Source: an uncultured Chloroflexia bacterium (GTDB lineage Bacteria > Chloroflexota > Limnocylindria > Limnocylindrales > CSP1-4). From it: a DNA stretch of 64,000 bases. Positions 1-64,000 of this stretch are shown here, one piece after another. A program made the translations under genes and the position numbers. Positions within the stretch are counted from its first letter, which is position 1. Each line of letters begins with the position of its first letter. The stretch is taken from the NCBI GenBank assembly GCA_963752475.1, contig CAVVYR010000006.1:448001-512000 (forward strand), in the 5' to 3' direction. The notes beneath the pieces are model-generated. The model saw only the letters and a program-made list of their open reading frames with translations, was not told the origin of the DNA and did no database searches.

Positions 1-22
1 TGTGGCGGTGGATGTCCGCCAC

Positions 23-63
23 CGACCGACACGACCGCGTCGACGACGCGCCGGTGTCGGTCG
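23..63. terminator. GC-rich stem-loop downstream of nirK
   Basis: CGACCGACAC (23-32) pairs with GTGTCGGTCG (54-63), with an inner stem CGCGTC/GACGCG; it lies just past the nirK stop; no clear U-tract. Confidence 0.4.
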
Positions 64-81
64 AGCGTTGCCGAGAGCGAG

Positions 82-1236
82 CTAGCCCACGGAGATGGCT
101 TCGAAGATCTCGGGATCCTCTTCACCCTGGATCATGACCATGCCCAGTGCGCCCTTGTCGAAGGTCCTCGCGAGTGCGTGATCGACCAAGACGATGGTGC
201 TGGGGACCTGACCGACCAGCTCGACCACCGTGCCGCCCCCAGCGGGAACCAACGTGGTCTGCGACCCGCGCAGGGGCTCGTTCAGCAGCGCCGCTTCGGG
301 ATACACGACGTCCCAGTGTGAGCCGATGGGGTGGAAGCTGGAGATGAGGTTGAGCCCCGCGTTGACGAAGTAGATCCGTGCCCTTTCGCCGACCTGCATG
401 ACCGGCGCGTTGGCTCCGGTGAGTGCGCCCTTGGCGCCGTTGAAGACGACCATCGTGGGGTGCTCAGCGGTGATGGCGGCGCGGTCGGTCTCGACGAGGC
501 CCGGTTCGGTCGACGTGGTGTAGTACTCCGACTGGACGATGTACCACTCGTGGTCCACGGCCGGCAGCGGCTCCGCCGGATCTACGAGGATGCCGCCGTA
601 CATGCCACGCGAGATGTGCTCGGGCACGTCCGACATGGCGCAGTGATACATGAACATGCCCGGATACAGCAGTCGCGCCTCGATCACTGCGGTCATGCCC
701 GGGACGACCGTGGTGTTGGCCGCACCGCCACCCTGGCCCGTCACGGCGTGGAAGTCGACGTTGTGGGGCATGGCATTGCCCTCGGGGTTGTGGATGGTGA
801 AGCGCAACACATCACCGACGCGGGCACGGATCATCGGCCCGGGGGTGCCGGAGACGGTGTCGTCGCCAGGGATGCGATAGCCCCATGTCTCGTACTCGAC
901 GCCGCTGGCGGGGTCGATGGCCGTGACCTGCTCGACGACCTCGAATTCGACCTCGACGATGGCCGGCTCCGCGCGTCCTGCCGGAGGAGGCACTCCAGGC
1001 GCGACCGAGACGTTGATCTCGTCGTCCGGCGCCAGCGGCAGCTCGGATTTCGGCACGAGGTCGGGTGTCACGCCCTCGATGGACTCTGCTCCGAGCACTG
1101 GCCCGACGCCGACGAGCGTCGACAGCAGCAGGGCTGCGAGCGAGACCGCGGCTGCCGGCATAGCGCGACGCCAGGAGCCGGTTCGAGCCCTTCGGACAGA
1201 TGTTCCTGGCTCCACTGCGTGGTGGGGATACCGCAT
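82..1236 (-). CDS. nirK: Copper-containing nitrite reductase (NirK/AniA type)
   Basis: Cu-ligand motifs PHNVDFH, YHC..PEHISRGMYG, FHPIG, VDHAL; hydrophobic N-terminal export segment preceded by Arg pairs; GGAGG SD upstream. Confidence 0.9.
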   Translation of the reverse strand: MRYPHHAVEPGTSVRRARTGSWRRAMPAAAVSLAALLLSTLVGVGPVLGAESIEGVTPDLVPKSELPLAPDDEINVSVAPGVPPPAGRAEPAIVEVEFEVVEQVTAIDPASGVEYETWGYRIPGDDTVSGTPGPMIRARVGDVLRFTIHNPEGNAMPHNVDFHAVTGQGGGAANTTVVPGMTAVIEARLLYPGMFMYHCAMSDVPEHISRGMYGGILVDPAEPLPAVDHEWYIVQSEYYTTSTEPGLVETDRAAITAEHPTMVVFNGAKGALTGANAPVMQVGERARIYFVNAGLNLISSFHPIGSHWDVVYPEAALLNEPLRGSQTTLVPAGGGTVVELVGQVPSTIVLVDHALARTFDKGALGMVMIQGEEDPEIFEAISVG

Positions 1237-1351
1237 CGAAGTGCCTCCAGACCGTGCTACGGTTTAGTCCAACGGTAAGTAACTTAGTGATGTATAACCC
1301 CTGTACGCTAGGGCCATTCGGCCTCTTCGATGGGGAAGGACCAAGGGACGG

Positions 1352-1795
1352 ATGCGACTCGAACTGACCCGCCGCGCCGACTACGCGATCCGGACCAGCA
1401 TCTGCCTCGCACGCGAGGGGAGTGGGCGCTTGGTCTCGGCGCCCCACATCGCCCGCCTCATGTCTGTGCCGCCACGGTTCCTGCCGCAGATCATGCAGGA
1501 TCTCGTTCGCGCCGGGATCGTGGAAGCCTCCCCGGGCCGTGGCGGGGGCTACCGGCTCACGAGGGCGCCGGGTGAGGTCACGCTCCTCGAGGTGATCGAG
1601 GCGGTCGAAGGCAACGTCCGGCGCCAGACCTGCGTGCTCCGAGCAGATGCTTGTGGAGCCGACCAGCCCTGTGGTGTCCACGACCTGTTCGCTGAGGCTC
1701 AGGATGCGCTGCTCGAGCGCTTCGCAGTGGCCACGGTCCGGGAGGCTGCCCGCGGCACCAGCGAGGCGGACGTCGCCCGTCGTGCTGATACGTGA
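1352..1795 (+). CDS. Rrf2 family transcriptional regulator with three C-terminal Cys (NsrR/IscR-like)
   Basis: LTRRADYAIR N-terminus, GRGGGYRL wing, C-x6-C-x5-C cluster; divergent from nirK. Confidence 0.9.
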   Translation: MRLELTRRADYAIRTSICLAREGSGRLVSAPHIARLMSVPPRFLPQIMQDLVRAGIVEASPGRGGGYRLTRAPGEVTLLEVIEAVEGNVRRQTCVLRADACGADQPCGVHDLFAEAQDALLERFAVATVREAARGTSEADVARRADT

Positions 1796-1845
1796 GGCCC
1801 TCGTACTCGTACACACACACGCAGGCACGCCAAGGGAAGGGGAAG

Positions 1846-1921
1846 TGGTGGAGATGAGGGGACTCGAACCCCTGGCCTCTGCGATGCGAACGCAGCGCTC
1901 TTCCAGCTGAGCTACATCCCC
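1846..1921 (-). tRNA. tRNA-Ala (anticodon CGC)
   Basis: Reverse complement GGGGATGTAGCTCAGCTGGAAGAGCGCTGCGTTCGCATCGCAGAGGCCAGGGGTTCGAGTCCCCTCATCTCCACCA: 76 nt, cloverleaf, GTTCGA T-loop, encoded CCA. Confidence 0.97.
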
Positions 1922-2052
1922 ACTGAGCGTGGCCCGCGGCCACCGGCTGGCGCAGTATACCGCTCGCTCGGCCGTTCGGCCCGAACCGCCCCTTCGGCGG
2001 TCCCAGCGTGGAGTAGCATCGAGATGACCCGTCCGCGTCGAGGAGTGTGCCC

Positions 2053-2778
2053 ATGTTCTGGTTCATCAGGTTCGCTTTCAAGCTGACCTGGCGGCTCGCG
2101 CTCATCGCGCTCGCCGGCGTGGCCGGTTTCGCCGTAGGCAGGTATCGACAGCTCAGCCATGAGCAGCAGACCTGGGGCGTGGATACTGCCGAAGCCGAGC
2201 GCGAGCTCCTCGGCGACGACATCGTAGAGGACCCGGTCGTGGTGGAGACGCGTGGGGTCGACATCGACGCGCCGCCCGAGGCGGTCTGGCCCTGGCTCGT
2301 GCAGATGGGCTACGGCCGCGCCGGCTGGTACAGCTTCGACCAGATCGACATGGATGGAAAGAGCGCGGAGGTCATCCTCGATGAGTTCCAGGAGCTGGCC
2401 GAGGGTGATCGCGTGCCTACACACCCGGGTGGCGGCTTCGAGGTCAGGACCTTGCGGCCCAACCAGGCGCTCGTGCTCTACCTCGACACCGAGCTCGTGA
2501 ACGCCACTGATGAAGCGGAGTCCACGCCGGTCGGGCTCCAGGGCGCAGGCGCCCTGGGCGAGGCGGCCATGTCCGAGTTCCGCGCGACGTGGGCGTTCAT
2601 CCTCGAGCCGGCACCCGGCGAGCGCACGCGGCTCATCGAGCGGATGCGCCTGTGGGCCGACGACTCCGGGCGACCGCAGCGGCTGGCCATGCCCTTCATG
2701 GGCCTGGGCGTCTTCGTCATGACTCGCAAGCACATGCTCGGCCTCAAGGAGCGAGCCGGGCGAGCCAGCAAGGGCTAG
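2053..2778 (+). CDS. Membrane-anchored SRPBCC/START-like protein (paralog 1)
   Basis: IDAPPEAVWPWLVQMGYGRAGWYS motif, N-terminal TM segment, AGGAG SD. Confidence 0.75.
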   Translation: MFWFIRFAFKLTWRLALIALAGVAGFAVGRYRQLSHEQQTWGVDTAEAERELLGDDIVEDPVVVETRGVDIDAPPEAVWPWLVQMGYGRAGWYSFDQIDMDGKSAEVILDEFQELAEGDRVPTHPGGGFEVRTLRPNQALVLYLDTELVNATDEAESTPVGLQGAGALGEAAMSEFRATWAFILEPAPGERTRLIERMRLWADDSGRPQRLAMPFMGLGVFVMTRKHMLGLKERAGRASKG

Positions 2779-2812
2779 GACAGCCCCGGCCACGCAGTAG
2801 AGGAGGCCAGCC

Positions 2813-3586
2813 ATGTTCCGGCTGATCAAGTTCACCTTCAAGATCTGGTTCGTCCTGCAGTTGATGGCCGTGGCCTTCAGCGCCGGCATGGGCGCCGCCT
2901 ACCTCGTGCAGATGCGAGCGCAGTACCGAAACTGGGGCGTCGTGCCCGGCGGCAACGACCGGGGCGTCAGCGGTGATGAGTTCGTGGCCGAGGCCGACCT
3001 CGTCGAGACCCGCTCCATCGACATCGACGTCGCGCCCGACCAGGTCTGGCCCTGGCTGGCACAGATGGGCTACGGCCGAGGCGGCTGGTACAGCTTCGCC
3101 GCCATCGATCGCGCCTGGACGCCTGCCGGCGGCCCGCCCTCGGATAGTGCCGACGCCATCCTCGAGGAGTTCCAGGACCTGGCCGAAGGCGATCTCGTGC
3201 CGACCCATCCGCAGGGTGGTTTCGAGGCCAGGATCGTGCAGCCCAACGAAGCGCTCGTGCTCCACCTCGATGACGCCATGGTCCGGGAGCAGGTGGACGA
3301 GCTCGTGGCCGAAGCTGCCGATGCGGTCGAGGAGCGCGGTGGCGAGGCCGACATCGACTTCGACATCAGCGACATGCCGCCGTATCGGGTCACGCTCGCC
3401 TTCGAGCTCGAGGAGTTGCCCGGTGGCCGTACCCGCCTCATCGAGCGTGTCCGCGCCAGCATCGAGGTCAGCGACAAGCAGAAGAAGGCTTGGCCGGTGC
3501 TGGCCATGGGTCTCTTCGTCTTCCTCAAGAGCCAGCTCGAGGGCATCAAGGAGCGTGCCGAGGGCGCCGTCGCCATCGACGCCTGA
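2813..3586 (+). CDS. Membrane-anchored SRPBCC/START-like protein (paralog 2)
   Basis: VAPDQVWPWLAQMGYGRGGWYS motif, N-terminal TM segment, GAGGAGG SD; clear paralog of the upstream gene. Confidence 0.75.
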   Translation: MFRLIKFTFKIWFVLQLMAVAFSAGMGAAYLVQMRAQYRNWGVVPGGNDRGVSGDEFVAEADLVETRSIDIDVAPDQVWPWLAQMGYGRGGWYSFAAIDRAWTPAGGPPSDSADAILEEFQDLAEGDLVPTHPQGGFEARIVQPNEALVLHLDDAMVREQVDELVAEAADAVEERGGEADIDFDISDMPPYRVTLAFELEELPGGRTRLIERVRASIEVSDKQKKAWPVLAMGLFVFLKSQLEGIKERAEGAVAIDA

Positions 3587-3616
3587 CCTGCGGCACTTCG
3601 CGACCTGACGCGTCTG

Positions 3617-4774
3617 TCAGGCACGCACCTCGCTGGGCGGGGGCTGGTGGCGTCCTCCGGAGATGGAGGAGCCACCCTGGGGAAGGCTGAACCAGAAGCG
3701 GGTCAGGCCGGAGCTCGACTCGGCCCCGACGCGGCCACCCCAGCCCTCGACGAGCTGCTTGACGATGGCCAGGCCGATGCCTACGCCGCCGCGTGCCCGG
3801 TCGCGTGACTTCTCGACGCGGTAGAAGCGCTCGAACAGGCGCGGCAGATCCTCGGCCGGGATCGACTCGCCGTTGTTGGTGACGCTCACGAGGACCGAAT
3901 CACCACGTTGTTCGGCCGCCAGGACGACGATGCCGCCCGGGGAGGCATAGCGCGCGGCGTTCTGCAGGAGATTCGCCAGCACCTGCGCGAACTGGTCGGG
4001 GTCGGCTACTGCCGGCAGCGGCTCGGCCCAACGACGCTCCAGGCGCAGGTGTCGGGACTCGAAGGTCGGCCGCGTCAGCTCGGCGGCAGCGCCCAGTAGC
4101 GTGGCCAGGTCGATCTCGACCGGGTGGGCTGTCTTGCTGGCCGCATCGCCGATGGCCAGGTCGTCGAGCAAGCGGGCCAGTCGGACGAGCCGTTCGGTCT
4201 CCTCGAGGAGTGACTCGTAGGTCGACCCGTCGGGCTCGATGACACCATCGCGGATGGCCTCGAGATAGCCTTCCAGGTTCGTCAGCGGGGTGCGCAGCTC
4301 GTGCGCGGTGTTGGCGATGATGTCGCGGCGCTGGCGCTCGCTCTCCTCCAGCTCGGCCGCCATCTGGTTGAACGAGTCGGCCAGGCTGGCCAGCTCATCG
4401 GGTGCGGCACGAGGGACGCGCGTGCTGAGATCGCCACCGGCCAGGCGTCGAGCGGCGGCTCCGATGTCGGCCAGGGGCCGGGCGATCATGCGCGAGAGCG
4501 CGACCGCCAGGATCACGCCGGCCACGACGGCGATGATCGTGGCCACCCAGAGGACGTCGCGGATGGAGTCGTCGAACATGGCGTAGGAGTCGGCGGCGGT
4601 CTCGCCGTGCTCCATCATCAGGTGGGCCAGGGCCTCGCTGCCGACGATGAGCACGCCGGCGGTGATGATGCCGACCGCGACGAGGGCGGAGCCGATGCCG
4701 ACGAGCGCGATACGCCAAGCCAGACCGCGGCCGAAGGCGGGACGGTGGCCCTCGGACTGCTTCGAGCCGCTCAA
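3617..4774 (-). CDS. HAMP-domain sensor histidine kinase (BaeS-like)
   Basis: Two TM segments, HAMP, HELRTPL H-box, NLLQNA N-box, FERFYR, GVGIGL G-box. Confidence 0.92.
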   Translation of the reverse strand: MSGSKQSEGHRPAFGRGLAWRIALVGIGSALVAVGIITAGVLIVGSEALAHLMMEHGETAADSYAMFDDSIRDVLWVATIIAVVAGVILAVALSRMIARPLADIGAAARRLAGGDLSTRVPRAAPDELASLADSFNQMAAELEESERQRRDIIANTAHELRTPLTNLEGYLEAIRDGVIEPDGSTYESLLEETERLVRLARLLDDLAIGDAASKTAHPVEIDLATLLGAAAELTRPTFESRHLRLERRWAEPLPAVADPDQFAQVLANLLQNAARYASPGGIVVLAAEQRGDSVLVSVTNNGESIPAEDLPRLFERFYRVEKSRDRARGGVGIGLAIVKQLVEGWGGRVGAESSSGLTRFWFSLPQGGSSISGGRHQPPPSEVRA

Positions 4775-4780
4775 GGGCCG

Positions 4781-5533
4781 CTAGGCCTCGGTCATCTGCG
4801 GCGCCGCACGGTAGCCGACGCCGCGGACGGTCATGACGTACAGCGGTCGCTCCGCGTCGTCGCCGAGCTTCTCGCGCAGGCGGCCGACGTGGACGTCGAT
4901 GGTGCGGTCGAGCACGTCGCCGTCGTCCGAGCCATAGACCGCATCGAGCAGTCGATCGCGGGTGAGGGCACGGCCATCGGCGGCCACGAGGGTGACCAGC
5001 AGCTTGAACTCGACCGGCGTGAGCGGGATGAGATCGCCATCACGACGAACCTCGTAGCGCTCGGTGTCGATGGTCAGGTCATTCTGGATCAGCGTGGTGG
5101 CCCTGGGTGCCGCGGTCGTGCCGGCAGCAGGCTGCTCGACGCGTCGCAGGACGGCCTTGACACGAACGACCAGCTCGGCCGGGCTGAAGGGCTTGGGCAG
5201 GTAGTCGTCGGCGCCCTTCTCGAGGCCGATGATGCGCTCGGGCAGGGAGCTGCGGGCGGTCAGCATCAACACCGGCACGTCGGAATCGGCGCGCAGCAGG
5301 CGCATGACCTCGTAGCCGTCCAGCTCGGGCAGCATGAGGTCGAGCACGATGAGCGCGGGATCCTTCGCTCGTGCCTGGCTGAGGGCCTCTCGGCCGTCGT
5401 AGGCGGTGATGACGGTGAAGCCTTCGCGCTCCAGGTAGGCGCGTACGAGGGCCACGATCTTGCGGTCGTCGTCGACGACCAGGATGGGCCGGGTCGTGGC
5501 GAACGACTCGGTGTTGGGCTGTGGGGTGGTCAT
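4781..5533 (-). CDS. OmpR family response regulator
   Basis: VVDDD, LDLMLP, GADDYLPKPF receiver motifs; wHTH with RTIDVH and VRGVGY; start 5533 chosen from a TAGCAT -10 at 5544-5549 (alternative start 5545). Confidence 0.92.
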   Translation of the reverse strand: MTTPQPNTESFATTRPILVVDDDRKIVALVRAYLEREGFTVITAYDGREALSQARAKDPALIVLDLMLPELDGYEVMRLLRADSDVPVLMLTARSSLPERIIGLEKGADDYLPKPFSPAELVVRVKAVLRRVEQPAAGTTAAPRATTLIQNDLTIDTERYEVRRDGDLIPLTPVEFKLLVTLVAADGRALTRDRLLDAVYGSDDGDVLDRTIDVHVGRLREKLGDDAERPLYVMTVRGVGYRAAPQMTEA

Positions 5534-5590
5534 CAGGCTGTCCATGCTAGCGCCGCAGTCTCACGGGGTTGGGTGACAGCGACATGACGC

Positions 5591-5619
5591 TTGACCAAAT
5601 AGAACAGATGTTCTACTAT
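5591..5619 (+). promoter_or_regulatory. Sigma70-type promoter with a LexA (SOS) box in the spacer, upstream of imuA
   Basis: TTGACC-17bp-TACTAT; inverted repeat TAGAAC-AGAT-GTTCTA (5600-5615) matches the GAAC-N4-GTTC LexA box of Firmicutes/Actinobacteria/Chloroflexi. Confidence 0.9.
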
Positions 5620-5629
5620 CCGTCTGGCC

Positions 5630-6574
5630 ATGGAACGGTCCTCAGAGCCTCTCCGAAGTGCCCTTGCCACCCTCCAGACCCGCTGGGGCAGTGCTGCTGT
5701 CCGGCTGGGCGACGGCCGCCCGGCCGGGTCGGCGGCAGCAGCGGGTGGAGCGGCTCCGGCCGTCCATGGCGCCCTCGCCCTCGCGGCGCTCCCGGATTCC
5801 CACCCGGGGGCGTCGCAGCCCACCCCTGCAGTCCCGCCAGCGGGTGTCATCTCCACCGGCTTCCCCGCGCTGGATGCGGTCCTCGGACCGTCGGGGTTGC
5901 CGGTGGAGGCCAGCCTCGTCGTGCGTGGCGGCCCGTCCAGCGGCAAGACCACGCTGGCGCTGCGCTGCGCCGCTGAAGCGCAGTCGAGTGGTGACATCGT
6001 GGCCTGGCTGGACCTCGGTCGCGCCTTCGATCCGGTGGAGGCGGTCGGTCGGGGCGTGGACCTGCGCTGGCTGCTGGTCGTGCGTCCAGCGGGTGTACAA
6101 GAGGGCCTCAGCCTCGCCGGCGCGCTGTTGAGCGGACGCAGTGTGGGCCTACTGGTGGTGGATCTGCCCGCCCGGCTGCGTGGCCGGCTGGACGATCAGC
6201 TGCGTCGCCTGGTGGCGCATGCCCGCCGGGTCGGGGCTCGCCTCATCGTGCTGGAGCCACCCACCATCGCCGCTCCGCTGCAGGCGGCGCTGGCCGGCAG
6301 CACCAGCCTGCGTCTGGAGCTCGAGCGGCGGTCGTGGCTGCGCCTGGGACGGGACGTGGTCGGGCAGCGCACAGTCGTGGCCGTGGCCAAGAACCGCTTC
6401 GGGCCGCCGGGTCGCAGCGTGGACCTGGACATCCACTACCTCACCGACGGTGAGCGGTCACTGGCCACGCACCGGCTCATCGCGGATGAGGTCACCGGTG
6501 AGCCTGCGCCGGAGCCGGCCCCGCTCGAGCCGCGGCCGGTGGAGACACCGGCTCCCAGGCTGGTCGTGGTGTGA
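5630..6574 (+). CDS. imuA: ImuA, RecA-like mutasome accessory protein
   Basis: RecA-like motifs STGFPALD, GGPSSGKTT, LLVVD, AKNRFGPPG; LexA box upstream; adjacent to imuB. Confidence 0.82.
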   Translation: MERSSEPLRSALATLQTRWGSAAVRLGDGRPAGSAAAAGGAAPAVHGALALAALPDSHPGASQPTPAVPPAGVISTGFPALDAVLGPSGLPVEASLVVRGGPSSGKTTLALRCAAEAQSSGDIVAWLDLGRAFDPVEAVGRGVDLRWLLVVRPAGVQEGLSLAGALLSGRSVGLLVVDLPARLRGRLDDQLRRLVAHARRVGARLIVLEPPTIAAPLQAALAGSTSLRLELERRSWLRLGRDVVGQRTVVAVAKNRFGPPGRSVDLDIHYLTDGERSLATHRLIADEVTGEPAPEPAPLEPRPVETPAPRLVVV

Positions 6575-6601
6575 CCGCGGCTTCGTTGACGGACTCGAAC
6601 C

Positions 6602-7837
6602 ATGCGCTTGCTGTATCTCGATTGGCCGCACCTGCCGCTGCGGCTGGCGCTCGGTCGTGACCCGAGTCCAGAGGAGACGGTCGTCCTTGGTGGACGGCCC
6701 TGGGACCCGGGTCCGGTGCTCGACCGCAGCCCTGCCGCAGGTGCGTTGGGTGTGCGTCGTGGGCAACCGCTGGGGACGGCGCACAGCCTCGTCCCGGAGG
6801 CCCTCTTCCTGCCCCTGGATCCTGCAGGGCTGGCGGATCCATTCGAAGCCGCACTGGAGGCACTGAGCGCGCTCGCACCGGCGGTGGAAGGGGAGGTGGA
6901 TCCGGCCGACCCGCGCTTCGGGCGCGTCCTCATCGGCATCGAAGGGCTCGATCGACTATGGGGTGACGAGCAGGCGCTCGTGCGGCGGGCGCTGGCCATC
7001 GTGGAGCCGCTGCTACCGGGAGCCCCGCGGGTGGGCATCGGCAACACCCGCTTCGGCGCGGGCGTGGCTGCTCGCATCGGGGTCGGTGATATCCCTGCCG
7101 GCGGGCGGCGGGAGGAGGCCGCCTTCCTCGCTCCATTGCCACTGACGCTGACCCCGGCGGAGCCGGGCGTGCACGAGCGCCTGCGCGTGTTGGGGCTCGA
7201 GACCATGGGCCAGCTGGCCGCGCTGGACCACTCCGCGGTGGTGGCACGCTTCGGGCCGGCGGGCGCGGAGATGCACGACCTCGTGCGCGGCATGGATCGC
7301 CGGCCGCTGCGCCCACGCCGGCCGCTGGAGCATCTCGCGGCGGACGTGGAGCTGGATCCGCCGGCTGACGAGCTGGAGCCGCTGCGTTTCGTGCTGCACC
7401 ATCTCAGCAGCACGCTTTGCGAGCAATTGGCTGCGCGCGGGGCCGGGGCGGCCAGGGCAGCACTGACGCTCTCGCTGGAGCGCTCACAGCACGACCGGGG
7501 GCCGCGGACCATGACCTACGAGCAGGCGCTGCCGGAACCGTCCGCGGCGGCAGAGCTGCTGGAGCGGTTGCTCCTGGCGCGGCTGGAGGCGGAGCCGCCG
7601 TCGGCGCCGGTGGAGCGGCTGGCGCTGCAACTCGACGGCACCGCCCCGGAGGCCGGTCAGCAACTGACGCTGTTCGACCGGCAAGGTGCCCATGCCGCCC
7701 GGCTGGAATGGCAGCTGGCCAGCCTCGCCATCCGTTTCGGCGAGGATCGCATCCTGCGCGCCACCACCGCGGATACCGACGATCCGCTGGCCGAGCGCCG
7801 CTTCTCCTGGCATGACGCGGTGGGCTCGGAGGCATGA
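6602..7837 (+). CDS. imuB: ImuB, inactive Y-family polymerase-like scaffold
   Basis: Y-family-like fold without catalytic acidic motifs; FLAPLP, LGLETMGQL, beta-clamp motif QLTLF, RecA-NT-like LAIRFGEDRI. Confidence 0.85.
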   Translation: MRLLYLDWPHLPLRLALGRDPSPEETVVLGGRPWDPGPVLDRSPAAGALGVRRGQPLGTAHSLVPEALFLPLDPAGLADPFEAALEALSALAPAVEGEVDPADPRFGRVLIGIEGLDRLWGDEQALVRRALAIVEPLLPGAPRVGIGNTRFGAGVAARIGVGDIPAGGRREEAAFLAPLPLTLTPAEPGVHERLRVLGLETMGQLAALDHSAVVARFGPAGAEMHDLVRGMDRRPLRPRRPLEHLAADVELDPPADELEPLRFVLHHLSSTLCEQLAARGAGAARAALTLSLERSQHDRGPRTMTYEQALPEPSAAAELLERLLLARLEAEPPSAPVERLALQLDGTAPEAGQQLTLFDRQGAHAARLEWQLASLAIRFGEDRILRATTADTDDPLAERRFSWHDAVGSEA

Positions 7838-8082
7838 CTCGGCTGCTCGGGCAGCACCCGGCCATCGACGTGGACACGGACGATCGTGGCTGGCCCGTGA
7901 GCCTTCGCTGGTCCGGCGTGCGGGAACCGGTCGAGGCCTGCAATCACTGGCGAATCGAGGAGGCCTGGTGGCGCCGGCCGCTCGTGCGCGAGTACTTCAA
8001 GGTCGTGGGGCCACGCCTGCTGGCGCTGGTCTATCGGGATGTGCTCGACGGCAGCTGGCACCTCGAGCGGCTCTATGACTAG
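7834..8082 (+). CDS. Standalone ImuB C-terminal-like domain (DUF6504-like)
   Basis: HWRIEEAWW..REYFKV..WHLERLYD resembles the C-terminal domain of actinobacterial ImuB; ATGA overlap with imuB. Confidence 0.75.
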   Translation: MTRLLGQHPAIDVDTDDRGWPVSLRWSGVREPVEACNHWRIEEAWWRRPLVREYFKVVGPRLLALVYRDVLDGSWHLERLYD

Positions 8083-8108
8083 CCAGGGTTCGCCACCGTC
8101 GCGGTGGG

Positions 8109-9017
8109 CTAGTACTCGGACAGTCGGGGCGGGTTCGCCGGCGGTTTGCGCCTCATCGCCGGCATGCGCTTGGCCTCGGTGTTCAGCACCGCCAGTGGGT
8201 CCACGCGCTCACGGGCGTAGAAGGGATAGCCCCTCAGCCGAGCCGACTCGTGGACGCGCATCATCGGGCCATCCATGCGTACCAGGCGGTAGCGCATCAT
8301 CTGCATGCCCTCGGCCTTGGCCATGTGCCCGATGGGCTGGCCGGCCTTGACCTTGTCGCCGGCCTTGACGAGGAGTTCCTTGATCTCGGTGTACACGCTG
8401 TAGTAGCCATTGCCATCGTCGACCACGAGGCCCTGCGGGAACCACGGCTTCTCCGACTTCTTGGCGGCCTTGGGGTCGTCGATCGGCGCATAGCGGCGGT
8501 AGACCCGATCGAGCGTCCCGTCGTAGCCGACGTGCTCGGCCCAGTCCCGACCCGCGGCCACGACGGTGCCCTTGTGCGCGGCCTTGACGATGGCGCCGTC
8601 GAACCAGGTGATGACGAGGCCGTCATGCATACGCTCGCCGGCGATCTGGAAGTCACCCTTGGGATGGGCTTGGTAGTAGCGCGCGACCATGCCGCCACGG
8701 ACGGGCCAGCGATAACCCCTGAGCTTGGTCGGCAGCTTCGAGGTGGGTTGTTCGAGCACGGCCGACCGGACCTCGGCGACGTCGAGTCCCTCGGCCGCTG
8801 CGGTGGTGTCTTCGGTGAGCGGCTCGTGGCCGGCGCCGATCGCGGGCTCGGCATATTGGGGAGTGGCGATGACGATGGCCAAGACGATCGCGATGACGGC
8901 CATGAGGAAGCCACCGGTCAGTAGCCCGGCAAGGGCATCACGGCGCGCCGAGGGGTCTGTTTGCTGGCCTACACGCGCCGAGGGCACGGACGTCGCTCGC
9001 AGGCCCCTATCTGCCAC
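8109..9017 (-). CDS. Membrane-anchored M23/LytM-domain protein with degenerate metal site
   Basis: YRWPVRG, HDGLVI, VKAAHKGTVVAAG, VKAGDKVKAGQPIG, VDPL; GTG start 9017 lies 7 nt after a TGcTAGAAT extended -10 (9025-9033). Confidence 0.78.
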   Translation of the reverse strand: MADRGLRATSVPSARVGQQTDPSARRDALAGLLTGGFLMAVIAIVLAIVIATPQYAEPAIGAGHEPLTEDTTAAAEGLDVAEVRSAVLEQPTSKLPTKLRGYRWPVRGGMVARYYQAHPKGDFQIAGERMHDGLVITWFDGAIVKAAHKGTVVAAGRDWAEHVGYDGTLDRVYRRYAPIDDPKAAKKSEKPWFPQGLVVDDGNGYYSVYTEIKELLVKAGDKVKAGQPIGHMAKAEGMQMMRYRLVRMDGPMMRVHESARLRGYPFYARERVDPLAVLNTEAKRMPAMRRKPPANPPRLSEY

Positions 9018-9089
9018 TGCCCTGATTCTAGCAACTCCCGGGGTGTTGACACAACGCAACGGCGCACATTCTCGGAGCGGATGTCGGGC

Positions 9090-9118
9090 TTCACCAAATA
9101 GAACAGATGTTCTATCAT
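9090..9118 (+). promoter_or_regulatory. Sigma70-type promoter with a LexA box upstream of dnaE2
   Basis: TTCACC-17bp-TATCAT; GAACAGATGTTC at 9101-9112; GTG start 7 nt after the -10 (leaderless). Confidence 0.9.
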
Positions 9119-9125
9119 CGGCCGA

Positions 9126-12100
9126 GTGACCAAGGCCTTCGCGGAACTCCATTGCCATACCGATTTCTCGTTCCTCGACGGCGCTTCGCCCGCGGATGAC
9201 CTCGTCGAACGAGCCGTGGGCCTGGGCCTCTCCGCTCTCGCGGTCACGGACCATCAGGGGCTGTACGGTGCGGTTCGCTTCAGCAGTGCTGCTCGCGAGG
9301 CCGGGCTACACGCGGTCATCGGTATGGAGGTCGAACTGCTCGATGCGGCGGCTCCGGACCCGGAGCGGATCGTCGTGCCGCGTCGTCGGCGACAGCGCCG
9401 GGAGGCCATGCCGCCGACTCCGATCGCCGAGGCAGGGGAGCCGGTCCGGCCAGCGGTCGGACGTCAACGCCCGCCGGGCCACAGGGATCCGCGGAGGGAG
9501 GACCTGCGCGGCGTCCGGCCGCGAGAGCTCGGTCCGCATCTGACGCTGCTGGCGCGCGACCAGAGTGGTTACGCCAACCTCTGCCGGCTCGCCAGCGCTG
9601 CCCATCTTGCCGGCAGCAAGGGCGTACCCCGCTTCACCCACGAAGTGCTGGAGCAGCACCGTGACGGACTCGTCATCCTCACCGGCTGCCGTCACGGGGA
9701 GTTGCCGCGGCGCCTCCTGGCCGGCGATCGTGAGGGTGCCACACAGGCGCTCCAGCGACTCGAGCACATCGCCGCCGCAGACGGGCTCTACGTCGAGCTT
9801 CAGCACCATCTGCTGCCCGACGACGACTGGCTCACCGCGGAGCTGGCGCGCCTGGCCCACCTGACCGGCCTGCCCACGGTCGTGACCAACGATGCCCACT
9901 ACGCGCTGCGCTCGGATCGCGAGTTGCAGGACGTGCTCGTTTCGATCCGCCACGGCCAGGATCTCGAGGCCGCGGCCCACCTGCGTCGACCCAACGGCGA
10001 GTACGCGCTGAAGGATGGAGCGGAGCTGGCCGCGCTGCCGCCGGGCCACGACTCGGACCCGCTCGTGCGTCACGCCTGGCTCGATGGCATCAAGCGGGCC
10101 GGGGAGCTGGCCGCGACCTGCGAAGTGAGCCTGGAGTTCGAGCGCTACCGCTTCCCGGGCTTCCCGGTACCCGGCGGCGAGACCGCCTTCTCGTACCTCG
10201 AGAGGCTATGCCACGACGGCGTCCGCAAGCGCTATCACCCCATCACCCCGCGGGTGCTCAAGCAGATGGCTCACGAACTCGAGGTCATCGAGCGCACCGG
10301 CCTGGCCGAGTTCTTCCTCATCTGCTGGGATCTCATGCGCTTCGCCCGTGAGCGCGGCATCCCCGCGCAGGGCCGCGGCAGCGCCGGGGATTCGATCGTG
10401 GCCTATGCCTTGGGCATCACCCGTGTCGATCCCATCCGCCACGAGCTGCTCTTCGAGCGCTTCATCAACGAGGGCCGCACGACCTACCCGGACGTGGATA
10501 TCGACTTCGCCTCATCCCGGCGCGAGGAGGTCATCGGGTACGTCTACGAGCGCTACGGCGCCGAGCACACGGCCATGGTCTGCAACGTCGTCACCTATCG
10601 GGCGCGTTCGGCCGTGCGTGAGGTCGGCCATGCTCTCGGCTTCCCGCGTCCGCTCGTCGACCGCGTGGCCAAGGCGCTCGAGACCTATGACTCGGTCATG
10701 GTCCGTCGTGATCTGGAGGCGGACGGTGGCTTCGCCGAGTTCTTCACCGAGCCTGGCGAGGGCGTTGAGGGTGTGCGTCAGCTGCTCGACGACATGGGCG
10801 AGCTGCGCCTGCCGACCGCGGACCTTCGGCCGAGCCTATCCGACGACGAGGGCGGGCCCGGCGACACGCCTGCGAGCGAGCACTATCTACGCCACGAATC
10901 GGAGCGACGCCTGGCGCTGGCCTCGTTGGCTCCGGGCCGTGCCGACGAGGATGGGGAGCGCCGCATCATCCCCACCAGCGTGGGTGCCGTCGAACTCGAT
11001 CCGCTGCCGCCGCGCCGTCGGGGCTCCACCCTGGGCCTCTCGCCGTGGGACCGCTGGCTGGAGCTGTGCGCCCGCATCGATGGCCGGCCACGCCACCTCT
11101 CGATCCACGTCGGGGGCATGCTCGTGACCCGGGCGCCGCTCGTGGACATCGCCCCGCTCGAGCACGCCACCATGCCCGGCCGCGTCGTGGTCCAGTTCGA
11201 CAAGCGTGACGTGGAGACGATGAAGCTCATCAAGCTCGACCTGCTCGGGCTGCGCATGCTCAGCGCCATCGATGACGCCCTCCGCGATATCAAGGCCGAC
11301 TGCGCGGTCTGCCTCGACCTCGATCGCCTACCGGAGGACATCGAAGAGGTCTTCCGCATGATCGTCGCGGCGGACACCGTGGGCGTGTTCCAGATCGAGT
11401 CGCGCGCCCAGATGCAGACGCTGCCCAAGAGCCGGCCGCAGACGCTCGACGATCTCGTGGTGGAGGTGGCCATCATCCGGCCGGGTCCCATCCAGGGTGA
11501 CGCCGTGCACCCCTACCTGCGCCGACGCCAGGGCATCGAGGAGGTGACCTACCTGCATCCGAGCCTGGAGCCCATCCTCGAGGAGACCCTCGGCGTGATC
11601 CTCTATCAGGAGCAGGTCATGAAGGTAGCGATCGACGTGGCCGGCTACAGCGCCGCCGACTCCGATGGCTTCCGCCGGGCCATGGGCACATGGCGTAGCT
11701 CTCGTGAGATGGAGCGGCTGCACACCGGCTTCGTCGAGGGCTGCATGACCACCAGCGGGCTCAGCCGCGAGCAGGCGGAGGAGCTCTTCACCAAGGTCGC
11801 CGGCTTCGCCAGCTTCGGCTTCAACAAGAGCCACGCCGCGGCCTTCGCCCGCACGGCCTACGAATCGGCCTTCCTCAAGCTCTTCTACCCGGCGCAGCTC
11901 GTGGCCGGGCTCATCAACGCCCAGCCGATGGGCTTCTACCCGGTCGAGGTGCTCATCAACGACGCCAAGCGACACGGCGTGGCGGTGCTGCCGGTAGACG
12001 TCAACGCCAGCCGTTTGCGGACGACGACCGAATGGGTCGGGCGGCCCGGGGAGCCACTGCCGCCGGATGCGGGCATCGAGCGCCGGCCAGACGTGGTCGA

Positions 12101-12959
12101 GTCATCGGCCGTGGTCGTGCCCTCGGAGTCAGCACGGGACCGGTTCGCGGCGCCGAGCGCGCGCGGCTACGGCATACGGCTGGGCGTCGGGCTGGTCAAG
12201 GGCATCGGGGAGGCGGAAGGGGAGCGGCTCGACGAGGCACGGGCGAACGGAGGGCCCTTCGACTCACTGGCCGACCTGGTGGCCCGCACGGAGCTCTCGG
12301 AGGAGGTCGTGGAGCGTCTCATCCGTGCCGGGGCACTCGACTCGCTGGGCCAACCGCGGCGGGAGGCGTTGTGGCAGCTGCGCGAGATCGCCGGCGCCAC
12401 GCGTGGACGGGCCGCTGGACGCGCGGTCGCTTCTCGAGCCGCCAGGGAGCGGCCGTTGGACATCCGCCTGCCGCCGACGCCGGCACCCGCGCTCCCGCCA
12501 CCGACCGAGCTGGAACGGCTGGGCGACGCCTACGCCATCCTCTCGCTCGATGCCCGACACCAGGTCATGGAGCTCTATCGGCCGGCGCTGAAGGGGCTGG
12601 GCGCGGTGACCCTGGGCGAGCTGGCGGACCGGAAGCCGGGCTGGGTCGCGATCGGCGGGCTGGTGGTCACGCGGCAGCATCCGATGACGGCCAAGGGCAC
12701 GGTCTTCCTCGCGCTCGAGGACGAGACCGGCATGGTCAACGTGACCCTCTGGCCCAAAGTCTGGGGCCGGCTACGTGGCGTCGTCCGCCGGCACGCGCTG
12801 CTCTACGTCGAAGGGCAGCTGCAGGTGGAGGGTGGCACCGTCAACCTCGTTGCCCGCCGTATCCGGCCGCTCGTGGAAGTCTGCCGCGAGCGCGGTGGGC
12901 CGGAGCACCCGGAAGGCGTCCGTCAGCTCGGGCACGCGGGCATGCGTCGGATGGGCTGA
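9126..12959 (+). CDS. dnaE2: Error-prone DNA polymerase III alpha subunit DnaE2 (ImuC)
   Basis: PHP domain ELHCHTDFSFLDG, GRGSAG, catalytic PDVDIDF and KLDLLGL, FQIESRAQM, QPMGFYP, OB-fold TAKGTVFLALEDETG; LexA box. Confidence 0.93.
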   Translation: MTKAFAELHCHTDFSFLDGASPADDLVERAVGLGLSALAVTDHQGLYGAVRFSSAAREAGLHAVIGMEVELLDAAAPDPERIVVPRRRRQRREAMPPTPIAEAGEPVRPAVGRQRPPGHRDPRREDLRGVRPRELGPHLTLLARDQSGYANLCRLASAAHLAGSKGVPRFTHEVLEQHRDGLVILTGCRHGELPRRLLAGDREGATQALQRLEHIAAADGLYVELQHHLLPDDDWLTAELARLAHLTGLPTVVTNDAHYALRSDRELQDVLVSIRHGQDLEAAAHLRRPNGEYALKDGAELAALPPGHDSDPLVRHAWLDGIKRAGELAATCEVSLEFERYRFPGFPVPGGETAFSYLERLCHDGVRKRYHPITPRVLKQMAHELEVIERTGLAEFFLICWDLMRFARERGIPAQGRGSAGDSIVAYALGITRVDPIRHELLFERFINEGRTTYPDVDIDFASSRREEVIGYVYERYGAEHTAMVCNVVTYRARSAVREVGHALGFPRPLVDRVAKALETYDSVMVRRDLEADGGFAEFFTEPGEGVEGVRQLLDDMGELRLPTADLRPSLSDDEGGPGDTPASEHYLRHESERRLALASLAPGRADEDGERRIIPTSVGAVELDPLPPRRRGSTLGLSPWDRWLELCARIDGRPRHLSIHVGGMLVTRAPLVDIAPLEHATMPGRVVVQFDKRDVETMKLIKLDLLGLRMLSAIDDALRDIKADCAVCLDLDRLPEDIEEVFRMIVAADTVGVFQIESRAQMQTLPKSRPQTLDDLVVEVAIIRPGPIQGDAVHPYLRRRQGIEEVTYLHPSLEPILEETLGVILYQEQVMKVAIDVAGYSAADSDGFRRAMGTWRSSREMERLHTGFVEGCMTTSGLSREQAEELFTKVAGFASFGFNKSHAAAFARTAYESAFLKLFYPAQLVAGLINAQPMGFYPVEVLINDAKRHGVAVLPVDVNASRLRTTTEWVGRPGEPLPPDAGIERRPDVVESSAVVVPSESARDRFAAPSARGYGIRLGVGLVKGIGEAEGERLDEARANGGPFDSLADLVARTELSEEVVERLIRAGALDSLGQPRREALWQLREIAGATRGRAAGRAVASRAARERPLDIRLPPTPAPALPPPTELERLGDAYAILSLDARHQVMELYRPALKGLGAVTLGELADRKPGWVAIGGLVVTRQHPMTAKGTVFLALEDETGMVNVTLWPKVWGRLRGVVRRHALLYVEGQLQVEGGTVNLVARRIRPLVEVCRERGGPEHPEGVRQLGHAGMRRMG

Positions 12960-12963
12960 CGGG

Positions 12964-12981
12964 TGTAGCACGCGTGCTACA
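12964..12981. promoter_or_regulatory. Perfect 18-bp palindrome, probable toxin-antitoxin operator overlapping an extended -10
   Basis: TGTAGCACGCGTGCTACA is its own reverse complement and overlaps TGcTACAGT (12975-12983), 6 nt before the antitoxin ATG. Confidence 0.75.
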
Positions 12982-12989
12982 GTGTGTCT

Positions 12990-13274
12990 ATGGATCAAGT
13001 CACCATCCGCCAACTCCGCAACGATGTGAGTCGCATCGTGCGTCGAGCGTCTGCAGGGGAGCGGCTCATCATCACGTCGAATGGCGTGCCCATGGCAGAG
13101 ATCCGGCCGCTACAGCGCTCTGCGTCCCAGGAAGCCATCGCGGATCTCATCGAAGCCGGGCGTCTCAACCCGCCGCGCAGTACCGCTCCACCGCGGCGCG
13201 CTCAGCCGATCGAGTTCAGCGGCACACGGACCAGCGAGGAGATCCTCGAAGAGCTCCGCGAGGACCGCCTTTGA
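12990..13274 (+). CDS. vapB: Phd/YefM family antitoxin (VapB)
   Basis: VTIRQLRNDVSRIVRRASAGERLIITSNGVPMAEIRP Phd-type N-terminus; overlaps the PIN toxin gene. Confidence 0.85.
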   Translation: MDQVTIRQLRNDVSRIVRRASAGERLIITSNGVPMAEIRPLQRSASQEAIADLIEAGRLNPPRSTAPPRRAQPIEFSGTRTSEEILEELREDRL

Positions 13275-13687
13275 TCTTTCTCGACTCCTCCGCGCTCGTG
13301 AAGCGATACGTCCGCGAGGAGTGGAGCGATCTCGTGGCCGACCTGATGGTCCAAGACCCGGACTGGGCTGCTTCGGAGTTGGCCTGGACCGAGACTCGTA
13401 TCACGCTGTGCCGACGCGGCCCTGAAGGGTCCACGGATTCGACGAGCCAGGCAGAGCTCGCCACCGACTGGCTGCGCTTCAGCACCGTCTCGGTCGATGC
13501 CGATTGTCTCGCCGAGGCCGTCCAGTTCGGCTGTCAGCTGGGAGTCCGAACACTCGATGCGGTCCACTTGGCCGCGGCCATGCGCATGCCGGAGGGTGTT
13601 CGCTTCCTGACCTTCGATCAGCGACAGCAGGACGCGGCTGTCAGCCTTGGGCTGCCGGTGATCGTCGCGAGCGGGGACGGCAGCTAA
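13271..13687 (+). CDS. vapC: VapC PIN-domain toxin
   Basis: TTG start, IFLDSSALVKRY, E, RTLDAVHLA, FLTFD acidic PIN residues (C-terminal part of track ORF 12032..13687). Confidence 0.88.
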   Translation: MIFLDSSALVKRYVREEWSDLVADLMVQDPDWAASELAWTETRITLCRRGPEGSTDSTSQAELATDWLRFSTVSVDADCLAEAVQFGCQLGVRTLDAVHLAAAMRMPEGVRFLTFDQRQQDAAVSLGLPVIVASGDGS

Positions 13688-13710
13688 TGGGTCCCGACCA
13701 GCACTAGTTG

Positions 13711-14508
13711 CTACTCGCTGCCCTTGCGGCGAGCTTCGCGGTCGGCGTACTTCTGCGCGCGCAGGGCCTCGCGGTCGGCACGCGCCTGCTCCTTGGCCTT
13801 CTCCGCCTGCTCTCGTTCCTTGGCCGCGCGGTTGGCCGCGGCACGCTGCTGCGAGTTGCGCAGGAACCGGCGATACCAGGAGGCGAAGCCGCCGGCGAGG
13901 ATGCCGATGACCAGGCCCAGGCCGTAGGTCTGCAGGATGGCGTCGGTCGTGAGACCGACGACCTCGCCCTCGGCGTTGGCCGTCAGCAGCGTGTCCGCGT
14001 ACTGCTCGCGCATCGTCTCGGTGGCGATGGCCATCACCACCGTCCAGACGGTGGCGCTGAGGAAGCCCAGGATGCCGCCGACGAGGTACGAGCCGCGTGG
14101 GGCCACGAAGCCGCCGATGAAGAAGATGAACAGGCTGGTCGGGTGCAGTGTGAGACTGATGTAGAGCGAGATGCCGTTCTGGACGAGTTCCGGAAGGTCG
14201 TCGAAGGCACCGTTGATGAGCGCGACCGAGAACCCGAAGGTCAGCGCAAGCAGCCCGAAGGGCAGCCACACGAGCGGCTTTCGGAAGATCGTCGGGATGG
14301 CCTTGATGTCTCCGACGACATCGGGCATCGAGAACATCGATCCGGACGACTGGGGCTGTTCGGCCGCTGGAAGATCGGCGGCCTCGGCACCTTCCTCGAG
14401 CTCGATGGGATCGGCCTCGAGCTCGCGTTGCTCATCGCGGTGGCGACGGCGCGCTTCGGCTCGGCTGGTGTTCTTGCGACGGATGCTGGTATTCCTGGAA
14501 CGGGGCAC
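13711..14508 (-). CDS. Hypothetical membrane protein with about 4 TM segments and charged termini
   Basis: GTG start 14508 with AGGA SD; hydrophobic segments; coiled-coil-like C-terminus. Confidence 0.65.
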   Translation of the reverse strand: MPRSRNTSIRRKNTSRAEARRRHRDEQRELEADPIELEEGAEAADLPAAEQPQSSGSMFSMPDVVGDIKAIPTIFRKPLVWLPFGLLALTFGFSVALINGAFDDLPELVQNGISLYISLTLHPTSLFIFFIGGFVAPRGSYLVGGILGFLSATVWTVVMAIATETMREQYADTLLTANAEGEVVGLTTDAILQTYGLGLVIGILAGGFASWYRRFLRNSQQRAAANRAAKEREQAEKAKEQARADREALRAQKYADREARRKGSE

Positions 14509-14653
14509 GTGTAGTCCTGCTGCGCTCGTAGATGGGGCGGCGCGATGGTACCGCGCCAGCGACGTCCGCGCCGGACGTCGCGGGTTTCCACGCTCGCCGA
14601 CCATGACTTTCGGGCCCTCGTCGCCCGCCGCCGCCGCCCTACACTCCGTGGAC

Positions 14654-15790
14654 GTGAGCCTGCCAGCCACCGCGACCCCACGCCTCTCGGACATCGACTG
14701 GCGCTGGGCGCTGCCGCGGATCATGCTCGTCTTCCTCGTCACACGCCTGCTGGTGTTCGGCGTGCTGGTGGCGGCCGAGGTGGCCTACCCGGACCAGTCG
14801 CCACCAGGACATCTGGTCTCCGACGAACGCCCTGTCCTGACGACGCTGACAGCCTGGGACGGCGCGTGGTATCGCGGTATCGCCGAGGACGGCTACCACG
14901 CCGAGTTCGAACGCTGGCCCGACTACGCGTTCTACCCGCTCTACCCGGTGGCTATCCGAGCCACGTCGATGCTGACACTCGGGGACACCGCCCTCGCAGC
15001 GCTGCTCATCTCGAACCTGGCCTTCTTCGTGGCGCTCGTCGCGTTCTATGCCCTTTCGGTGCGATACCTGCCCCCTGATCGAGCCGTGTTCAGCCTCTGG
15101 CTCCTGGGGCTGGCACCCGGAGCTATCGCGTTCTCGCTGGCCTATACCGAGAGCCTCTTCCTGCTGCTGGCGATCGGCTCGTTCCTGGCCGGCGAAACGC
15201 GGCGCTACCGACTCGCCGGCGTCCTGGTGGCACTGGCGACGCTGGCTCGCCCGACGGGGATCCTGCTGATCCTCCCGCTGGCCGTGCTCTACCTGCAACG
15301 TGACGGCTGGCGTCCGACGCGTGCAATGATCCCACTGGTCCTGGCACCGTTGGCCTGGCTGGCGTGGTTCGCCTACGTCTGGTGGTTGACGGGTGATCCC
15401 ATGGCCGCGTTCAACGCTCAGGACTCATGGGACACGTTCTACCAGGCGAGCCCTGACGAGGTCACACCCGACGATCCGAGGCTCCTGCCACAGGGTCCGG
15501 CCATCCTGGTCTACTACCTCGTCATCGGGCTCTACACGTTCTCGCTCGTGTTCCTGCGGCCGGACCGGTTTCCGCATGCCTACCGACTGGCGGTCGTGGT
15601 GCTCATCGGCAGCCTCTTCCTGGCCGGCCGGCTGGACTCGGCGGTGCGCTACCTCACCGTGGCCTGGCCGGTGTACTGGGGCTTCGCTACACGTGAATCG
15701 CGGCTCGGACGGGCGGCGATCGTCGTGCTGTTCACCGCGCTGCAGCTGGTTCTGCTGTGGTACATCTTCACTTGGAACACCCTGCCGTGA
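14654..15790 (+). CDS. GT-C fold PIG-V-like (mannosyltransferase family) glycosyltransferase, paralog 1
   Basis: LTAWDGAWY..IAEDGY, YAFYPLYP, YTESLF, RPTG; multi-TM; GTG start 8 nt after TACACT. Confidence 0.82.
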   Translation: MSLPATATPRLSDIDWRWALPRIMLVFLVTRLLVFGVLVAAEVAYPDQSPPGHLVSDERPVLTTLTAWDGAWYRGIAEDGYHAEFERWPDYAFYPLYPVAIRATSMLTLGDTALAALLISNLAFFVALVAFYALSVRYLPPDRAVFSLWLLGLAPGAIAFSLAYTESLFLLLAIGSFLAGETRRYRLAGVLVALATLARPTGILLILPLAVLYLQRDGWRPTRAMIPLVLAPLAWLAWFAYVWWLTGDPMAAFNAQDSWDTFYQASPDEVTPDDPRLLPQGPAILVYYLVIGLYTFSLVFLRPDRFPHAYRLAVVVLIGSLFLAGRLDSAVRYLTVAWPVYWGFATRESRLGRAAIVVLFTALQLVLLWYIFTWNTLP

Positions 15791-16947
15791 CCGACACCAC
15801 GACGTCGCCTCCGGTCAACCGCATCTCGGACATCGATTGGCGTTGGGCGTTGCCGCGGATCATGCTCGTCTTCCTCGTTACGCGCCTGCTGGTGTTCGCC
15901 GTGCTGGTGGCCGTGGAGACGACACAACCGGCTCCGCCTGACGGCGTCCGCGTGGACGAGCGGCCGATCATCGGCAGCCTCACGGCCTGGGATGGCGTCT
16001 ACTACCACGACATCGTCGAGAACGGCTACGAGGCGGACGCCGACCCGTTCCCCAACTACGCCTTCTTCCCGGCCTATCCCGTGTTGGTCAAGGCGGCCAC
16101 CATCGTGACCGCCGGCGACACCAGCATCGCCGCCGTGCTCGTGTCCAACGTCGCGCTGGTTGCGGCACTGGTCGTCTTCTATGCGTTGTCGGTACGCCAC
16201 CTGAACCCCGATCGTGCGATCTGGGGTCTCTGGTTCCTGCTACTCGCGCCCGGTGCCATCGGCTTCTCCATGTCCTACACCGAGGGGCTCTTCCTGCTCT
16301 TCGCCTGTGGCGCGTTCTTCGCGGCCGAGACCCGGCACCCCTGGTTCGCCGGCATCCTCCTGGCCCTCGCGGCGCTGACACGCGTGCCCGGCGTACTCCT
16401 GGTCCTGCCCATCCTCGTCATCTACATCCAGCGTGATGGTTGGCGGCCGACGCGCGACTGGATCCCGCTGGCCCTGGCACCAGCTGCGCTGGTTGGCTTC
16501 TTCGTCTATCTCTGGACCGTGACAGGAGACCTGCTCGCGACGTTCCGCGCCCAGGACTACTGGCGCTCGACGGGCCCCAACGCCGTGGAGGTGGTCGCAA
16601 CGCAGGCCGACCAGACTGCGGAGGCCACGATGGCCATCAGCGCCGCACCGCCCTATGTCATCGCGCTGTGGATCGCGACCATCGGCTTCTACGCCTTCCT
16701 CTTCGTCTTCATGCGTCACGACAGACTCCCGGTCGCCTACTGGGTCGTGGCCGCGCTCGGGATCATCGGCGTCTTCGCCTCGGGCAAGTTGCTCTCGGCC
16801 CCGCGCTACATCGTGGCTTCGTGGCCCTTCTACTGGGTGCTCGCGAACCGTTCCTCGATGGCTGGGCGCGTTGGTGTCCTTGCCGTCTTCGCGTTGGTCC
16901 AGGTGCTCCTGCTGTGGCTGGCCTTCACCTGGAGCGTTCCGCCGTAA
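15787..16947 (+). CDS. GT-C fold PIG-V-like glycosyltransferase, paralog 2
   Basis: LTAWDGVYY, YAFFPAYP, YTEGLF, TRVPG, PRY; GTGA overlap with paralog 1. Confidence 0.82.
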   Translation: MTDTTTSPPVNRISDIDWRWALPRIMLVFLVTRLLVFAVLVAVETTQPAPPDGVRVDERPIIGSLTAWDGVYYHDIVENGYEADADPFPNYAFFPAYPVLVKAATIVTAGDTSIAAVLVSNVALVAALVVFYALSVRHLNPDRAIWGLWFLLLAPGAIGFSMSYTEGLFLLFACGAFFAAETRHPWFAGILLALAALTRVPGVLLVLPILVIYIQRDGWRPTRDWIPLALAPAALVGFFVYLWTVTGDLLATFRAQDYWRSTGPNAVEVVATQADQTAEATMAISAAPPYVIALWIATIGFYAFLFVFMRHDRLPVAYWVVAALGIIGVFASGKLLSAPRYIVASWPFYWVLANRSSMAGRVGVLAVFALVQVLLLWLAFTWSVPP

Positions 16948-17027
16948 GCCGCACATAAGCGCTGGTGAAGCGCCCCGGACGATGATGGGTTCCCTGTCCG
17001 CCGCCCCGCCGGACTCGGAGGTCGTCC

Positions 17028-19819
17028 ATGTCCCGGCCCTGGCGCTCGATCCTGCCGTTCATCATCTCGTTCTCGCTCGTCTGCACCGGCGCGGCACCAG
17101 CGGCCGCTGTCGACTGGGCACCCTCGGACGGTCTCGTCGTGGGCGAGGTCGTGACTGGCGGCGCCAAGGGGGCGGACGAGTACATCGAGCTGTTCAACGC
17201 CGCTGGATCCCACCGGTCGCTGTCTGGACTCGAGCTGGTCTACGTGAGTGCCAGCGGGAAGTCGGTCACGCGCAAGAAGGTCTTCGCTGACGGTAGGGTG
17301 GAGGCCGGCGCGCGCGTCCTATTGGCCAATGCGGACGGTGCATTCGCCGGACTTGCCGACCACACGTACAACGGCGGCCTCAGCGGTGATGGTGGGTCGG
17401 TCGTGCTGCGTGTCCAGGGCGGCTCCGTCATCGACGCGCTCTCGTGGGGCTCGGCTGCATCCGACTTCGTGGAGGGCACGGCCGCCACCGCACCGCCTGC
17501 AGGCTCATCGGTGGAGCGGCTACCAGGAGACGGTGGCGACAATCGCCGGGACACGAACGACAACGCGAGCGACACTCGCGTCTCGAGCTCACCGGTGGCG
17601 CAGGGGTCCGGTGGCAGTCCGGTCGCGACGCCCACCCCCGAGCCCACCCCGAAGCCGACACCCGAGCCCACCCCGAAGCCGACACCCGAGCCCACCCCGA
17701 AGCCGACACCCGAGCCCACCCCGAAGCCGACACCCGAGCCCACCCCGAAGCCGACACCCGAACCGACACCGAAGCCGACACCCGAACCGACACCTGATCC
17801 AACGCCTGCGCCGACCCCCGGGCCCACTTCCGAACCGACGCCGGTGCCCACGCCGGCTCCGACACCGTCCGCTCCGCCCACCGCTGTCCCGACGGCGTCA
17901 CCACAACCGACCCATGCGCCCACGCCTGAGCCGAGCTCAGCGCCGCCGCCTGCCGTCGATATCGCCGAAGCGCGGGGCCGGGCTGTCGGCACTGAGACAA
18001 CGGTCGAGGGCACCGTCACGGTGCAGGCGGGCCAGATCCTCGGCGAGCGCACGCTGGTCATCCAGGACACCAGCGGAGGACTCCCCGTCCGTCTGCCTTC
18101 GGTCGATCTCGTCGACGAATACCCGCGTGGAACGGTCATCCGGGCCACCGGGGAACTGGCACAGCCCTACGGCAACCTCGAGCTGCGGTCCCAGGACGCC
18201 GATGACCTGACGACCATCGGCAGCGGTGGCCTGCCGGCCGTGACCACGTTGAGCAGCACCGGGCTATCGGAGGCCAACGAAGGTCGCCTGGCTACGCTCA
18301 CGGCCTCCATCGACGACGTCGACACGTACGAGAGCGGCGCTGTTTCGATCGCCATCAGCGACTCGCACGGCGACGGCAAGGTCTACGCTTTCGCGCCCCT
18401 TGCCCTCGATCCCGGCTCGCTCGAACGTGGACAGACGATCGAGGCCACCGGCATCGTCGGGCAACGGGCCAGCTCGTCCGGTGCTGCGGACGGCTACCGG
18501 CTCTGGCTGCGCGGTAGCGGGGATCTCTCGGTCGTGGCGGCCCCTGCGCCGACTCCCGCACCGAGTCCGACCGCGGTGCCAGACGACCTGACCGACGGCA
18601 CGGACCGACCCAAGTCAAAGCGCGTCAAGATCGCCGATGCCACCGTGGGCGAGACGGTGGTCATCGTCGGGACCGTAACGTCGAAGGCCGGACTCGTCGA
18701 CCCGGAGGGCCGACGAGTGGCGGTGCAAGACGCGTCTGGGGCCATCCTCGTCCGCTATCCGTCCGACACCACGCCGGCCAGGGTCGGCAGTGTCATCCGT
18801 GCGGTCGGCGAGGTCGGCACGTGGTTCGGCGCGCGGCAGATCGAAGCTGAGAAGGAGCCTCGCCGCAAGCGCACCCGATCCGTCCGCGCCGCGAACCTCC
18901 GGCGCCCGCCGGTCGAGTCGGATGAATGGCGGCTGGTCCGGGTCTCGGTTCGTATCAGCGACGTCGAGCGCTCGGGCGATACCTGGCGTGCCGAGGCGGA
19001 ACTGGCCAGCGGATCGACGCTGCCCATCATCGGTCTCGCCGGCAGCGGCATCGACGGCGGACTGCTCGAAGATGGTCGCAAGGCGCGCGTCACCGGCCTC
19101 GTCAAGCGGGCACACCCGTCGGCTACCGACCAGCGGTTCGCCGTTGCGCCCCGCTCACGCAAGGACATCCGCCTCGGGCGGCTTCTGGGCGCGGTCGACG
19201 ACGACGAAACGACGACGACGAACACGACGATGACGACGACGATGCCGGCCGCGCCATCGGAACCGCTGTGGCCGGCGGTGATGCGGGCGTGCTCTCCGCC
19301 ACCTTTGGGTCGCTCGATGATCTCGAGGGCCGGCTCGTGCGGGTCGGCGGCCGCGTCGAATCCGTCGCGCGACGACGCCTGACGCTCGATGACGGCACGG
19401 CCAGGGGGACCGTGCGCCTTGCCGACACGATCGGGCGGATCGACGCCGACTTCGAGGTGGGTGAGGTCATCAACGTGATCGGACGGGTCGAGCGGCGAGG
19501 TGGTCGGTCGCCGGAGGTGGTGGTCGCGTCCGCGGCCGACCTGCGTCGCGCCGCTGCGGTCGACATCGCCCGCAGCGAGTCCACGCAGCCGGTGTCGGCG
19601 GCGGTCGCCCCGGGCGCGCTGGCCGACGTGGCGGCCTCTAAGAGGCCGAGCGGCTTGGGCGAGCCGGCACCCGTGTCGTTCGCGGTCTGGCCCGCTGTCG
19701 CCCTCGTTGCCCTGGGGTTGCTCTCGCTCGGATCGGTGTCAGGTGCCGCCTTCCTTGCCTGGCGGGCGGCCCGTCCTTCACGCCCTGCCGAAGGGTCTGA
19801 TGCTGAGGGTGCCGGCTAG
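17028..19819 (+). CDS. Secreted, C-terminally anchored lamin-tail-domain protein with Pro/Thr linker and several OB-fold-like domains (apparent frameshift near 19208)
   Basis: Signal peptide, EYIELFN LTD motif, [16 protein letters not shown] repeats, repeated IQD/VQDASG OB-like units; reading continues in the 18926..19819 frame to a TM anchor. Confidence 0.7.
17637..17780 (+). repeat. 24-bp tandem repeat encoding PEPTPKPT x6
   Basis: CCCGAGCCCACCCCGAAGCCGACA x5 perfect (17637-17756) plus one synonymous variant. Confidence 0.95.
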
Positions 19820-19928
19820 CCGATGACCTCGCTCTCAGGCGGTACCGCTGACTGCTTGCATGCGAGGACTACAGTCGTCGCTCCGGGGGATGTCTCGACG
19901 AGCCGAATGCAGCGCAAGGAACCACCTG

Positions 19929-21017
19929 ATGACCACCCCCGCCATCACCGAGACCCCCGCACCATCGACCACGCCTGACGCGCTCGCGGAGAAGGTCTTC
20001 GAGTCCATCCTCGGGACGCTCGACGTCTTCGCCATCTACGTCGGCGATCGACTGGGCTATTACAAGCAGTTGGCCGAGCACGGCCCGCTCACGCCGCACG
20101 AGCTGGCCGAGCATGCCGCGACCATCGAGCGCTACACCCGTGAGTGGCTGGAGATGCAGGCCGTCTCCGGCTACCTCGAGGTCAGCTACGACGATCCCCG
20201 CCGCTTCTCCCTCCCCGAGGGGCACGCGGAGGCTCTGACCGACCACCTCAGCCTCGGCTACGTGACACCTCTGGCGCGCATGATCTCTGCCGCCGGCCTG
20301 AAGCTGCCCGACATCGTGGATGTCCACCGCAACGGCGAGGGAGTCTCGTGGGAGGCCTTCGGCCATGACATGCGCGAGTCGCAGGGCGACATGAACAGGC
20401 CCTTCTTCCTCAACCTCCTGGCCAAGGAGTGGTTCGGCAGCATCGACGACATCGACCGGCGGCTCGCGGACGGCGCCCGCGTCGCCGACATCGGCTGCGG
20501 CCACGGCTGGTCGGCCATCGCGTTGGCCCAGGGATACGATCGCGTGATCGTCGACGGCTACGACCTCGACGTGCCCTCGATCGAGAGCGCCACGCGTCAC
20601 GCCGCCGAGCAGGGCGTCGCCGAACGGGTGAGCTTCCACGCGGCCGATGCGGGCGACCCCGGTGTCGAGGGCCACTACGACCTCGTCACCGCCTTCGAGT
20701 GCATCCACGACCTGCCTGACCCCATCGCCACGCTGCGCACGATGAAGCGTCTCGCGGGCGACGACGGCATCGTGGTGGTCATGGACGAGAAGGTCTCGGA
20801 GTCGTTCTCGCCCGACGCCGACGAGGTCGAGCATCTGATGTACGGCTTCTCCAACTTCATCTGCCTGCCCGACGGCATGTCCCACGGCCACTCCGCCGGG
20901 ACCGGCACCGTCATGCGGCCTGACACCCTGCGTGGCTACGCCCGCCAGGCTGGCTTCGACGACGTCGAGATCCTGCCCATCGAGACCGGCTTCTGGCGCT
21001 TCTACCGCCTCCTGTAG
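19929..21017 (+). CDS. Class I SAM-dependent methyltransferase with N-terminal wHTH (Rv2258c-like)
   Basis: GDRLGYY..ERYTREWL, VADIGCGHG, FECIHD, GTVMRP; AAGGA SD. Confidence 0.88.
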   Translation: MTTPAITETPAPSTTPDALAEKVFESILGTLDVFAIYVGDRLGYYKQLAEHGPLTPHELAEHAATIERYTREWLEMQAVSGYLEVSYDDPRRFSLPEGHAEALTDHLSLGYVTPLARMISAAGLKLPDIVDVHRNGEGVSWEAFGHDMRESQGDMNRPFFLNLLAKEWFGSIDDIDRRLADGARVADIGCGHGWSAIALAQGYDRVIVDGYDLDVPSIESATRHAAEQGVAERVSFHAADAGDPGVEGHYDLVTAFECIHDLPDPIATLRTMKRLAGDDGIVVVMDEKVSESFSPDADEVEHLMYGFSNFICLPDGMSHGHSAGTGTVMRPDTLRGYARQAGFDDVEILPIETGFWRFYRLL

Positions 21018-21159
21018 CCCGCGCTCGGGGGCGCGCTGCCTCGGCGGCTTCCGCCCGAGCGTGGACCGAGCGTGCGAGTTCGGCTTGCAGACACGCCCGG
21101 CTGTGACTATCGTTCCGCGCAGTCCTCGCGAAGGCCGAGGTTAAAGACAAGGAGGCAAC

Positions 21160-22017
21160 GTGCCCGACGCGGACCCGCTCGTCACGCTGCCTGACTCGGA
21201 CCGCCAGTACCATATCGACCTCGCCCCCGGAGAGGTGGCTGACTACATCCTGCTGCCCGGCGACCCCGAGCGAGCCGACGTCATCGCCGGCATGCTCGAC
21301 GACGTCGAGGTCCACCGCCGACACCGAGAGTTCAACTCGGTCACTGGCACTCACAAGGGCCTCCGCATCTCGGTCGTGGCCACCGGCATCGGCACTGACA
21401 ACGTCGAGATCGTCATCGCCGAGATCCTGGCCATCGTCGAGCGCCCCCCGACCTTCATCCGTATCGGCTCCTGCGGCACGCTGCGCGAGGACATCGCGCT
21501 CGGCGAGCTCATCGTCACCACTGGGGCGGTTCGCCTCGAGTCGACGACCAAGTACTACGTCGAGGAGGGCTACCCGGCCGTGGCCGACTACGCCGCTGTC
21601 GCTGCTTTGCTCGAGGCCGCCCACCGCACCGGTCGGCCGGCACACCCCGGGATCACCGCCACCGCGCCCGGCTTCTATGGTCCGCAGGGCCGGCCCATCC
21701 CCCAGTTGCCCATCCGCTTCCCCGACCTGGCCGACCGCATGGCCCGCCAGGGGGTGGTCAACTTCGAGATGGAAGCGTCGGCGGTGCTGACGCTGTCGGC
21801 CCTGGCAGGCAGCCGGGCCGGTGTGGTCTGCACCGTCTACGCGCAGCGGCGCGAGGGCGCGTTCGTCACGGGGGAGCAGAAGGCTCGCGCTGAAGCGGGC
21901 CTCATCGACACGGGCCTGGAGGCCCTGCACGTGCTCTCCGAGATGGACGCACAGCGGGCCCGTTCAGGCGAGAAGCACTGGCGGCCGTCACACTGGGCGC
22001 CAGATTTGGCAACCTAG
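21160..22017 (+). CDS. udp: Uridine/nucleoside phosphorylase
   Basis: QYHI, LLPGDPER, REF, TGIG, IRIGSCG, NFEMEAS motifs; AAGGAGG SD. Confidence 0.87.
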   Translation: MPDADPLVTLPDSDRQYHIDLAPGEVADYILLPGDPERADVIAGMLDDVEVHRRHREFNSVTGTHKGLRISVVATGIGTDNVEIVIAEILAIVERPPTFIRIGSCGTLREDIALGELIVTTGAVRLESTTKYYVEEGYPAVADYAAVAALLEAAHRTGRPAHPGITATAPGFYGPQGRPIPQLPIRFPDLADRMARQGVVNFEMEASAVLTLSALAGSRAGVVCTVYAQRREGAFVTGEQKARAEAGLIDTGLEALHVLSEMDAQRARSGEKHWRPSHWAPDLAT

Positions 22018-22128
22018 TACGGTCGAACGTGCGAACACCGTGCTGACAACCAGCGAGACCCGACAAGTGATCGGGTCCGAGACGGTACCGAGCTCGACCT
22101 CAAGCTCGGAGGGACAGGAGGAACAGGG

Positions 22129-22269
22129 ATGGCCGAAGCCTATTGCGTCAAGGACAAGCAGAAGGTCGAGATCCAGAACCCGCAGAAGATCACCATGAAG
22201 AACGGTAAGCCGGCCACGAAGGGCACGTGCCCCAAGTGTGGCGGTAGCGTCTTCCGCATCGGCGGCTGA
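22129..22269 (+). CDS. 46-aa basic Zn-ribbon-like protein (DUF5679-like), not in the ORF track
   Basis: MAEAYCVKDKQKVEIQNPQKITMKNGKPATKGTCPKCGGSVFRIGG; AGGAGG SD; own terminator. Confidence 0.85.
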   Translation: MAEAYCVKDKQKVEIQNPQKITMKNGKPATKGTCPKCGGSVFRIGG

Positions 22270-22289
22270 CGACCCCTTCTGACGCAACG

Positions 22290-22320
22290 GAGACCCCGGT
22301 CGCACCGACCGGGGTCTCTT
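22290..22320 (+). terminator. Intrinsic terminator-like hairpin
   Basis: GAGACCCCGGTCG-CAC-CGACCGGGGTCTC, a 13-bp perfect stem followed by a short TT. Confidence 0.75.
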
Positions 22321-22420
22321 GCTGTCCGACTCAGCGACCAGCCGGCTGGTCTGACGACAGAGCGTTGAATGAGCAACGCGCGGTCGCGTGCGTCACTGGC
22401 GCTGACTAGACTGGTGGCTG

Positions 22421-23428
22421 ATGCCCACCAGCTACCTGCGCGGACCCGTCCTTGCCCTCGATCTCGGCGCCACCAACGCGCGCGCCGCCGTGGTCACTCC
22501 CGACGGGGCGGTGCACGCCCGTCAGGCGGGTGCCACGCCCAAGGCGGACGGCCGCGTGGCCATCGTCGACCACTGCCGACAACTGCTGCTTCGGGCCCGT
22601 GACGGGCACATCGCCGCCGGTGGCGCGGCGCCCATCGCCTTCGGGCTGACGGCGCCCGGCCCCGTCGATCCCCGCACCGGCGCCTTCATCGACCCGCCCA
22701 ACATGGGCCCCGAGTTCTTCGGCTATCCCATCGCGCCCACCCTGGGCGATGCGCTGGAGCTGCCCTGGGCCATGGGCAAGGACACCAACGTGGCCATCCT
22801 CGGCGAACGCGACTTCGGGGCAGGGGAGGGTTCGGGCGACCTGGTCTACTTCACGATCTCGACCGGCGTCGGCGGCGCCGCGATCTCGGGGGGCCGCCCG
22901 GTCGTCGGGCCCGATCTGGTGGCCGGCGAACTCGGACATATCACCGTGGACATGGAGGGACCGCTCTGCGGCTGCGGCGGTGTCGGCCACGTCGAGTCCT
23001 TCGCCAGCGGCACCGGCATCGCCGCCCGCGCCCGCGACGCCCTGGCGTCAGGTGCGGAGGCGCCCGAGCTGCGCCGTATCGCCGCCGAGATCGCACCCGA
23101 GCCGCTCACCGCCATCCACGTGAGTGATGCCGCGGACTTGGGCGATTCGACGGCATCCCGCATACTGGAGCGGGCTCGACGGGCCGTGGCCGTCGCGGTG
23201 GTCTCCATCGTCAACGTCTTCGGCCCCGACGTGGTCATCCTCGGAGGTGCCATCTCGCTCGCGTGGGGGGAGCGACTGATCACACCGGCAAGAGAGGCCG
23301 TGGCCAAGTCCGCGTTCCGGATCCAGGCGCAGCGAGCGAAGATCGTGCAGGCCGCACTCGGCGATGACGTCGGGCTTATCGGCACGGTCCCTCTCGTCGC
23401 ATCGGCACTGCCGGAGCTGGCCCACTAG
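22421..23428 (+). CDS. ROK family sugar kinase (glucokinase-like)
   Basis: DLGAT, STGVGG, GELGH, CGCGGVGHVE motifs; upstream of gap. Confidence 0.88.
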   Translation: MPTSYLRGPVLALDLGATNARAAVVTPDGAVHARQAGATPKADGRVAIVDHCRQLLLRARDGHIAAGGAAPIAFGLTAPGPVDPRTGAFIDPPNMGPEFFGYPIAPTLGDALELPWAMGKDTNVAILGERDFGAGEGSGDLVYFTISTGVGGAAISGGRPVVGPDLVAGELGHITVDMEGPLCGCGGVGHVESFASGTGIAARARDALASGAEAPELRRIAAEIAPEPLTAIHVSDAADLGDSTASRILERARRAVAVAVVSIVNVFGPDVVILGGAISLAWGERLITPAREAVAKSAFRIQAQRAKIVQAALGDDVGLIGTVPLVASALPELAH

Positions 23429-23596
23429 AGGCGACCATACGGGCGCGGCCGCAGTGTCGGCGGGCGCCACCACATAGCGTCAGGACCCGGAATCGTCACG
23501 TCCGTGTGCCCGGTCGACCTGACAACATGACCAGATGAACTGCTCGCTCCCCGGCGATCGACCGGCGTAGCGCAGCGCGTAGAAGGAGTCCCATCC

Positions 23597-24604
23597 ATGA
23601 CCACTCGTGTCGGCATCAACGGCTTCGGTCGCATCGGCCGCCAGTCGCTCAAGGCCCTCATCGAGCGCACCCCGGACGCGGAAGTCGTCGCTATCAACGA
23701 CCTCATGTCGGTCGAGCTGAACGCACTCCTCTTCCAGCGTGACTCCACGTACGGCACGTTCGACGGCACCGTCGAGCACACCGAGAACTCGCTCATCGTC
23801 AACGGCAACGAGATCAAGGTCCTGCAGGAGAAGGATCCGGCTGCCCTGCCCTGGGGTGACCTCGGCGTCGACATCGTCATCGAGTCCACCGGCATCTTCA
23901 CCGACGCCACCAAGGCCGCCGGCCACCTCGAGGGCGGCGCCAAGAAGGTCCTCATCTCCGCCCCCGCGAAGAACGAAGACGCCACCATCGTGCTCGGCGT
24001 CAACGAGGACATCTACGACCCGGCCAACCACCACGTCGTCAGCAACGCCAGCTGCACCACCAACTGCCTCGCACCGGCCGCCAAGGTCGTGCACGACGGT
24101 TGGGTCATCAAGCGCGGCCTGATGAACACCATCCACAGCTACACCAACGACCAGAAGGTCCTCGACGTCTTCCACAAGGACCCGCGCCGCGCCCGTGCTG
24201 CCGGCCTGAACATCATCCCGACCACGACCGGTGCGGCCAAGGCCCTGGCCCTCGCCATCCCCGATCTGAAGGGCAAGTTCGACGGCTTCAGCCTGCGCGT
24301 CCCGACCCCCACCGTGTCGGTCGTCGACTTCACCGCCGAGCTCGAGAAGGAAGCCACCGCCGAGGAGCTGAACGCGGCCTTCACCGCCGCGGCTGAAGGC
24401 CCGATGAAGGGCATCCTCGGTGTCGAGACCAACCCGCTCGTCTCGATGGACTTCAAGGGCGATGAGCGCAGCTCGATCATCGACGCCCCGAGCACCATGA
24501 GCCTCGGTGGCAACTTCGTGAAGGTCCTCGCCTGGTACGACAACGAGTGGGGCTACAGCTGTCGCGTGGCTGACCTCGTCAAGTACATGGGTGACCGCCT
24601 CTAA
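23597..24604 (+). CDS. gap: Glyceraldehyde-3-phosphate dehydrogenase, type I
   Basis: [26 protein letters not shown]. Confidence 0.98.
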
Positions 24605-24638
24605 GAGACCGGCTTCGGCCGCCTCGAAGGCAACTGAC

Positions 24639-25844
24639 ATGGAAAAGCTCACCATCCGGGACTTCGACCCTCGGGGCAAGCGTGTCCTGATGCGCGTCGA
24701 CTTCAACGTCCCGATCGAGGATGGCCGGGTGCGGGATGACTCCCGCATCCGTGCTGCCCTCCCCAGCATCGTGTACCTGCTCGAGCACGGCGCCTCGATC
24801 GTGCTCATGAGCCACCTCGGCCGCCCCAAGGGCAAGGTCACCGACTCGCTGCGTCTCCGCCCGGTCGCGCAGCGCCTGTCGGACCTCATCGGCCGCCCCG
24901 TGCCTGCCACCGGTGACTGCATCGGCCTCGGCACCACGGACGCGGTGAACCGCATGAAGCCCGGCCAGCTGCTGTTGCTCGAGAACCTTCGCTTCCACGC
25001 AGAAGAGACCGACAACGATCCCGAGTTCGCGGCGCAGCTCGCGGCCTACGGAGACGTCTACGTCAACGACGCGTTCGGCACTGCGCATCGCGCGCACGCC
25101 AGTACCGTCGGTGTAGCCGAGATCCTGCCGGCCTACGCGGGCCTGCTCATGGAGCGGGAGATCCGCAACCTTGGCGCGCTCATGCAGGACCCTCAGAAGC
25201 CGTACGCGGCGATCATCGGCGGAGCCAAGGTCTCTGACAAGATCAAGGTCCTCGACTCGCTCATGGAACGTGTCGACAAGATGGTCATCGGTGGCGGCAT
25301 GGCCAACACCTTCCTGGTCGCCCAGGGCTACACCGTCGGCAAGAGCCTGCTCGAGCAGGACCGTGTCGATGACGCCACGCGCATCATGAAGGTGGCCGAG
25401 AAGAAGGGCCTGGAGCTGCTGCTCCCGACCGACGTGCTGGTGGCCAAGGAAGTCACCCGCGGCGCCGAGCACAAGATCGTGCCCGTCAAGAAGATCCCCA
25501 ACTCGTGGTCCGCGGTCGACATCGGCCCCGACTCCCGCGAGGCCTTCGAGGCTGCCCTGGCCGACTGCATGACGGTCGTCTGGAACGGCCCCATGGGCGT
25601 CTTCGAGGTCCCCACCTTCGGCGACGGCACGCGCGGCATGGCCCGCATGCTGGCCGATCGCGTCGACGCTGGTGCGTCGGTCGTGGTCGGTGGCGGCGAC
25701 TCGGTCGCGGCCATCGAGGAGTTGGGCCTGACGAAGCGTTTCACCCACATCTCCACCGGCGGTGGCGCCTCCCTCGAGTTCCTCGAGGGCAAGGAGCTGC
25801 CGGGCATCAAGGTCCTGCAGGACCGTACGGAGGGAGTCGCTTAG
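24639..25844 (+). CDS. pgk: Phosphoglycerate kinase
   Basis: RVDFNVP, SHLGRP, NDAFGTAHRAHAS, STGGGASLEFLEG. Confidence 0.98.
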   Translation: MEKLTIRDFDPRGKRVLMRVDFNVPIEDGRVRDDSRIRAALPSIVYLLEHGASIVLMSHLGRPKGKVTDSLRLRPVAQRLSDLIGRPVPATGDCIGLGTTDAVNRMKPGQLLLLENLRFHAEETDNDPEFAAQLAAYGDVYVNDAFGTAHRAHASTVGVAEILPAYAGLLMEREIRNLGALMQDPQKPYAAIIGGAKVSDKIKVLDSLMERVDKMVIGGGMANTFLVAQGYTVGKSLLEQDRVDDATRIMKVAEKKGLELLLPTDVLVAKEVTRGAEHKIVPVKKIPNSWSAVDIGPDSREAFEAALADCMTVVWNGPMGVFEVPTFGDGTRGMARMLADRVDAGASVVVGGGDSVAAIEELGLTKRFTHISTGGGASLEFLEGKELPGIKVLQDRTEGVA

Positions 25845-27149
<1,305 letters not shown>

Positions 27150-27158
27150 CACGACCGC

Positions 27159-27845
27159 TTGACACTCGAAGGGCCTCGTCCCGAGGAGGCGGGTCCGCAG
27201 GTCGACCCTGCGGGCGCGCCGATCGAGGACGCCTGGCCTGAAGAAGAACCATCGGGAAGCACCCGATCCGGCGAGGGTCGGGTGCTTGACCGTGGTGCCA
27301 TCTTCGCCGCCATGGTCGGCCTGGGCATGGCCATCACCATCGCCATCAGCTTCGGGCTGGTGGTGGCGGTCCAGCCGCTGGTCTTCATCTCCGCCCCGCT
27401 CGCGGGCCTGACCATCGGCTGGTACGCCAACCACAAGTCATTCCGCTGGCGACCACGCTGGCGACTCTTCGGTAACGCCGCCTTCGCCGGCGCCGTGACC
27501 GGCCTGAGCCTGGCCCTGTTCTACGTGGGCATCCGGCTGCTCTTCATCTATGCCGACTCCGGCTACCGGCCGGAGCCCATGGGCGGCCAGTTCGAGTGCT
27601 CCAACGGTCCCGAGTGCACGTACGTGCGCATGATCGAGGACCCCGACAACGCACAAGCGTTGCTCGACGAGGGCATCACCGACGTCGACTCCTACACCTC
27701 GTTCGTATGGCGCACGTCATGGGAGTGGACGCTGCAGCTGACCGGCTTCACCATCATCGGCGCCTTCGTGCCGGCCGCCTGGCGCGCCTGGAAGCCGGCT
27801 CCCTCGGACGAGGAGATCGAAGCGGCGATGGCCGCGACTGGCTGA
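27159..27845 (+). CDS. Hypothetical membrane protein
   Basis: About 4 hydrophobic segments, a loop with two Cys, high-GC3 codon pattern; start uncertain. Confidence 0.6.
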   Translation: MTLEGPRPEEAGPQVDPAGAPIEDAWPEEEPSGSTRSGEGRVLDRGAIFAAMVGLGMAITIAISFGLVVAVQPLVFISAPLAGLTIGWYANHKSFRWRPRWRLFGNAAFAGAVTGLSLALFYVGIRLLFIYADSGYRPEPMGGQFECSNGPECTYVRMIEDPDNAQALLDEGITDVDSYTSFVWRTSWEWTLQLTGFTIIGAFVPAAWRAWKPAPSDEEIEAAMAATG

Positions 27846-27921
27846 GTCTCCTCCGCAGGCGCCGTGCACTTCACCACGGCGACACCGACCGTGGCATCGC
27901 GGACCTAGCCGGTCCTGTCGG

Positions 27922-28293
27922 TCAGACCGATGCTGCGAGCTTGCCTACGACGTGGCCGAGCACCTGCGACATCTGGTCGTGGGGGCTGAACTCCACCATC
28001 CGGACCGCCTCGTCGACCACGATCGTGTGCCCCGACGGCCAGTAGTAGAGATCGCCTGCCTCGACGACCTCCTGGCTGCCATCCTGGTAGCTCACACGGA
28101 TACGACCCTCGATGACATAGCCCCAGTGTGGACACTGGCAGTGATCCTGCTCCAATCCCTCGAGCAGCGGGCCGAAGTCCAGGCCGGCCGGGTACTCCAT
28201 GTAGGCGGTCGTGGTCCCGCCCCAGTCCTGGCCTCGAACCATCTCGCCGAGGGCTTCGTGGGCGATCGGTAGATCTTGGGTCCTGCTCTTCAT
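27922..28293 (-). CDS. Cupin-domain protein
   Basis: CQCPHWGYVIEGRI..AGDLYYWPSGH..EFSP; AGGAGG SD before ATG 28293. Confidence 0.8.
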   Translation of the reverse strand: MKSRTQDLPIAHEALGEMVRGQDWGGTTTAYMEYPAGLDFGPLLEGLEQDHCQCPHWGYVIEGRIRVSYQDGSQEVVEAGDLYYWPSGHTIVVDEAVRMVEFSPHDQMSQVLGHVVGKLAASV

Positions 28294-28475
28294 GCCGCGC
28301 CTCCTGCTACGTCGAGACGCGCCCTGGTCCGGCGCGCTTGGTTCGATGGTGGGCAAGGGGCCCCATCGCGTCTGCGGCGATCGGACACGTTCCGTGACGG
28401 ATACGCGACTGCACAGCATGGGGGTCAGGCGGTACCAGACGCGGGTGCCCACCGGAGCTGCTGTCTCGAGTGGGC

Positions 28476-28910
28476 CTACTCGACGGATCTTCGTACGAGC
28501 TCGGAGATCCGCTGTTCGTTCGCCTCGGCGGGTTCGGTGATCGCGAACGAGACCGGCCACATGCTGCCGTCATCGAGCGCGGCTGCGTCGTTGAACCCGA
28601 TCGTCGCGTAGCGTGCCTCGAACTTGGCCGCGCCCTGGAAGAAGCAGACGACGGTCTTGCCCCCGATCGAGTAGGCCGGCATGCCGTACCAGGTCTTGGG
28701 CCACAGGTCTGGCGCGTTTCGAGCGACGATGGCATGGAACCATTCCGCGAGGACGCGATCGGCCTCGGGCATCTCGGCGATCGCTGCGAGCACCGCCCCC
28801 TCGCCATCGGCGCGCTTCTTGCTCGCACGCGCCTCGGCCTTGAGCTCTCTGGCCCGTTGCTTCATGGCAGCCTGTTCGGCCTTCGAGAAGCCGTCGCTGG
28901 ACTTGGTCAT
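28476..28910 (-). CDS. DUF1801/YdhG-like protein
   Basis: KTWYGMPAY, CFFQ, RYATIGF, MWPVSFA. Confidence 0.8.
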   Translation of the reverse strand: MTKSSDGFSKAEQAAMKQRARELKAEARASKKRADGEGAVLAAIAEMPEADRVLAEWFHAIVARNAPDLWPKTWYGMPAYSIGGKTVVCFFQGAAKFEARYATIGFNDAAALDDGSMWPVSFAITEPAEANEQRISELVRRSVE

Positions 28911-29109
28911 TCGCACGCTCCCATGGGACGATGATCGGGCTAGACCCTAGCAATCTGCGCTACTACGCCGTACCTCTCTTCGCACGGCCACGCTCTCAGC
29001 CTCCGGACGCAGGGAAGCTTACGCAGTAACGAGCACGCGCAGGGCGACCGCGCGGCAGACGCACATGACCTGTCTAACCCGTCGCAGCCTTCGACCGATC
29101 GGCCCACAG

Positions 29110-29141
29110 AAAAGCGGCGGTCCCGCGTGGGGCCGCCGCTT
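29110..29141 (-). terminator. Intrinsic terminator of rpsT
   Basis: Minus strand AAGCGGCGGCCCC-ACGC-GGGACCGCCGCTT followed by TT. Confidence 0.75.
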
Positions 29142-29179
29142 CCGGGCTGTCGAGAGAGCTCAGGGAGGGGAGTGGCTCC

Positions 29180-29746
29180 CTACTTCTCCGTCTTCTTGGC
29201 CGTCGACTTGGCCTTCGTCGCCGTCGTCTTCTTGGCCGTCGTCTTCTTGGCCGTCGTCTTCTTGGCCGTCGTCTTCTTGGCCGTGGTCTTCTTGGACGTC
29301 GTCTTGGTCAGCGCGGCGCGGGCCTTACCGGCAGCCGTCTGTTCACCCTTGGCCTTGCTGGCCTTGCTGGCGGCGATACGGGTCTTCGCGGCCTTGGCTG
29401 CGGCAGCCTTCGACATCTGACGCTTGGGAGCCTTGCTGGCGGTCAGCGACTCACCGCCCAGGGCGGCGTTGGCGCGGCGCATCAGGCGAGCCTTGCGACG
29501 GGCGGCGTTGTTGGAGTGGATGGCACCGGACTTGGCTGCCAGATCGAGGGCCGAAGCGGCTTCGGCCACGGCCTTGCGGGTGGCCTCGGCATCGCCACTC
29601 TCAGCGACCGCGAGGGCGTTCTTGATCTGCGTCTTGGCGGCGGTGCGCCGTGGCTGCAGGATGGCGTTGCGTCGAGCCGACTGCCGAACGCGCTTAAGGG
29701 CGGACGGCGTCCGGGCGCCGCTCCAGGTCCGCGATGAATGGGCCAA
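29180..29746 (-). CDS. rpsT: 30S ribosomal protein S20 with a long Lys/Ala/Thr-rich C-terminal extension
   Basis: [37 protein letters not shown]20 core; about 90-aa tail with KKTTA repeats. Confidence 0.92.
29220..29294 (-). repeat. 15-bp tandem repeat encoding KKTTA x5
   Basis: GCCGTCGTCTTCTTG unit repeated on the + strand, last copy with one substitution. Confidence 0.9.
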
Positions 29747-29888
29747 GGTGATATGTCCTCAACAGCTCTGGGTGTTCTCTCTCGGCGCGGCAGGCGTTCG
29801 CCGGGCACGGGGTGCCGCGACGCGACTCACGTACGCGCGAACGGAAATGGTAGCGCAGGTCGGCGCAGCGCGCCAGTAGTTCTGGCTC

Positions 29889-30388
29889 GTGACCGAGCTG
29901 TCCTATGCCAAGGCCGCCCGCACGCTCGACGAGCTGCGCGCCATCGGGGTCAGCCACGGCCAGGTCCATGGCTGGGTGCAGGAGGAGGGCGCCCGCATCG
30001 AGGCCGGCGTGGCCGCCCGCACCGAGGCGCTGCTCGGGGCCCATCCCGAGCGCACCAGCAGCGGAGCGATGCCGGGCGATGTCTGGGTCAGTGCCGACGG
30101 CACGATGGTCAACGACCGACACAGCGGCACCCACATGGAGGTGAAGCTCGGGCTCGTGTTCACGGGCACCGAGCGGACCGGCAAGGACCGGCACCGGCTG
30201 CTCGACCGGCACCTCGTGGGGGCGACCGGGTCCTGGACGACGTTCGCCGAGCGCTTCACCGCGGCCTGTGCCGCGATGGGCGTGTACGAGGCGGAACGCA
30301 TCCTCTTCGTCTCCGATGGGGCCGCCGCCATCAGGTGGATCCGCGAGCGCAGCTTCCCCGAGGCCATCGAGTTGCTCGACTGGTACCC
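29889..30388 (+). mobile_element. Transposase remnant, ISLre2/ISKra4 (UPF0236)-like internal fragment
   Basis: SYAKAA, VSADGTMV, EVKLG, SDGA..I, LLDWY; similarity stops just before the expected His; both termini and inverted repeats not seen. Confidence 0.7.
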
Positions 30389-30552
30389 TGCCCAGCGCAG
30401 GAGGTGTGGACGGCAGTCTCCAAGGGACCTGGAGGGCGACAAGGCCGCTGTGTCGAACGGTGCCGGTCGGCGGCAGCCTTCGGGCGAACGAGACGGGAGG
30501 CCATGACTCCCACGCCGCAGCTGTCTGAGAAGGAGCGCTGACACCGGGTTGC

Positions 30553-31704
30553 CTACGGCGGGATGTGCCATGTGAACGCCTGCCACAGCAGGAACACGTG
30601 GAGTATCAGGAACACCACCAGCACGATCCCGCGGCCGATCCTGGACTTGCGGCTGGCCAACACCCAGTCGAATGGCCAGGCGTAGGCCACGTAGCGCGGC
30701 GAGGAGAGCAGCTTGCCGGTCAGGAAGACCGAGGCCAGGGCGATCAAGCCCACCAGCCAGTACGCGGGCCGGATGCGGTCGGGTCGGAAGAAGACGAAGA
30801 GGAACGCGTAGAAGGTGAGCACAGTGACCCACAAGGCGATGACCCAGTCCGGCGCCGTCCTCAGGACGATGGCCGGTCCCTCCTGGCCCTCCAGCGCGAG
30901 GTTGGCTGGTGGCGCCGATCCGTCCGCGGGCAGCTTCCAGAAGGACTGGGCGTTGACAGTAGCGAGTGGGTCGCCGGTCAGCCACCATAGGTAGGCGAAG
31001 AAGCCAGCCAGCACCAGGGGCGCCAGGAGCAGTGGAAGCCAGGCGCGCGAAGGTCGCCACCCATCGCGCTCGATGATAAGCAGCAGGAGCGGCAGTCCGA
31101 GCAGGATGCCGGGCACGCGGGTGAACGTAGCCAGCGCGAAGGCGATGCCAGCGATCCACCCGTGGCGAGTCTCCATCGCGAGGAAGGCACTCACCGCGAG
31201 GAGCAGGAACAGGCTCTCGGAGTAGGCCAGCGAGTAGGCGATGGCGCCCGGCGCCAGGGCCAGGAACCAGAGGCTGAGGATCGCCTTGTCGGGCTCCAGA
31301 TAGCGCACTGAGAGGGCGTACAGCACGACCAATGCCAGCAGGAAGGCAACGTTGCTGATGATGATGGCGGCCACCGCCGCGTCGCCGCCGACAAGGGGCG
31401 TCAGCGCGCGGATCACGACCGGATACCCCGGGTAGAAGGCATAGCTGGGGAAACGCTCGAACTCAGCGTGGTAGCCGGTCTCAGCGATGCTGAGGTAGGA
31501 CCCGGTGTCCGACACGGTCAGGCTGCTGATGATCGGCCGGTCGTCGACGAGGACCTCCGGCGGCGGTGGCTGGTAGGTCTCCACCGCGAAGGCGACCCCG
31601 AGCGCCAGTAGCCGCGTGGCGACGAAGATGACCAGGATCCGCGGCAGGGCCCAGCGCCAATCGATGTCGGACACGCGCGCAGGGGTCAAGGCAGGCAGGC
31701 TCAC
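30553..31704 (-). CDS. GT-C fold PIG-V-like glycosyltransferase, paralog 3
   Basis: [12 protein letters not shown] shared N-terminus, [22 protein letters not shown]; WD motif changed to SD. Confidence 0.82.
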
Positions 31705-31842
31705 GCTCGAGGAGTGTACGAGCCGGCCGGTCTCCGGCGAGGACCCAATAGTCAGGGAGCGATGGCTGAACCCATGTCTCCGCCGCCTTTCAGACCCCGA
31801 ACTGGGAGTCCGGCCGAGCGCTTGCTAGAATCCGTTCATCCC

Positions 31843-33660
<1,818 letters not shown>

Positions 33661-34407
33661 ATGCTGCCCGACTTCGTCCAGTACCTCCTGTTCATCGGCA
33701 TCGCCGCGCTGATGTTCATCCTGCGCCTGGATACGAAGCGGTTCAGCGCCGCCGAATGGGACACGCAGGACGGCGAGTGGCGCGTGTGGATGGGTCGGCT
33801 CAGCTGGTATGGCGCCGGCGTGGCTCTGGCGCTCATCGTCTTCGCGCTGCATCCCTCGCCCGTGGCGGACCTCAACCTCGTGCTTTCGCCCGATCGCACG
33901 GAGGCCATGGTCTACGGCCTCTTGTTCGGTGGCGCCGGCATCGTGGCGGCCTTCATGCTGGCGGTGCTGCGAAACGGTCGTATCAGCTTCCCGGCGCCCG
34001 GTCGCTACCCCGGAGGCGTGCTCACGGCGGTCGGTACCGCCTTCTACGACGAGTGGCTGTTCCGCGGCGTGATGCTCGGCCTGTTGCTGTCACTGGGCTT
34101 GCCCGACTGGCTGGCCATCGTCAGCGCCGCCTTCATCTACGCATTCACCGTGCGTGCGGGCACCGGCAGCCGGGGACTCTTCACCATGCTGCTGTGGGCA
34201 GCCATCGGTCTCGTCGCGGGTGCCCTGACGGTCTCGACGCTGGGCATCGCCGCCGGCTTCCTGGGGCACGCCATCACGCGCTTCGCGCTGTTCATGACGA
34301 TGGGTCCGCCCGAGCGCGCGGTCGTGGCCGAGGTGCACCGGCCGACCGGTGGCACCGGTGACAACGGCGCCTACGTCATCCAGCCACGAGACGTCCGCCG
34401 CGGCTAG
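33661..34407 (+). CDS. CPBP/Abi-like membrane protein with degenerate motifs
   Basis: Multi-TM, YDEWLFRG (EExxxR-like), C-terminal GHA. Confidence 0.6.
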   Translation: MLPDFVQYLLFIGIAALMFILRLDTKRFSAAEWDTQDGEWRVWMGRLSWYGAGVALALIVFALHPSPVADLNLVLSPDRTEAMVYGLLFGGAGIVAAFMLAVLRNGRISFPAPGRYPGGVLTAVGTAFYDEWLFRGVMLGLLLSLGLPDWLAIVSAAFIYAFTVRAGTGSRGLFTMLLWAAIGLVAGALTVSTLGIAAGFLGHAITRFALFMTMGPPERAVVAEVHRPTGGTGDNGAYVIQPRDVRRG

Positions 34408-34426
34408 CGGCCCCGCCACCCGCTCC

Positions 34427-35644
34427 ATGACGGGGCCGTCCCCCGCCGAAGGGCTCTACGTCCACTTCCCGTTCTGTGTCTCGCTGTGTCCGTATTGCGA
34501 CTTCGTGGTCGTAGCAGGGAGCGCGACGCGAGGGCCCCAGAACCGGATCGAGGCGCTGATCGGTGGGCTGCATACCGAACTCGAACTCCGCACGCGTGCG
34601 GGACGGCCTGCGGCGGCGCTGCGGTCGGTCTACCTCGGTGGCGGTACGCCGTCGCTGGCGTCGGTCGCGCAGATCGCCGAGTTGCTCGAGGCGGTGGATC
34701 GGCGTCTCGGGATCGCGGCGGATGCCGAGATCACGCTGGAGACGAACCCCGGGGCTGCCGAGGTCGGCGACCTCGCCGGCTTCCGTGGGGCGGGCGTGAA
34801 TCGCCTGTCGATCGGGGCCCAGTCGATGGCCGATCCCGAGCTGCGTCGGCTGGGCCGCCGGCACCGAGCCTCGGACGTGGTCGCCGCGATGCGAACGGCA
34901 CGTGAGGCAGGGTTCTCATCGATCAGCCTGGACCTGCTCACCGACATCCCGGGCCAGACGCTTGACTCCTGGCGGGCCTCGCTCGACGCCGTACTGGCAC
35001 TTGAGCCCGAGCACCTCTCCGCCTACACGCTGAGCCTGGACGATCCCGATGCGGATGGCTTGACCGGTCCCGAGGGCGATCATCTGCCGGTCAGCCGAGG
35101 GGCCCGGGCCTGGCGCGACCGGGCGAGGGGAGAACAGTCCGAGGAACGAGCGGCCGAGATGGAGCGGCTCAGCGACGAACTGGCCGCGGCTGCGGGTCTG
35201 CAGCGCTACGAGATCGCCAATCTCGCACGACCCGGCCACGAGAGCCGGCACAACCTGCTCTACTGGCGGCGTCGGCCGTACCTCGCTGTGGGCCCAGGGG
35301 CCCACGCCTCCGATGGGTTTCGGACCCGGACCTGGAACGCCGCCCGGCTCGACGGCTACATCGAGGCGCTCGATCGAGGGCAGCTGCCTCCGGGTGGCTA
35401 CGAGGTCGTCGACGAGGCGACGATGCTGGCGGAGTCGGCCATCCTCGGGCTTCGGTTGCGCGAGGGCATCGGGCCCGAGCTGACACAGGAACCTGGGCTA
35501 CGCGACGGACTTGACTGGGCGCGAGCGCGAGGATTGCTCGAGGCATCCGGTGGTCGGGCTCGGCTCACGCAGGACGGCCGGTTGCTGGCCAACGAGGTCT
35601 TCGCCCGATTGCTGCCGACTGCGGGTTCCGCAGCCGGCGCGTAG
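34427..35644 (+). CDS. hemW: Radical SAM heme chaperone HemW (HemN-like)
   Basis: LYVHFPFCVSLCPYCDF, YLGGGTPS, YEIAN, HNLLYW, GPGAH; follows lepA. Confidence 0.9.
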   Translation: MTGPSPAEGLYVHFPFCVSLCPYCDFVVVAGSATRGPQNRIEALIGGLHTELELRTRAGRPAAALRSVYLGGGTPSLASVAQIAELLEAVDRRLGIAADAEITLETNPGAAEVGDLAGFRGAGVNRLSIGAQSMADPELRRLGRRHRASDVVAAMRTAREAGFSSISLDLLTDIPGQTLDSWRASLDAVLALEPEHLSAYTLSLDDPDADGLTGPEGDHLPVSRGARAWRDRARGEQSEERAAEMERLSDELAAAAGLQRYEIANLARPGHESRHNLLYWRRRPYLAVGPGAHASDGFRTRTWNAARLDGYIEALDRGQLPPGGYEVVDEATMLAESAILGLRLREGIGPELTQEPGLRDGLDWARARGLLEASGGRARLTQDGRLLANEVFARLLPTAGSAAGA

Positions 35645-35654
35645 CATGCGCTCC

Positions 35655-36437
35655 ATGCCAGCCGTGATCCTGCGCCGTATCGTCGCGGCCACCCTGTCGA
35701 CCATCCTGCTGCTAAGCGCCGCGCTCCCGGCGGTGGCGGCGCCTGCTGCGCCCACGATCGACTCCGCTCTCGAGTCGCTCCTGGCCTCGACCGGCCCGGT
35801 GGTTGGGACGGCCAAGGTCAGGCTCCCGGCTTGCGGGGTGAAGGACGAGATGACGCGCTACGCAAAGGTCAAGCAGTGGAAGAAGACGCTGCTCGATACG
35901 AACCTGCGGTTGCCGAAGGGCTACCAGCCGTGGGACCTGGTCAGCGTGAAGCGGGCCGATGTCGCCGGCTCGGGCAAGGTCCGCAAGCGGATCATCAAGG
36001 ACCTCAAGGCCCTCGGCAGGGCCGCGCGCAAGGCCGGCAAGCCGCTGGCGGTGCGCTCGGCCTGGCGCTCCTACGACTACCAGGCGGCGCTGTTCAACAG
36101 CTATGTGCGTTCCTACGGGCGAGCGCAGGCCTTGAAGTTCTCTGCTCGACCGGGCCATTCAGAGCACCAGCTGGGCACGACCGTCGACTTCACCGTCGGG
36201 CCGGGCGTGCCGCTCTCGACGAAGTTCGGCGACTCCCCCTCGGGTAAGTGGCTCCGTCGAAACGGCTGGAAGTTCGGCTTCATCATGTCCTATCCCAAGG
36301 GCAAGAAGAGCGCCTCCTGCTATGGCTACGAGCCGTGGCACTGGCGCTACTTCGGGCCCAAGCTCGCGCGCCAGATCCACGAGAGCGGCCAAGTCCCGCG
36401 CCGCTACCTCTACGAGACCTTCGAGACCGCGCCGTAG
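35655..36437 (+). CDS. Secreted D,D-carboxypeptidase, M15B/VanY family
   Basis: Signal peptide, SAWRSYDYQ, SARPGHSEHQLG..D, YEPWHWRY. Confidence 0.88.
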   Translation: MPAVILRRIVAATLSTILLLSAALPAVAAPAAPTIDSALESLLASTGPVVGTAKVRLPACGVKDEMTRYAKVKQWKKTLLDTNLRLPKGYQPWDLVSVKRADVAGSGKVRKRIIKDLKALGRAARKAGKPLAVRSAWRSYDYQAALFNSYVRSYGRAQALKFSARPGHSEHQLGTTVDFTVGPGVPLSTKFGDSPSGKWLRRNGWKFGFIMSYPKGKKSASCYGYEPWHWRYFGPKLARQIHESGQVPRRYLYETFETAP

Positions 36438-36633
36438 CGCCCACGCCGGCTTGCACCGCGCGCAAGGGGCAGTCCCGTTCGCACTCCTGTGCCTCACGCA
36501 GGTCACGAGCAGCGTCGAGCAGCGTGGGGCCACCTGACGCACGCGACTCGAGCCAGGTGGACCCTGTCGGCGGTGGCCCTCATGACTACGATGGAAGCAT
36601 CCGCGCCCTGACCACCCCGAGGAGATGCAGAAC

Positions 36634-37842
36634 ATGAGTGCCAAGATCGATCCCAGCGCCAGCACCATCCAGGAAAGGCTGCTGTGGGCGGTCGACGAGC
36701 TCGAGATCGAGATTCCCTCGTGGGGCTTCCTCAACACCGGCACGCGTTTCAAGGTCTGGCAGCAGCAGGGCACCCCGCGCACGGTCGAGGAGAAGATCGA
36801 CGACTGCGGCACGGTCCGGCGCTACACCGGCATCGCCCACACCATCAGCCTGCACATCCCCTGGGACAAGACCGACGACTACACCGGCCTGCTCGAGTAC
36901 ATCAACACCAAGGACATGGGCGTCGGTGCCATCAACCTCAACACCTTCCAGGACCCCGACTACATGCTCGGCTCCATGTGTCACCCCGACCCCGACGTGC
37001 GCGACAAGGCCCTCGCCGCGCTCAAGGAGTGCTGCGAGATCGCCGACGAGATGGGCAGCCCCGCGGTCAAGGTCTGGCTCGGCGACGGCACGAACTACCC
37101 CGGGCAGGATGACCTGCGCTGGCGCCGCAACCGGCTCGTCGAAGGGCTGCAGCAGGCCTACGCCTGGCTGCCCGAGGACGCGCGCATGTTCCTCGAGTAC
37201 AAGATCTTCGAGCCCGCGCTCTACTCCACCGACGTGCAGGACTGGGGTCAGTCGATGGCGGTCTGCAACCGCGTCGGCGAGCGGGCCGTGGTCTGTGTCG
37301 ACACCGGCCACCACAGCCTCGGCGTGAACATCGAGCAGATCGTGGCCCTGCTGCTGGCCGAGGGCAAGCTCGGTGCCTTCGACCTCAACGACAAGAAGTA
37401 CGGCGATGACGACCTCATGGTCGGCTCCATCGACCCGTACCAGATGTTCCGCATCACCCACGAGCTCATCAACGCCATGCGCGACGACGACGACCCGGTG
37501 GCCCAGAAGACCGCGGAGAACACGGCCTACATGCTCGACCAGTGCCACAACATCGAGCCTAAGGTGCCGGCCATCATCCGCTCGGTGCAGACGCTGCAGG
37601 AGCTCTTCGCCAAGGCCCTGCTCGTCGATCGTGAGGCGCTGCTGGCCGCCCAGCGGGCGGGCGACGTGCTAAAGGCCAACAACGTGCTCTGGGACGCCTT
37701 CTTCACCGACGTCCGCGGCCCGCTCGCCGAGCTGCGCCAGGAACGTGGCCTGCCGGGCGATCCCTTCAAGGCCTACCTCGACTCGGGCGAGGACGAGCAG
37801 CGCGCCGCCGACCGCGTGGGAGGCGAAGCCCAGAGCTGGTAG
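36634..37842 (+). CDS. rhaI: L-rhamnose isomerase (RhaI type, xylose-isomerase-like)
   Basis: PSWGF..TGTRF, LHIPWD, WLGDGTNYPGQ, LEYKIFEP, DTGHH, KYGDDDL, LDQCHNIE. Confidence 0.82.
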   Translation: MSAKIDPSASTIQERLLWAVDELEIEIPSWGFLNTGTRFKVWQQQGTPRTVEEKIDDCGTVRRYTGIAHTISLHIPWDKTDDYTGLLEYINTKDMGVGAINLNTFQDPDYMLGSMCHPDPDVRDKALAALKECCEIADEMGSPAVKVWLGDGTNYPGQDDLRWRRNRLVEGLQQAYAWLPEDARMFLEYKIFEPALYSTDVQDWGQSMAVCNRVGERAVVCVDTGHHSLGVNIEQIVALLLAEGKLGAFDLNDKKYGDDDLMVGSIDPYQMFRITHELINAMRDDDDPVAQKTAENTAYMLDQCHNIEPKVPAIIRSVQTLQELFAKALLVDREALLAAQRAGDVLKANNVLWDAFFTDVRGPLAELRQERGLPGDPFKAYLDSGEDEQRAADRVGGEAQSW

Positions 37843-37943
37843 CGGCCCTGACTCCCGTGCTTCACGAGGCGCTGTAAGGGTTCGTCCCGGCGTCAGGCCA
37901 GAGCCGCGGCTTCCTCATCGTCATCCGACCGGAGGCGTCGGAC

Positions 37944-38792
37944 TCAGCCCGATAGGCTTGGAGCCTCCTGCGGCTCGGAGCTCAAGTCGGGGATGAGCAG
38001 TGCCGCGCCGACGAAGAAGAAGCAGGCGCCGACGAAGGTGAACAGGTTCACCAGCGGCAGGCTCAGCAACTCACCCGTCGATGGCACGATGAAGGCCGCC
38101 ACGGCCGAGATGCCGAAGGCGATGGAGCCCAGCATGTTGAGCCCGGCGATGCGCGACTCCAGCGAGCGGAAGAGGATGCCCCGCAGCTGATCGTGCGTCT
38201 CCATGATGACGAGGGCGCTGGCCACCAGGAAGAGGACCGAGCCAACCACGTCTGGCGCCCAGATCAAGCGTTCGCCCTGCTGGGTCGTGAGGTCGCGCGT
38301 GCCGGCGAAAGTGCTGACGTTGAAGGCCACGGTGCCGACCAGTTGCGTTGCCGCCGCCCACCAGCCCATCGAGTTGGACCTGATCCCGAAGAGCCGCTGG
38401 GTCCGCCCACGGTCCTCGAGGTCGTCGCCTTCGTTGGTGGCTTCGTAGAACTGCAGATATGCGGCCGAGGTGAAGAAGATGGAGCCGATGAAGAACACCC
38501 ACGCGGCCGCCGAGCCGAGGGCAGCCGCCGCCAACGGGAGCGAGCCGAGGGCGAAGCAGGCGGAACCGACCATGAAGAGCACGGCGATCCACCAGCCGCG
38601 ACGGTCCGGCGCCCACCAGCGGACCTGGCGCCCACGGGAGGGGGCCCCGCGATCGATGAGGCCGTGACCCTTGCGGTGGCGCCAGGCGGTGTACTCGAAC
38701 TCACGGCCGTCAGGGCGACGCAGCACCCGCGAGGTGACGAAGGGGCCGATGCCCCGGCGGTCGACCTCCTCCCAGCCCGTGGCCTCGGTCAC
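37944..38792 (-). CDS. YrhK-like multi-pass membrane protein
   Basis: Repeated F.IGS..F helices (FMVGSACF, FFIGSIFF, VGSVLF, LGSIAF, VGACFF); 8 nt downstream of gadB. Confidence 0.65.
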   Translation of the reverse strand: MTEATGWEEVDRRGIGPFVTSRVLRRPDGREFEYTAWRHRKGHGLIDRGAPSRGRQVRWWAPDRRGWWIAVLFMVGSACFALGSLPLAAAALGSAAAWVFFIGSIFFTSAAYLQFYEATNEGDDLEDRGRTQRLFGIRSNSMGWWAAATQLVGTVAFNVSTFAGTRDLTTQQGERLIWAPDVVGSVLFLVASALVIMETHDQLRGILFRSLESRIAGLNMLGSIAFGISAVAAFIVPSTGELLSLPLVNLFTFVGACFFFVGAALLIPDLSSEPQEAPSLSG

Positions 38793-38800
38793 CTCGATGC

Positions 38801-40183
38801 CTAGTGCTTGAAACCAGCTCTTTCCGCAGACCGTCGTGGGGGGTTCGCGAGCAGGTCGGCAGCTGCCTTCGTGATGTCCTCGATGAGGGCGCGGCCCAGG
38901 TCGCCGCTGAAGCCCTCGCGCACCACGATGCGGAGGACGGCGACATCGGTGGCGTTGTCGGGCATCGTGTACGCGGGCACCTGCCAGCCGTGGTAGCGCA
39001 GCCGGTCGGAGAGGTCGAACGCGGTGTAGGGCACGTCGTCGGCCACCGTGAACGAGAGCACCGGGATGGCGCTGCCGTCACTGACGATGGTGAAGGGTCC
39101 GATCTGCGCGATCCGCGACGAGAGCTCCAGCGCGATGCCCTGGAGTGTCGCGCATGATCTTGGTGTAGCCGGAGCGTCCGAGCCGGATGAAGTTGTAGTA
39201 CTGGCCCACGACCTGGTTGCCGGGGCGCGAGAAGTTCAGCGTGAAGGTGGGCATGTCGCCACCGAGGTAGTTGACGTGGAAGATGAGCTCCTCGGGCAGA
39301 TGCACCTGGTCGCGCCAGACGACGAAGCCGATGCCGGGGTAGACGAGGCCGTACTTGTGGCCCGAGACATTGATGGAGACGACGTTCGGTAGTCGGAAGT
39401 CCCACTCGAGGTCGGGGTAGAGGAACGGCGCCACGAAGCCACCCGAGGCAGCGTCGACATGGATGGGCGTCTCCAGGCCGGTCGCAGCATTGTTGGCCAC
39501 GACCGCGTCGTGGATCTCCTTGATGGGCTCGTACTCGCCGGTGTAGGTCGTGCCCAGGATGGCGATGACGCCGATGGTGTTCTCGTCGACCGCGGCGACC
39601 GCGGCCTCAGGGGTGATGACGTAGTGGCCCTTCTCCACCGGCACATAGCGCGGCTCGACGTCCCAGTAGCGGCAGAACTTCTCCCACACCACCTGCACGT
39701 TGGACCCCAGCACCAGGTTCGGCTTGGAGGTGTCCTGTCCGGCAGCCTCTCGGCGCTGGCGCCAGCGCCACTTCATGGCCAGACCGCCGAGCATGACCGC
39801 CTCCGAGGACCGGTCGTCGACACGCCGACGGCGTCTCCCTCGGTGGGCGCGTGGAAGAGGTCGGCCACGATGTTGACGCAGCGCTTCTCGATCTCGGCGG
39901 TGGAAGGGTACTCGTCCTTGTCGATCATGTTCTTGTCGAACGAGGCTGCCATCAGGCGCTCCGCCTGCGGCTCCATCCAGGTGGTCACGAACGTCGCCAG
40001 GTTGAGGCGGGCGTTGCCGTCGAGCATGAGCTCGTCGCCGATGAGGCGCTCCGCGGTGTCGGGCATGGCGCCGTGCTCGGGGAGGCGGTACTTGGGCATC
40101 TCGGCGAGGTCCATGCGATGCGTGTAGGCAGGAGAGACGATCTCCTCCTCGACCTCGCGTGCTGTGAGCTTCTTGACCACCAT
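38801..40183 (-). pseudogene. gadB: Glutamate decarboxylase with two apparent frameshifts (near 39810 and 39152); pseudogene or sequencing error
   Basis: [37 protein letters not shown] motif SGHKYG, GWQVPAY spread over three track ORFs. Confidence 0.85.
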
Positions 40184-40342
40184 GGCGCGACCTCTTCTCC
40201 AGTGTCTGTCTGCCCATCGGGGCGGGCTGCCCTTGAAGGGCTGTGTGGGAGTCGCCGCGACCCTCGTGGTGGGACCCCGGCAGACGTGGCTGACTCTACA
40301 CCGGGGCAACGACGGGCGGAGCAACCGAAACTGGCGCTGGCC

Positions 40343-41635
40343 TCAGCTCGGCGGCTGGGCAGCAGGCGGGCCGGCAGACTGAGCACGCTCCGCCAGGATC
40401 GAGCGCACCCCGGCGACGATCAGGGACGCGGTGCCCACCGCGATCAGGATGGGGGCCGTCTGGAGCGTGCCGACCTGGGTCAGCAGCGCCGCCAGCAGGA
40501 CCAGCGAGAAGGGCGCTGAGACGATGGCACCCGGTACCGCTGCGAGCAGGCAGGCGAAGGCCAGCCCCAGGGGCACGTCCGGGACGACCTGGTTGACGAT
40601 GACGCCGGACGTGCCACCGATGAAGAGGACCGGGAAGATGGGGCCACCGATGAAGCCGCTGGCCGCGCTCACCGCGAAGGCCACCATCTTGCCCAGGAGG
40701 ATCGCGACGAGGAGCCCGAGCCCCAGGGTCTGCGCGTCCGTCAGCACGAGCTCCAGCTGGTCGCTGCCGGTGAAGGCGGTCAGCGGGAGCACCACCGCGA
40801 TGAGTCCGAAGGCGATCCCGCCGATGACGGGCTTGGCCAGGTCGTTGACCGGCAGAAGTGCGAAGACCTTCCCGGCCACCATCCGGATGCTCACCGAGAT
40901 GATGGCCACGGCCGCCGCGAGCACGCCCAGGCCCACGCCGGCGAGCAGGTGCCAATCCTCGAAATCGTAGGCCGGGATCGAGTAGATACCCAGGAACACG
41001 CTGCCGATGATGGCGAAGTAGATACCGAACGCGACGCTCGATGCCACGAGGCTCCCGAAGAACGTGCGCTCGAACCTCTCCCGGGCCGGCCGCGCGACCT
41101 CGATGACGAGGGCCATCGAGATGAGCGGGCTCGAGAAGAGTCCGCCGAAGGCACCGGCCATGCCGCTGAGCGTCAGGGCCCTGGTGTCGTCTTCCCCGAG
41201 ACCGCGCAGCCTGGCTATCCAGCCGGCCGTACCGCCGCCGATCTGTCCGAGGGCGACCTCTGGCCCCAGGCTGGCCCCACCCACCAGGGAGACGGCCGAG
41301 ACGGCCACGATCGAGGGTACGGACCGCTCGTCGACGTGCTCATCCTGCAGGTCTGCGATCAGGCCCGGTGTCTTGGGCGGCATCTTGAGCACTCGGCGCA
41401 GGATGCCCACGACGAGACCCGCGAGCGCGGCTACACCGACCCACCAGACTGGTCCATCGAACCAACCTGTGCCCGGGTCGCCGTACCAGCTGGCGCCGAC
41501 ACCGGTCACGCCCAGGAAGACGATGCCCGCGAGCGCGCCCACTACCCCCAGCAACGCGGCATACGCGACCAAACGCCAGAAGCTGCGCTTCTGCATCTCG
41601 GCCGAGGGCTCCTTCATGCTCGTGACATCGCTCAT
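40343..41635 (-). CDS. ClC family chloride channel/transporter (GPE-motif, YfeO-like)
   Basis: GASLGPEVALGQIGG, AGAFGGLFSSP, GFIGGPIFP; multi-TM; AGGAG SD. Confidence 0.82.
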   Translation of the reverse strand: MSDVTSMKEPSAEMQKRSFWRLVAYAALLGVVGALAGIVFLGVTGVGASWYGDPGTGWFDGPVWWVGVAALAGLVVGILRRVLKMPPKTPGLIADLQDEHVDERSVPSIVAVSAVSLVGGASLGPEVALGQIGGGTAGWIARLRGLGEDDTRALTLSGMAGAFGGLFSSPLISMALVIEVARPARERFERTFFGSLVASSVAFGIYFAIIGSVFLGIYSIPAYDFEDWHLLAGVGLGVLAAAVAIISVSIRMVAGKVFALLPVNDLAKPVIGGIAFGLIAVVLPLTAFTGSDQLELVLTDAQTLGLGLLVAILLGKMVAFAVSAASGFIGGPIFPVLFIGGTSGVIVNQVVPDVPLGLAFACLLAAVPGAIVSAPFSLVLLAALLTQVGTLQTAPILIAVGTASLIVAGVRSILAERAQSAGPPAAQPPS

Positions 41636-41827
41636 CCGACTCGCTCCTGGGGCTTGGCTCCACGGCCACCCCCGCCGCATCGACGAGGTGGCCTCTTGAG
41701 ACTATCGCGCTGAGATGTCTGGCGGGCGGTGCGAGACCGACAGCCGCGACCGAAACGCCAAGCTGACTGGTACTAGATCGTGATTCGGCGCAGACTGGTG
41801 GCCAAACAGCAATGAGAGCCGAGCGTC

Positions 41828-42592
41828 ATGTCCCAGAGAGGTAGCAGATCGATGTTGGACGGCGCGAAGGGTCCGCCACAGGGCCCGCTCACCCCCGACG
41901 ATGACCCGGTGAACGTGGTCACGCGAGTCGAGGGACGGCTCGATGATCTCGCTCAGCGCTTCGACCGGAGCGACTGGGTGGAGCTTGCGGCGGCGGTCAT
42001 CCTCGCCCTCGCGACGATCATCGCGGCGTGGTCGGCCTACCAGTCGACCAGGTGGAGCGGTGAACAGGCCACGGCTGCCAACCTGGCCATCGGCTTGCGC
42101 ACCGAGGCCGCCGAGGCCACGACCATCAACGCCGAGGGCGCGGAGATTGACGCCGAGTTCCTGACCGCCTGGCTCATCGTCGCGGCCGAAGGCAATGAGT
42201 CGGGCATGGTCGTCCTCGAGGAGCGGCTCCGAGATGAGTTCAGGCCCGCCTTCGAGGCCTGGCTGGAACTGACACCGGAAGGGGTGGTCCCTCCGGGCAC
42301 GCCCTTCGACCTGCCGCAATACGACGAGTACGCCGTCGATGCACGCGAGGACGCGTTCGACCTGAGTCGGCAGGCGGACGAGGCCACCGCGATCGCAGCG
42401 ACGGCCAATCAGACCGGCGACAACTTCGTGCTCGTGGCGGTCATCATGGCCTCCGTCCTCTTCTTCGCCGGCGTCGGGTCCAAGTTCAAGGGGAGGGCCA
42501 TCAGGATCGCGATGGTGTTCGCGGCTGCCGCCCTGTTCCTGGGCGGCTTGGCCTTCATGCTGAGCCTGCCGCAGAACTTCGGCCTTGGCTGA
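41828..42592 (+). CDS. Hypothetical membrane protein (DUF4337-like architecture)
   Basis: TM with AWSAYQS, helical extracellular region, two C-terminal TM segments; start uncertain. Confidence 0.55.
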   Translation: MSQRGSRSMLDGAKGPPQGPLTPDDDPVNVVTRVEGRLDDLAQRFDRSDWVELAAAVILALATIIAAWSAYQSTRWSGEQATAANLAIGLRTEAAEATTINAEGAEIDAEFLTAWLIVAAEGNESGMVVLEERLRDEFRPAFEAWLELTPEGVVPPGTPFDLPQYDEYAVDAREDAFDLSRQADEATAIAATANQTGDNFVLVAVIMASVLFFAGVGSKFKGRAIRIAMVFAAAALFLGGLAFMLSLPQNFGLG

Positions 42593-42745
42593 GCGGCTTC
42601 TCGCCGGCCGGCCGGAACCGTCCCGCCGCGCGGTCCCACCCGCGGGCTGGATCACTGGGCGGAGCTGAGGGCGCAGCGCTGGCGTCTCCCCCATAGGCAT
42701 CGCGAGCGATGCGGTCGGCTGCGTGCGGTCCGCTCTTCGAGTTCG

Positions 42746-42775
42746 TTGACACTCGGGGTGGGGGACTGATAGGAT
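42746..42775 (+). promoter_or_regulatory. Sigma70 promoter of the hrcA operon
   Basis: TTGACA-18bp-TAGGAT with extended TG. Confidence 0.75.
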
Positions 42776-42788
42776 ATGCCCCAGGGAG

Positions 42789-42815
42789 TTAGCACTCAGG
42801 ACAGGCGAGTGCTAA
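42789..42815. promoter_or_regulatory. CIRCE element (HrcA operator)
   Basis: Perfect TTAGCACTC-N9-GAGTGCTAA. Confidence 0.97.
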
Positions 42816-42853
42816 CCTCCACCCGCAGACACCCACCGCAAGACGAGGATCGA

Positions 42854-43918
42854 TTGGCGAGGCGAAAGGTACGCCCAGGACCGCTGGAGGACCGTTCAGC
42901 GGCCATCCTGCGGGCGATCATCGAGGAATACGTGGCCACCGCGCAGCCGGTGGGCAGTGTCGCGTTGGTCGAGAAGTACGCGCTCTCCATCAGTCCTGCC
43001 ACCGTGCGCAACATCATGGCGGAGCTGGAGACCGCGGCGCTGCTGGGTCATCCCCACACGAGTGCGGGTCGCGTGCCCACGGACCGCGGCTATCGCCTGT
43101 ACGTCGAGTCCATCGCGGACTCCGTCAGCCTCGCGCCCGTCGAGCAACTGATGATCCGTCACCAGTTCGGCCAGGTCGAGTTCGCCAACGAGCAGTGGTT
43201 CCGGCTGGCTGCCTCCACGCTCGCGAGCGCCACCGGCTGCGCGGCCATCGCCACGCCCATCAAGCCCCAGGCCTGCCGCATCCGCCGCATCGACATCGTA
43301 CCCACGGCGGAGCGCAACGCCAGCCTCGTGCTGGTCATGGCCGTGGGGCCGGTCAAGCAGGTGCTGCTCAACCTCGACCACGAGTACCGAGCCGCGGAGC
43401 TGGACGAGATCGCGCATGGCATCGACCGCGTGCTGAGGGCCAAGACCACAGCGGAGGTGGACGCCGTGCTCGACACCTTGCGCGAGCGCCCGGGCTCGGT
43501 CGACCCGCTCTTCACCCAGGCCGTGGAACGTGTCTCCCGCGTCATGCACGAGTTCGACGCCAGCGCCATCGAGGAGGTCTTCAGCGAGGGCCTGCTCAAC
43601 GTCATGAAGGAGCCCGAGTTCGATCGCTCCGAGCGGCTGCGCCGCGTCTTCAACGTCCTGCAGGACCGCGTCTACCTGGGTGAGCTGGTGAGCCGGCTCG
43701 CGGCCAGCGACGACGTGACCGTCCTCATCGGCAGCGAGAACGAGCACGAGGAGATGAACGACGTCTCGCTCGTGGTCGCCTCCTACGGCCGCTCCGACCG
43801 CGCGGTCGGGGTCGTCGGTGTCATCGGCCCGACGCGCATGGCCTATCCCCACGCCATCTCAACGGTCCGCTACGTGCGCGGCCTCATGAACGAATTGGTG
43901 GACCACCTGTACGCATGA
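42854..43918 (+). CDS. hrcA: Heat-inducible transcription repressor HrcA
   Basis: ILRAIIEEYV..PVGS, SPATVRN, PHTSAGRVPTDRGYR, GPTRM.Y; CIRCE upstream; TTG start with GAGG SD. Confidence 0.96.
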   Translation: MARRKVRPGPLEDRSAAILRAIIEEYVATAQPVGSVALVEKYALSISPATVRNIMAELETAALLGHPHTSAGRVPTDRGYRLYVESIADSVSLAPVEQLMIRHQFGQVEFANEQWFRLAASTLASATGCAAIATPIKPQACRIRRIDIVPTAERNASLVLVMAVGPVKQVLLNLDHEYRAAELDEIAHGIDRVLRAKTTAEVDAVLDTLRERPGSVDPLFTQAVERVSRVMHEFDASAIEEVFSEGLLNVMKEPEFDRSERLRRVFNVLQDRVYLGELVSRLAASDDVTVLIGSENEHEEMNDVSLVVASYGRSDRAVGVVGVIGPTRMAYPHAISTVRYVRGLMNELVDHLYA

Positions 43919-44548
43919 ATGACAAGAAGAACGGCGCCGAAGCAGGCGCAGCAGACCAACGGCAACCCCGAGCAGGCCGAGCAGGCAAGTCGGGCGCATG
44001 CCAAGCTGCGGCGGCTCCCGCGCCGAGGAGCGCATCGCCGCGCTCGATACCGAGGGCGTCTCGGTGAGCGCGCAGATCGAGGAGCTGACCCAGCGACTCG
44101 AGGCTGCCGAGCAACGTGCCGCCGAGGCCGAGGCCGGCTGGCAGCGCGCCCGAGCCGACTACCAGAACCTCAAGCGGCGCTAGTGAGGAGCAGCGGGCCG
44201 AGTCGGCCGGGATCGCCGGCGACCGTCTGCTCATCCGCGTGCTCGACCTCGCCGACGACTTCGACCTGGCCGTCGAGCACATTCCCGAGGACGCCCAGGA
44301 CAGCCCCTGGGTGGAGGGCATCACCGCCATCGACCGCAAGCTGCGTGCCCTGCTCGAAGCCGAGGGCATCGAGGCCATGGAGTGGCGAAGGCGAACCCTT
44401 CGATCCCCAGACCCAACAGGCCATCAGCTACGAGGACATCGCCGACGTGCCCGACGGCACCGTCATCAAGGTCCTCCAGCGCGGCTTCACCATCAACGGC
44501 CGGGTGCTGCGACCCGCTCTCGTAGCGGTCGCACGCAACGACGACTGA
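43915..44548 (+). CDS. grpE: Nucleotide exchange factor GrpE, interrupted by several apparent frameshifts
   Basis: [43 protein letters not shown] lie in three different frames between hrcA and dnaK. Confidence 0.85.
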
Positions 44549-44635
44549 CGCCGACGACCAACACCAACGCAGACGACCAACGCAGCCAGACCACCCATCG
44601 AACTGACATCGAAACCCCTCAAGGAGAAGCACTGA

Positions 44636-46576
<1,941 letters not shown>

Positions 46577-46612
46577 TCCGGGTCGGGGCCGCGCGCCCCG
46601 TCCGCCACAACC

Positions 46613-48112
46613 ATGCTGGAACGTTCACGGGAAGCGATGAAGCGCCTTCGGGGTGACCCGAGGGCGCCGTCGCCATCGCCGCGCAAACCCACCCGCGCGA
46701 CGCCGCCGAACGTGATCGGCAAAGGGCCCCTGTTGTCGGCGCCGGGCTTGAAGCTCGGCGTCGTCGTCATCCTGCGCAACGAGGGGCCGTATCTCGATGA
46801 GTGGCTCGCGTACCACCATGCCTTGGGCGTCGACCACTTCTTCATCTACGACAACGGCTCTACCGATGAGCTGCACGAGGTCATCGAGCCATGGGTCAAC
46901 CACGGCCTGGTCACGCTCGTGCACTGGCCGCTGCCCGGCGGTCAGATCGACGCCTACTCCCATGCGCTGCGCTTCTACGGCCCATCCGTCGGGTGGCTGG
47001 CGTTCTTCGACGTCGATGAGTTCGTGGTGCCGCTGGTCGACGACGATATCCCCTCGGTCCTGGCCCGGTTCCCCGACGCGGCCGATGTGCGCGTTCCACG
47101 CATCGACTTCGGCTTCTCCGGACATCGCGAACCGCCCGACCGACTGACGATCGAGTCCTACACCGAGGTGGCAGATGTCTTCGGGCGCGACGCGTCGAAG
47201 CCACCCCGGGTCAAGTCGATCGTGCAGCCGAAGTCGATCAGCGCTGTCGGCATCCACACCGCCACGGTGGCTGATGACCCACGCGGGCCCGACGGCGAGG
47301 CCGTGCCGCACAAGACCGTGGGCAAGTCCTGCTGGGGATTCGTGCAGCTGAACCACTACTACACGCGCTCGTTCGAGGAGTTCGAGTCCAAACGCTTCCG
47401 GGGGTCGGCCACGGGACGCATCGCCCGACCCGCCATCCCCTTCGACCTGCCGGCGCAGGGCGTGAACGATGCCGCGGTCCGCTTCACCGATCGGACGAAG
47501 GCCATGATCGAGCGCATCCACAGCCTGGCGCCCAGCCCGTACCGCTACGGCAGCGAGCTGGCGTTGGAGCGGTTCCCGCGCTTCAACGACCTCGGGCTCT
47601 TCACCGAGTTCGCTGTCGCCAACAGCGTGATGGAGGAGCCGGCACCACGACGCGAGCCGGCCCTGCGCATCCCCAACCTCTACGACGGCATCGGCTTCGT
47701 CGGCGTCGTCAGCGGACACGACCACGAGGTCGTCGAGGGTGAGCTCTCAGGCTCGATGCATCTGGAGCCGCTGCTGGAGCGAGCGCGCGGGCAGCTGGTA
47801 GGCACCCTCACCGATGCCGACGTCGTCGACGGCGAGGCGCGCTTCGACATCGACGCTGACGGTCAGCGACGGGTCTACGCCGCCGGTTTCGTGGTCACGA
47901 CCACCGCACCGACGAAGGTGGAGGCACTTCTGGTGCACGCAGACGGCAGTCGCAGCGAACCGGTCGAGCTGAAGCTCGATCCCGGACAGGCCTACGCTGG
48001 GCTCGTGGAGCTGGAACCCGAGCCCGACCTCGCCGAGACGGTGCGCATCCGTCTGGCATCGACCAGTGGCGAGATGGCCGTCCACGACCTCTTCGTCATC
48101 GCCTATGGCTGA
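46613..48112 (+). CDS. GT92/DUF23-like glycosyltransferase with extra C-terminal domain, paralog 1
   Basis: RNEGPYLDEWLAYH, FIYDNGSTD, FDVDEF, NHYYTRS. Confidence 0.8.
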   Translation: MLERSREAMKRLRGDPRAPSPSPRKPTRATPPNVIGKGPLLSAPGLKLGVVVILRNEGPYLDEWLAYHHALGVDHFFIYDNGSTDELHEVIEPWVNHGLVTLVHWPLPGGQIDAYSHALRFYGPSVGWLAFFDVDEFVVPLVDDDIPSVLARFPDAADVRVPRIDFGFSGHREPPDRLTIESYTEVADVFGRDASKPPRVKSIVQPKSISAVGIHTATVADDPRGPDGEAVPHKTVGKSCWGFVQLNHYYTRSFEEFESKRFRGSATGRIARPAIPFDLPAQGVNDAAVRFTDRTKAMIERIHSLAPSPYRYGSELALERFPRFNDLGLFTEFAVANSVMEEPAPRREPALRIPNLYDGIGFVGVVSGHDHEVVEGELSGSMHLEPLLERARGQLVGTLTDADVVDGEARFDIDADGQRRVYAAGFVVTTTAPTKVEALLVHADGSRSEPVELKLDPGQAYAGLVELEPEPDLAETVRIRLASTSGEMAVHDLFVIAYG

Positions 48113-49709
48113 GCCCACGCCGGCGGACAAGCTGCGTCGCCGCTTGAGCCGCCTCGTGTCCGGGACACCCGGGTCACCCGCTGCCCCGAAGGACGATGGG
48201 CGCAAGCGCAAGACGCCGGGCAAGATGCTGCGCGCCAAGCCACCCAACACTCGCGGCAGGGGACCGCTGCTCAGTGGGCCGCCGCTGGGCGTGGCTGTCG
48301 TGGCCATCGTCAAGAACGAGGCCGACTACCTCGAGGAGTGGCTGGCGTATCACCTCGCGCTGGGTGTCGACCACTTCGTCATCTACGACAACGGCAGCAC
48401 CGACGGCAGCGCCGAGCTGCTCGAGCGCTACATCAACCACGGCCTCGTCACGCGCATCGACTGGCCCATCGGGGGCGGTCAGTTGGCGGCCTACAACCAC
48501 TCCCTGCGGATGTTCGGCGCCGCCGCCCGTTGGCTGGCCTACTACGACCCTGACGAGTTCCTGGTGCCGCTGGCCGATGACGACATCCCCTCGTTCCTCG
48601 CGCGCTATCCCGACGCCGCGGTCCTGCGCGTGCCCCGCGTCGAGATCGGCTTCTCCGGCCACCGCACCAAGCCAGAGGGGCTGACCATCGACGAGTACAC
48701 CGGCGTGGCCGACGTGCTCGGGCTGGATCGGGATCTGCCACCGCGAGTGAAGTCGATCGTGCAGCCGGGTGCGGTCTCGGCCGTGGACATCCACCTGGCC
48801 TTCCCCGCTGACGTGCCCGAGCCGGGCCAGCCCACGAAGACGTACGAGGCCGAGCTGCGCGACGTGGTCCAGCTGAACCATTACTACACGCGCTCGTTCG
48901 AGGAGTTCGAGGCCAAGCGCTTCCGCGGTTCGGCGACCGGCCGCATCGCTCGCTCGGCCGTCGACTTCGATCTGCCCGTGCAGCGTGTCGACACCTCGGC
49001 CCAGCGTTTCTCCGAGCGGACGACGGCGATGTTCGAACGGCTGCGTCGACTTGACCCACGCCCGTACGAGTACGGCAGCCATATCGGCTTCGAGTACTTC
49101 CCGCGGCCCAACGACCTCTTCCGCTTCGGCGAGTTCGCCATCGCCAACTGGTCGGCTGGGCTGACCCAGCCCGCGCGCTCCGCGTCGACGCGGCTCAAGA
49201 ACCGCTACGACGGCGTCGGCCTGGTGGTGGACGTCACCGACCAGCCCGCGCAGCCGTGGCGAGACGCGCTCTCGTCCTCGTCGCACATCGAGGCCCTGCT
49301 GGGTCACATGCGTGGCCGCATCGTGAACGGGTTGACCAGCGCGCCCGATCTGCCCATCGCGGCGACGGCCGGCGAGCTCGAGCTACCCGTGGACGGCCCC
49401 GCCACCATCGGCCTGGTCGATGGCGCTGCCGAGCTGCTCATCCCACTGCCGTCGGATGCGATGCTCCGCTGCTATCACCTCGGGCTGCTGGCGAGCCTGG
49501 ACGGTGAGGCCTCGGCGGTCGCTTCGATCGAACGAAGGGAAGGCTCAGCGAGCACGCCCGTCGAACTGGGGTTGCCGGCAGGCTCGAGCGTCGCTGCCAT
49601 CGTGGAGGTCGAGCCGACGCCGAAGGAAGGGGACGTGATGCGGCTACGCTTCGAGTCCTCGGTGGACACGCTCACGCTCTACGACCTCTTCGTCATCGCG
49701 ACCGGCTAG
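48105..49709 (+). CDS. GT92/DUF23-like glycosyltransferase, paralog 2
   Basis: KNEADYLEEWLAYH, YDNGSTD, YDPDEF, NHYYTRS. Confidence 0.8.
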   Translation: MAEPTPADKLRRRLSRLVSGTPGSPAAPKDDGRKRKTPGKMLRAKPPNTRGRGPLLSGPPLGVAVVAIVKNEADYLEEWLAYHLALGVDHFVIYDNGSTDGSAELLERYINHGLVTRIDWPIGGGQLAAYNHSLRMFGAAARWLAYYDPDEFLVPLADDDIPSFLARYPDAAVLRVPRVEIGFSGHRTKPEGLTIDEYTGVADVLGLDRDLPPRVKSIVQPGAVSAVDIHLAFPADVPEPGQPTKTYEAELRDVVQLNHYYTRSFEEFEAKRFRGSATGRIARSAVDFDLPVQRVDTSAQRFSERTTAMFERLRRLDPRPYEYGSHIGFEYFPRPNDLFRFGEFAIANWSAGLTQPARSASTRLKNRYDGVGLVVDVTDQPAQPWRDALSSSSHIEALLGHMRGRIVNGLTSAPDLPIAATAGELELPVDGPATIGLVDGAAELLIPLPSDAMLRCYHLGLLASLDGEASAVASIERREGSASTPVELGLPAGSSVAAIVEVEPTPKEGDVMRLRFESSVDTLTLYDLFVIATG

Positions 49710-49718
49710 GCTGCAGCG

Positions 49719-51242
49719 ATGGCACTGAGCAAGCGCGTGGGCAAGGTCCTCGGTCGCAGCCCCGGCGAGGAGCGCAGGGAGCGTCCGCCGCTGATGGAGC
49801 GCGGCCGTTTCGATGTGTCCGTCATGGCCATCCTCAAGAACGAGGCACCGAACATGGAGGAGTGGCTTTGCCACCACATGGCCATCGGAGTCGACCACTT
49901 CTTCCTTTACGACAACGGCTCCACCGATGAGCTTCATGACGTGCTCAAGCCCTACGCCGACCACGGCGTCGTGACCACGATCTACTTCCCCATGCGCGGC
50001 CTGCAGCGCGACGCCAACAACCACGTCGTGCGCTTCTTCGGCGACACCACCGAGTGGATCGCCTATGTCGACATCGACGAGTTCCTGGTGCCCGAGCACG
50101 ACGAGTCCATCAGCGACGTCATGGCCCGCTACCCCGATGCCGAGCAGGTGCTCGTCTCACGCAAGGAGTTCTGCTACTCGGGGGTCCGCGAGCCCGTGGA
50201 CGGCCTGGTGACCGAGATCTATCGGGAGTACAGCGAGAACGTGCCGCGGATGGGTACGAGCGAGGTCCTGGCCAAACCCATCATCCGGCCCAGTGGGGCG
50301 GCTCGCGTGGGCATCCACAACGCCTTCACGGTCCATGGCCGCACGGTCAACACGGCGGGGCAGCCGACGAGCGAAGAGGCCACGGTCATCGAGGACCCGA
50401 GCTACGCCAACCTCCAGATGAACCACTACTTCACCAAGTCGTGGGCGGAGTTCCAGGCCAAGCGAACGCGTGCCACGACCTCGACCCATGCCTTCCAGCT
50501 GCCCGAGGTGCCCTTCGATATCCCCGGCCAAGTCGACCATGTCATCGATCGCTGGCAGCCGCGCACGCGGGCACTGATGGACGAGATGCGCACGCTGGCC
50601 CGCAGCCCGGCTCGTTACGGCAGCAAGCTGCGTATGCCCGGCTTCCCGATCAACGACATGTTCGGCCAGGAGGCCACGGCCATCACCTCCAACGAGGCCG
50701 CCGGTCTGACCGAAGCGCGCAAGAAGCGCTCCTTCCGCGGTCTGCCGATGCCCGGCGTGCGGGGTGCGCACGTGCGCGCCGAGGACCATGGCTACGAGCC
50801 CGCGCCGGGCCGCTTCCTCGCGTCCGAGCACATCGCCCAGGAGATGGCCTGGCTACAGGCCGAGGTCACATGGTCGGCACTCGAGCCCGAGCCGCCGCTG
50901 GGGGTCGAGGGCGGGACGCTCGAGGCCGATGAGGTCCCGGTGGTGCGGTTCGAGGGCGACCGTGGCTCGCTGGTGATCCCGACCGGGGGTGAGCCGCTTC
51001 GTCAGCATGCGCTGGCCTACGTCCTGCGCGTCGATGGCGCGGGGCCCGTCAGCGCGCAGCTGGCCGCCCGCGAGGGAGGGGAGTGGGTGCCGTCAGCGAC
51101 CTACGAGATGTCCGGTGCCGGCACCTATCTCGGTCTCGTGGCCCTGGAGAAGAAGCCGCGCACGGTCGACGCGGTGCGCATCTCGCTCGACGGCACGAGC
51201 GAGGTCACGATCTACGATCTGGCGCTGCTCGTCTTCGGCTGA
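49719..51242 (+). CDS. GT92/DUF23-like glycosyltransferase, paralog 3
   Basis: KNEAPNMEEWLCHH, YDNGSTD, VDIDEF, NHYFTKS. Confidence 0.8.
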   Translation: MALSKRVGKVLGRSPGEERRERPPLMERGRFDVSVMAILKNEAPNMEEWLCHHMAIGVDHFFLYDNGSTDELHDVLKPYADHGVVTTIYFPMRGLQRDANNHVVRFFGDTTEWIAYVDIDEFLVPEHDESISDVMARYPDAEQVLVSRKEFCYSGVREPVDGLVTEIYREYSENVPRMGTSEVLAKPIIRPSGAARVGIHNAFTVHGRTVNTAGQPTSEEATVIEDPSYANLQMNHYFTKSWAEFQAKRTRATTSTHAFQLPEVPFDIPGQVDHVIDRWQPRTRALMDEMRTLARSPARYGSKLRMPGFPINDMFGQEATAITSNEAAGLTEARKKRSFRGLPMPGVRGAHVRAEDHGYEPAPGRFLASEHIAQEMAWLQAEVTWSALEPEPPLGVEGGTLEADEVPVVRFEGDRGSLVIPTGGEPLRQHALAYVLRVDGAGPVSAQLAAREGGEWVPSATYEMSGAGTYLGLVALEKKPRTVDAVRISLDGTSEVTIYDLALLVFG

Positions 51243-51736
51243 TTCTTGCGGCCGCCCGTGGGGGTGGCGCCACGGATCCGACCGAGCGAGACCCAGGCTT
51301 CCGGGTCATCGGCCAGCTCCGCTACCCGCGTGGGCAGCTCATGGTCGCGCAGGTTGGCCAGGGTGGTGGTCTCGAGGATGTCGCGCAGCGCGGCGCGGAC
51401 CGCGATCCAGACGTCGGTCAGTGGCTCTGCCGCGCCCTTGTATTCCATGTTCTCTGGACGGTCGCCTCGCACGTTGGCAAGCGGGCCGTCGACGGCACGG
51501 ATGACGTCGGCCACACTGATCTCCTCTGCCGGGCGCGCCAGAGCGTAGCCGCCCTCCGGGCCACGCTGGCTGCGGACGATGCCGGCGTGTTTGAGCTCGA
51601 GCAGGATGGTCTCGAGGAACTTGGCCGGGATGTCCTGTGCCGAAGCGATGCGCTCGGCCTTGATGGGCTTGTCGGTCGCGGTGGACAGTTCGGCAGCGGC
51701 GCGGGCGGCGTAGTCGGCCTTGGCAGAGACTCTCAT
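51212..51736 (-). CDS. Cys-less Rrf2 family regulator (Rv1287/CymR-like)
   Basis: MRVSAKADYA, SQRGPEGGY, VDGPLANVR, DVW; no Cys residues. Confidence 0.88.
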   Translation of the reverse strand: MRVSAKADYAARAAAELSTATDKPIKAERIASAQDIPAKFLETILLELKHAGIVRSQRGPEGGYALARPAEEISVADVIRAVDGPLANVRGDRPENMEYKGAAEPLTDVWIAVRAALRDILETTTLANLRDHELPTRVAELADDPEAWVSLGRIRGATPTGGRKNQPKTSSARS

Positions 51737-51846
51737 GTGCCATTATTCTCCCATATCTTGATAGGAATAGTGGGACGGCTCTGCTACGCTAGTCGGCGTC
51801 GAAACCGACCGCCGCGTCGGAAGTCGGAAACGGAGGCCAGCAGGGC

Positions 51847-52464
51847 ATGAGGCAGGAACGAAGCGCCAAGCGCCGCGAGCGCATCCTCGATGCGGCCTTC
51901 TCCGTCTTCAGCCAGCGCGGCTACCGACAGGCAGGCGTGGACGAGGTGGGGCGCCAGGCAGAGACCAGCAAAGGTGGCGTCTACTTCCACTTCCCCACCA
52001 AGGAAGCGTTGTTCCTCGAGCTGCTGCGTACCACCGCCGACCGGCTCACGGGCAAGGTCGAGCGGACCATCGCGCCGTACGACGACCCCATCGAGCGAGC
52101 GGACGTGGCACTCCAGACGGTACTCGGCGTCTTCGCCGGCCACCGCACGATGGCCAGGCTGTTCCTCATCGACGCGGTCGGTGCCGGTTCCGAGTTCCAG
52201 GCGGAGCTGCAGCGGCTCCACGAACGCTTCTCCGGCATCATCTCGCGTCAGTTGGACGCCGCGGTCGAGGCCGGCACCATCGAGTCCCTCGACACCGAGA
52301 TCGCGGGCATGGCCTGGTTCGGGGCGCTCAACGAGGTGGTCATGCGCTGGCTCATGGCCGACGACCCCGGGCGGCTGGAGGACACGTACCCCACGCTGCG
52401 GGGCATCCTCCTGCGCAGCGTCGGCATCCCCGAGGCGGGCATCGCGGCAACCGCCGAGGCATGA
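51847..52464 (+). CDS. TetR/AcrR family regulator, first gene of the men operon
   Basis: ILDAA..F..RGY, SKGGVYFHFPTKEAL; ATGA overlap with menF. Confidence 0.93.
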   Translation: MRQERSAKRRERILDAAFSVFSQRGYRQAGVDEVGRQAETSKGGVYFHFPTKEALFLELLRTTADRLTGKVERTIAPYDDPIERADVALQTVLGVFAGHRTMARLFLIDAVGAGSEFQAELQRLHERFSGIISRQLDAAVEAGTIESLDTEIAGMAWFGALNEVVMRWLMADDPGRLEDTYPTLRGILLRSVGIPEAGIAATAEA

Positions 52465-53873
52465 CCGTCGTGGAGCGGGCCGCCGCGCCCGACCTCGCGG
52501 CCGCGCTGACGCCGCTGATCGCTCGTGCGGCCGGCAGCGACCAGGCCACGCTGGTCTCGGCCACCGTGCCCGTGGCGCCAGTGGACCCGGTCGCCTTGCA
52601 CGGCATGGCCCAGCCATTGGGCGTGTCGCTGTGGATGCAGCCAGGAGCGGGCATCGCGCACGTCGGCGTCGGTGAAGCCTGGGCCGCTCGGCAGAGCCAT
52701 GAAGCCCGCTTCCAGGTCGTCTCGGTCGCCTGGCGGATGCTGCTCGAGAGCGCCGCCATCGACACCGGTGACGCTCCCCGGGGCGCCGGCCCTACGCTGC
52801 TGGGAGGGTTCGGCTTCGACGAGGATCCCGTCGAGTCGGAGGTCTGGAAGGGCTTCGAGGGGGGTTGTCTGACGCTGCCGGCTCTGCTGCTGTCCACGAC
52901 ATCGGAGGGTTCGTGGCTCACAGCTTCGATGGTCGTGGAGCCCGATGGCGTCCCGCCGGGCACGATGGTCCAGTCGCTGGACCAGACGTGGGCCTTCCTC
53001 TCCGAGGCGGCGGTGCAGCCCTCTGGGCTGGCACGACAGTCCCTGGCCGTCCGACGGCGAACCCCGGATGTCACGTCCTGGCAGAGCTCGGTGGCACGGC
53101 TGGCCGGGGCCGTCGGGCGTGGCCGGCTGGACAAGGCCGTGCTCTCGCGGTCGATCACGCTGGAGGCGGCCTCCGACATCGATGTCACCGGGGTCCTGCG
53201 TCGTCTCGAGGCCTCAGCGCCTGAGTCGACGGTCTTCGCCTTCTCACGCGGACCCCGCACGTTCGTCGGCGCTACGCCCGAACGGCTCGTCAGCCTGCAG
53301 GGTCGGGAGTTGCGCACGATGGCCATGGCCGGGTCAGCCCGCCGCGCGGACGATCCGGCAGAGGACGCGATGCTGGCCGAGCGACTCCTCGCCAGCGATA
53401 AGGAGCGCGAGGAGCATGCGGTCGTGGTCGACATGTTGCGGGAGGCGCTGGCGCCGGTGGCGCAGGGGCTGACCATCCCGCGGATACCGGAGGTCGTGCG
53501 CTTCCGTCACGTCCAGCACCTGGTCACGCCCGTGTCCGGCCGGCTCGTCGATGATGCCGATGTGCTCACGCTCGTCGAGCGCCTCCATCCCACACCCGCG
53601 GTCGGCGGTACGCCTCGCGATCTGGCGCTCGAGCTCATCGCCGAGGAAGAGCCCCACGAGCGTGGATGGTATGCCGGCCCGGTGGGCTGGATGGACCGCA
53701 ATGGCGATGGTGAGTTCGTCGTGGCCCTCCGCTCAGGCGTCATCGCGGGCGCCACGGCCACGCTCTTCGCCGGCTGCGGCATCGTCGCCGACTCCGATCC
53801 GGAGCGGGAATGGGACGAATCGAGCGCCAAGCTGCAGGCTCTCGGCTCCGCGCTCGGACGGTTCGAGCCATGA
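52461..53873 (+). CDS. menF: Isochorismate synthase
   Basis: KAVLSR, GATPERL, KEREEH, LHPTPAVGG, RGWYAG, AGCGIV. Confidence 0.93.
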   Translation: MTVVERAAAPDLAAALTPLIARAAGSDQATLVSATVPVAPVDPVALHGMAQPLGVSLWMQPGAGIAHVGVGEAWAARQSHEARFQVVSVAWRMLLESAAIDTGDAPRGAGPTLLGGFGFDEDPVESEVWKGFEGGCLTLPALLLSTTSEGSWLTASMVVEPDGVPPGTMVQSLDQTWAFLSEAAVQPSGLARQSLAVRRRTPDVTSWQSSVARLAGAVGRGRLDKAVLSRSITLEAASDIDVTGVLRRLEASAPESTVFAFSRGPRTFVGATPERLVSLQGRELRTMAMAGSARRADDPAEDAMLAERLLASDKEREEHAVVVDMLREALAPVAQGLTIPRIPEVVRFRHVQHLVTPVSGRLVDDADVLTLVERLHPTPAVGGTPRDLALELIAEEEPHERGWYAGPVGWMDRNGDGEFVVALRSGVIAGATATLFAGCGIVADSDPEREWDESSAKLQALGSALGRFEP

Positions 53874-55627
53874 CCGGCTACCGCACACCCGCGGCGCCCC
53901 TCCGTGCCATCGTCGAGACGCTCATCGCTGGCGGTGTGCGCGACGTCGTGATCTGCCCGGGCTCGCGCTCGACGCCCATGGCCCTGGCGCTCAAGGCTGC
54001 GCCGCAGCTGCGTTGCTGGGTGCACCTCGACGAGCGCGCCGGTGCCTTCTTCGCGCTGGGCGCGGCCAGAGGCGGACGTCGTCCGTCGGCGATCCTGGCC
54101 ACTTCCGGCACGGCCGTCGTCAACTTCGCACCGGCGGTGGCCGAGGCCCGCTACGGTCGCGTACCGCTGATCGTGCTGACGGCCGACCGACCGCCTGAGC
54201 TGCAGGGCATCGGCGCACCCCAGACCATCGACCAGATCGAGCTCTACGGCCGCCATGCCAAGTGGTTCGCCGAGTTGCCTGTGCCGGCTGACGACCCTGA
54301 CGCCGAGGCCGAGCTGCGCGGAACGGTCGCCCGCGGCCTCGATGTCGCGACCAGGGCCCCAGCGGGGCCGGTCCAGCTCAACCTGCCCTTCCGGGAGCCC
54401 TTGCTACCCGATGGATCGCTGGTCGCGGACGATGCCGCTACCGAGGCGGATCCACGGCCGCGGATCGAGGCCGCGGCCATCGACCCGGAGCTCATCGAGC
54501 GCCTGCTGCCGCGCGTCCATGCCGCGGCGCGCCCGCTCGTCGTCTGCGGCCCGCTCGACCGACCCGGCTTCGCGTCACCGGTCACCGAGCTCGCGGCGGC
54601 GTTGCGGGCGCCGATCGTGGCCGATGCGCTCGCCAACCTGCGCTGCGGGCCCCACGATCGCGAGGCCATCGTCGCGTACCACGACGCCCTGCTGCGCATC
54701 CCGGGCTTCAGCGAGCGTCAGGCCCCGGACCTCATCCTCCGCTTCGGCGGCACGCCGACATCGAAGGCCCTGAACCAGGCCCTCGAGCGATGGGACGCAC
54801 CGCAGCTCCTCGTCGACGACGGGGAGGGCTGGAACGTGCCCGCCGGCGAGGCCATCGAGCGTCTCGATGCCGAACCCGTGGCCTTCGTCGAGGCGCTGGC
54901 GGATGCCGCCCGGGGGGAGGGCTCGGGCGACCCGGCATTCCTGGACGCGTGGCTCGCGGCTGATGCGGTCGCGGCCACGGCACTAGCGCAGTTCCACGCC
55001 GCAGCTGCCGAACCGTTCGAGGGAGCTGTGGCTCCCGCGCTCGACGCCGCGCTACCGGATGACGCGCTCGTGCTCGTGGGCAACAGCATGCCGGTGCGGG
55101 ACCTCGACACCTTCCTGCCCGGATCGAAGCGGCCGCGCCGCCTCCTCGGCAACCGCGGTGCCAACGGCATCGACGGGCTCATCGCTTCCGCGCTCGGGCT
55201 GGCCGCCGGGCAACCCCACCCGGTCGTGCTCGTCCTCGGCGACCTCAGCTTCCTGCACGACCTGACCTCGCTCGTGGCCGCGCAGCGACTCGGGCTCGAG
55301 CTGCTGATCGTGCTCGTCGACAACGACGGTGGCGGCATCTTCTCGTTCCTGCCGCAGGGCTCGGCCGAGCGTCCAGACCTGGGCCTTCCGGAGCACTACG
55401 AGGAGCTCTTCGGCACACCGCACGGGCTCGACCTGCGACCGATCGCGACCGCCCTCGGTGCGACACATCGACGCGTGGGCGGCGGCGACCTCGCTCGGGG
55501 CATCGCAGCGTGCCTGGAGCGACCGGGCGTGACGGTGCTCGAGGTGAACACCGATCGGACACGCAACGTCGAGCTCCACGGCGAGGCCTTCGCGGCGGTC
55601 GAGCGTGCGCTGGAGGCCCACGTATGA
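53870..55627 (+). CDS. menD: SEPHCHC synthase
   Basis: PGSRSTP, DERAGAF, TSGTA, ADRPPE, NRGANGIDG, GDLSFLHD, NDGGGIF. Confidence 0.97.
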   Translation: MTGYRTPAAPLRAIVETLIAGGVRDVVICPGSRSTPMALALKAAPQLRCWVHLDERAGAFFALGAARGGRRPSAILATSGTAVVNFAPAVAEARYGRVPLIVLTADRPPELQGIGAPQTIDQIELYGRHAKWFAELPVPADDPDAEAELRGTVARGLDVATRAPAGPVQLNLPFREPLLPDGSLVADDAATEADPRPRIEAAAIDPELIERLLPRVHAAARPLVVCGPLDRPGFASPVTELAAALRAPIVADALANLRCGPHDREAIVAYHDALLRIPGFSERQAPDLILRFGGTPTSKALNQALERWDAPQLLVDDGEGWNVPAGEAIERLDAEPVAFVEALADAARGEGSGDPAFLDAWLAADAVAATALAQFHAAAAEPFEGAVAPALDAALPDDALVLVGNSMPVRDLDTFLPGSKRPRRLLGNRGANGIDGLIASALGLAAGQPHPVVLVLGDLSFLHDLTSLVAAQRLGLELLIVLVDNDGGGIFSFLPQGSAERPDLGLPEHYEELFGTPHGLDLRPIATALGATHRRVGGGDLARGIAACLERPGVTVLEVNTDRTRNVELHGEAFAAVERALEAHV

Positions 55628-56424
55628 GCCTCAACGTCCTCACCGAAGGCAGCGGTCAGCCGCTGCTCCTGCTCCACGGCTTCACTGGCACCGCACGCAT
55701 GTGGTCGTCGCAGATCGAGGCGTGGTCGGCCGACCACCGCGTCATCGCACCCGACCTGCTCGGTCACGGCCGCTCTGATGCCCCAGCCGAGCCTGTCCAC
55801 TACGCCCTCGAGCGTCAGGCCGCTTCACTGGCGGACCTGCTGGCCCTGCTCGAGGCGGAGCCGGCGACGGTGGTCGGCTACTCGATGGGTGCCCGACTCG
55901 CGCTCGTGCTGGCACTGGAGTACCCGCGGTCGGTGGCGCGGCTCGTGCTCGAGAGTCCCTCGGCCGGGATCGTCGATGACGCCGATCGAAACGCACGCCG
56001 AGTGGCGGACGAGCACCTCGCGCAGGAGATCGTGCGCGACGGCACCGATGCCTTCATCGCACGGTGGGAGGCGATGCCGATCTTCGCCAGCCACGTGGAT
56101 CTACCGGCCGACGTCGAGTCTCACCAACGCGCCGAGCGTCGCCGGCACACGCCGACCGGCCTGGCAGGCTCGCTGCGTGGAGCAGGGCAGGGGGCCATGG
56201 CGCCGATGCACGACCGGCTCCGGCACGTCACCTCGCCCACGCTCGTCGTCGCCGGCGTGCTCGACACGGCCGGCGCTGGTCGCGCGAAGGTCGTCGCCAC
56301 GGGCATCCCGCATGCCCGTCTCGAGATCATCGACCGTGCCGGCCACACGCCACACCTGGAGCGGCCCCAGACGTTCATCCGCGTCGTCGACGACTTCCTG
56401 ACCAGCAGCCCCGTCACAGCCTGA
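55624..56424 (+). CDS. menH: SHCHC synthase
   Basis: [18 protein letters not shown]...D, G.LD, AGH; position after menD. Confidence 0.9.
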
Positions 56425-56432
56425 GGAGAGCC

Positions 56433-57254
56433 ATGCCCACCGACTGGATCAGCGCCCACGACTACGAAGACATCCGCTACGAGCACTCGGGCACCGGTAT
56501 CGCCAAGATCACCATCGACCGCCAGCATGTGCGCAACGCGTTCCGGCCGGAGACCGTGACCGAGCTCATCGACGCCTTTGGGCGCGCCCGCGACGACGCC
56601 GAGATCGGCGTGGTGCTGCTGACGGGCGCCGGCGACAAGGCGTTCTGCTCGGGTGGCGACATGAACGTCAAGACCGAGGCCGGCTATGCCGACCACGAAG
56701 GCGTGGCCCGGCTGAACGTGCTGGACCTCCAGCGCCAGATCCGATCGCTGCCCAAGGTCGTCATCGCTCTCGTCAACGGCTACGCGGTCGGCGGTGGGCA
56801 CGTGCTCCACGTGGTCTGCGACCTCTCGATCGCCTCGGACAACGCGGTCTTCGGCCAGACCGGACCCAAGGTCGGCAGCTTCGACGGCGGCTACGGTGCG
56901 ACCATGCTGGCCCGCATCGTGGGCCACAAGAAAGCCCGCGAGATCTGGTACCTGTGCCGCCAGTACACCGCTGCGGAAGCGCTGGACATGGGCCTCGTCA
57001 ACACCGTCGTGCCCCTCGAGCAGCTCGATGACGAGGGTGTGCAGTGGGCCGAGGAGATCCTCGACAAGAGCCCCACCGCCATCCGCATGCTCAAGCGCTC
57101 GTTCAACGCTGATGTCGACGGGCTCGCCGGCATCCAGGAGCTCGCCGGCGATGCCACGATGCTCTTCTATCAGACGCCGGAGGCCCACGAGGGCAGCCAG
57201 GCCTTCCTCGAGAAGCGCAAGCCGAACTACCGCAAGTACCCGCGGCGCCCGTGA
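56433..57254 (+). CDS. menB: 1,4-dihydroxy-2-naphthoyl-CoA synthase
   Basis: [31 protein letters not shown]. Confidence 0.97.
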
Positions 57255-57261
57255 AGACCGC

Positions 57262-58194
57262 ATGACGAACCCCACCGCCGAGACCGGCGGAGCATCCGTT
57301 CCGGTGAGCCGCTCCCGGGCCTGGCTCGTGGCCATCCGTCCGGCCACGCTCCCTGCCGCGATCGGCCCGGTGCTGGTCGGCTTGGCCGTGGCCGTCAGCC
57401 TCGGCGTCTTCGCGCCGCTACCGGCGGCAGCGGCGCTGGCCGTGGCACTGCTGCTGCAGGTCGCCTCCAACGTCGCCAACGACCTCTCGGACTTCCGCTC
57501 CGGCGTGGACACCGAGGAGCGTCTGGGACCGCCACGAGCCGCCGCCTCGGGACTGCTCAGCGAACGTGAGCTGCTGGCCGGCCTGGCCGTGATCGTCGGC
57601 CTGGCCGGACTGGTCGGTCTGTACCTGGTATCGGTCGGCGGGCTGGTCATCCTCGTGCTCGGGGTCGCCGCGATCATCAGCGCCTTCGCCTACAGCGGCG
57701 GGCCATGGCCGTACGGCTACCACGGGCTGGGCGAGGTCTTCGTCTTCGTCTTCTTCGGACTCGTGGCGGTAGCCGGCACGACGTACCTGCAGACCTCGTC
57801 GTGGGAGCCGCTGGCCTTCGCCGCGGCCATCCCGGTCGGCTCGCTCATCACAGCCATCCTCGTGATCAACAACGTGCGCGATATCGACACCGACACGGTC
57901 ACAGGAAAGCGCACCCTGGCGGTCATCCTCGGCGAGCGCGCCGCGGTGGCCGAGTACGACCTGCTCATCGGCGTGGCCTATGCCATCCCCGTGGGGCTGC
58001 TGATCGCGGGCGACGTCACCTGGACCGTGCTGCTGCCGCTGGCCAGCCTGCCCCTGACGGTCGCCCTCTTCCGCGTCGTCCATGCCGGCGGCGACCCGCG
58101 GCGCCTCAACCCCGTGTTGCGCGAGACGGCGCGCCTCTCGCTCATCTACTGCGTGCTCTTCGCGGCGGGTCTCGCACTCGGGGGGCTCGTCTGA
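57262..58194 (+). CDS. menA: DHNA polyprenyltransferase
   Basis: RPATL, NVANDLSD..GVD, YSGGP, GLGE, NNVRDIDTD..GKRTL. Confidence 0.95.
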   Translation: MTNPTAETGGASVPVSRSRAWLVAIRPATLPAAIGPVLVGLAVAVSLGVFAPLPAAAALAVALLLQVASNVANDLSDFRSGVDTEERLGPPRAAASGLLSERELLAGLAVIVGLAGLVGLYLVSVGGLVILVLGVAAIISAFAYSGGPWPYGYHGLGEVFVFVFFGLVAVAGTTYLQTSSWEPLAFAAAIPVGSLITAILVINNVRDIDTDTVTGKRTLAVILGERAAVAEYDLLIGVAYAIPVGLLIAGDVTWTVLLPLASLPLTVALFRVVHAGGDPRRLNPVLRETARLSLIYCVLFAAGLALGGLV

Positions 58195-59288
58195 TGCGGA
58201 TCGTCCGCGTCGAGGTCGCGACCCTCGAGGTGCCCTTCCGTGAGCCCATCATCAGTGGCACGCAGCGCTGGGAGCACCACCGTGCGGGCATCCTCGTCCT
58301 GCGCACCGACGACGGCCGCAAGGGCCTCGCCGAGTTCCCCGCGCCGCGTCCACATGACCTCGGTGAGGACGTGTCGCCCAGGCTCATCGAGTTGCTCACG
58401 GGCATCGAGCTATCCGACCCGGTCACGGTCGAGGGCACGTTGCGAGACATCGACACCTGGCCCTTCGTCGGCCGAGCTGCGAGGTCGGCGGTCGAGTCCG
58501 CGCTGATCGACCTGCTGGCGCGCGTGAACCGGCAGTCCATCGCCGCCTACCTCGACAGCCAGGCCGCCCCGGATGTGCCGCTCAACGCGATGCTGGGCAT
58601 GGATCAGCCCGAAGAGACGGCGTCACAGGCGGCCGCCCTGGTCGAGGGTGGCTTCCGCTGCCTCAAGCTCAAGGCCGGAGAGGAGCCGGATGGGTCGCTC
58701 GAAGCCCGCGTCGCTGCCGTCCGCGAGGCGGTGGGGCCGGACGTGGCGCTGCGTCTCGACTTCAACGGCAGCCTCAGCGCCGACTGGGCCTCGGAGGTGT
58801 TGGCGAAGGTCGCGCCGTTCGACATCGAGTACGCCGAGCAGCCGATCCCGCCGGGTGCCGGTGCCGAAGCGCTGGCGCGGCTGCGCTGGACCGGTAGTGT
58901 GCCCATCGCGGCCGATGAGTCGGTCCGTGATCTCGGTTCGGCTCGCATCCTGCTCGATACCGGAGCCGTGGACGCGCTGATCGTGAAGCCGGCGCGCGTC
59001 GGTGGCCTGCGTCAGGCACACGCGATCGTCGAGCTGGCCGCGACCGCCGGGGTGCCGGTGACGGTCTCGACGCTGTTCGAGACCGGTGTGGGCCTGGCAG
59101 GAGCCTTGCATCTGGCTGCCACCGCGCCGGGCTCGCAGGCGCATGGCCTTGCCACCGCGGACCTGCTCGAGTCGGACCTGCTGAGTTCGCCACTCGCGAT
59201 CAGCCGAGGCCGGATGGCGGTTCCGGAGGGCACCGGTCTGGGTGTCGACCTCGACCCCGCATCACTCGAGCGGTATCGCATCCGGTGA
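58194..59288 (+). CDS. menC: o-succinylbenzoate synthase
   Basis: Enolase superfamily motifs KLK, RLDFN, EQP, ADES, VKP; operon context. Confidence 0.9.
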   Translation: MRIVRVEVATLEVPFREPIISGTQRWEHHRAGILVLRTDDGRKGLAEFPAPRPHDLGEDVSPRLIELLTGIELSDPVTVEGTLRDIDTWPFVGRAARSAVESALIDLLARVNRQSIAAYLDSQAAPDVPLNAMLGMDQPEETASQAAALVEGGFRCLKLKAGEEPDGSLEARVAAVREAVGPDVALRLDFNGSLSADWASEVLAKVAPFDIEYAEQPIPPGAGAEALARLRWTGSVPIAADESVRDLGSARILLDTGAVDALIVKPARVGGLRQAHAIVELAATAGVPVTVSTLFETGVGLAGALHLAATAPGSQAHGLATADLLESDLLSSPLAISRGRMAVPEGTGLGVDLDPASLERYRIR

Positions 59289-61504
59289 CGCTCGCTCCCG
59301 ATCCGCTGCTCGAGCGGATCCGTCAGGACCCCGATGCGCCGGCCGTGGCGGCTCGCGCCGCGACGTGGACCCGGGCCCAACTGCTGGATGCAGCCGACGA
59401 GCTGGCGTTGGCGCTGCACGCGGAGCGGCTCGGTGAGGGGCGTCGCATCGCCTGCCTGCTCGATGACGATGCCCCCGCGGTCGCGCTCATCCATGCCGCA
59501 CGTCGGCAGGGCGCGGTGCACATCCCACTGAACCGCCGGGCGAGCGTGCCTGAGCTGCGTGACCAGCTCGTGGTCTCCGCCGCCGACGGTCTGCTGTGCG
59601 ACAAGGCCAACGAGGGCAAGGCCCGCAAGGCTGCTCCCGAGGGCATGGCCACGCATCGCATCGAAGCCCTTCTGGCTGGGGTCCCGTGTGCCTTGCCGCC
59701 GACGCTGCGCGACAGGATCGACCTGGACGCTCCGGCCACGGTCGTCTTCACCTCGGGCACGACCGGGCGGCCGAAGGGCGCCGTCCTGACCCACGACAAC
59801 CACCGTGCCAGCGCCCACGCCTGGGCCGCCCTGCTGCGACCGCAGCCCGCTGACCGCTGGCTGCTCTGCGTGCCGCTCTTCCACGTGGCCGGCTTGGCGA
59901 TCGTCACGCGAGCCACTCGCTGGGGTGCCGCCCTCGATGTCCTCGACCGCTTCGATCCGACCATCGTGAGCGCGCGACTCGAGGATGGCGTGACGCATCT
60001 CTCGCTCGTGGCCGCGCAGCTGCTCGCGCTGCTCGACGAACGCGAGGACCGCCCGGTGCCGTCGTCGCTACGCGGGATCCTGCTCGGAGGTGGCCCCGTC
60101 CCGTCCGATCTGCTGACTCGTGCCCGTGCCGCCGGCTATCCCGTGTTGACGACCTACGGTCTGACCGAGACCGGCTCCGGTGTGGCCAGCGGTGGTGGCG
60201 ACCAAGCCACGCTCGACGACCCGACCGCCGGTCAGGCGCTGCCCGGAGTGGAACTGCGGATCGCCGACGATGGCGAGATCCTCGTGCGCGGCGAGATGGT
60301 CTTCAGCGGCTACCTCGGAGACGATGCAGCCACGGCGCGGGCGTTGCCCGGAGACGGCTGGCTCCACACCGGTGACTTCGGAAGCCTCGATGCGGACGGA
60401 CTGCTGCGCGTGAGCGCGAGGCGCCACGATCTCATCATCAGCGGCGGCGAGAACATCACCCCGGCTGAGATCGAAGCGGTGTTGGAGTCCCATCCGGGCA
60501 TCGGCGAGGCCGTGGTCATCGGCGTGCCGCACGAGCGCTGGGGCGCGGTACCACGGGCCTACGTCGTGCCGACCGGCAGCACCGGGCCGACAGACGACGC
60601 GCTGAAGGCCTACTGCCGCGACCGACTGGCGACCTACAAGGTGCCTGCGGACTTCGTGCGCGTGCGGGAGCTGCCGCGCAACGCCATGGGCAAGGTCGCG
60701 CGCGCGGAGCTGGGCGACGTCACCGGGACGGGCCGCTCGATGCCGTCCGTGCACCGCGACCGTCAAGGTGATGGTCCACCGCTGCTCCTGCTGCACTCGA
60801 CGCTGTCGTCCTCTCGGCAGCTGCGATCGCTGGCGACTCGGCTGGCCGAACACCACACCGTCGTCAGCATCGACCGGCTGGGCAGTGGTCGCTCCACCTT
60901 CGATGGCCCGGCGGTGCCGATCCCCGTCACGAAGCACATCGAGGACCTGGCTCAGGTCCTCGCCGCGGAACGGCTCGGGCCCGTCGCGGTGGTCGGCCAC
61001 AGCTTCGGTGGCTGCATCGCCATCGAGCTGGCCTCGCAGCGCCCGGAGCTGGTGAGTGCGGTCTTCGCCTACGAGCCGCCCTATGCGTCGGTGGCGTCGC
61101 CGGAGGTCCAGGCTGGCATGGCCGAGGTCGGCCGTCGAACGCTGGCAGCGCGAGACCAGAACGGACTCGGCGCCGCGGCGCTGACCTTCATGAAGGGCGT
61201 CTCTGGTGCCGATGCAGTGGCTGCCTTGAGCCCCGGGGCCCGTCGACGTGTGGAGCAGGCCGGGCAGGGAGCCGTCGCGGATGCCACCCTTGCGGGCATG
61301 GAACCCGACGCTCTCGAACGGATCGGCTGCCCTGTGCGTATCGCCACCGGCGCTGCCAGCGCGCCCTTCTACACCGAGATCGCCGAGGTGCTGGCCGCTC
61401 GCATCCCCGTGGCCGACCACGTCCGGCTCCCGGGTCTCGAGCACATGGCCCCCGTGCTGCGTCCGGACGCTGTCGCGGATGCCATCGAGGACTTCCTCAC
61501 ATGA
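59285..61504 (+). CDS. menE: OSB-CoA ligase fused to a C-terminal Ser alpha/beta-hydrolase domain
   Basis: FTSGTTGRPKG, YGLTET, LHTGD, NAMGK in residues 1-480; then GHSFGG, YEPP, LEHMAP in residues 486-739. Confidence 0.88.
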   Translation: MTLAPDPLLERIRQDPDAPAVAARAATWTRAQLLDAADELALALHAERLGEGRRIACLLDDDAPAVALIHAARRQGAVHIPLNRRASVPELRDQLVVSAADGLLCDKANEGKARKAAPEGMATHRIEALLAGVPCALPPTLRDRIDLDAPATVVFTSGTTGRPKGAVLTHDNHRASAHAWAALLRPQPADRWLLCVPLFHVAGLAIVTRATRWGAALDVLDRFDPTIVSARLEDGVTHLSLVAAQLLALLDEREDRPVPSSLRGILLGGGPVPSDLLTRARAAGYPVLTTYGLTETGSGVASGGGDQATLDDPTAGQALPGVELRIADDGEILVRGEMVFSGYLGDDAATARALPGDGWLHTGDFGSLDADGLLRVSARRHDLIISGGENITPAEIEAVLESHPGIGEAVVIGVPHERWGAVPRAYVVPTGSTGPTDDALKAYCRDRLATYKVPADFVRVRELPRNAMGKVARAELGDVTGTGRSMPSVHRDRQGDGPPLLLLHSTLSSSRQLRSLATRLAEHHTVVSIDRLGSGRSTFDGPAVPIPVTKHIEDLAQVLAAERLGPVAVVGHSFGGCIAIELASQRPELVSAVFAYEPPYASVASPEVQAGMAEVGRRTLAARDQNGLGAAALTFMKGVSGADAVAALSPGARRRVEQAGQGAVADATLAGMEPDALERIGCPVRIATGAASAPFYTEIAEVLAARIPVADHVRLPGLEHMAPVLRPDAVADAIEDFLT

Positions 61505-62223
61505 GCCGGGGCAACAGCGCGCCGCCACAGAAGGTGGAGGAGATGTTCGACCGTATCTCCGGCGTCTATGACGGCATGAACCTGGCCATCAGCGGCTTCC
61601 AGGAGCCGCGCTGGCGCAAGCGCATCATCCAAGCCAGCGGCGTCGGTCCTGGTGACGCTGCGCTCGACGTGGCCTGCGGCACCGGCAAGGTCACGACGGA
61701 CCTCTTCAGGGCGGCACAGCCCGGCGGCACCGCCTTGGGCATCGACTTCAGCGCAGGCATGATCGAGGTCGCCAACGAGCACCGGCCCGTCGAGCTCGAA
61801 GGGCTCAGCTTCGAGCAGGGCGATGCGCTCGAGTTGCCCGTCGAGGACGATACGTTCGACGCGGCCACCATCGCCTACGGCATGCGCAACCTCGCCGACT
61901 ACCGCGGGGGCTTCGTCGAGATGGCGCGCGCGGTGCGGCCCGGCGGCAAGGTCGTGTGTTTCGAGATCCACACGCCCACGAGCGCCTTCGGGCGGCTGGT
62001 GGCGCTGTGGTTCGACCACGTCGTGCCCATCATCGGCAGGCTGGTGGGCCAGGGGGACGCCTACGGCTATCTCGCCAACTCGGTGAAGGACTACCCCGCG
62101 CCGGAGCGCATCGCAGAGATCATGCGCGACGCGGGCCTCGAGAGCGTCGACTGGCAGGGTTTCATGGGCGGGATCGTCGCGCTCCACGTTGGCACCGTCC
62201 CGGCGCCGAGCGACGACCCCTAG
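61501..62223 (+). CDS. menG: Demethylmenaquinone methyltransferase (UbiE/MenG)
   Basis: MFDRI..YD.MN, LDVACGTG, AYGMRN, Y.YL..S. Confidence 0.93.
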   Translation: MSRGNSAPPQKVEEMFDRISGVYDGMNLAISGFQEPRWRKRIIQASGVGPGDAALDVACGTGKVTTDLFRAAQPGGTALGIDFSAGMIEVANEHRPVELEGLSFEQGDALELPVEDDTFDAATIAYGMRNLADYRGGFVEMARAVRPGGKVVCFEIHTPTSAFGRLVALWFDHVVPIIGRLVGQGDAYGYLANSVKDYPAPERIAEIMRDAGLESVDWQGFMGGIVALHVGTVPAPSDDP

Positions 62224-62256
62224 CGGACCCAGCGCCCCGCAGCGTGGGTCGTAGAT

Positions 62257-63741
62257 CTAGCTCCGAACCTCGAACGCGGGCGCGACCTCGACCTTGAGCT
62301 CAGCCAGCTCTGCGGATAGAGCGTCGGCCAGCGCCTCCGTCTCGGCCGAGGGCTGTCCCGCGAGCAGGTTCTCCATCTGGCAGGGGTCGCCAGGCGAGCC
62401 TTCGGCCCACTCGTAGCAGAGGCCACCGCTGATGTCGTAGAGCTCGCGGAAGCCGCCGCGGTTCTCGATGTAGTGCCAGCGCCCGTCGGGATGGTCGGCG
62501 GTGGTCCGGATCGACCACCACACGGGTCTGTCGCCACCCGACGGCACCGTATGCAGCAGTGACTCGCGCACGGTCGGCAGCTCCTCGTCCGCCAACACCG
62601 ACGCGAACGACAGCCCGTCGGCTGTCTCCTGGCCGTTGGGATACGGACCCATCTCGCAGCCGGCCAGATCGCAGAAGGTGGGCGCGAAGTCGATCATCGA
62701 GAGCGTGGTCGCGTCATCACGCGCCTCAACCCCCCGACCGGCCGGCCAGGCCACGTAGGCCGGCATCGGCGTCGCGTACGGCGAGACCTTGGCCACGCGA
62801 CGGTGTTCACCCCAGGTCATGCCGTTGTCGGCGATGAAGACGAAGACGGTGTCGTCGAGTCGGCCCTCCTTCTCCAGCGTGCGCCCGACCCGGCCGATCA
62901 TCTCGTCCACCGAGAGCAGTGACTCGCAGTGCGCGGTGAGATCGAAGCCCTTGTCGCCGAGCGGCTCGAGCTTCTGGACATGGGCCGGCTTGTCCGAGAC
63001 ATCCGCCTCGTCGTAGTTCGGCGGCGCCCACGGCTCGAGGTCCGCACAGCGCTCGTCGCCTTCGTGTCGGGGCGCCGGCAGGTTGGGCTCGTGCGGCGTG
63101 TAGGGCGCGATGAGCGCGAACAGCGGCGCGTCATCGGGCGCCTGTCTGATGCGCTTGACCGCGATATCGGCGATGACGTCCGTCGAGTAGTCGTCCTCGT
63201 CGGTCTTGTGCTGGGAGATGTTCCCGTCGCGGTCACGGATCTGGTACCAGAAGTACTTGCCCTGGTTGCTGTTGATGACGTCGAAGTCGTTCCAGCCGGG
63301 CGGGTCGTACTGCGCAGGCGCAAACTTCTTGTAGCCGTTCAGATATTTGCCCACGTAGGCGGTGTGATAGCCGGCGTCATCGAGCTCGGTGGCGATGGTC
63401 GTGGACACGTCGAGCTGGGAGCCATTGTTGCTGTTGGCACCGCTGTTGTGGGCATGCTGCCCGGTGAGCAGGTTGGCGCGCGACGGTCCGCACAGCGGGA
63501 CCTCTCCGTGGAAGTCGGTGAAGCGGACCCCACGGCTGATGACGAGGTCGTGCAGCTCCGGCATGACCTCGGACGACCACAGCCGTCCGTCGTGCGGGTT
63601 GGCGTCGTCGAGCATGACCACGACGATGTTCGGCCGCGGTGGTTCGGCCGCCTCCGCCTGGGCGGCGACCCCGGGCCCGAGGGAGCCCAGGAGCAGGGGA
63701 GCGAGGGCCGCGGAGCCCGCGCAGCGGATGAGTCGGTTCAC
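62257..63741 (-). CDS. Secreted S1 (formylglycine-type) sulfatase
   Basis: Signal peptide, PNIVVVMLDD, CGPSR, GKYLN, PH, ADNG. Confidence 0.9.
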   Translation of the reverse strand: MNRLIRCAGSAALAPLLLGSLGPGVAAQAEAAEPPRPNIVVVMLDDANPHDGRLWSSEVMPELHDLVISRGVRFTDFHGEVPLCGPSRANLLTGQHAHNSGANSNNGSQLDVSTTIATELDDAGYHTAYVGKYLNGYKKFAPAQYDPPGWNDFDVINSNQGKYFWYQIRDRDGNISQHKTDEDDYSTDVIADIAVKRIRQAPDDAPLFALIAPYTPHEPNLPAPRHEGDERCADLEPWAPPNYDEADVSDKPAHVQKLEPLGDKGFDLTAHCESLLSVDEMIGRVGRTLEKEGRLDDTVFVFIADNGMTWGEHRRVAKVSPYATPMPAYVAWPAGRGVEARDDATTLSMIDFAPTFCDLAGCEMGPYPNGQETADGLSFASVLADEELPTVRESLLHTVPSGGDRPVWWSIRTTADHPDGRWHYIENRGGFRELYDISGGLCYEWAEGSPGDPCQMENLLAGQPSAETEALADALSAELAELKVEVAPAFEVRS

Positions 63742-63823
63742 GTCCCGAAGGGTAGCGCCTCATCGTCTCGGCGCCCGCCGGCGGCCCTGAGGCAGCACGT
63801 CGTATCTCGGCTACCATCGAGAC

Positions 63824-64000
<177 letters not shown>

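Follow-up and report, generated by a model that had tools for sequence, protein, structure and literature searches.

A conserved alpha/beta hydrolase fused to MenE in the menaquinone operon of an uncultured Limnocylindria bacterium: a candidate for DHNA-CoA hydrolysis

The window, which is the whole stretch of 64,000 nucleotides that was analysed (positions 448,001 to 512,000 of contig CAVVYR010000006.1, assembly GCA_963752475.1), comes from an uncultured Chloroflexia bacterium placed by GTDB in the Limnocylindria. It carries on the forward (+) strand a menaquinone operon with the order TetR-menF-menD-menH-menB-menA-menC-menE::ABH-menG, ABH being the alpha/beta-hydrolase domain studied here. 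The head of the operon is occupied by a TetR-family regulator (51847..52464; Pfam TetR_N and TetR_C_24), a homologue of which precedes menF at most of the related loci. It is followed by menF (isochorismate synthase, 52461..53873; TIGR00543 at 327.9 bits for a cut-off of 224.75) and by menD (SEPHCHC synthase, 53810..55627; TIGR00173 at 438.5 bits for a cut-off of 244.2), whose true start is probably later than that of the ORF. The canonical SHCHC synthase gene menH (55510..56424) reaches 216.3 bits with TIGR03695 (cut-off 208.55), with an uncertain start and a family match from near nt 55657; its product shows the signature GYSMGAR and has S. aureus MenH (2xmz, E 2.4e-38) as best sequence match in the PDB. 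Downstream are menB (DHNA-CoA synthase, 56433..57254; TIGR01929 at 427.5 bits, cut-off 342.7), in a listed ORF that starts at 56064 and matches the family from aa 124, and menA (DHNA polyprenyltransferase, 57301..58194; NF004751 at 321.3 bits, cut-off 264), in a listed ORF that starts at 56794. The menC gene (OSB synthase, 58191..59288) was recognized by MR_MLE_C at 178 bits, the NCBIfam o-succinylbenzoate synthase models matching below cut-off only. The stop of menC overlaps the start of menE in GTGA and the stop of the hydrolase overlaps the ATG of menG in ATGA, menG/ubiE (demethylmenaquinone methyltransferase, 61501..62223; TIGR01934 at 199.8 bits, cut-off 158.35) closing the operon. When all six frames of the complete genome were searched with PF03061 and PF13279, no hotdog gene was hit in the window, and DHNA-CoA hydrolysis is the one canonical step for which the operon has no gene. 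The initial annotation of this DNA, made from the sequence letters, had described an operon without a hotdog MenI and with a separate canonical menH; both searches (0 hotdog matches in the window, and the TIGR03695 score above cut-off) agree with it.

The menE gene and the hydrolase form a single ORF of 739 aa (59285-61504, +) with a GTG start. It encodes MenE (OSB-CoA ligase, residues 1-478, 59285..60718), a linker of 10 residues predicted to be disordered (residues 478-487, LGDVTGTGRSMP, 60716..60745) and an alpha/beta-hydrolase domain of 254 aa (residues 486-739, 60740..61504) that starts from Met486 at nt 60740 and was delimited by Pfam and by its family. The MenE part belongs to the MenE family according to TIGR01923 (350.1 bits over aa 31-476, cut-off 330.15) and matches AMP-binding and AMP-binding_C of Pfam. 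The linker is the sole segment with a pLDDT below 50 in the AlphaFold2 model of the full-length protein. The continuation of MenE in frame into this domain and the motifs GHSFGG, YEPP and LEHMAP (Ser573, Glu597 and His720) had been reported in the initial annotation and were found again, whereas its doubt about the fusion, raised by indels in the assembly, was lifted by three Logan contigs that span the junction without indels.

These contigs cross positions 60700-60760 with 0 gaps and come from runs X1, X2 and X5 of two studies. The X1 contig has 1263 nt and 6 substitutions, the X2 contig 220 nt, and the X5 contig, from the second study, 167 nt and 5 substitutions that create no stop; X1 is possibly the source sample of the assembly. 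Runs X3 and X5 held mainly relatives, the bridging contigs being those of X1, X2 and X5 alone. It could be argued that the fusion results from an assembly error and that there are in reality two genes. The closest relatives (54-79% identity) do encode the hydrolase on its own, the stop of menE lying at its start in another frame; moreover, a further gene of the same assembly (C7) looks frameshifted. This explanation is hardly credible in view of the gap-free contigs from three runs and two studies, one of them from a slightly different strain, and of the alternative frame, which has no stop at the junction. Even if true, such an error would alter the covalent link only and leave the membership of the operon unchanged. 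Of 65 related loci, 46 have the same two domains fused in frame, and so do about 34 proteins in the databases, with lengths of 670-842 aa. Within the limits of these checks, the MenE-hydrolase fusion is confirmed as genuine and not an assembly artefact.

Residues 486-739 matched the Pfam families Abhydrolase_6 and Abhydrolase_1 at 60.7 and 55.6 bits, respectively, both above cut-off, and the AlphaFold2 model of the domain (pLDDT 97.4) aligned to many solved hydrolases with Z between 24 and 27, so that Pfam and fold both place it in the alpha/beta-hydrolase superfamily. The nucleophile Ser573 in GHSFGG (codon 61001..61003) and the catalytic histidine His720 in LEHMAP (codon 61442..61444) are the same in every one of the 175 family domains aligned. 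Glu597 in YEPPY (codon 61073..61075), after strand beta6, is also invariant and would act as the catalytic acid, and all three residues are unchanged in 36/36 fused proteins. After beta7, where the acid is usually placed, the sequence is GAAS, without an Asp; Asp666 (98% conserved) is an alternative acid candidate to Glu597. An acid after beta6 is the arrangement found in haloalkane dehalogenases. The similarity searches were not specific. The Pfam Thioesterase model of the alpha/beta-fold type II enzymes (PF00975) matched aa 499-585 only, at 25.6 bits and below its threshold of 26.4, a match that is non-discriminating as the MenH of the window scores 25.1. Foldseek against the PDB followed by VIA returned a flat and generic list, the first 50 VIA matches having Z between 27.1 and 23.9; MenH (24.2), an enol-lactonase, aryl esterases, C-C hydrolases and Rv0554 differ by no more than about 3 Z units, and the ESM Atlas gave generic alpha/beta-hydrolase clusters only. 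These sequence and fold matches give no pointer to thioesters over esters or lactones.

The family is small, with 42 clusters at E<=1e-30 and then a drop to generic alpha/beta hydrolases. In a scan of species representatives, all 65 Chloroflexota loci with the domain lie in a men cluster, 46 of them with the fusion and 15 with the hydrolase in a separate frame, and the domain directly follows menE wherever menE is covered (62/62). Of 401 genomes of the class, 56 have an orthologue (>150 bits) and 63 have MenB, both being present in 55; the sole orthologue genome outside this set, G197, has a frameshifted menB. None of the 15 look-alikes from outside the Chloroflexota (27-37% identity) adjoins a men operon, and for one of them (L188) nothing beyond a weak acyl-CoA-ligase match was seen, at a distance of about 8 kb. 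Five men operons (G157, G180, G353, G061 and G295) are without the domain, which is therefore dispensable in them, and in the first three the domain and menG are jointly missing from the operon end. The 'MenB' matches of G403 and G184 are below cut-off with no men genes nearby, and these genomes were excluded as men operons, while G309 ends inside menE and is uninformative. In three other Chloroflexota families (L203, L220, L221), a second clade of EPP-type hydrolases lies directly after menE, beside a canonical MenH. Open frames of more than 1000 aa that resembled MenC-MenE-hydrolase triple fusions were rejected; at the loci checked, menC and menE are in different frames, and the long frames can be put down to chance in GC-rich DNA. 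The strict position after menE in more than 60 species, together with the fusion to MenE, argues for a pathway-specific role, and we infer from this gene order that the family, restricted to the slot after menE, is dedicated to menaquinone synthesis.

The hotdog thioesterases of the genome and of its relatives were surveyed. The fusion protein has no hotdog match (PF03061, PF13279, NF047424), and its alpha/beta-hydrolase fold sets it outside the MenI fold. The genome (88.8% complete) encodes one hotdog protein of the YbgC/4HBT class with an Asp/His motif, belonging to the superfamily of the S. aureus MenI; the absence of MenI put forward in the initial annotation is consequently not established. 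YbgC-like hotdog proteins are present in 9 of 15 genomes with the men pathway and in 12 of 15 without it, and hence do not track the pathway. The anticorrelation between domain and menI that had been suggested as a check was not found in genus g6, where the same YciA-like hotdog protein occurs in 5/5 genomes with the domain and in 2/2 without. In 20 men operons of other Chloroflexota families, surveyed for a hotdog gene in the slot after menE, a 4HBT gene was detected in the operon in only one (L207); Pfam was run here on 61 of 139 candidate ORFs, those within the clusters or next to them. This result suggests that the operon is usually without MenI, whether the hydrolase is present or absent.

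Several activities could be attributed to the domain. One of them is that of a second or replacement SHCHC synthase, and the genomes G421-G424 (loci L156, L160, L164 and L166; completeness not given) would be in agreement with it, since there menD is directly followed by menB, the fused domain is kept and no TIGR03695 match in any of the four genomes goes beyond 52.3 bits, compared with 217.9 for a control genome. Two operons of other Chloroflexota (L207, L213) have a true MenH positioned after menE. The domain shares with MenH the fold, the operon and about 29% identity to the MenH of the window. However, it scores 43.2 bits with TIGR03695 for the cut-off of 208.55 and is thus outside the MenH family. 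The invariant residues of MenH are given as Tyr85, Arg90, Arg124, Asp128, Trp147, Arg168, Asp210 and Lys212 (PMC3630204). In all hydrolases located after menE, the position of Tyr85 is His, Val or Ile (His in the family studied here) and that of Arg90 is Cys, Val or Ala (Cys or Val in the family studied here), and Asp210 has no equivalent, no Asp being present after beta7. In contrast to MenH, the domain is without the Tyr-Ser and Arg(+4) signature and has EPP; the signature GYSxGxR was read in 24 of 27 operon MenH, L135, L204 and L220 giving no or a wrong match. A grouping with MenH, which the initial annotation named among the outcomes against its proposal, did not occur. In a quick IQ-TREE analysis (LG+G4), the 27 MenH form one clade and 19 hydrolases of the Limnocylindria, that of the window included, another, each with an SH-aLRT of 95, and the domains of the genomes without MenH nest within the hydrolase clade. 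Furthermore, of the 51 loci covering that region, 45 have a canonical MenH in addition to the domain. The decay of SEPHCHC to SHCHC is described as spontaneous (PMC3097144), so that the loss of MenH requires no replacement. A MenH-like activity of the domain is accordingly quite improbable, and the data support, at the level of sequence and predicted fold, a catalytically intact hydrolase with a putative Ser-His-Glu triad, which differs from MenH and is linked to the men operon.

A serious alternative is a repair esterase that would hydrolyze the OSB spirodilactone to OSB, which the fused MenE would re-activate at once. In vitro, at physiological pH, OSB-CoA is an unstable compound that turns into the spirodilactone, the recycling of which would need an esterase, with none identified according to the same source (PMC6210188). 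Under this hypothesis, the product of the hydrolase is the substrate of its fusion partner and the fusion joins consecutive steps; the best NCBIfam matches are 3-oxoadipate enol-lactonases (78.5, 71.8 and 65.4 bits, all far below cut-offs), and the structural neighbours tied at the top include an enol-lactonase (2xua, Z 26.3). The likeness to lactonases is nevertheless unspecific, as these models give the MenH of the window a higher score (110 bits) and the structural scores differ little. We know of no spirodilactone esterase from any organism, which leaves no family for comparison, and the DHNA-CoA step would stay without an operon gene. It is unlikely, in our estimation, that the domain is the postulated OSB-spirodilactone esterase and forms with MenE a built-in damage-repair cycle; such a cycle, if true, would explain why MenE rather than MenB is the fusion partner. 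Another role linked to menE, either the editing of wrong acyl-CoAs or acyl-adenylates or an esterase function outside the canonical pathway, seems doubtful but deserves somewhat more credit. The fold neighbours are esterases of broad specificity, five men operons can dispense with the domain and in three of these, G157, G180 and G353, it is missing together with menG; on the other hand, no result suggests a specific alternative substrate, and the strict slot after menE in more than 60 species and the fusion to MenE fit poorly with such a role.

Hydrolysis of DHNA-CoA, the product of MenB, to DHNA and CoA (EC 3.1.2.28) is the activity that we tentatively consider the most likely, the domain being then a functional analogue of MenI with a different fold. 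Ser573 would attack the thioester of DHNA-CoA, with His720 as base, Glu597 as acid and an oxyanion hole formed by the backbone NH groups beside His504 and Ser573, and the resulting DHNA-enzyme ester would then be hydrolysed. The tether to MenE by the flexible linker of 10 residues could supply the CoA-consuming and the CoA-releasing enzymes in equal amounts, and in split loci translational coupling would serve the same stoichiometry. We infer this substrate from what is observed at these loci, namely a conserved domain with intact catalytic residues, an exclusive men-operon context, a fusion to a CoA ligase and separateness from MenH; a pathway step without an operon gene, a YbgC-like hotdog protein that does not follow the pathway and the second EPP-type clade in the same slot (L203, L220, L221) point in the same direction. 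Against the DHNA-CoA reading, the matches to generic esterases, lactonases and C-C hydrolases are flat, a hotdog protein of the YbgC class is encoded in the genome without anticorrelation in genus g6, five men operons are without the domain, G421-G424 keep it without MenH, and the fusion partner is MenE and not MenB; the two enzymes joined here would not act in succession. The prediction of a complex between MenB and the hydrolase domain gave a score of 0.00, which is no answer and speaks neither for nor against binding. The initial proposal of a non-orthologous replacement of MenI finds support in one part, an intact hydrolase other than MenH in a men operon without a hotdog gene, and none in another, the absence of MenI and the anticorrelation.

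Hydrolysis of DHNA-CoA was the last classical step of menaquinone synthesis to gain an enzyme. To our knowledge, all enzymes assigned to it are of the hotdog fold, and in many genomes no protein convinces as a candidate. With its different fold, a hydrolase found beside menE only, in more than 60 species and usually fused to it, lends itself to a clean and inexpensive assay. Whether it proved to be an alpha/beta-fold DHNA-CoA thioesterase or an OSB-spirodilactone repair esterase, a vitamin pathway of the textbooks would gain an enzyme and the annotation of Chloroflexota genomes would improve. The interest is bounded by a function deduced from context and by organisms that are uncultured, and specialists would not be taken aback if a thioesterase had been replaced by a non-orthologous enzyme. 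Our literature search returned nothing on Limnocylindria with menaquinone and nothing joining DHNA-CoA, 'hydrolase fold' and thioesterase.

Among the systems that can be compared, the best solved relative in sequence is the uncharacterised protein 3r0v of Sphaerobacter thermophilus (E 1.2e-14, 30% identity), which is also the best structural match (Z 27.1, rmsd 2.7 over 244 residues) and has the motif FEPPYA in common, but is unfused. Rv0554/BpoC of Mycobacterium tuberculosis, presumably encoded within the mycobacterial men cluster, shares the top of the fold ranking with other tied matches. It is a stand-alone protein without a specific relation in sequence, being absent from the 60 best PDB sequence matches. 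In gut bacteria, non-orthologous men enzymes, MenJ and a MenY fused to MenI, have been predicted (PMC4746308); a MenE-hydrolase fusion is not known to be among them. As presented in that source, holes in the pathway were likewise filled by operon and fusion evidence, the proteins being a HAD protein and a hypothetical protein from other taxa. The usual DHNA-CoA thioesterases are the hotdog proteins MenI/YdiI of E. coli, Slr0204 of Synechocystis and MenI of S. aureus and Listeria (PMC4746308, PMC8918352). The domain described here would share with them the pathway and the proposed reaction, from DHNA-CoA to DHNA and CoA; in contrast to their hotdog fold and Asp/Glu general base, it is an alpha/beta hydrolase fused to MenE, with a putative Ser-His-Glu triad that would act through a covalent acyl-enzyme.

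Within the men operon, the ORF listing and the translation of the window give a single 739-aa frame at 59285-61504 (+). Residues 1-478 correspond to MenE (350.1 bits on TIGR01923 for a cut-off of 330.15; AMP-binding and AMP-binding_C) and residues about 498-733 to an alpha/beta-hydrolase (Pfam Abhydrolase_6 and Abhydrolase_1), in which the GHSFGG, YEPP and LEHMAP motifs reported by the initial annotation are all present. The gene order is TetR, menF, menD, menH, menB, menA, menC, menE::hydrolase, menG, with a GTGA overlap at the menC/menE junction and an ATGA overlap at the hydrolase/menG junction. The NCBIfam cut-off was exceeded by each of menF, menD, menH, menB, menA, menE and menG; menC matched the NCBIfam o-succinylbenzoate synthase models below their cut-offs only and was assigned from Pfam MR_MLE_C and its operon position. 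The TetR-family regulator gene (51847-52464) lies directly 5' of menF, as it does in almost every Limnocylindria men operon and in many of other Chloroflexota families (loci L110-L172, L205, L206, L207, L209, L212, L213, L217 and L220), and its product may be a conserved regulator of the pathway. Just upstream of the operon are three tandem paralogous glycosyltransferase genes (46613-51242; Glyco_transf_92 / GT2; 499, 547 and 507 aa), and a sulfatase-family gene on the opposite strand (62257-63741) follows menG immediately, marking the operon end.

The fusion had been flagged for checking because of indels in the assembly, and it survived this check: Logan contigs from three sequencing runs span nt 60700-60760 without any gap (X1, 1263 nt; X2, 220 nt; X5, from a second study, 167 nt). 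The X5 contig carries 5 substitutions relative to the window, none creating a stop, while the X1 contig is not independent support since X1 may be the source sample of the assembly. AlphaFold2 modelled the two domains of the full-length protein with confidence (mean pLDDT 89); pLDDT falls below 50 only at residues 478-487, which indicates a short flexible tether between them. The closest relatives of the hydrolase are stand-alone proteins (253-269 aa, 51-79% identity). Seven congeners (G013, G014, G009, G021, G010, G001 and G004) have menE in another frame, with a stop where the hydrolase gene begins. More distant relatives include about 34 fused proteins of 670-842 aa. Among 65 species-representative loci, 46 are fused, 15 have separate frames, one has the same frame with an intervening stop, two lie at a contig edge and one is undetermined. 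On the family tree, fusion is both basal and widespread, and the window hydrolase nests with the split forms L110, L112 and L114 in one sub-clade; the fusion in this genome therefore looks secondary. As both states are found among relatives, both arrangements seem to be functional.

Searched in full with HMMER, 1.84 billion representatives yielded only 42 clusters at E<=1e-30 before the hits dropped to generic hydrolases. The all-prokaryote scan, with one genome per species, gave 80 loci: all 65 labelled Chloroflexota show TetR-menFDHBACE-hydrolase-menG as far as their contigs reach, and none of the 15 look-alikes from other phyla (27-37% identity) adjoins a men operon; for one of them, L188, the sole trace is a weak match to an acyl-CoA ligase some 8 kb distant. 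In the class-level sample of 401 genomes (orthologues >150 bits, MenB at E<=1e-60), the hydrolase occurs in 56, MenB in 63 and both in 55. The one genome with the hydrolase and no MenB call, G197, has a complete operon with both genes in pieces (L075 / L169; menB read in three frames, the hydrolase in two), reflecting either assembly indel errors or a decaying operon. Among the eight MenB-positive genomes lacking the hydrolase, G403 and G184 were discarded (sub-threshold crotonases, no men genes), as was G309, whose sequence ends inside menE; G157, G180, G353, G061 and G295 have real men operons without the domain, and menG is also absent from the operon end in G157, G180 and G353. These counts, which include a few genomes flagged unpublished, none individually used as evidence, show restriction to the men context rather than independent events, because the genomes are related and the genes linked.

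Several loci deserve separate mention. In G157 (L066, 5895-8513, 872 aa) and G180 (L067, 6363-9011, 882 aa), menC and menE share one open frame, a possible MenC-MenE fusion, after which the operon ends without hydrolase or menG. At L074 (G081, from a different taxonomic family, f4), the men-operon hydrolase reaches 369.5 bits with the family profile, a score exceeded only in the window's genome, which points to gene transfer or to mis-binning of the contig. In family f63 (G657:C1:137224, G678:C1:1670202, G713:C20:421448), a hydrolase of 130-134 bits on the family profile lies outside the operon, on the opposite strand, at a constant ~20 kb from menB.

We sampled 20 men operons of other Chloroflexota families plus two more found by profile. 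In three of them (L203, L220 and L221, from families f67, f82 and f52), menE is followed immediately by the gene of an unfused EPP-type hydrolase, and a canonical MenH is encoded too. These hydrolases form their own clade (SH-aLRT 100), whose union with the Limnocylindria clade was not rejected by the AU test (p 0.233). Whether it arose once or twice, the pairing of menE with a non-MenH hydrolase recurs.

The hydrolase is distinct from MenH. TIGR03695, with its cut-off of 208.55, gives it 43.2 bits; the separate canonical MenH of the window, already reported, exceeds that cut-off (216.3 bits; best match S. aureus MenH 2xmz, E 2.4e-38). MenH invariants are Ser86, His232, Asp210, Tyr85, Arg90, Arg124, Asp128, Trp147, Arg168 and Lys212 (PMC3630204). 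The G-Y-S-x-G-x-R motif was found in 24 of 27 operon MenH sequences (L135, L204 and L220 gave no match or a wrong match in the motif script), and in all post-menE hydrolases the elbow is G-[HVIQL]-S-[FY]-G-[GA] with a non-basic residue next, while E-P-P comes after strand beta6. In a quick IQ-TREE tree (63 rows, alignment pieces >=170 residues), the 27 MenH form one clade and 19 Limnocylindria hydrolases another (SH-aLRT 95 each). In one clade of four genomes, G421-G424 (L156, L160, L164, L166; completeness not given), menD abuts menB, the fused hydrolase is kept and nothing genome-wide exceeds 52.3 bits for MenH, against 217.9 in the control G425. Such genomes could hint at a MenH-like role for the domain, but their hydrolases nest within the hydrolase clade, and we consider this role unlikely. 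MenH itself was historically annotated as a thioesterase, Rv0554 has no SEPHCHC activity and SEPHCHC decays spontaneously (PMC3097144).

The domain had been proposed to replace the hotdog-fold MenI. As claimed, the operon lacks such a gene, with no hotdog match inside the window; an operon-encoded MenI is absent as a phylum norm, since only one of 20 other Chloroflexota men operons has a 4HBT gene. This sole case, L207 (G511, 6832-8026; menF-D-B-E-menH-4HBT), likely encodes MenI. The search of the window's genome (88.8% complete) found no PaaI/YdiI-type protein; it did find one YbgC-like hotdog protein (160 aa, Asp/His motif), below the cut-offs of TIGR00051 (55.7 vs 68.7) and MenI_Staph (32.9 vs 225). 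Across 15 men-positive genera, sampled by a single genome each, and 15 men-negative genomes from 15 genera, this protein occurs in 9 and 12 genomes, respectively, and the six men-positive genomes lacking it are 90-96% complete; it does not track the men pathway. The other hotdog genes are FabZ and an acyl-ACP-thioesterase-like double-hotdog gene split over two frames (G000:C7:386571-387014; L004, L005), possibly by a frameshift or assembly indel. The anticorrelation anticipated between the hydrolase and a hotdog thioesterase failed in genus g6, where both hydrolase-less genomes (G157, G180) encode a YciA-like protein plus another 4HBT protein, as do 5/5 with the hydrolase. PMC4746308 credits MenI to Widhalm 2009 and Chen 2013 and puts forward MenJ and MenY as predicted replacements. 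The MenI of S. aureus belongs to hotdog class I (PMC8918352), and Listeria MenI is the subject of a preprint.

Judged from these comparisons, the domain is a predicted active enzyme dedicated to the men pathway and distinct from MenH. DHNA-CoA hydrolysis is its best single explanation, held tentatively, because no other canonical step is left unassigned and the hydrolase is joined to the CoA ligase. Neither sequence nor fold comparisons gave a pointer to thioester rather than ester preference. A strong rival, if rather unlikely, is an esterase opening OSB spirodilactone, which when fused to MenE would pass its product directly to the ligase. According to PMC6210188, OSB-CoA is unstable in vitro at physiological pH and turns into this spirodilactone, whose recycling would require an esterase. 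Some unspecified role is somewhat easier to entertain, as a possibility. A literature search (Limnocylindria with menaquinone; DHNA-CoA with hydrolase-fold thioesterase) found no paper on a MenE-hydrolase fusion.

The hydrolase-domain model (pLDDT 97.4) has as its best solved relative 3r0v, an uncharacterised hydrolase (E 1.2e-14, Z 27.1). Below it the structural list is flat, with XhpG, the enol-lactonase 2xua, several esterases, Rv0554, RutD and the MenH of S. aureus (Z 24.2) and E. coli (Z 24.0). The position of the usual catalytic acid, after beta7, reads GAAS, and Glu597, after beta6, is invariant and likely the catalytic acid. The window hydrolase and 3r0v have the FEPPYA motif in common, and a catalytic acid after beta6 is the arrangement of haloalkane dehalogenases.
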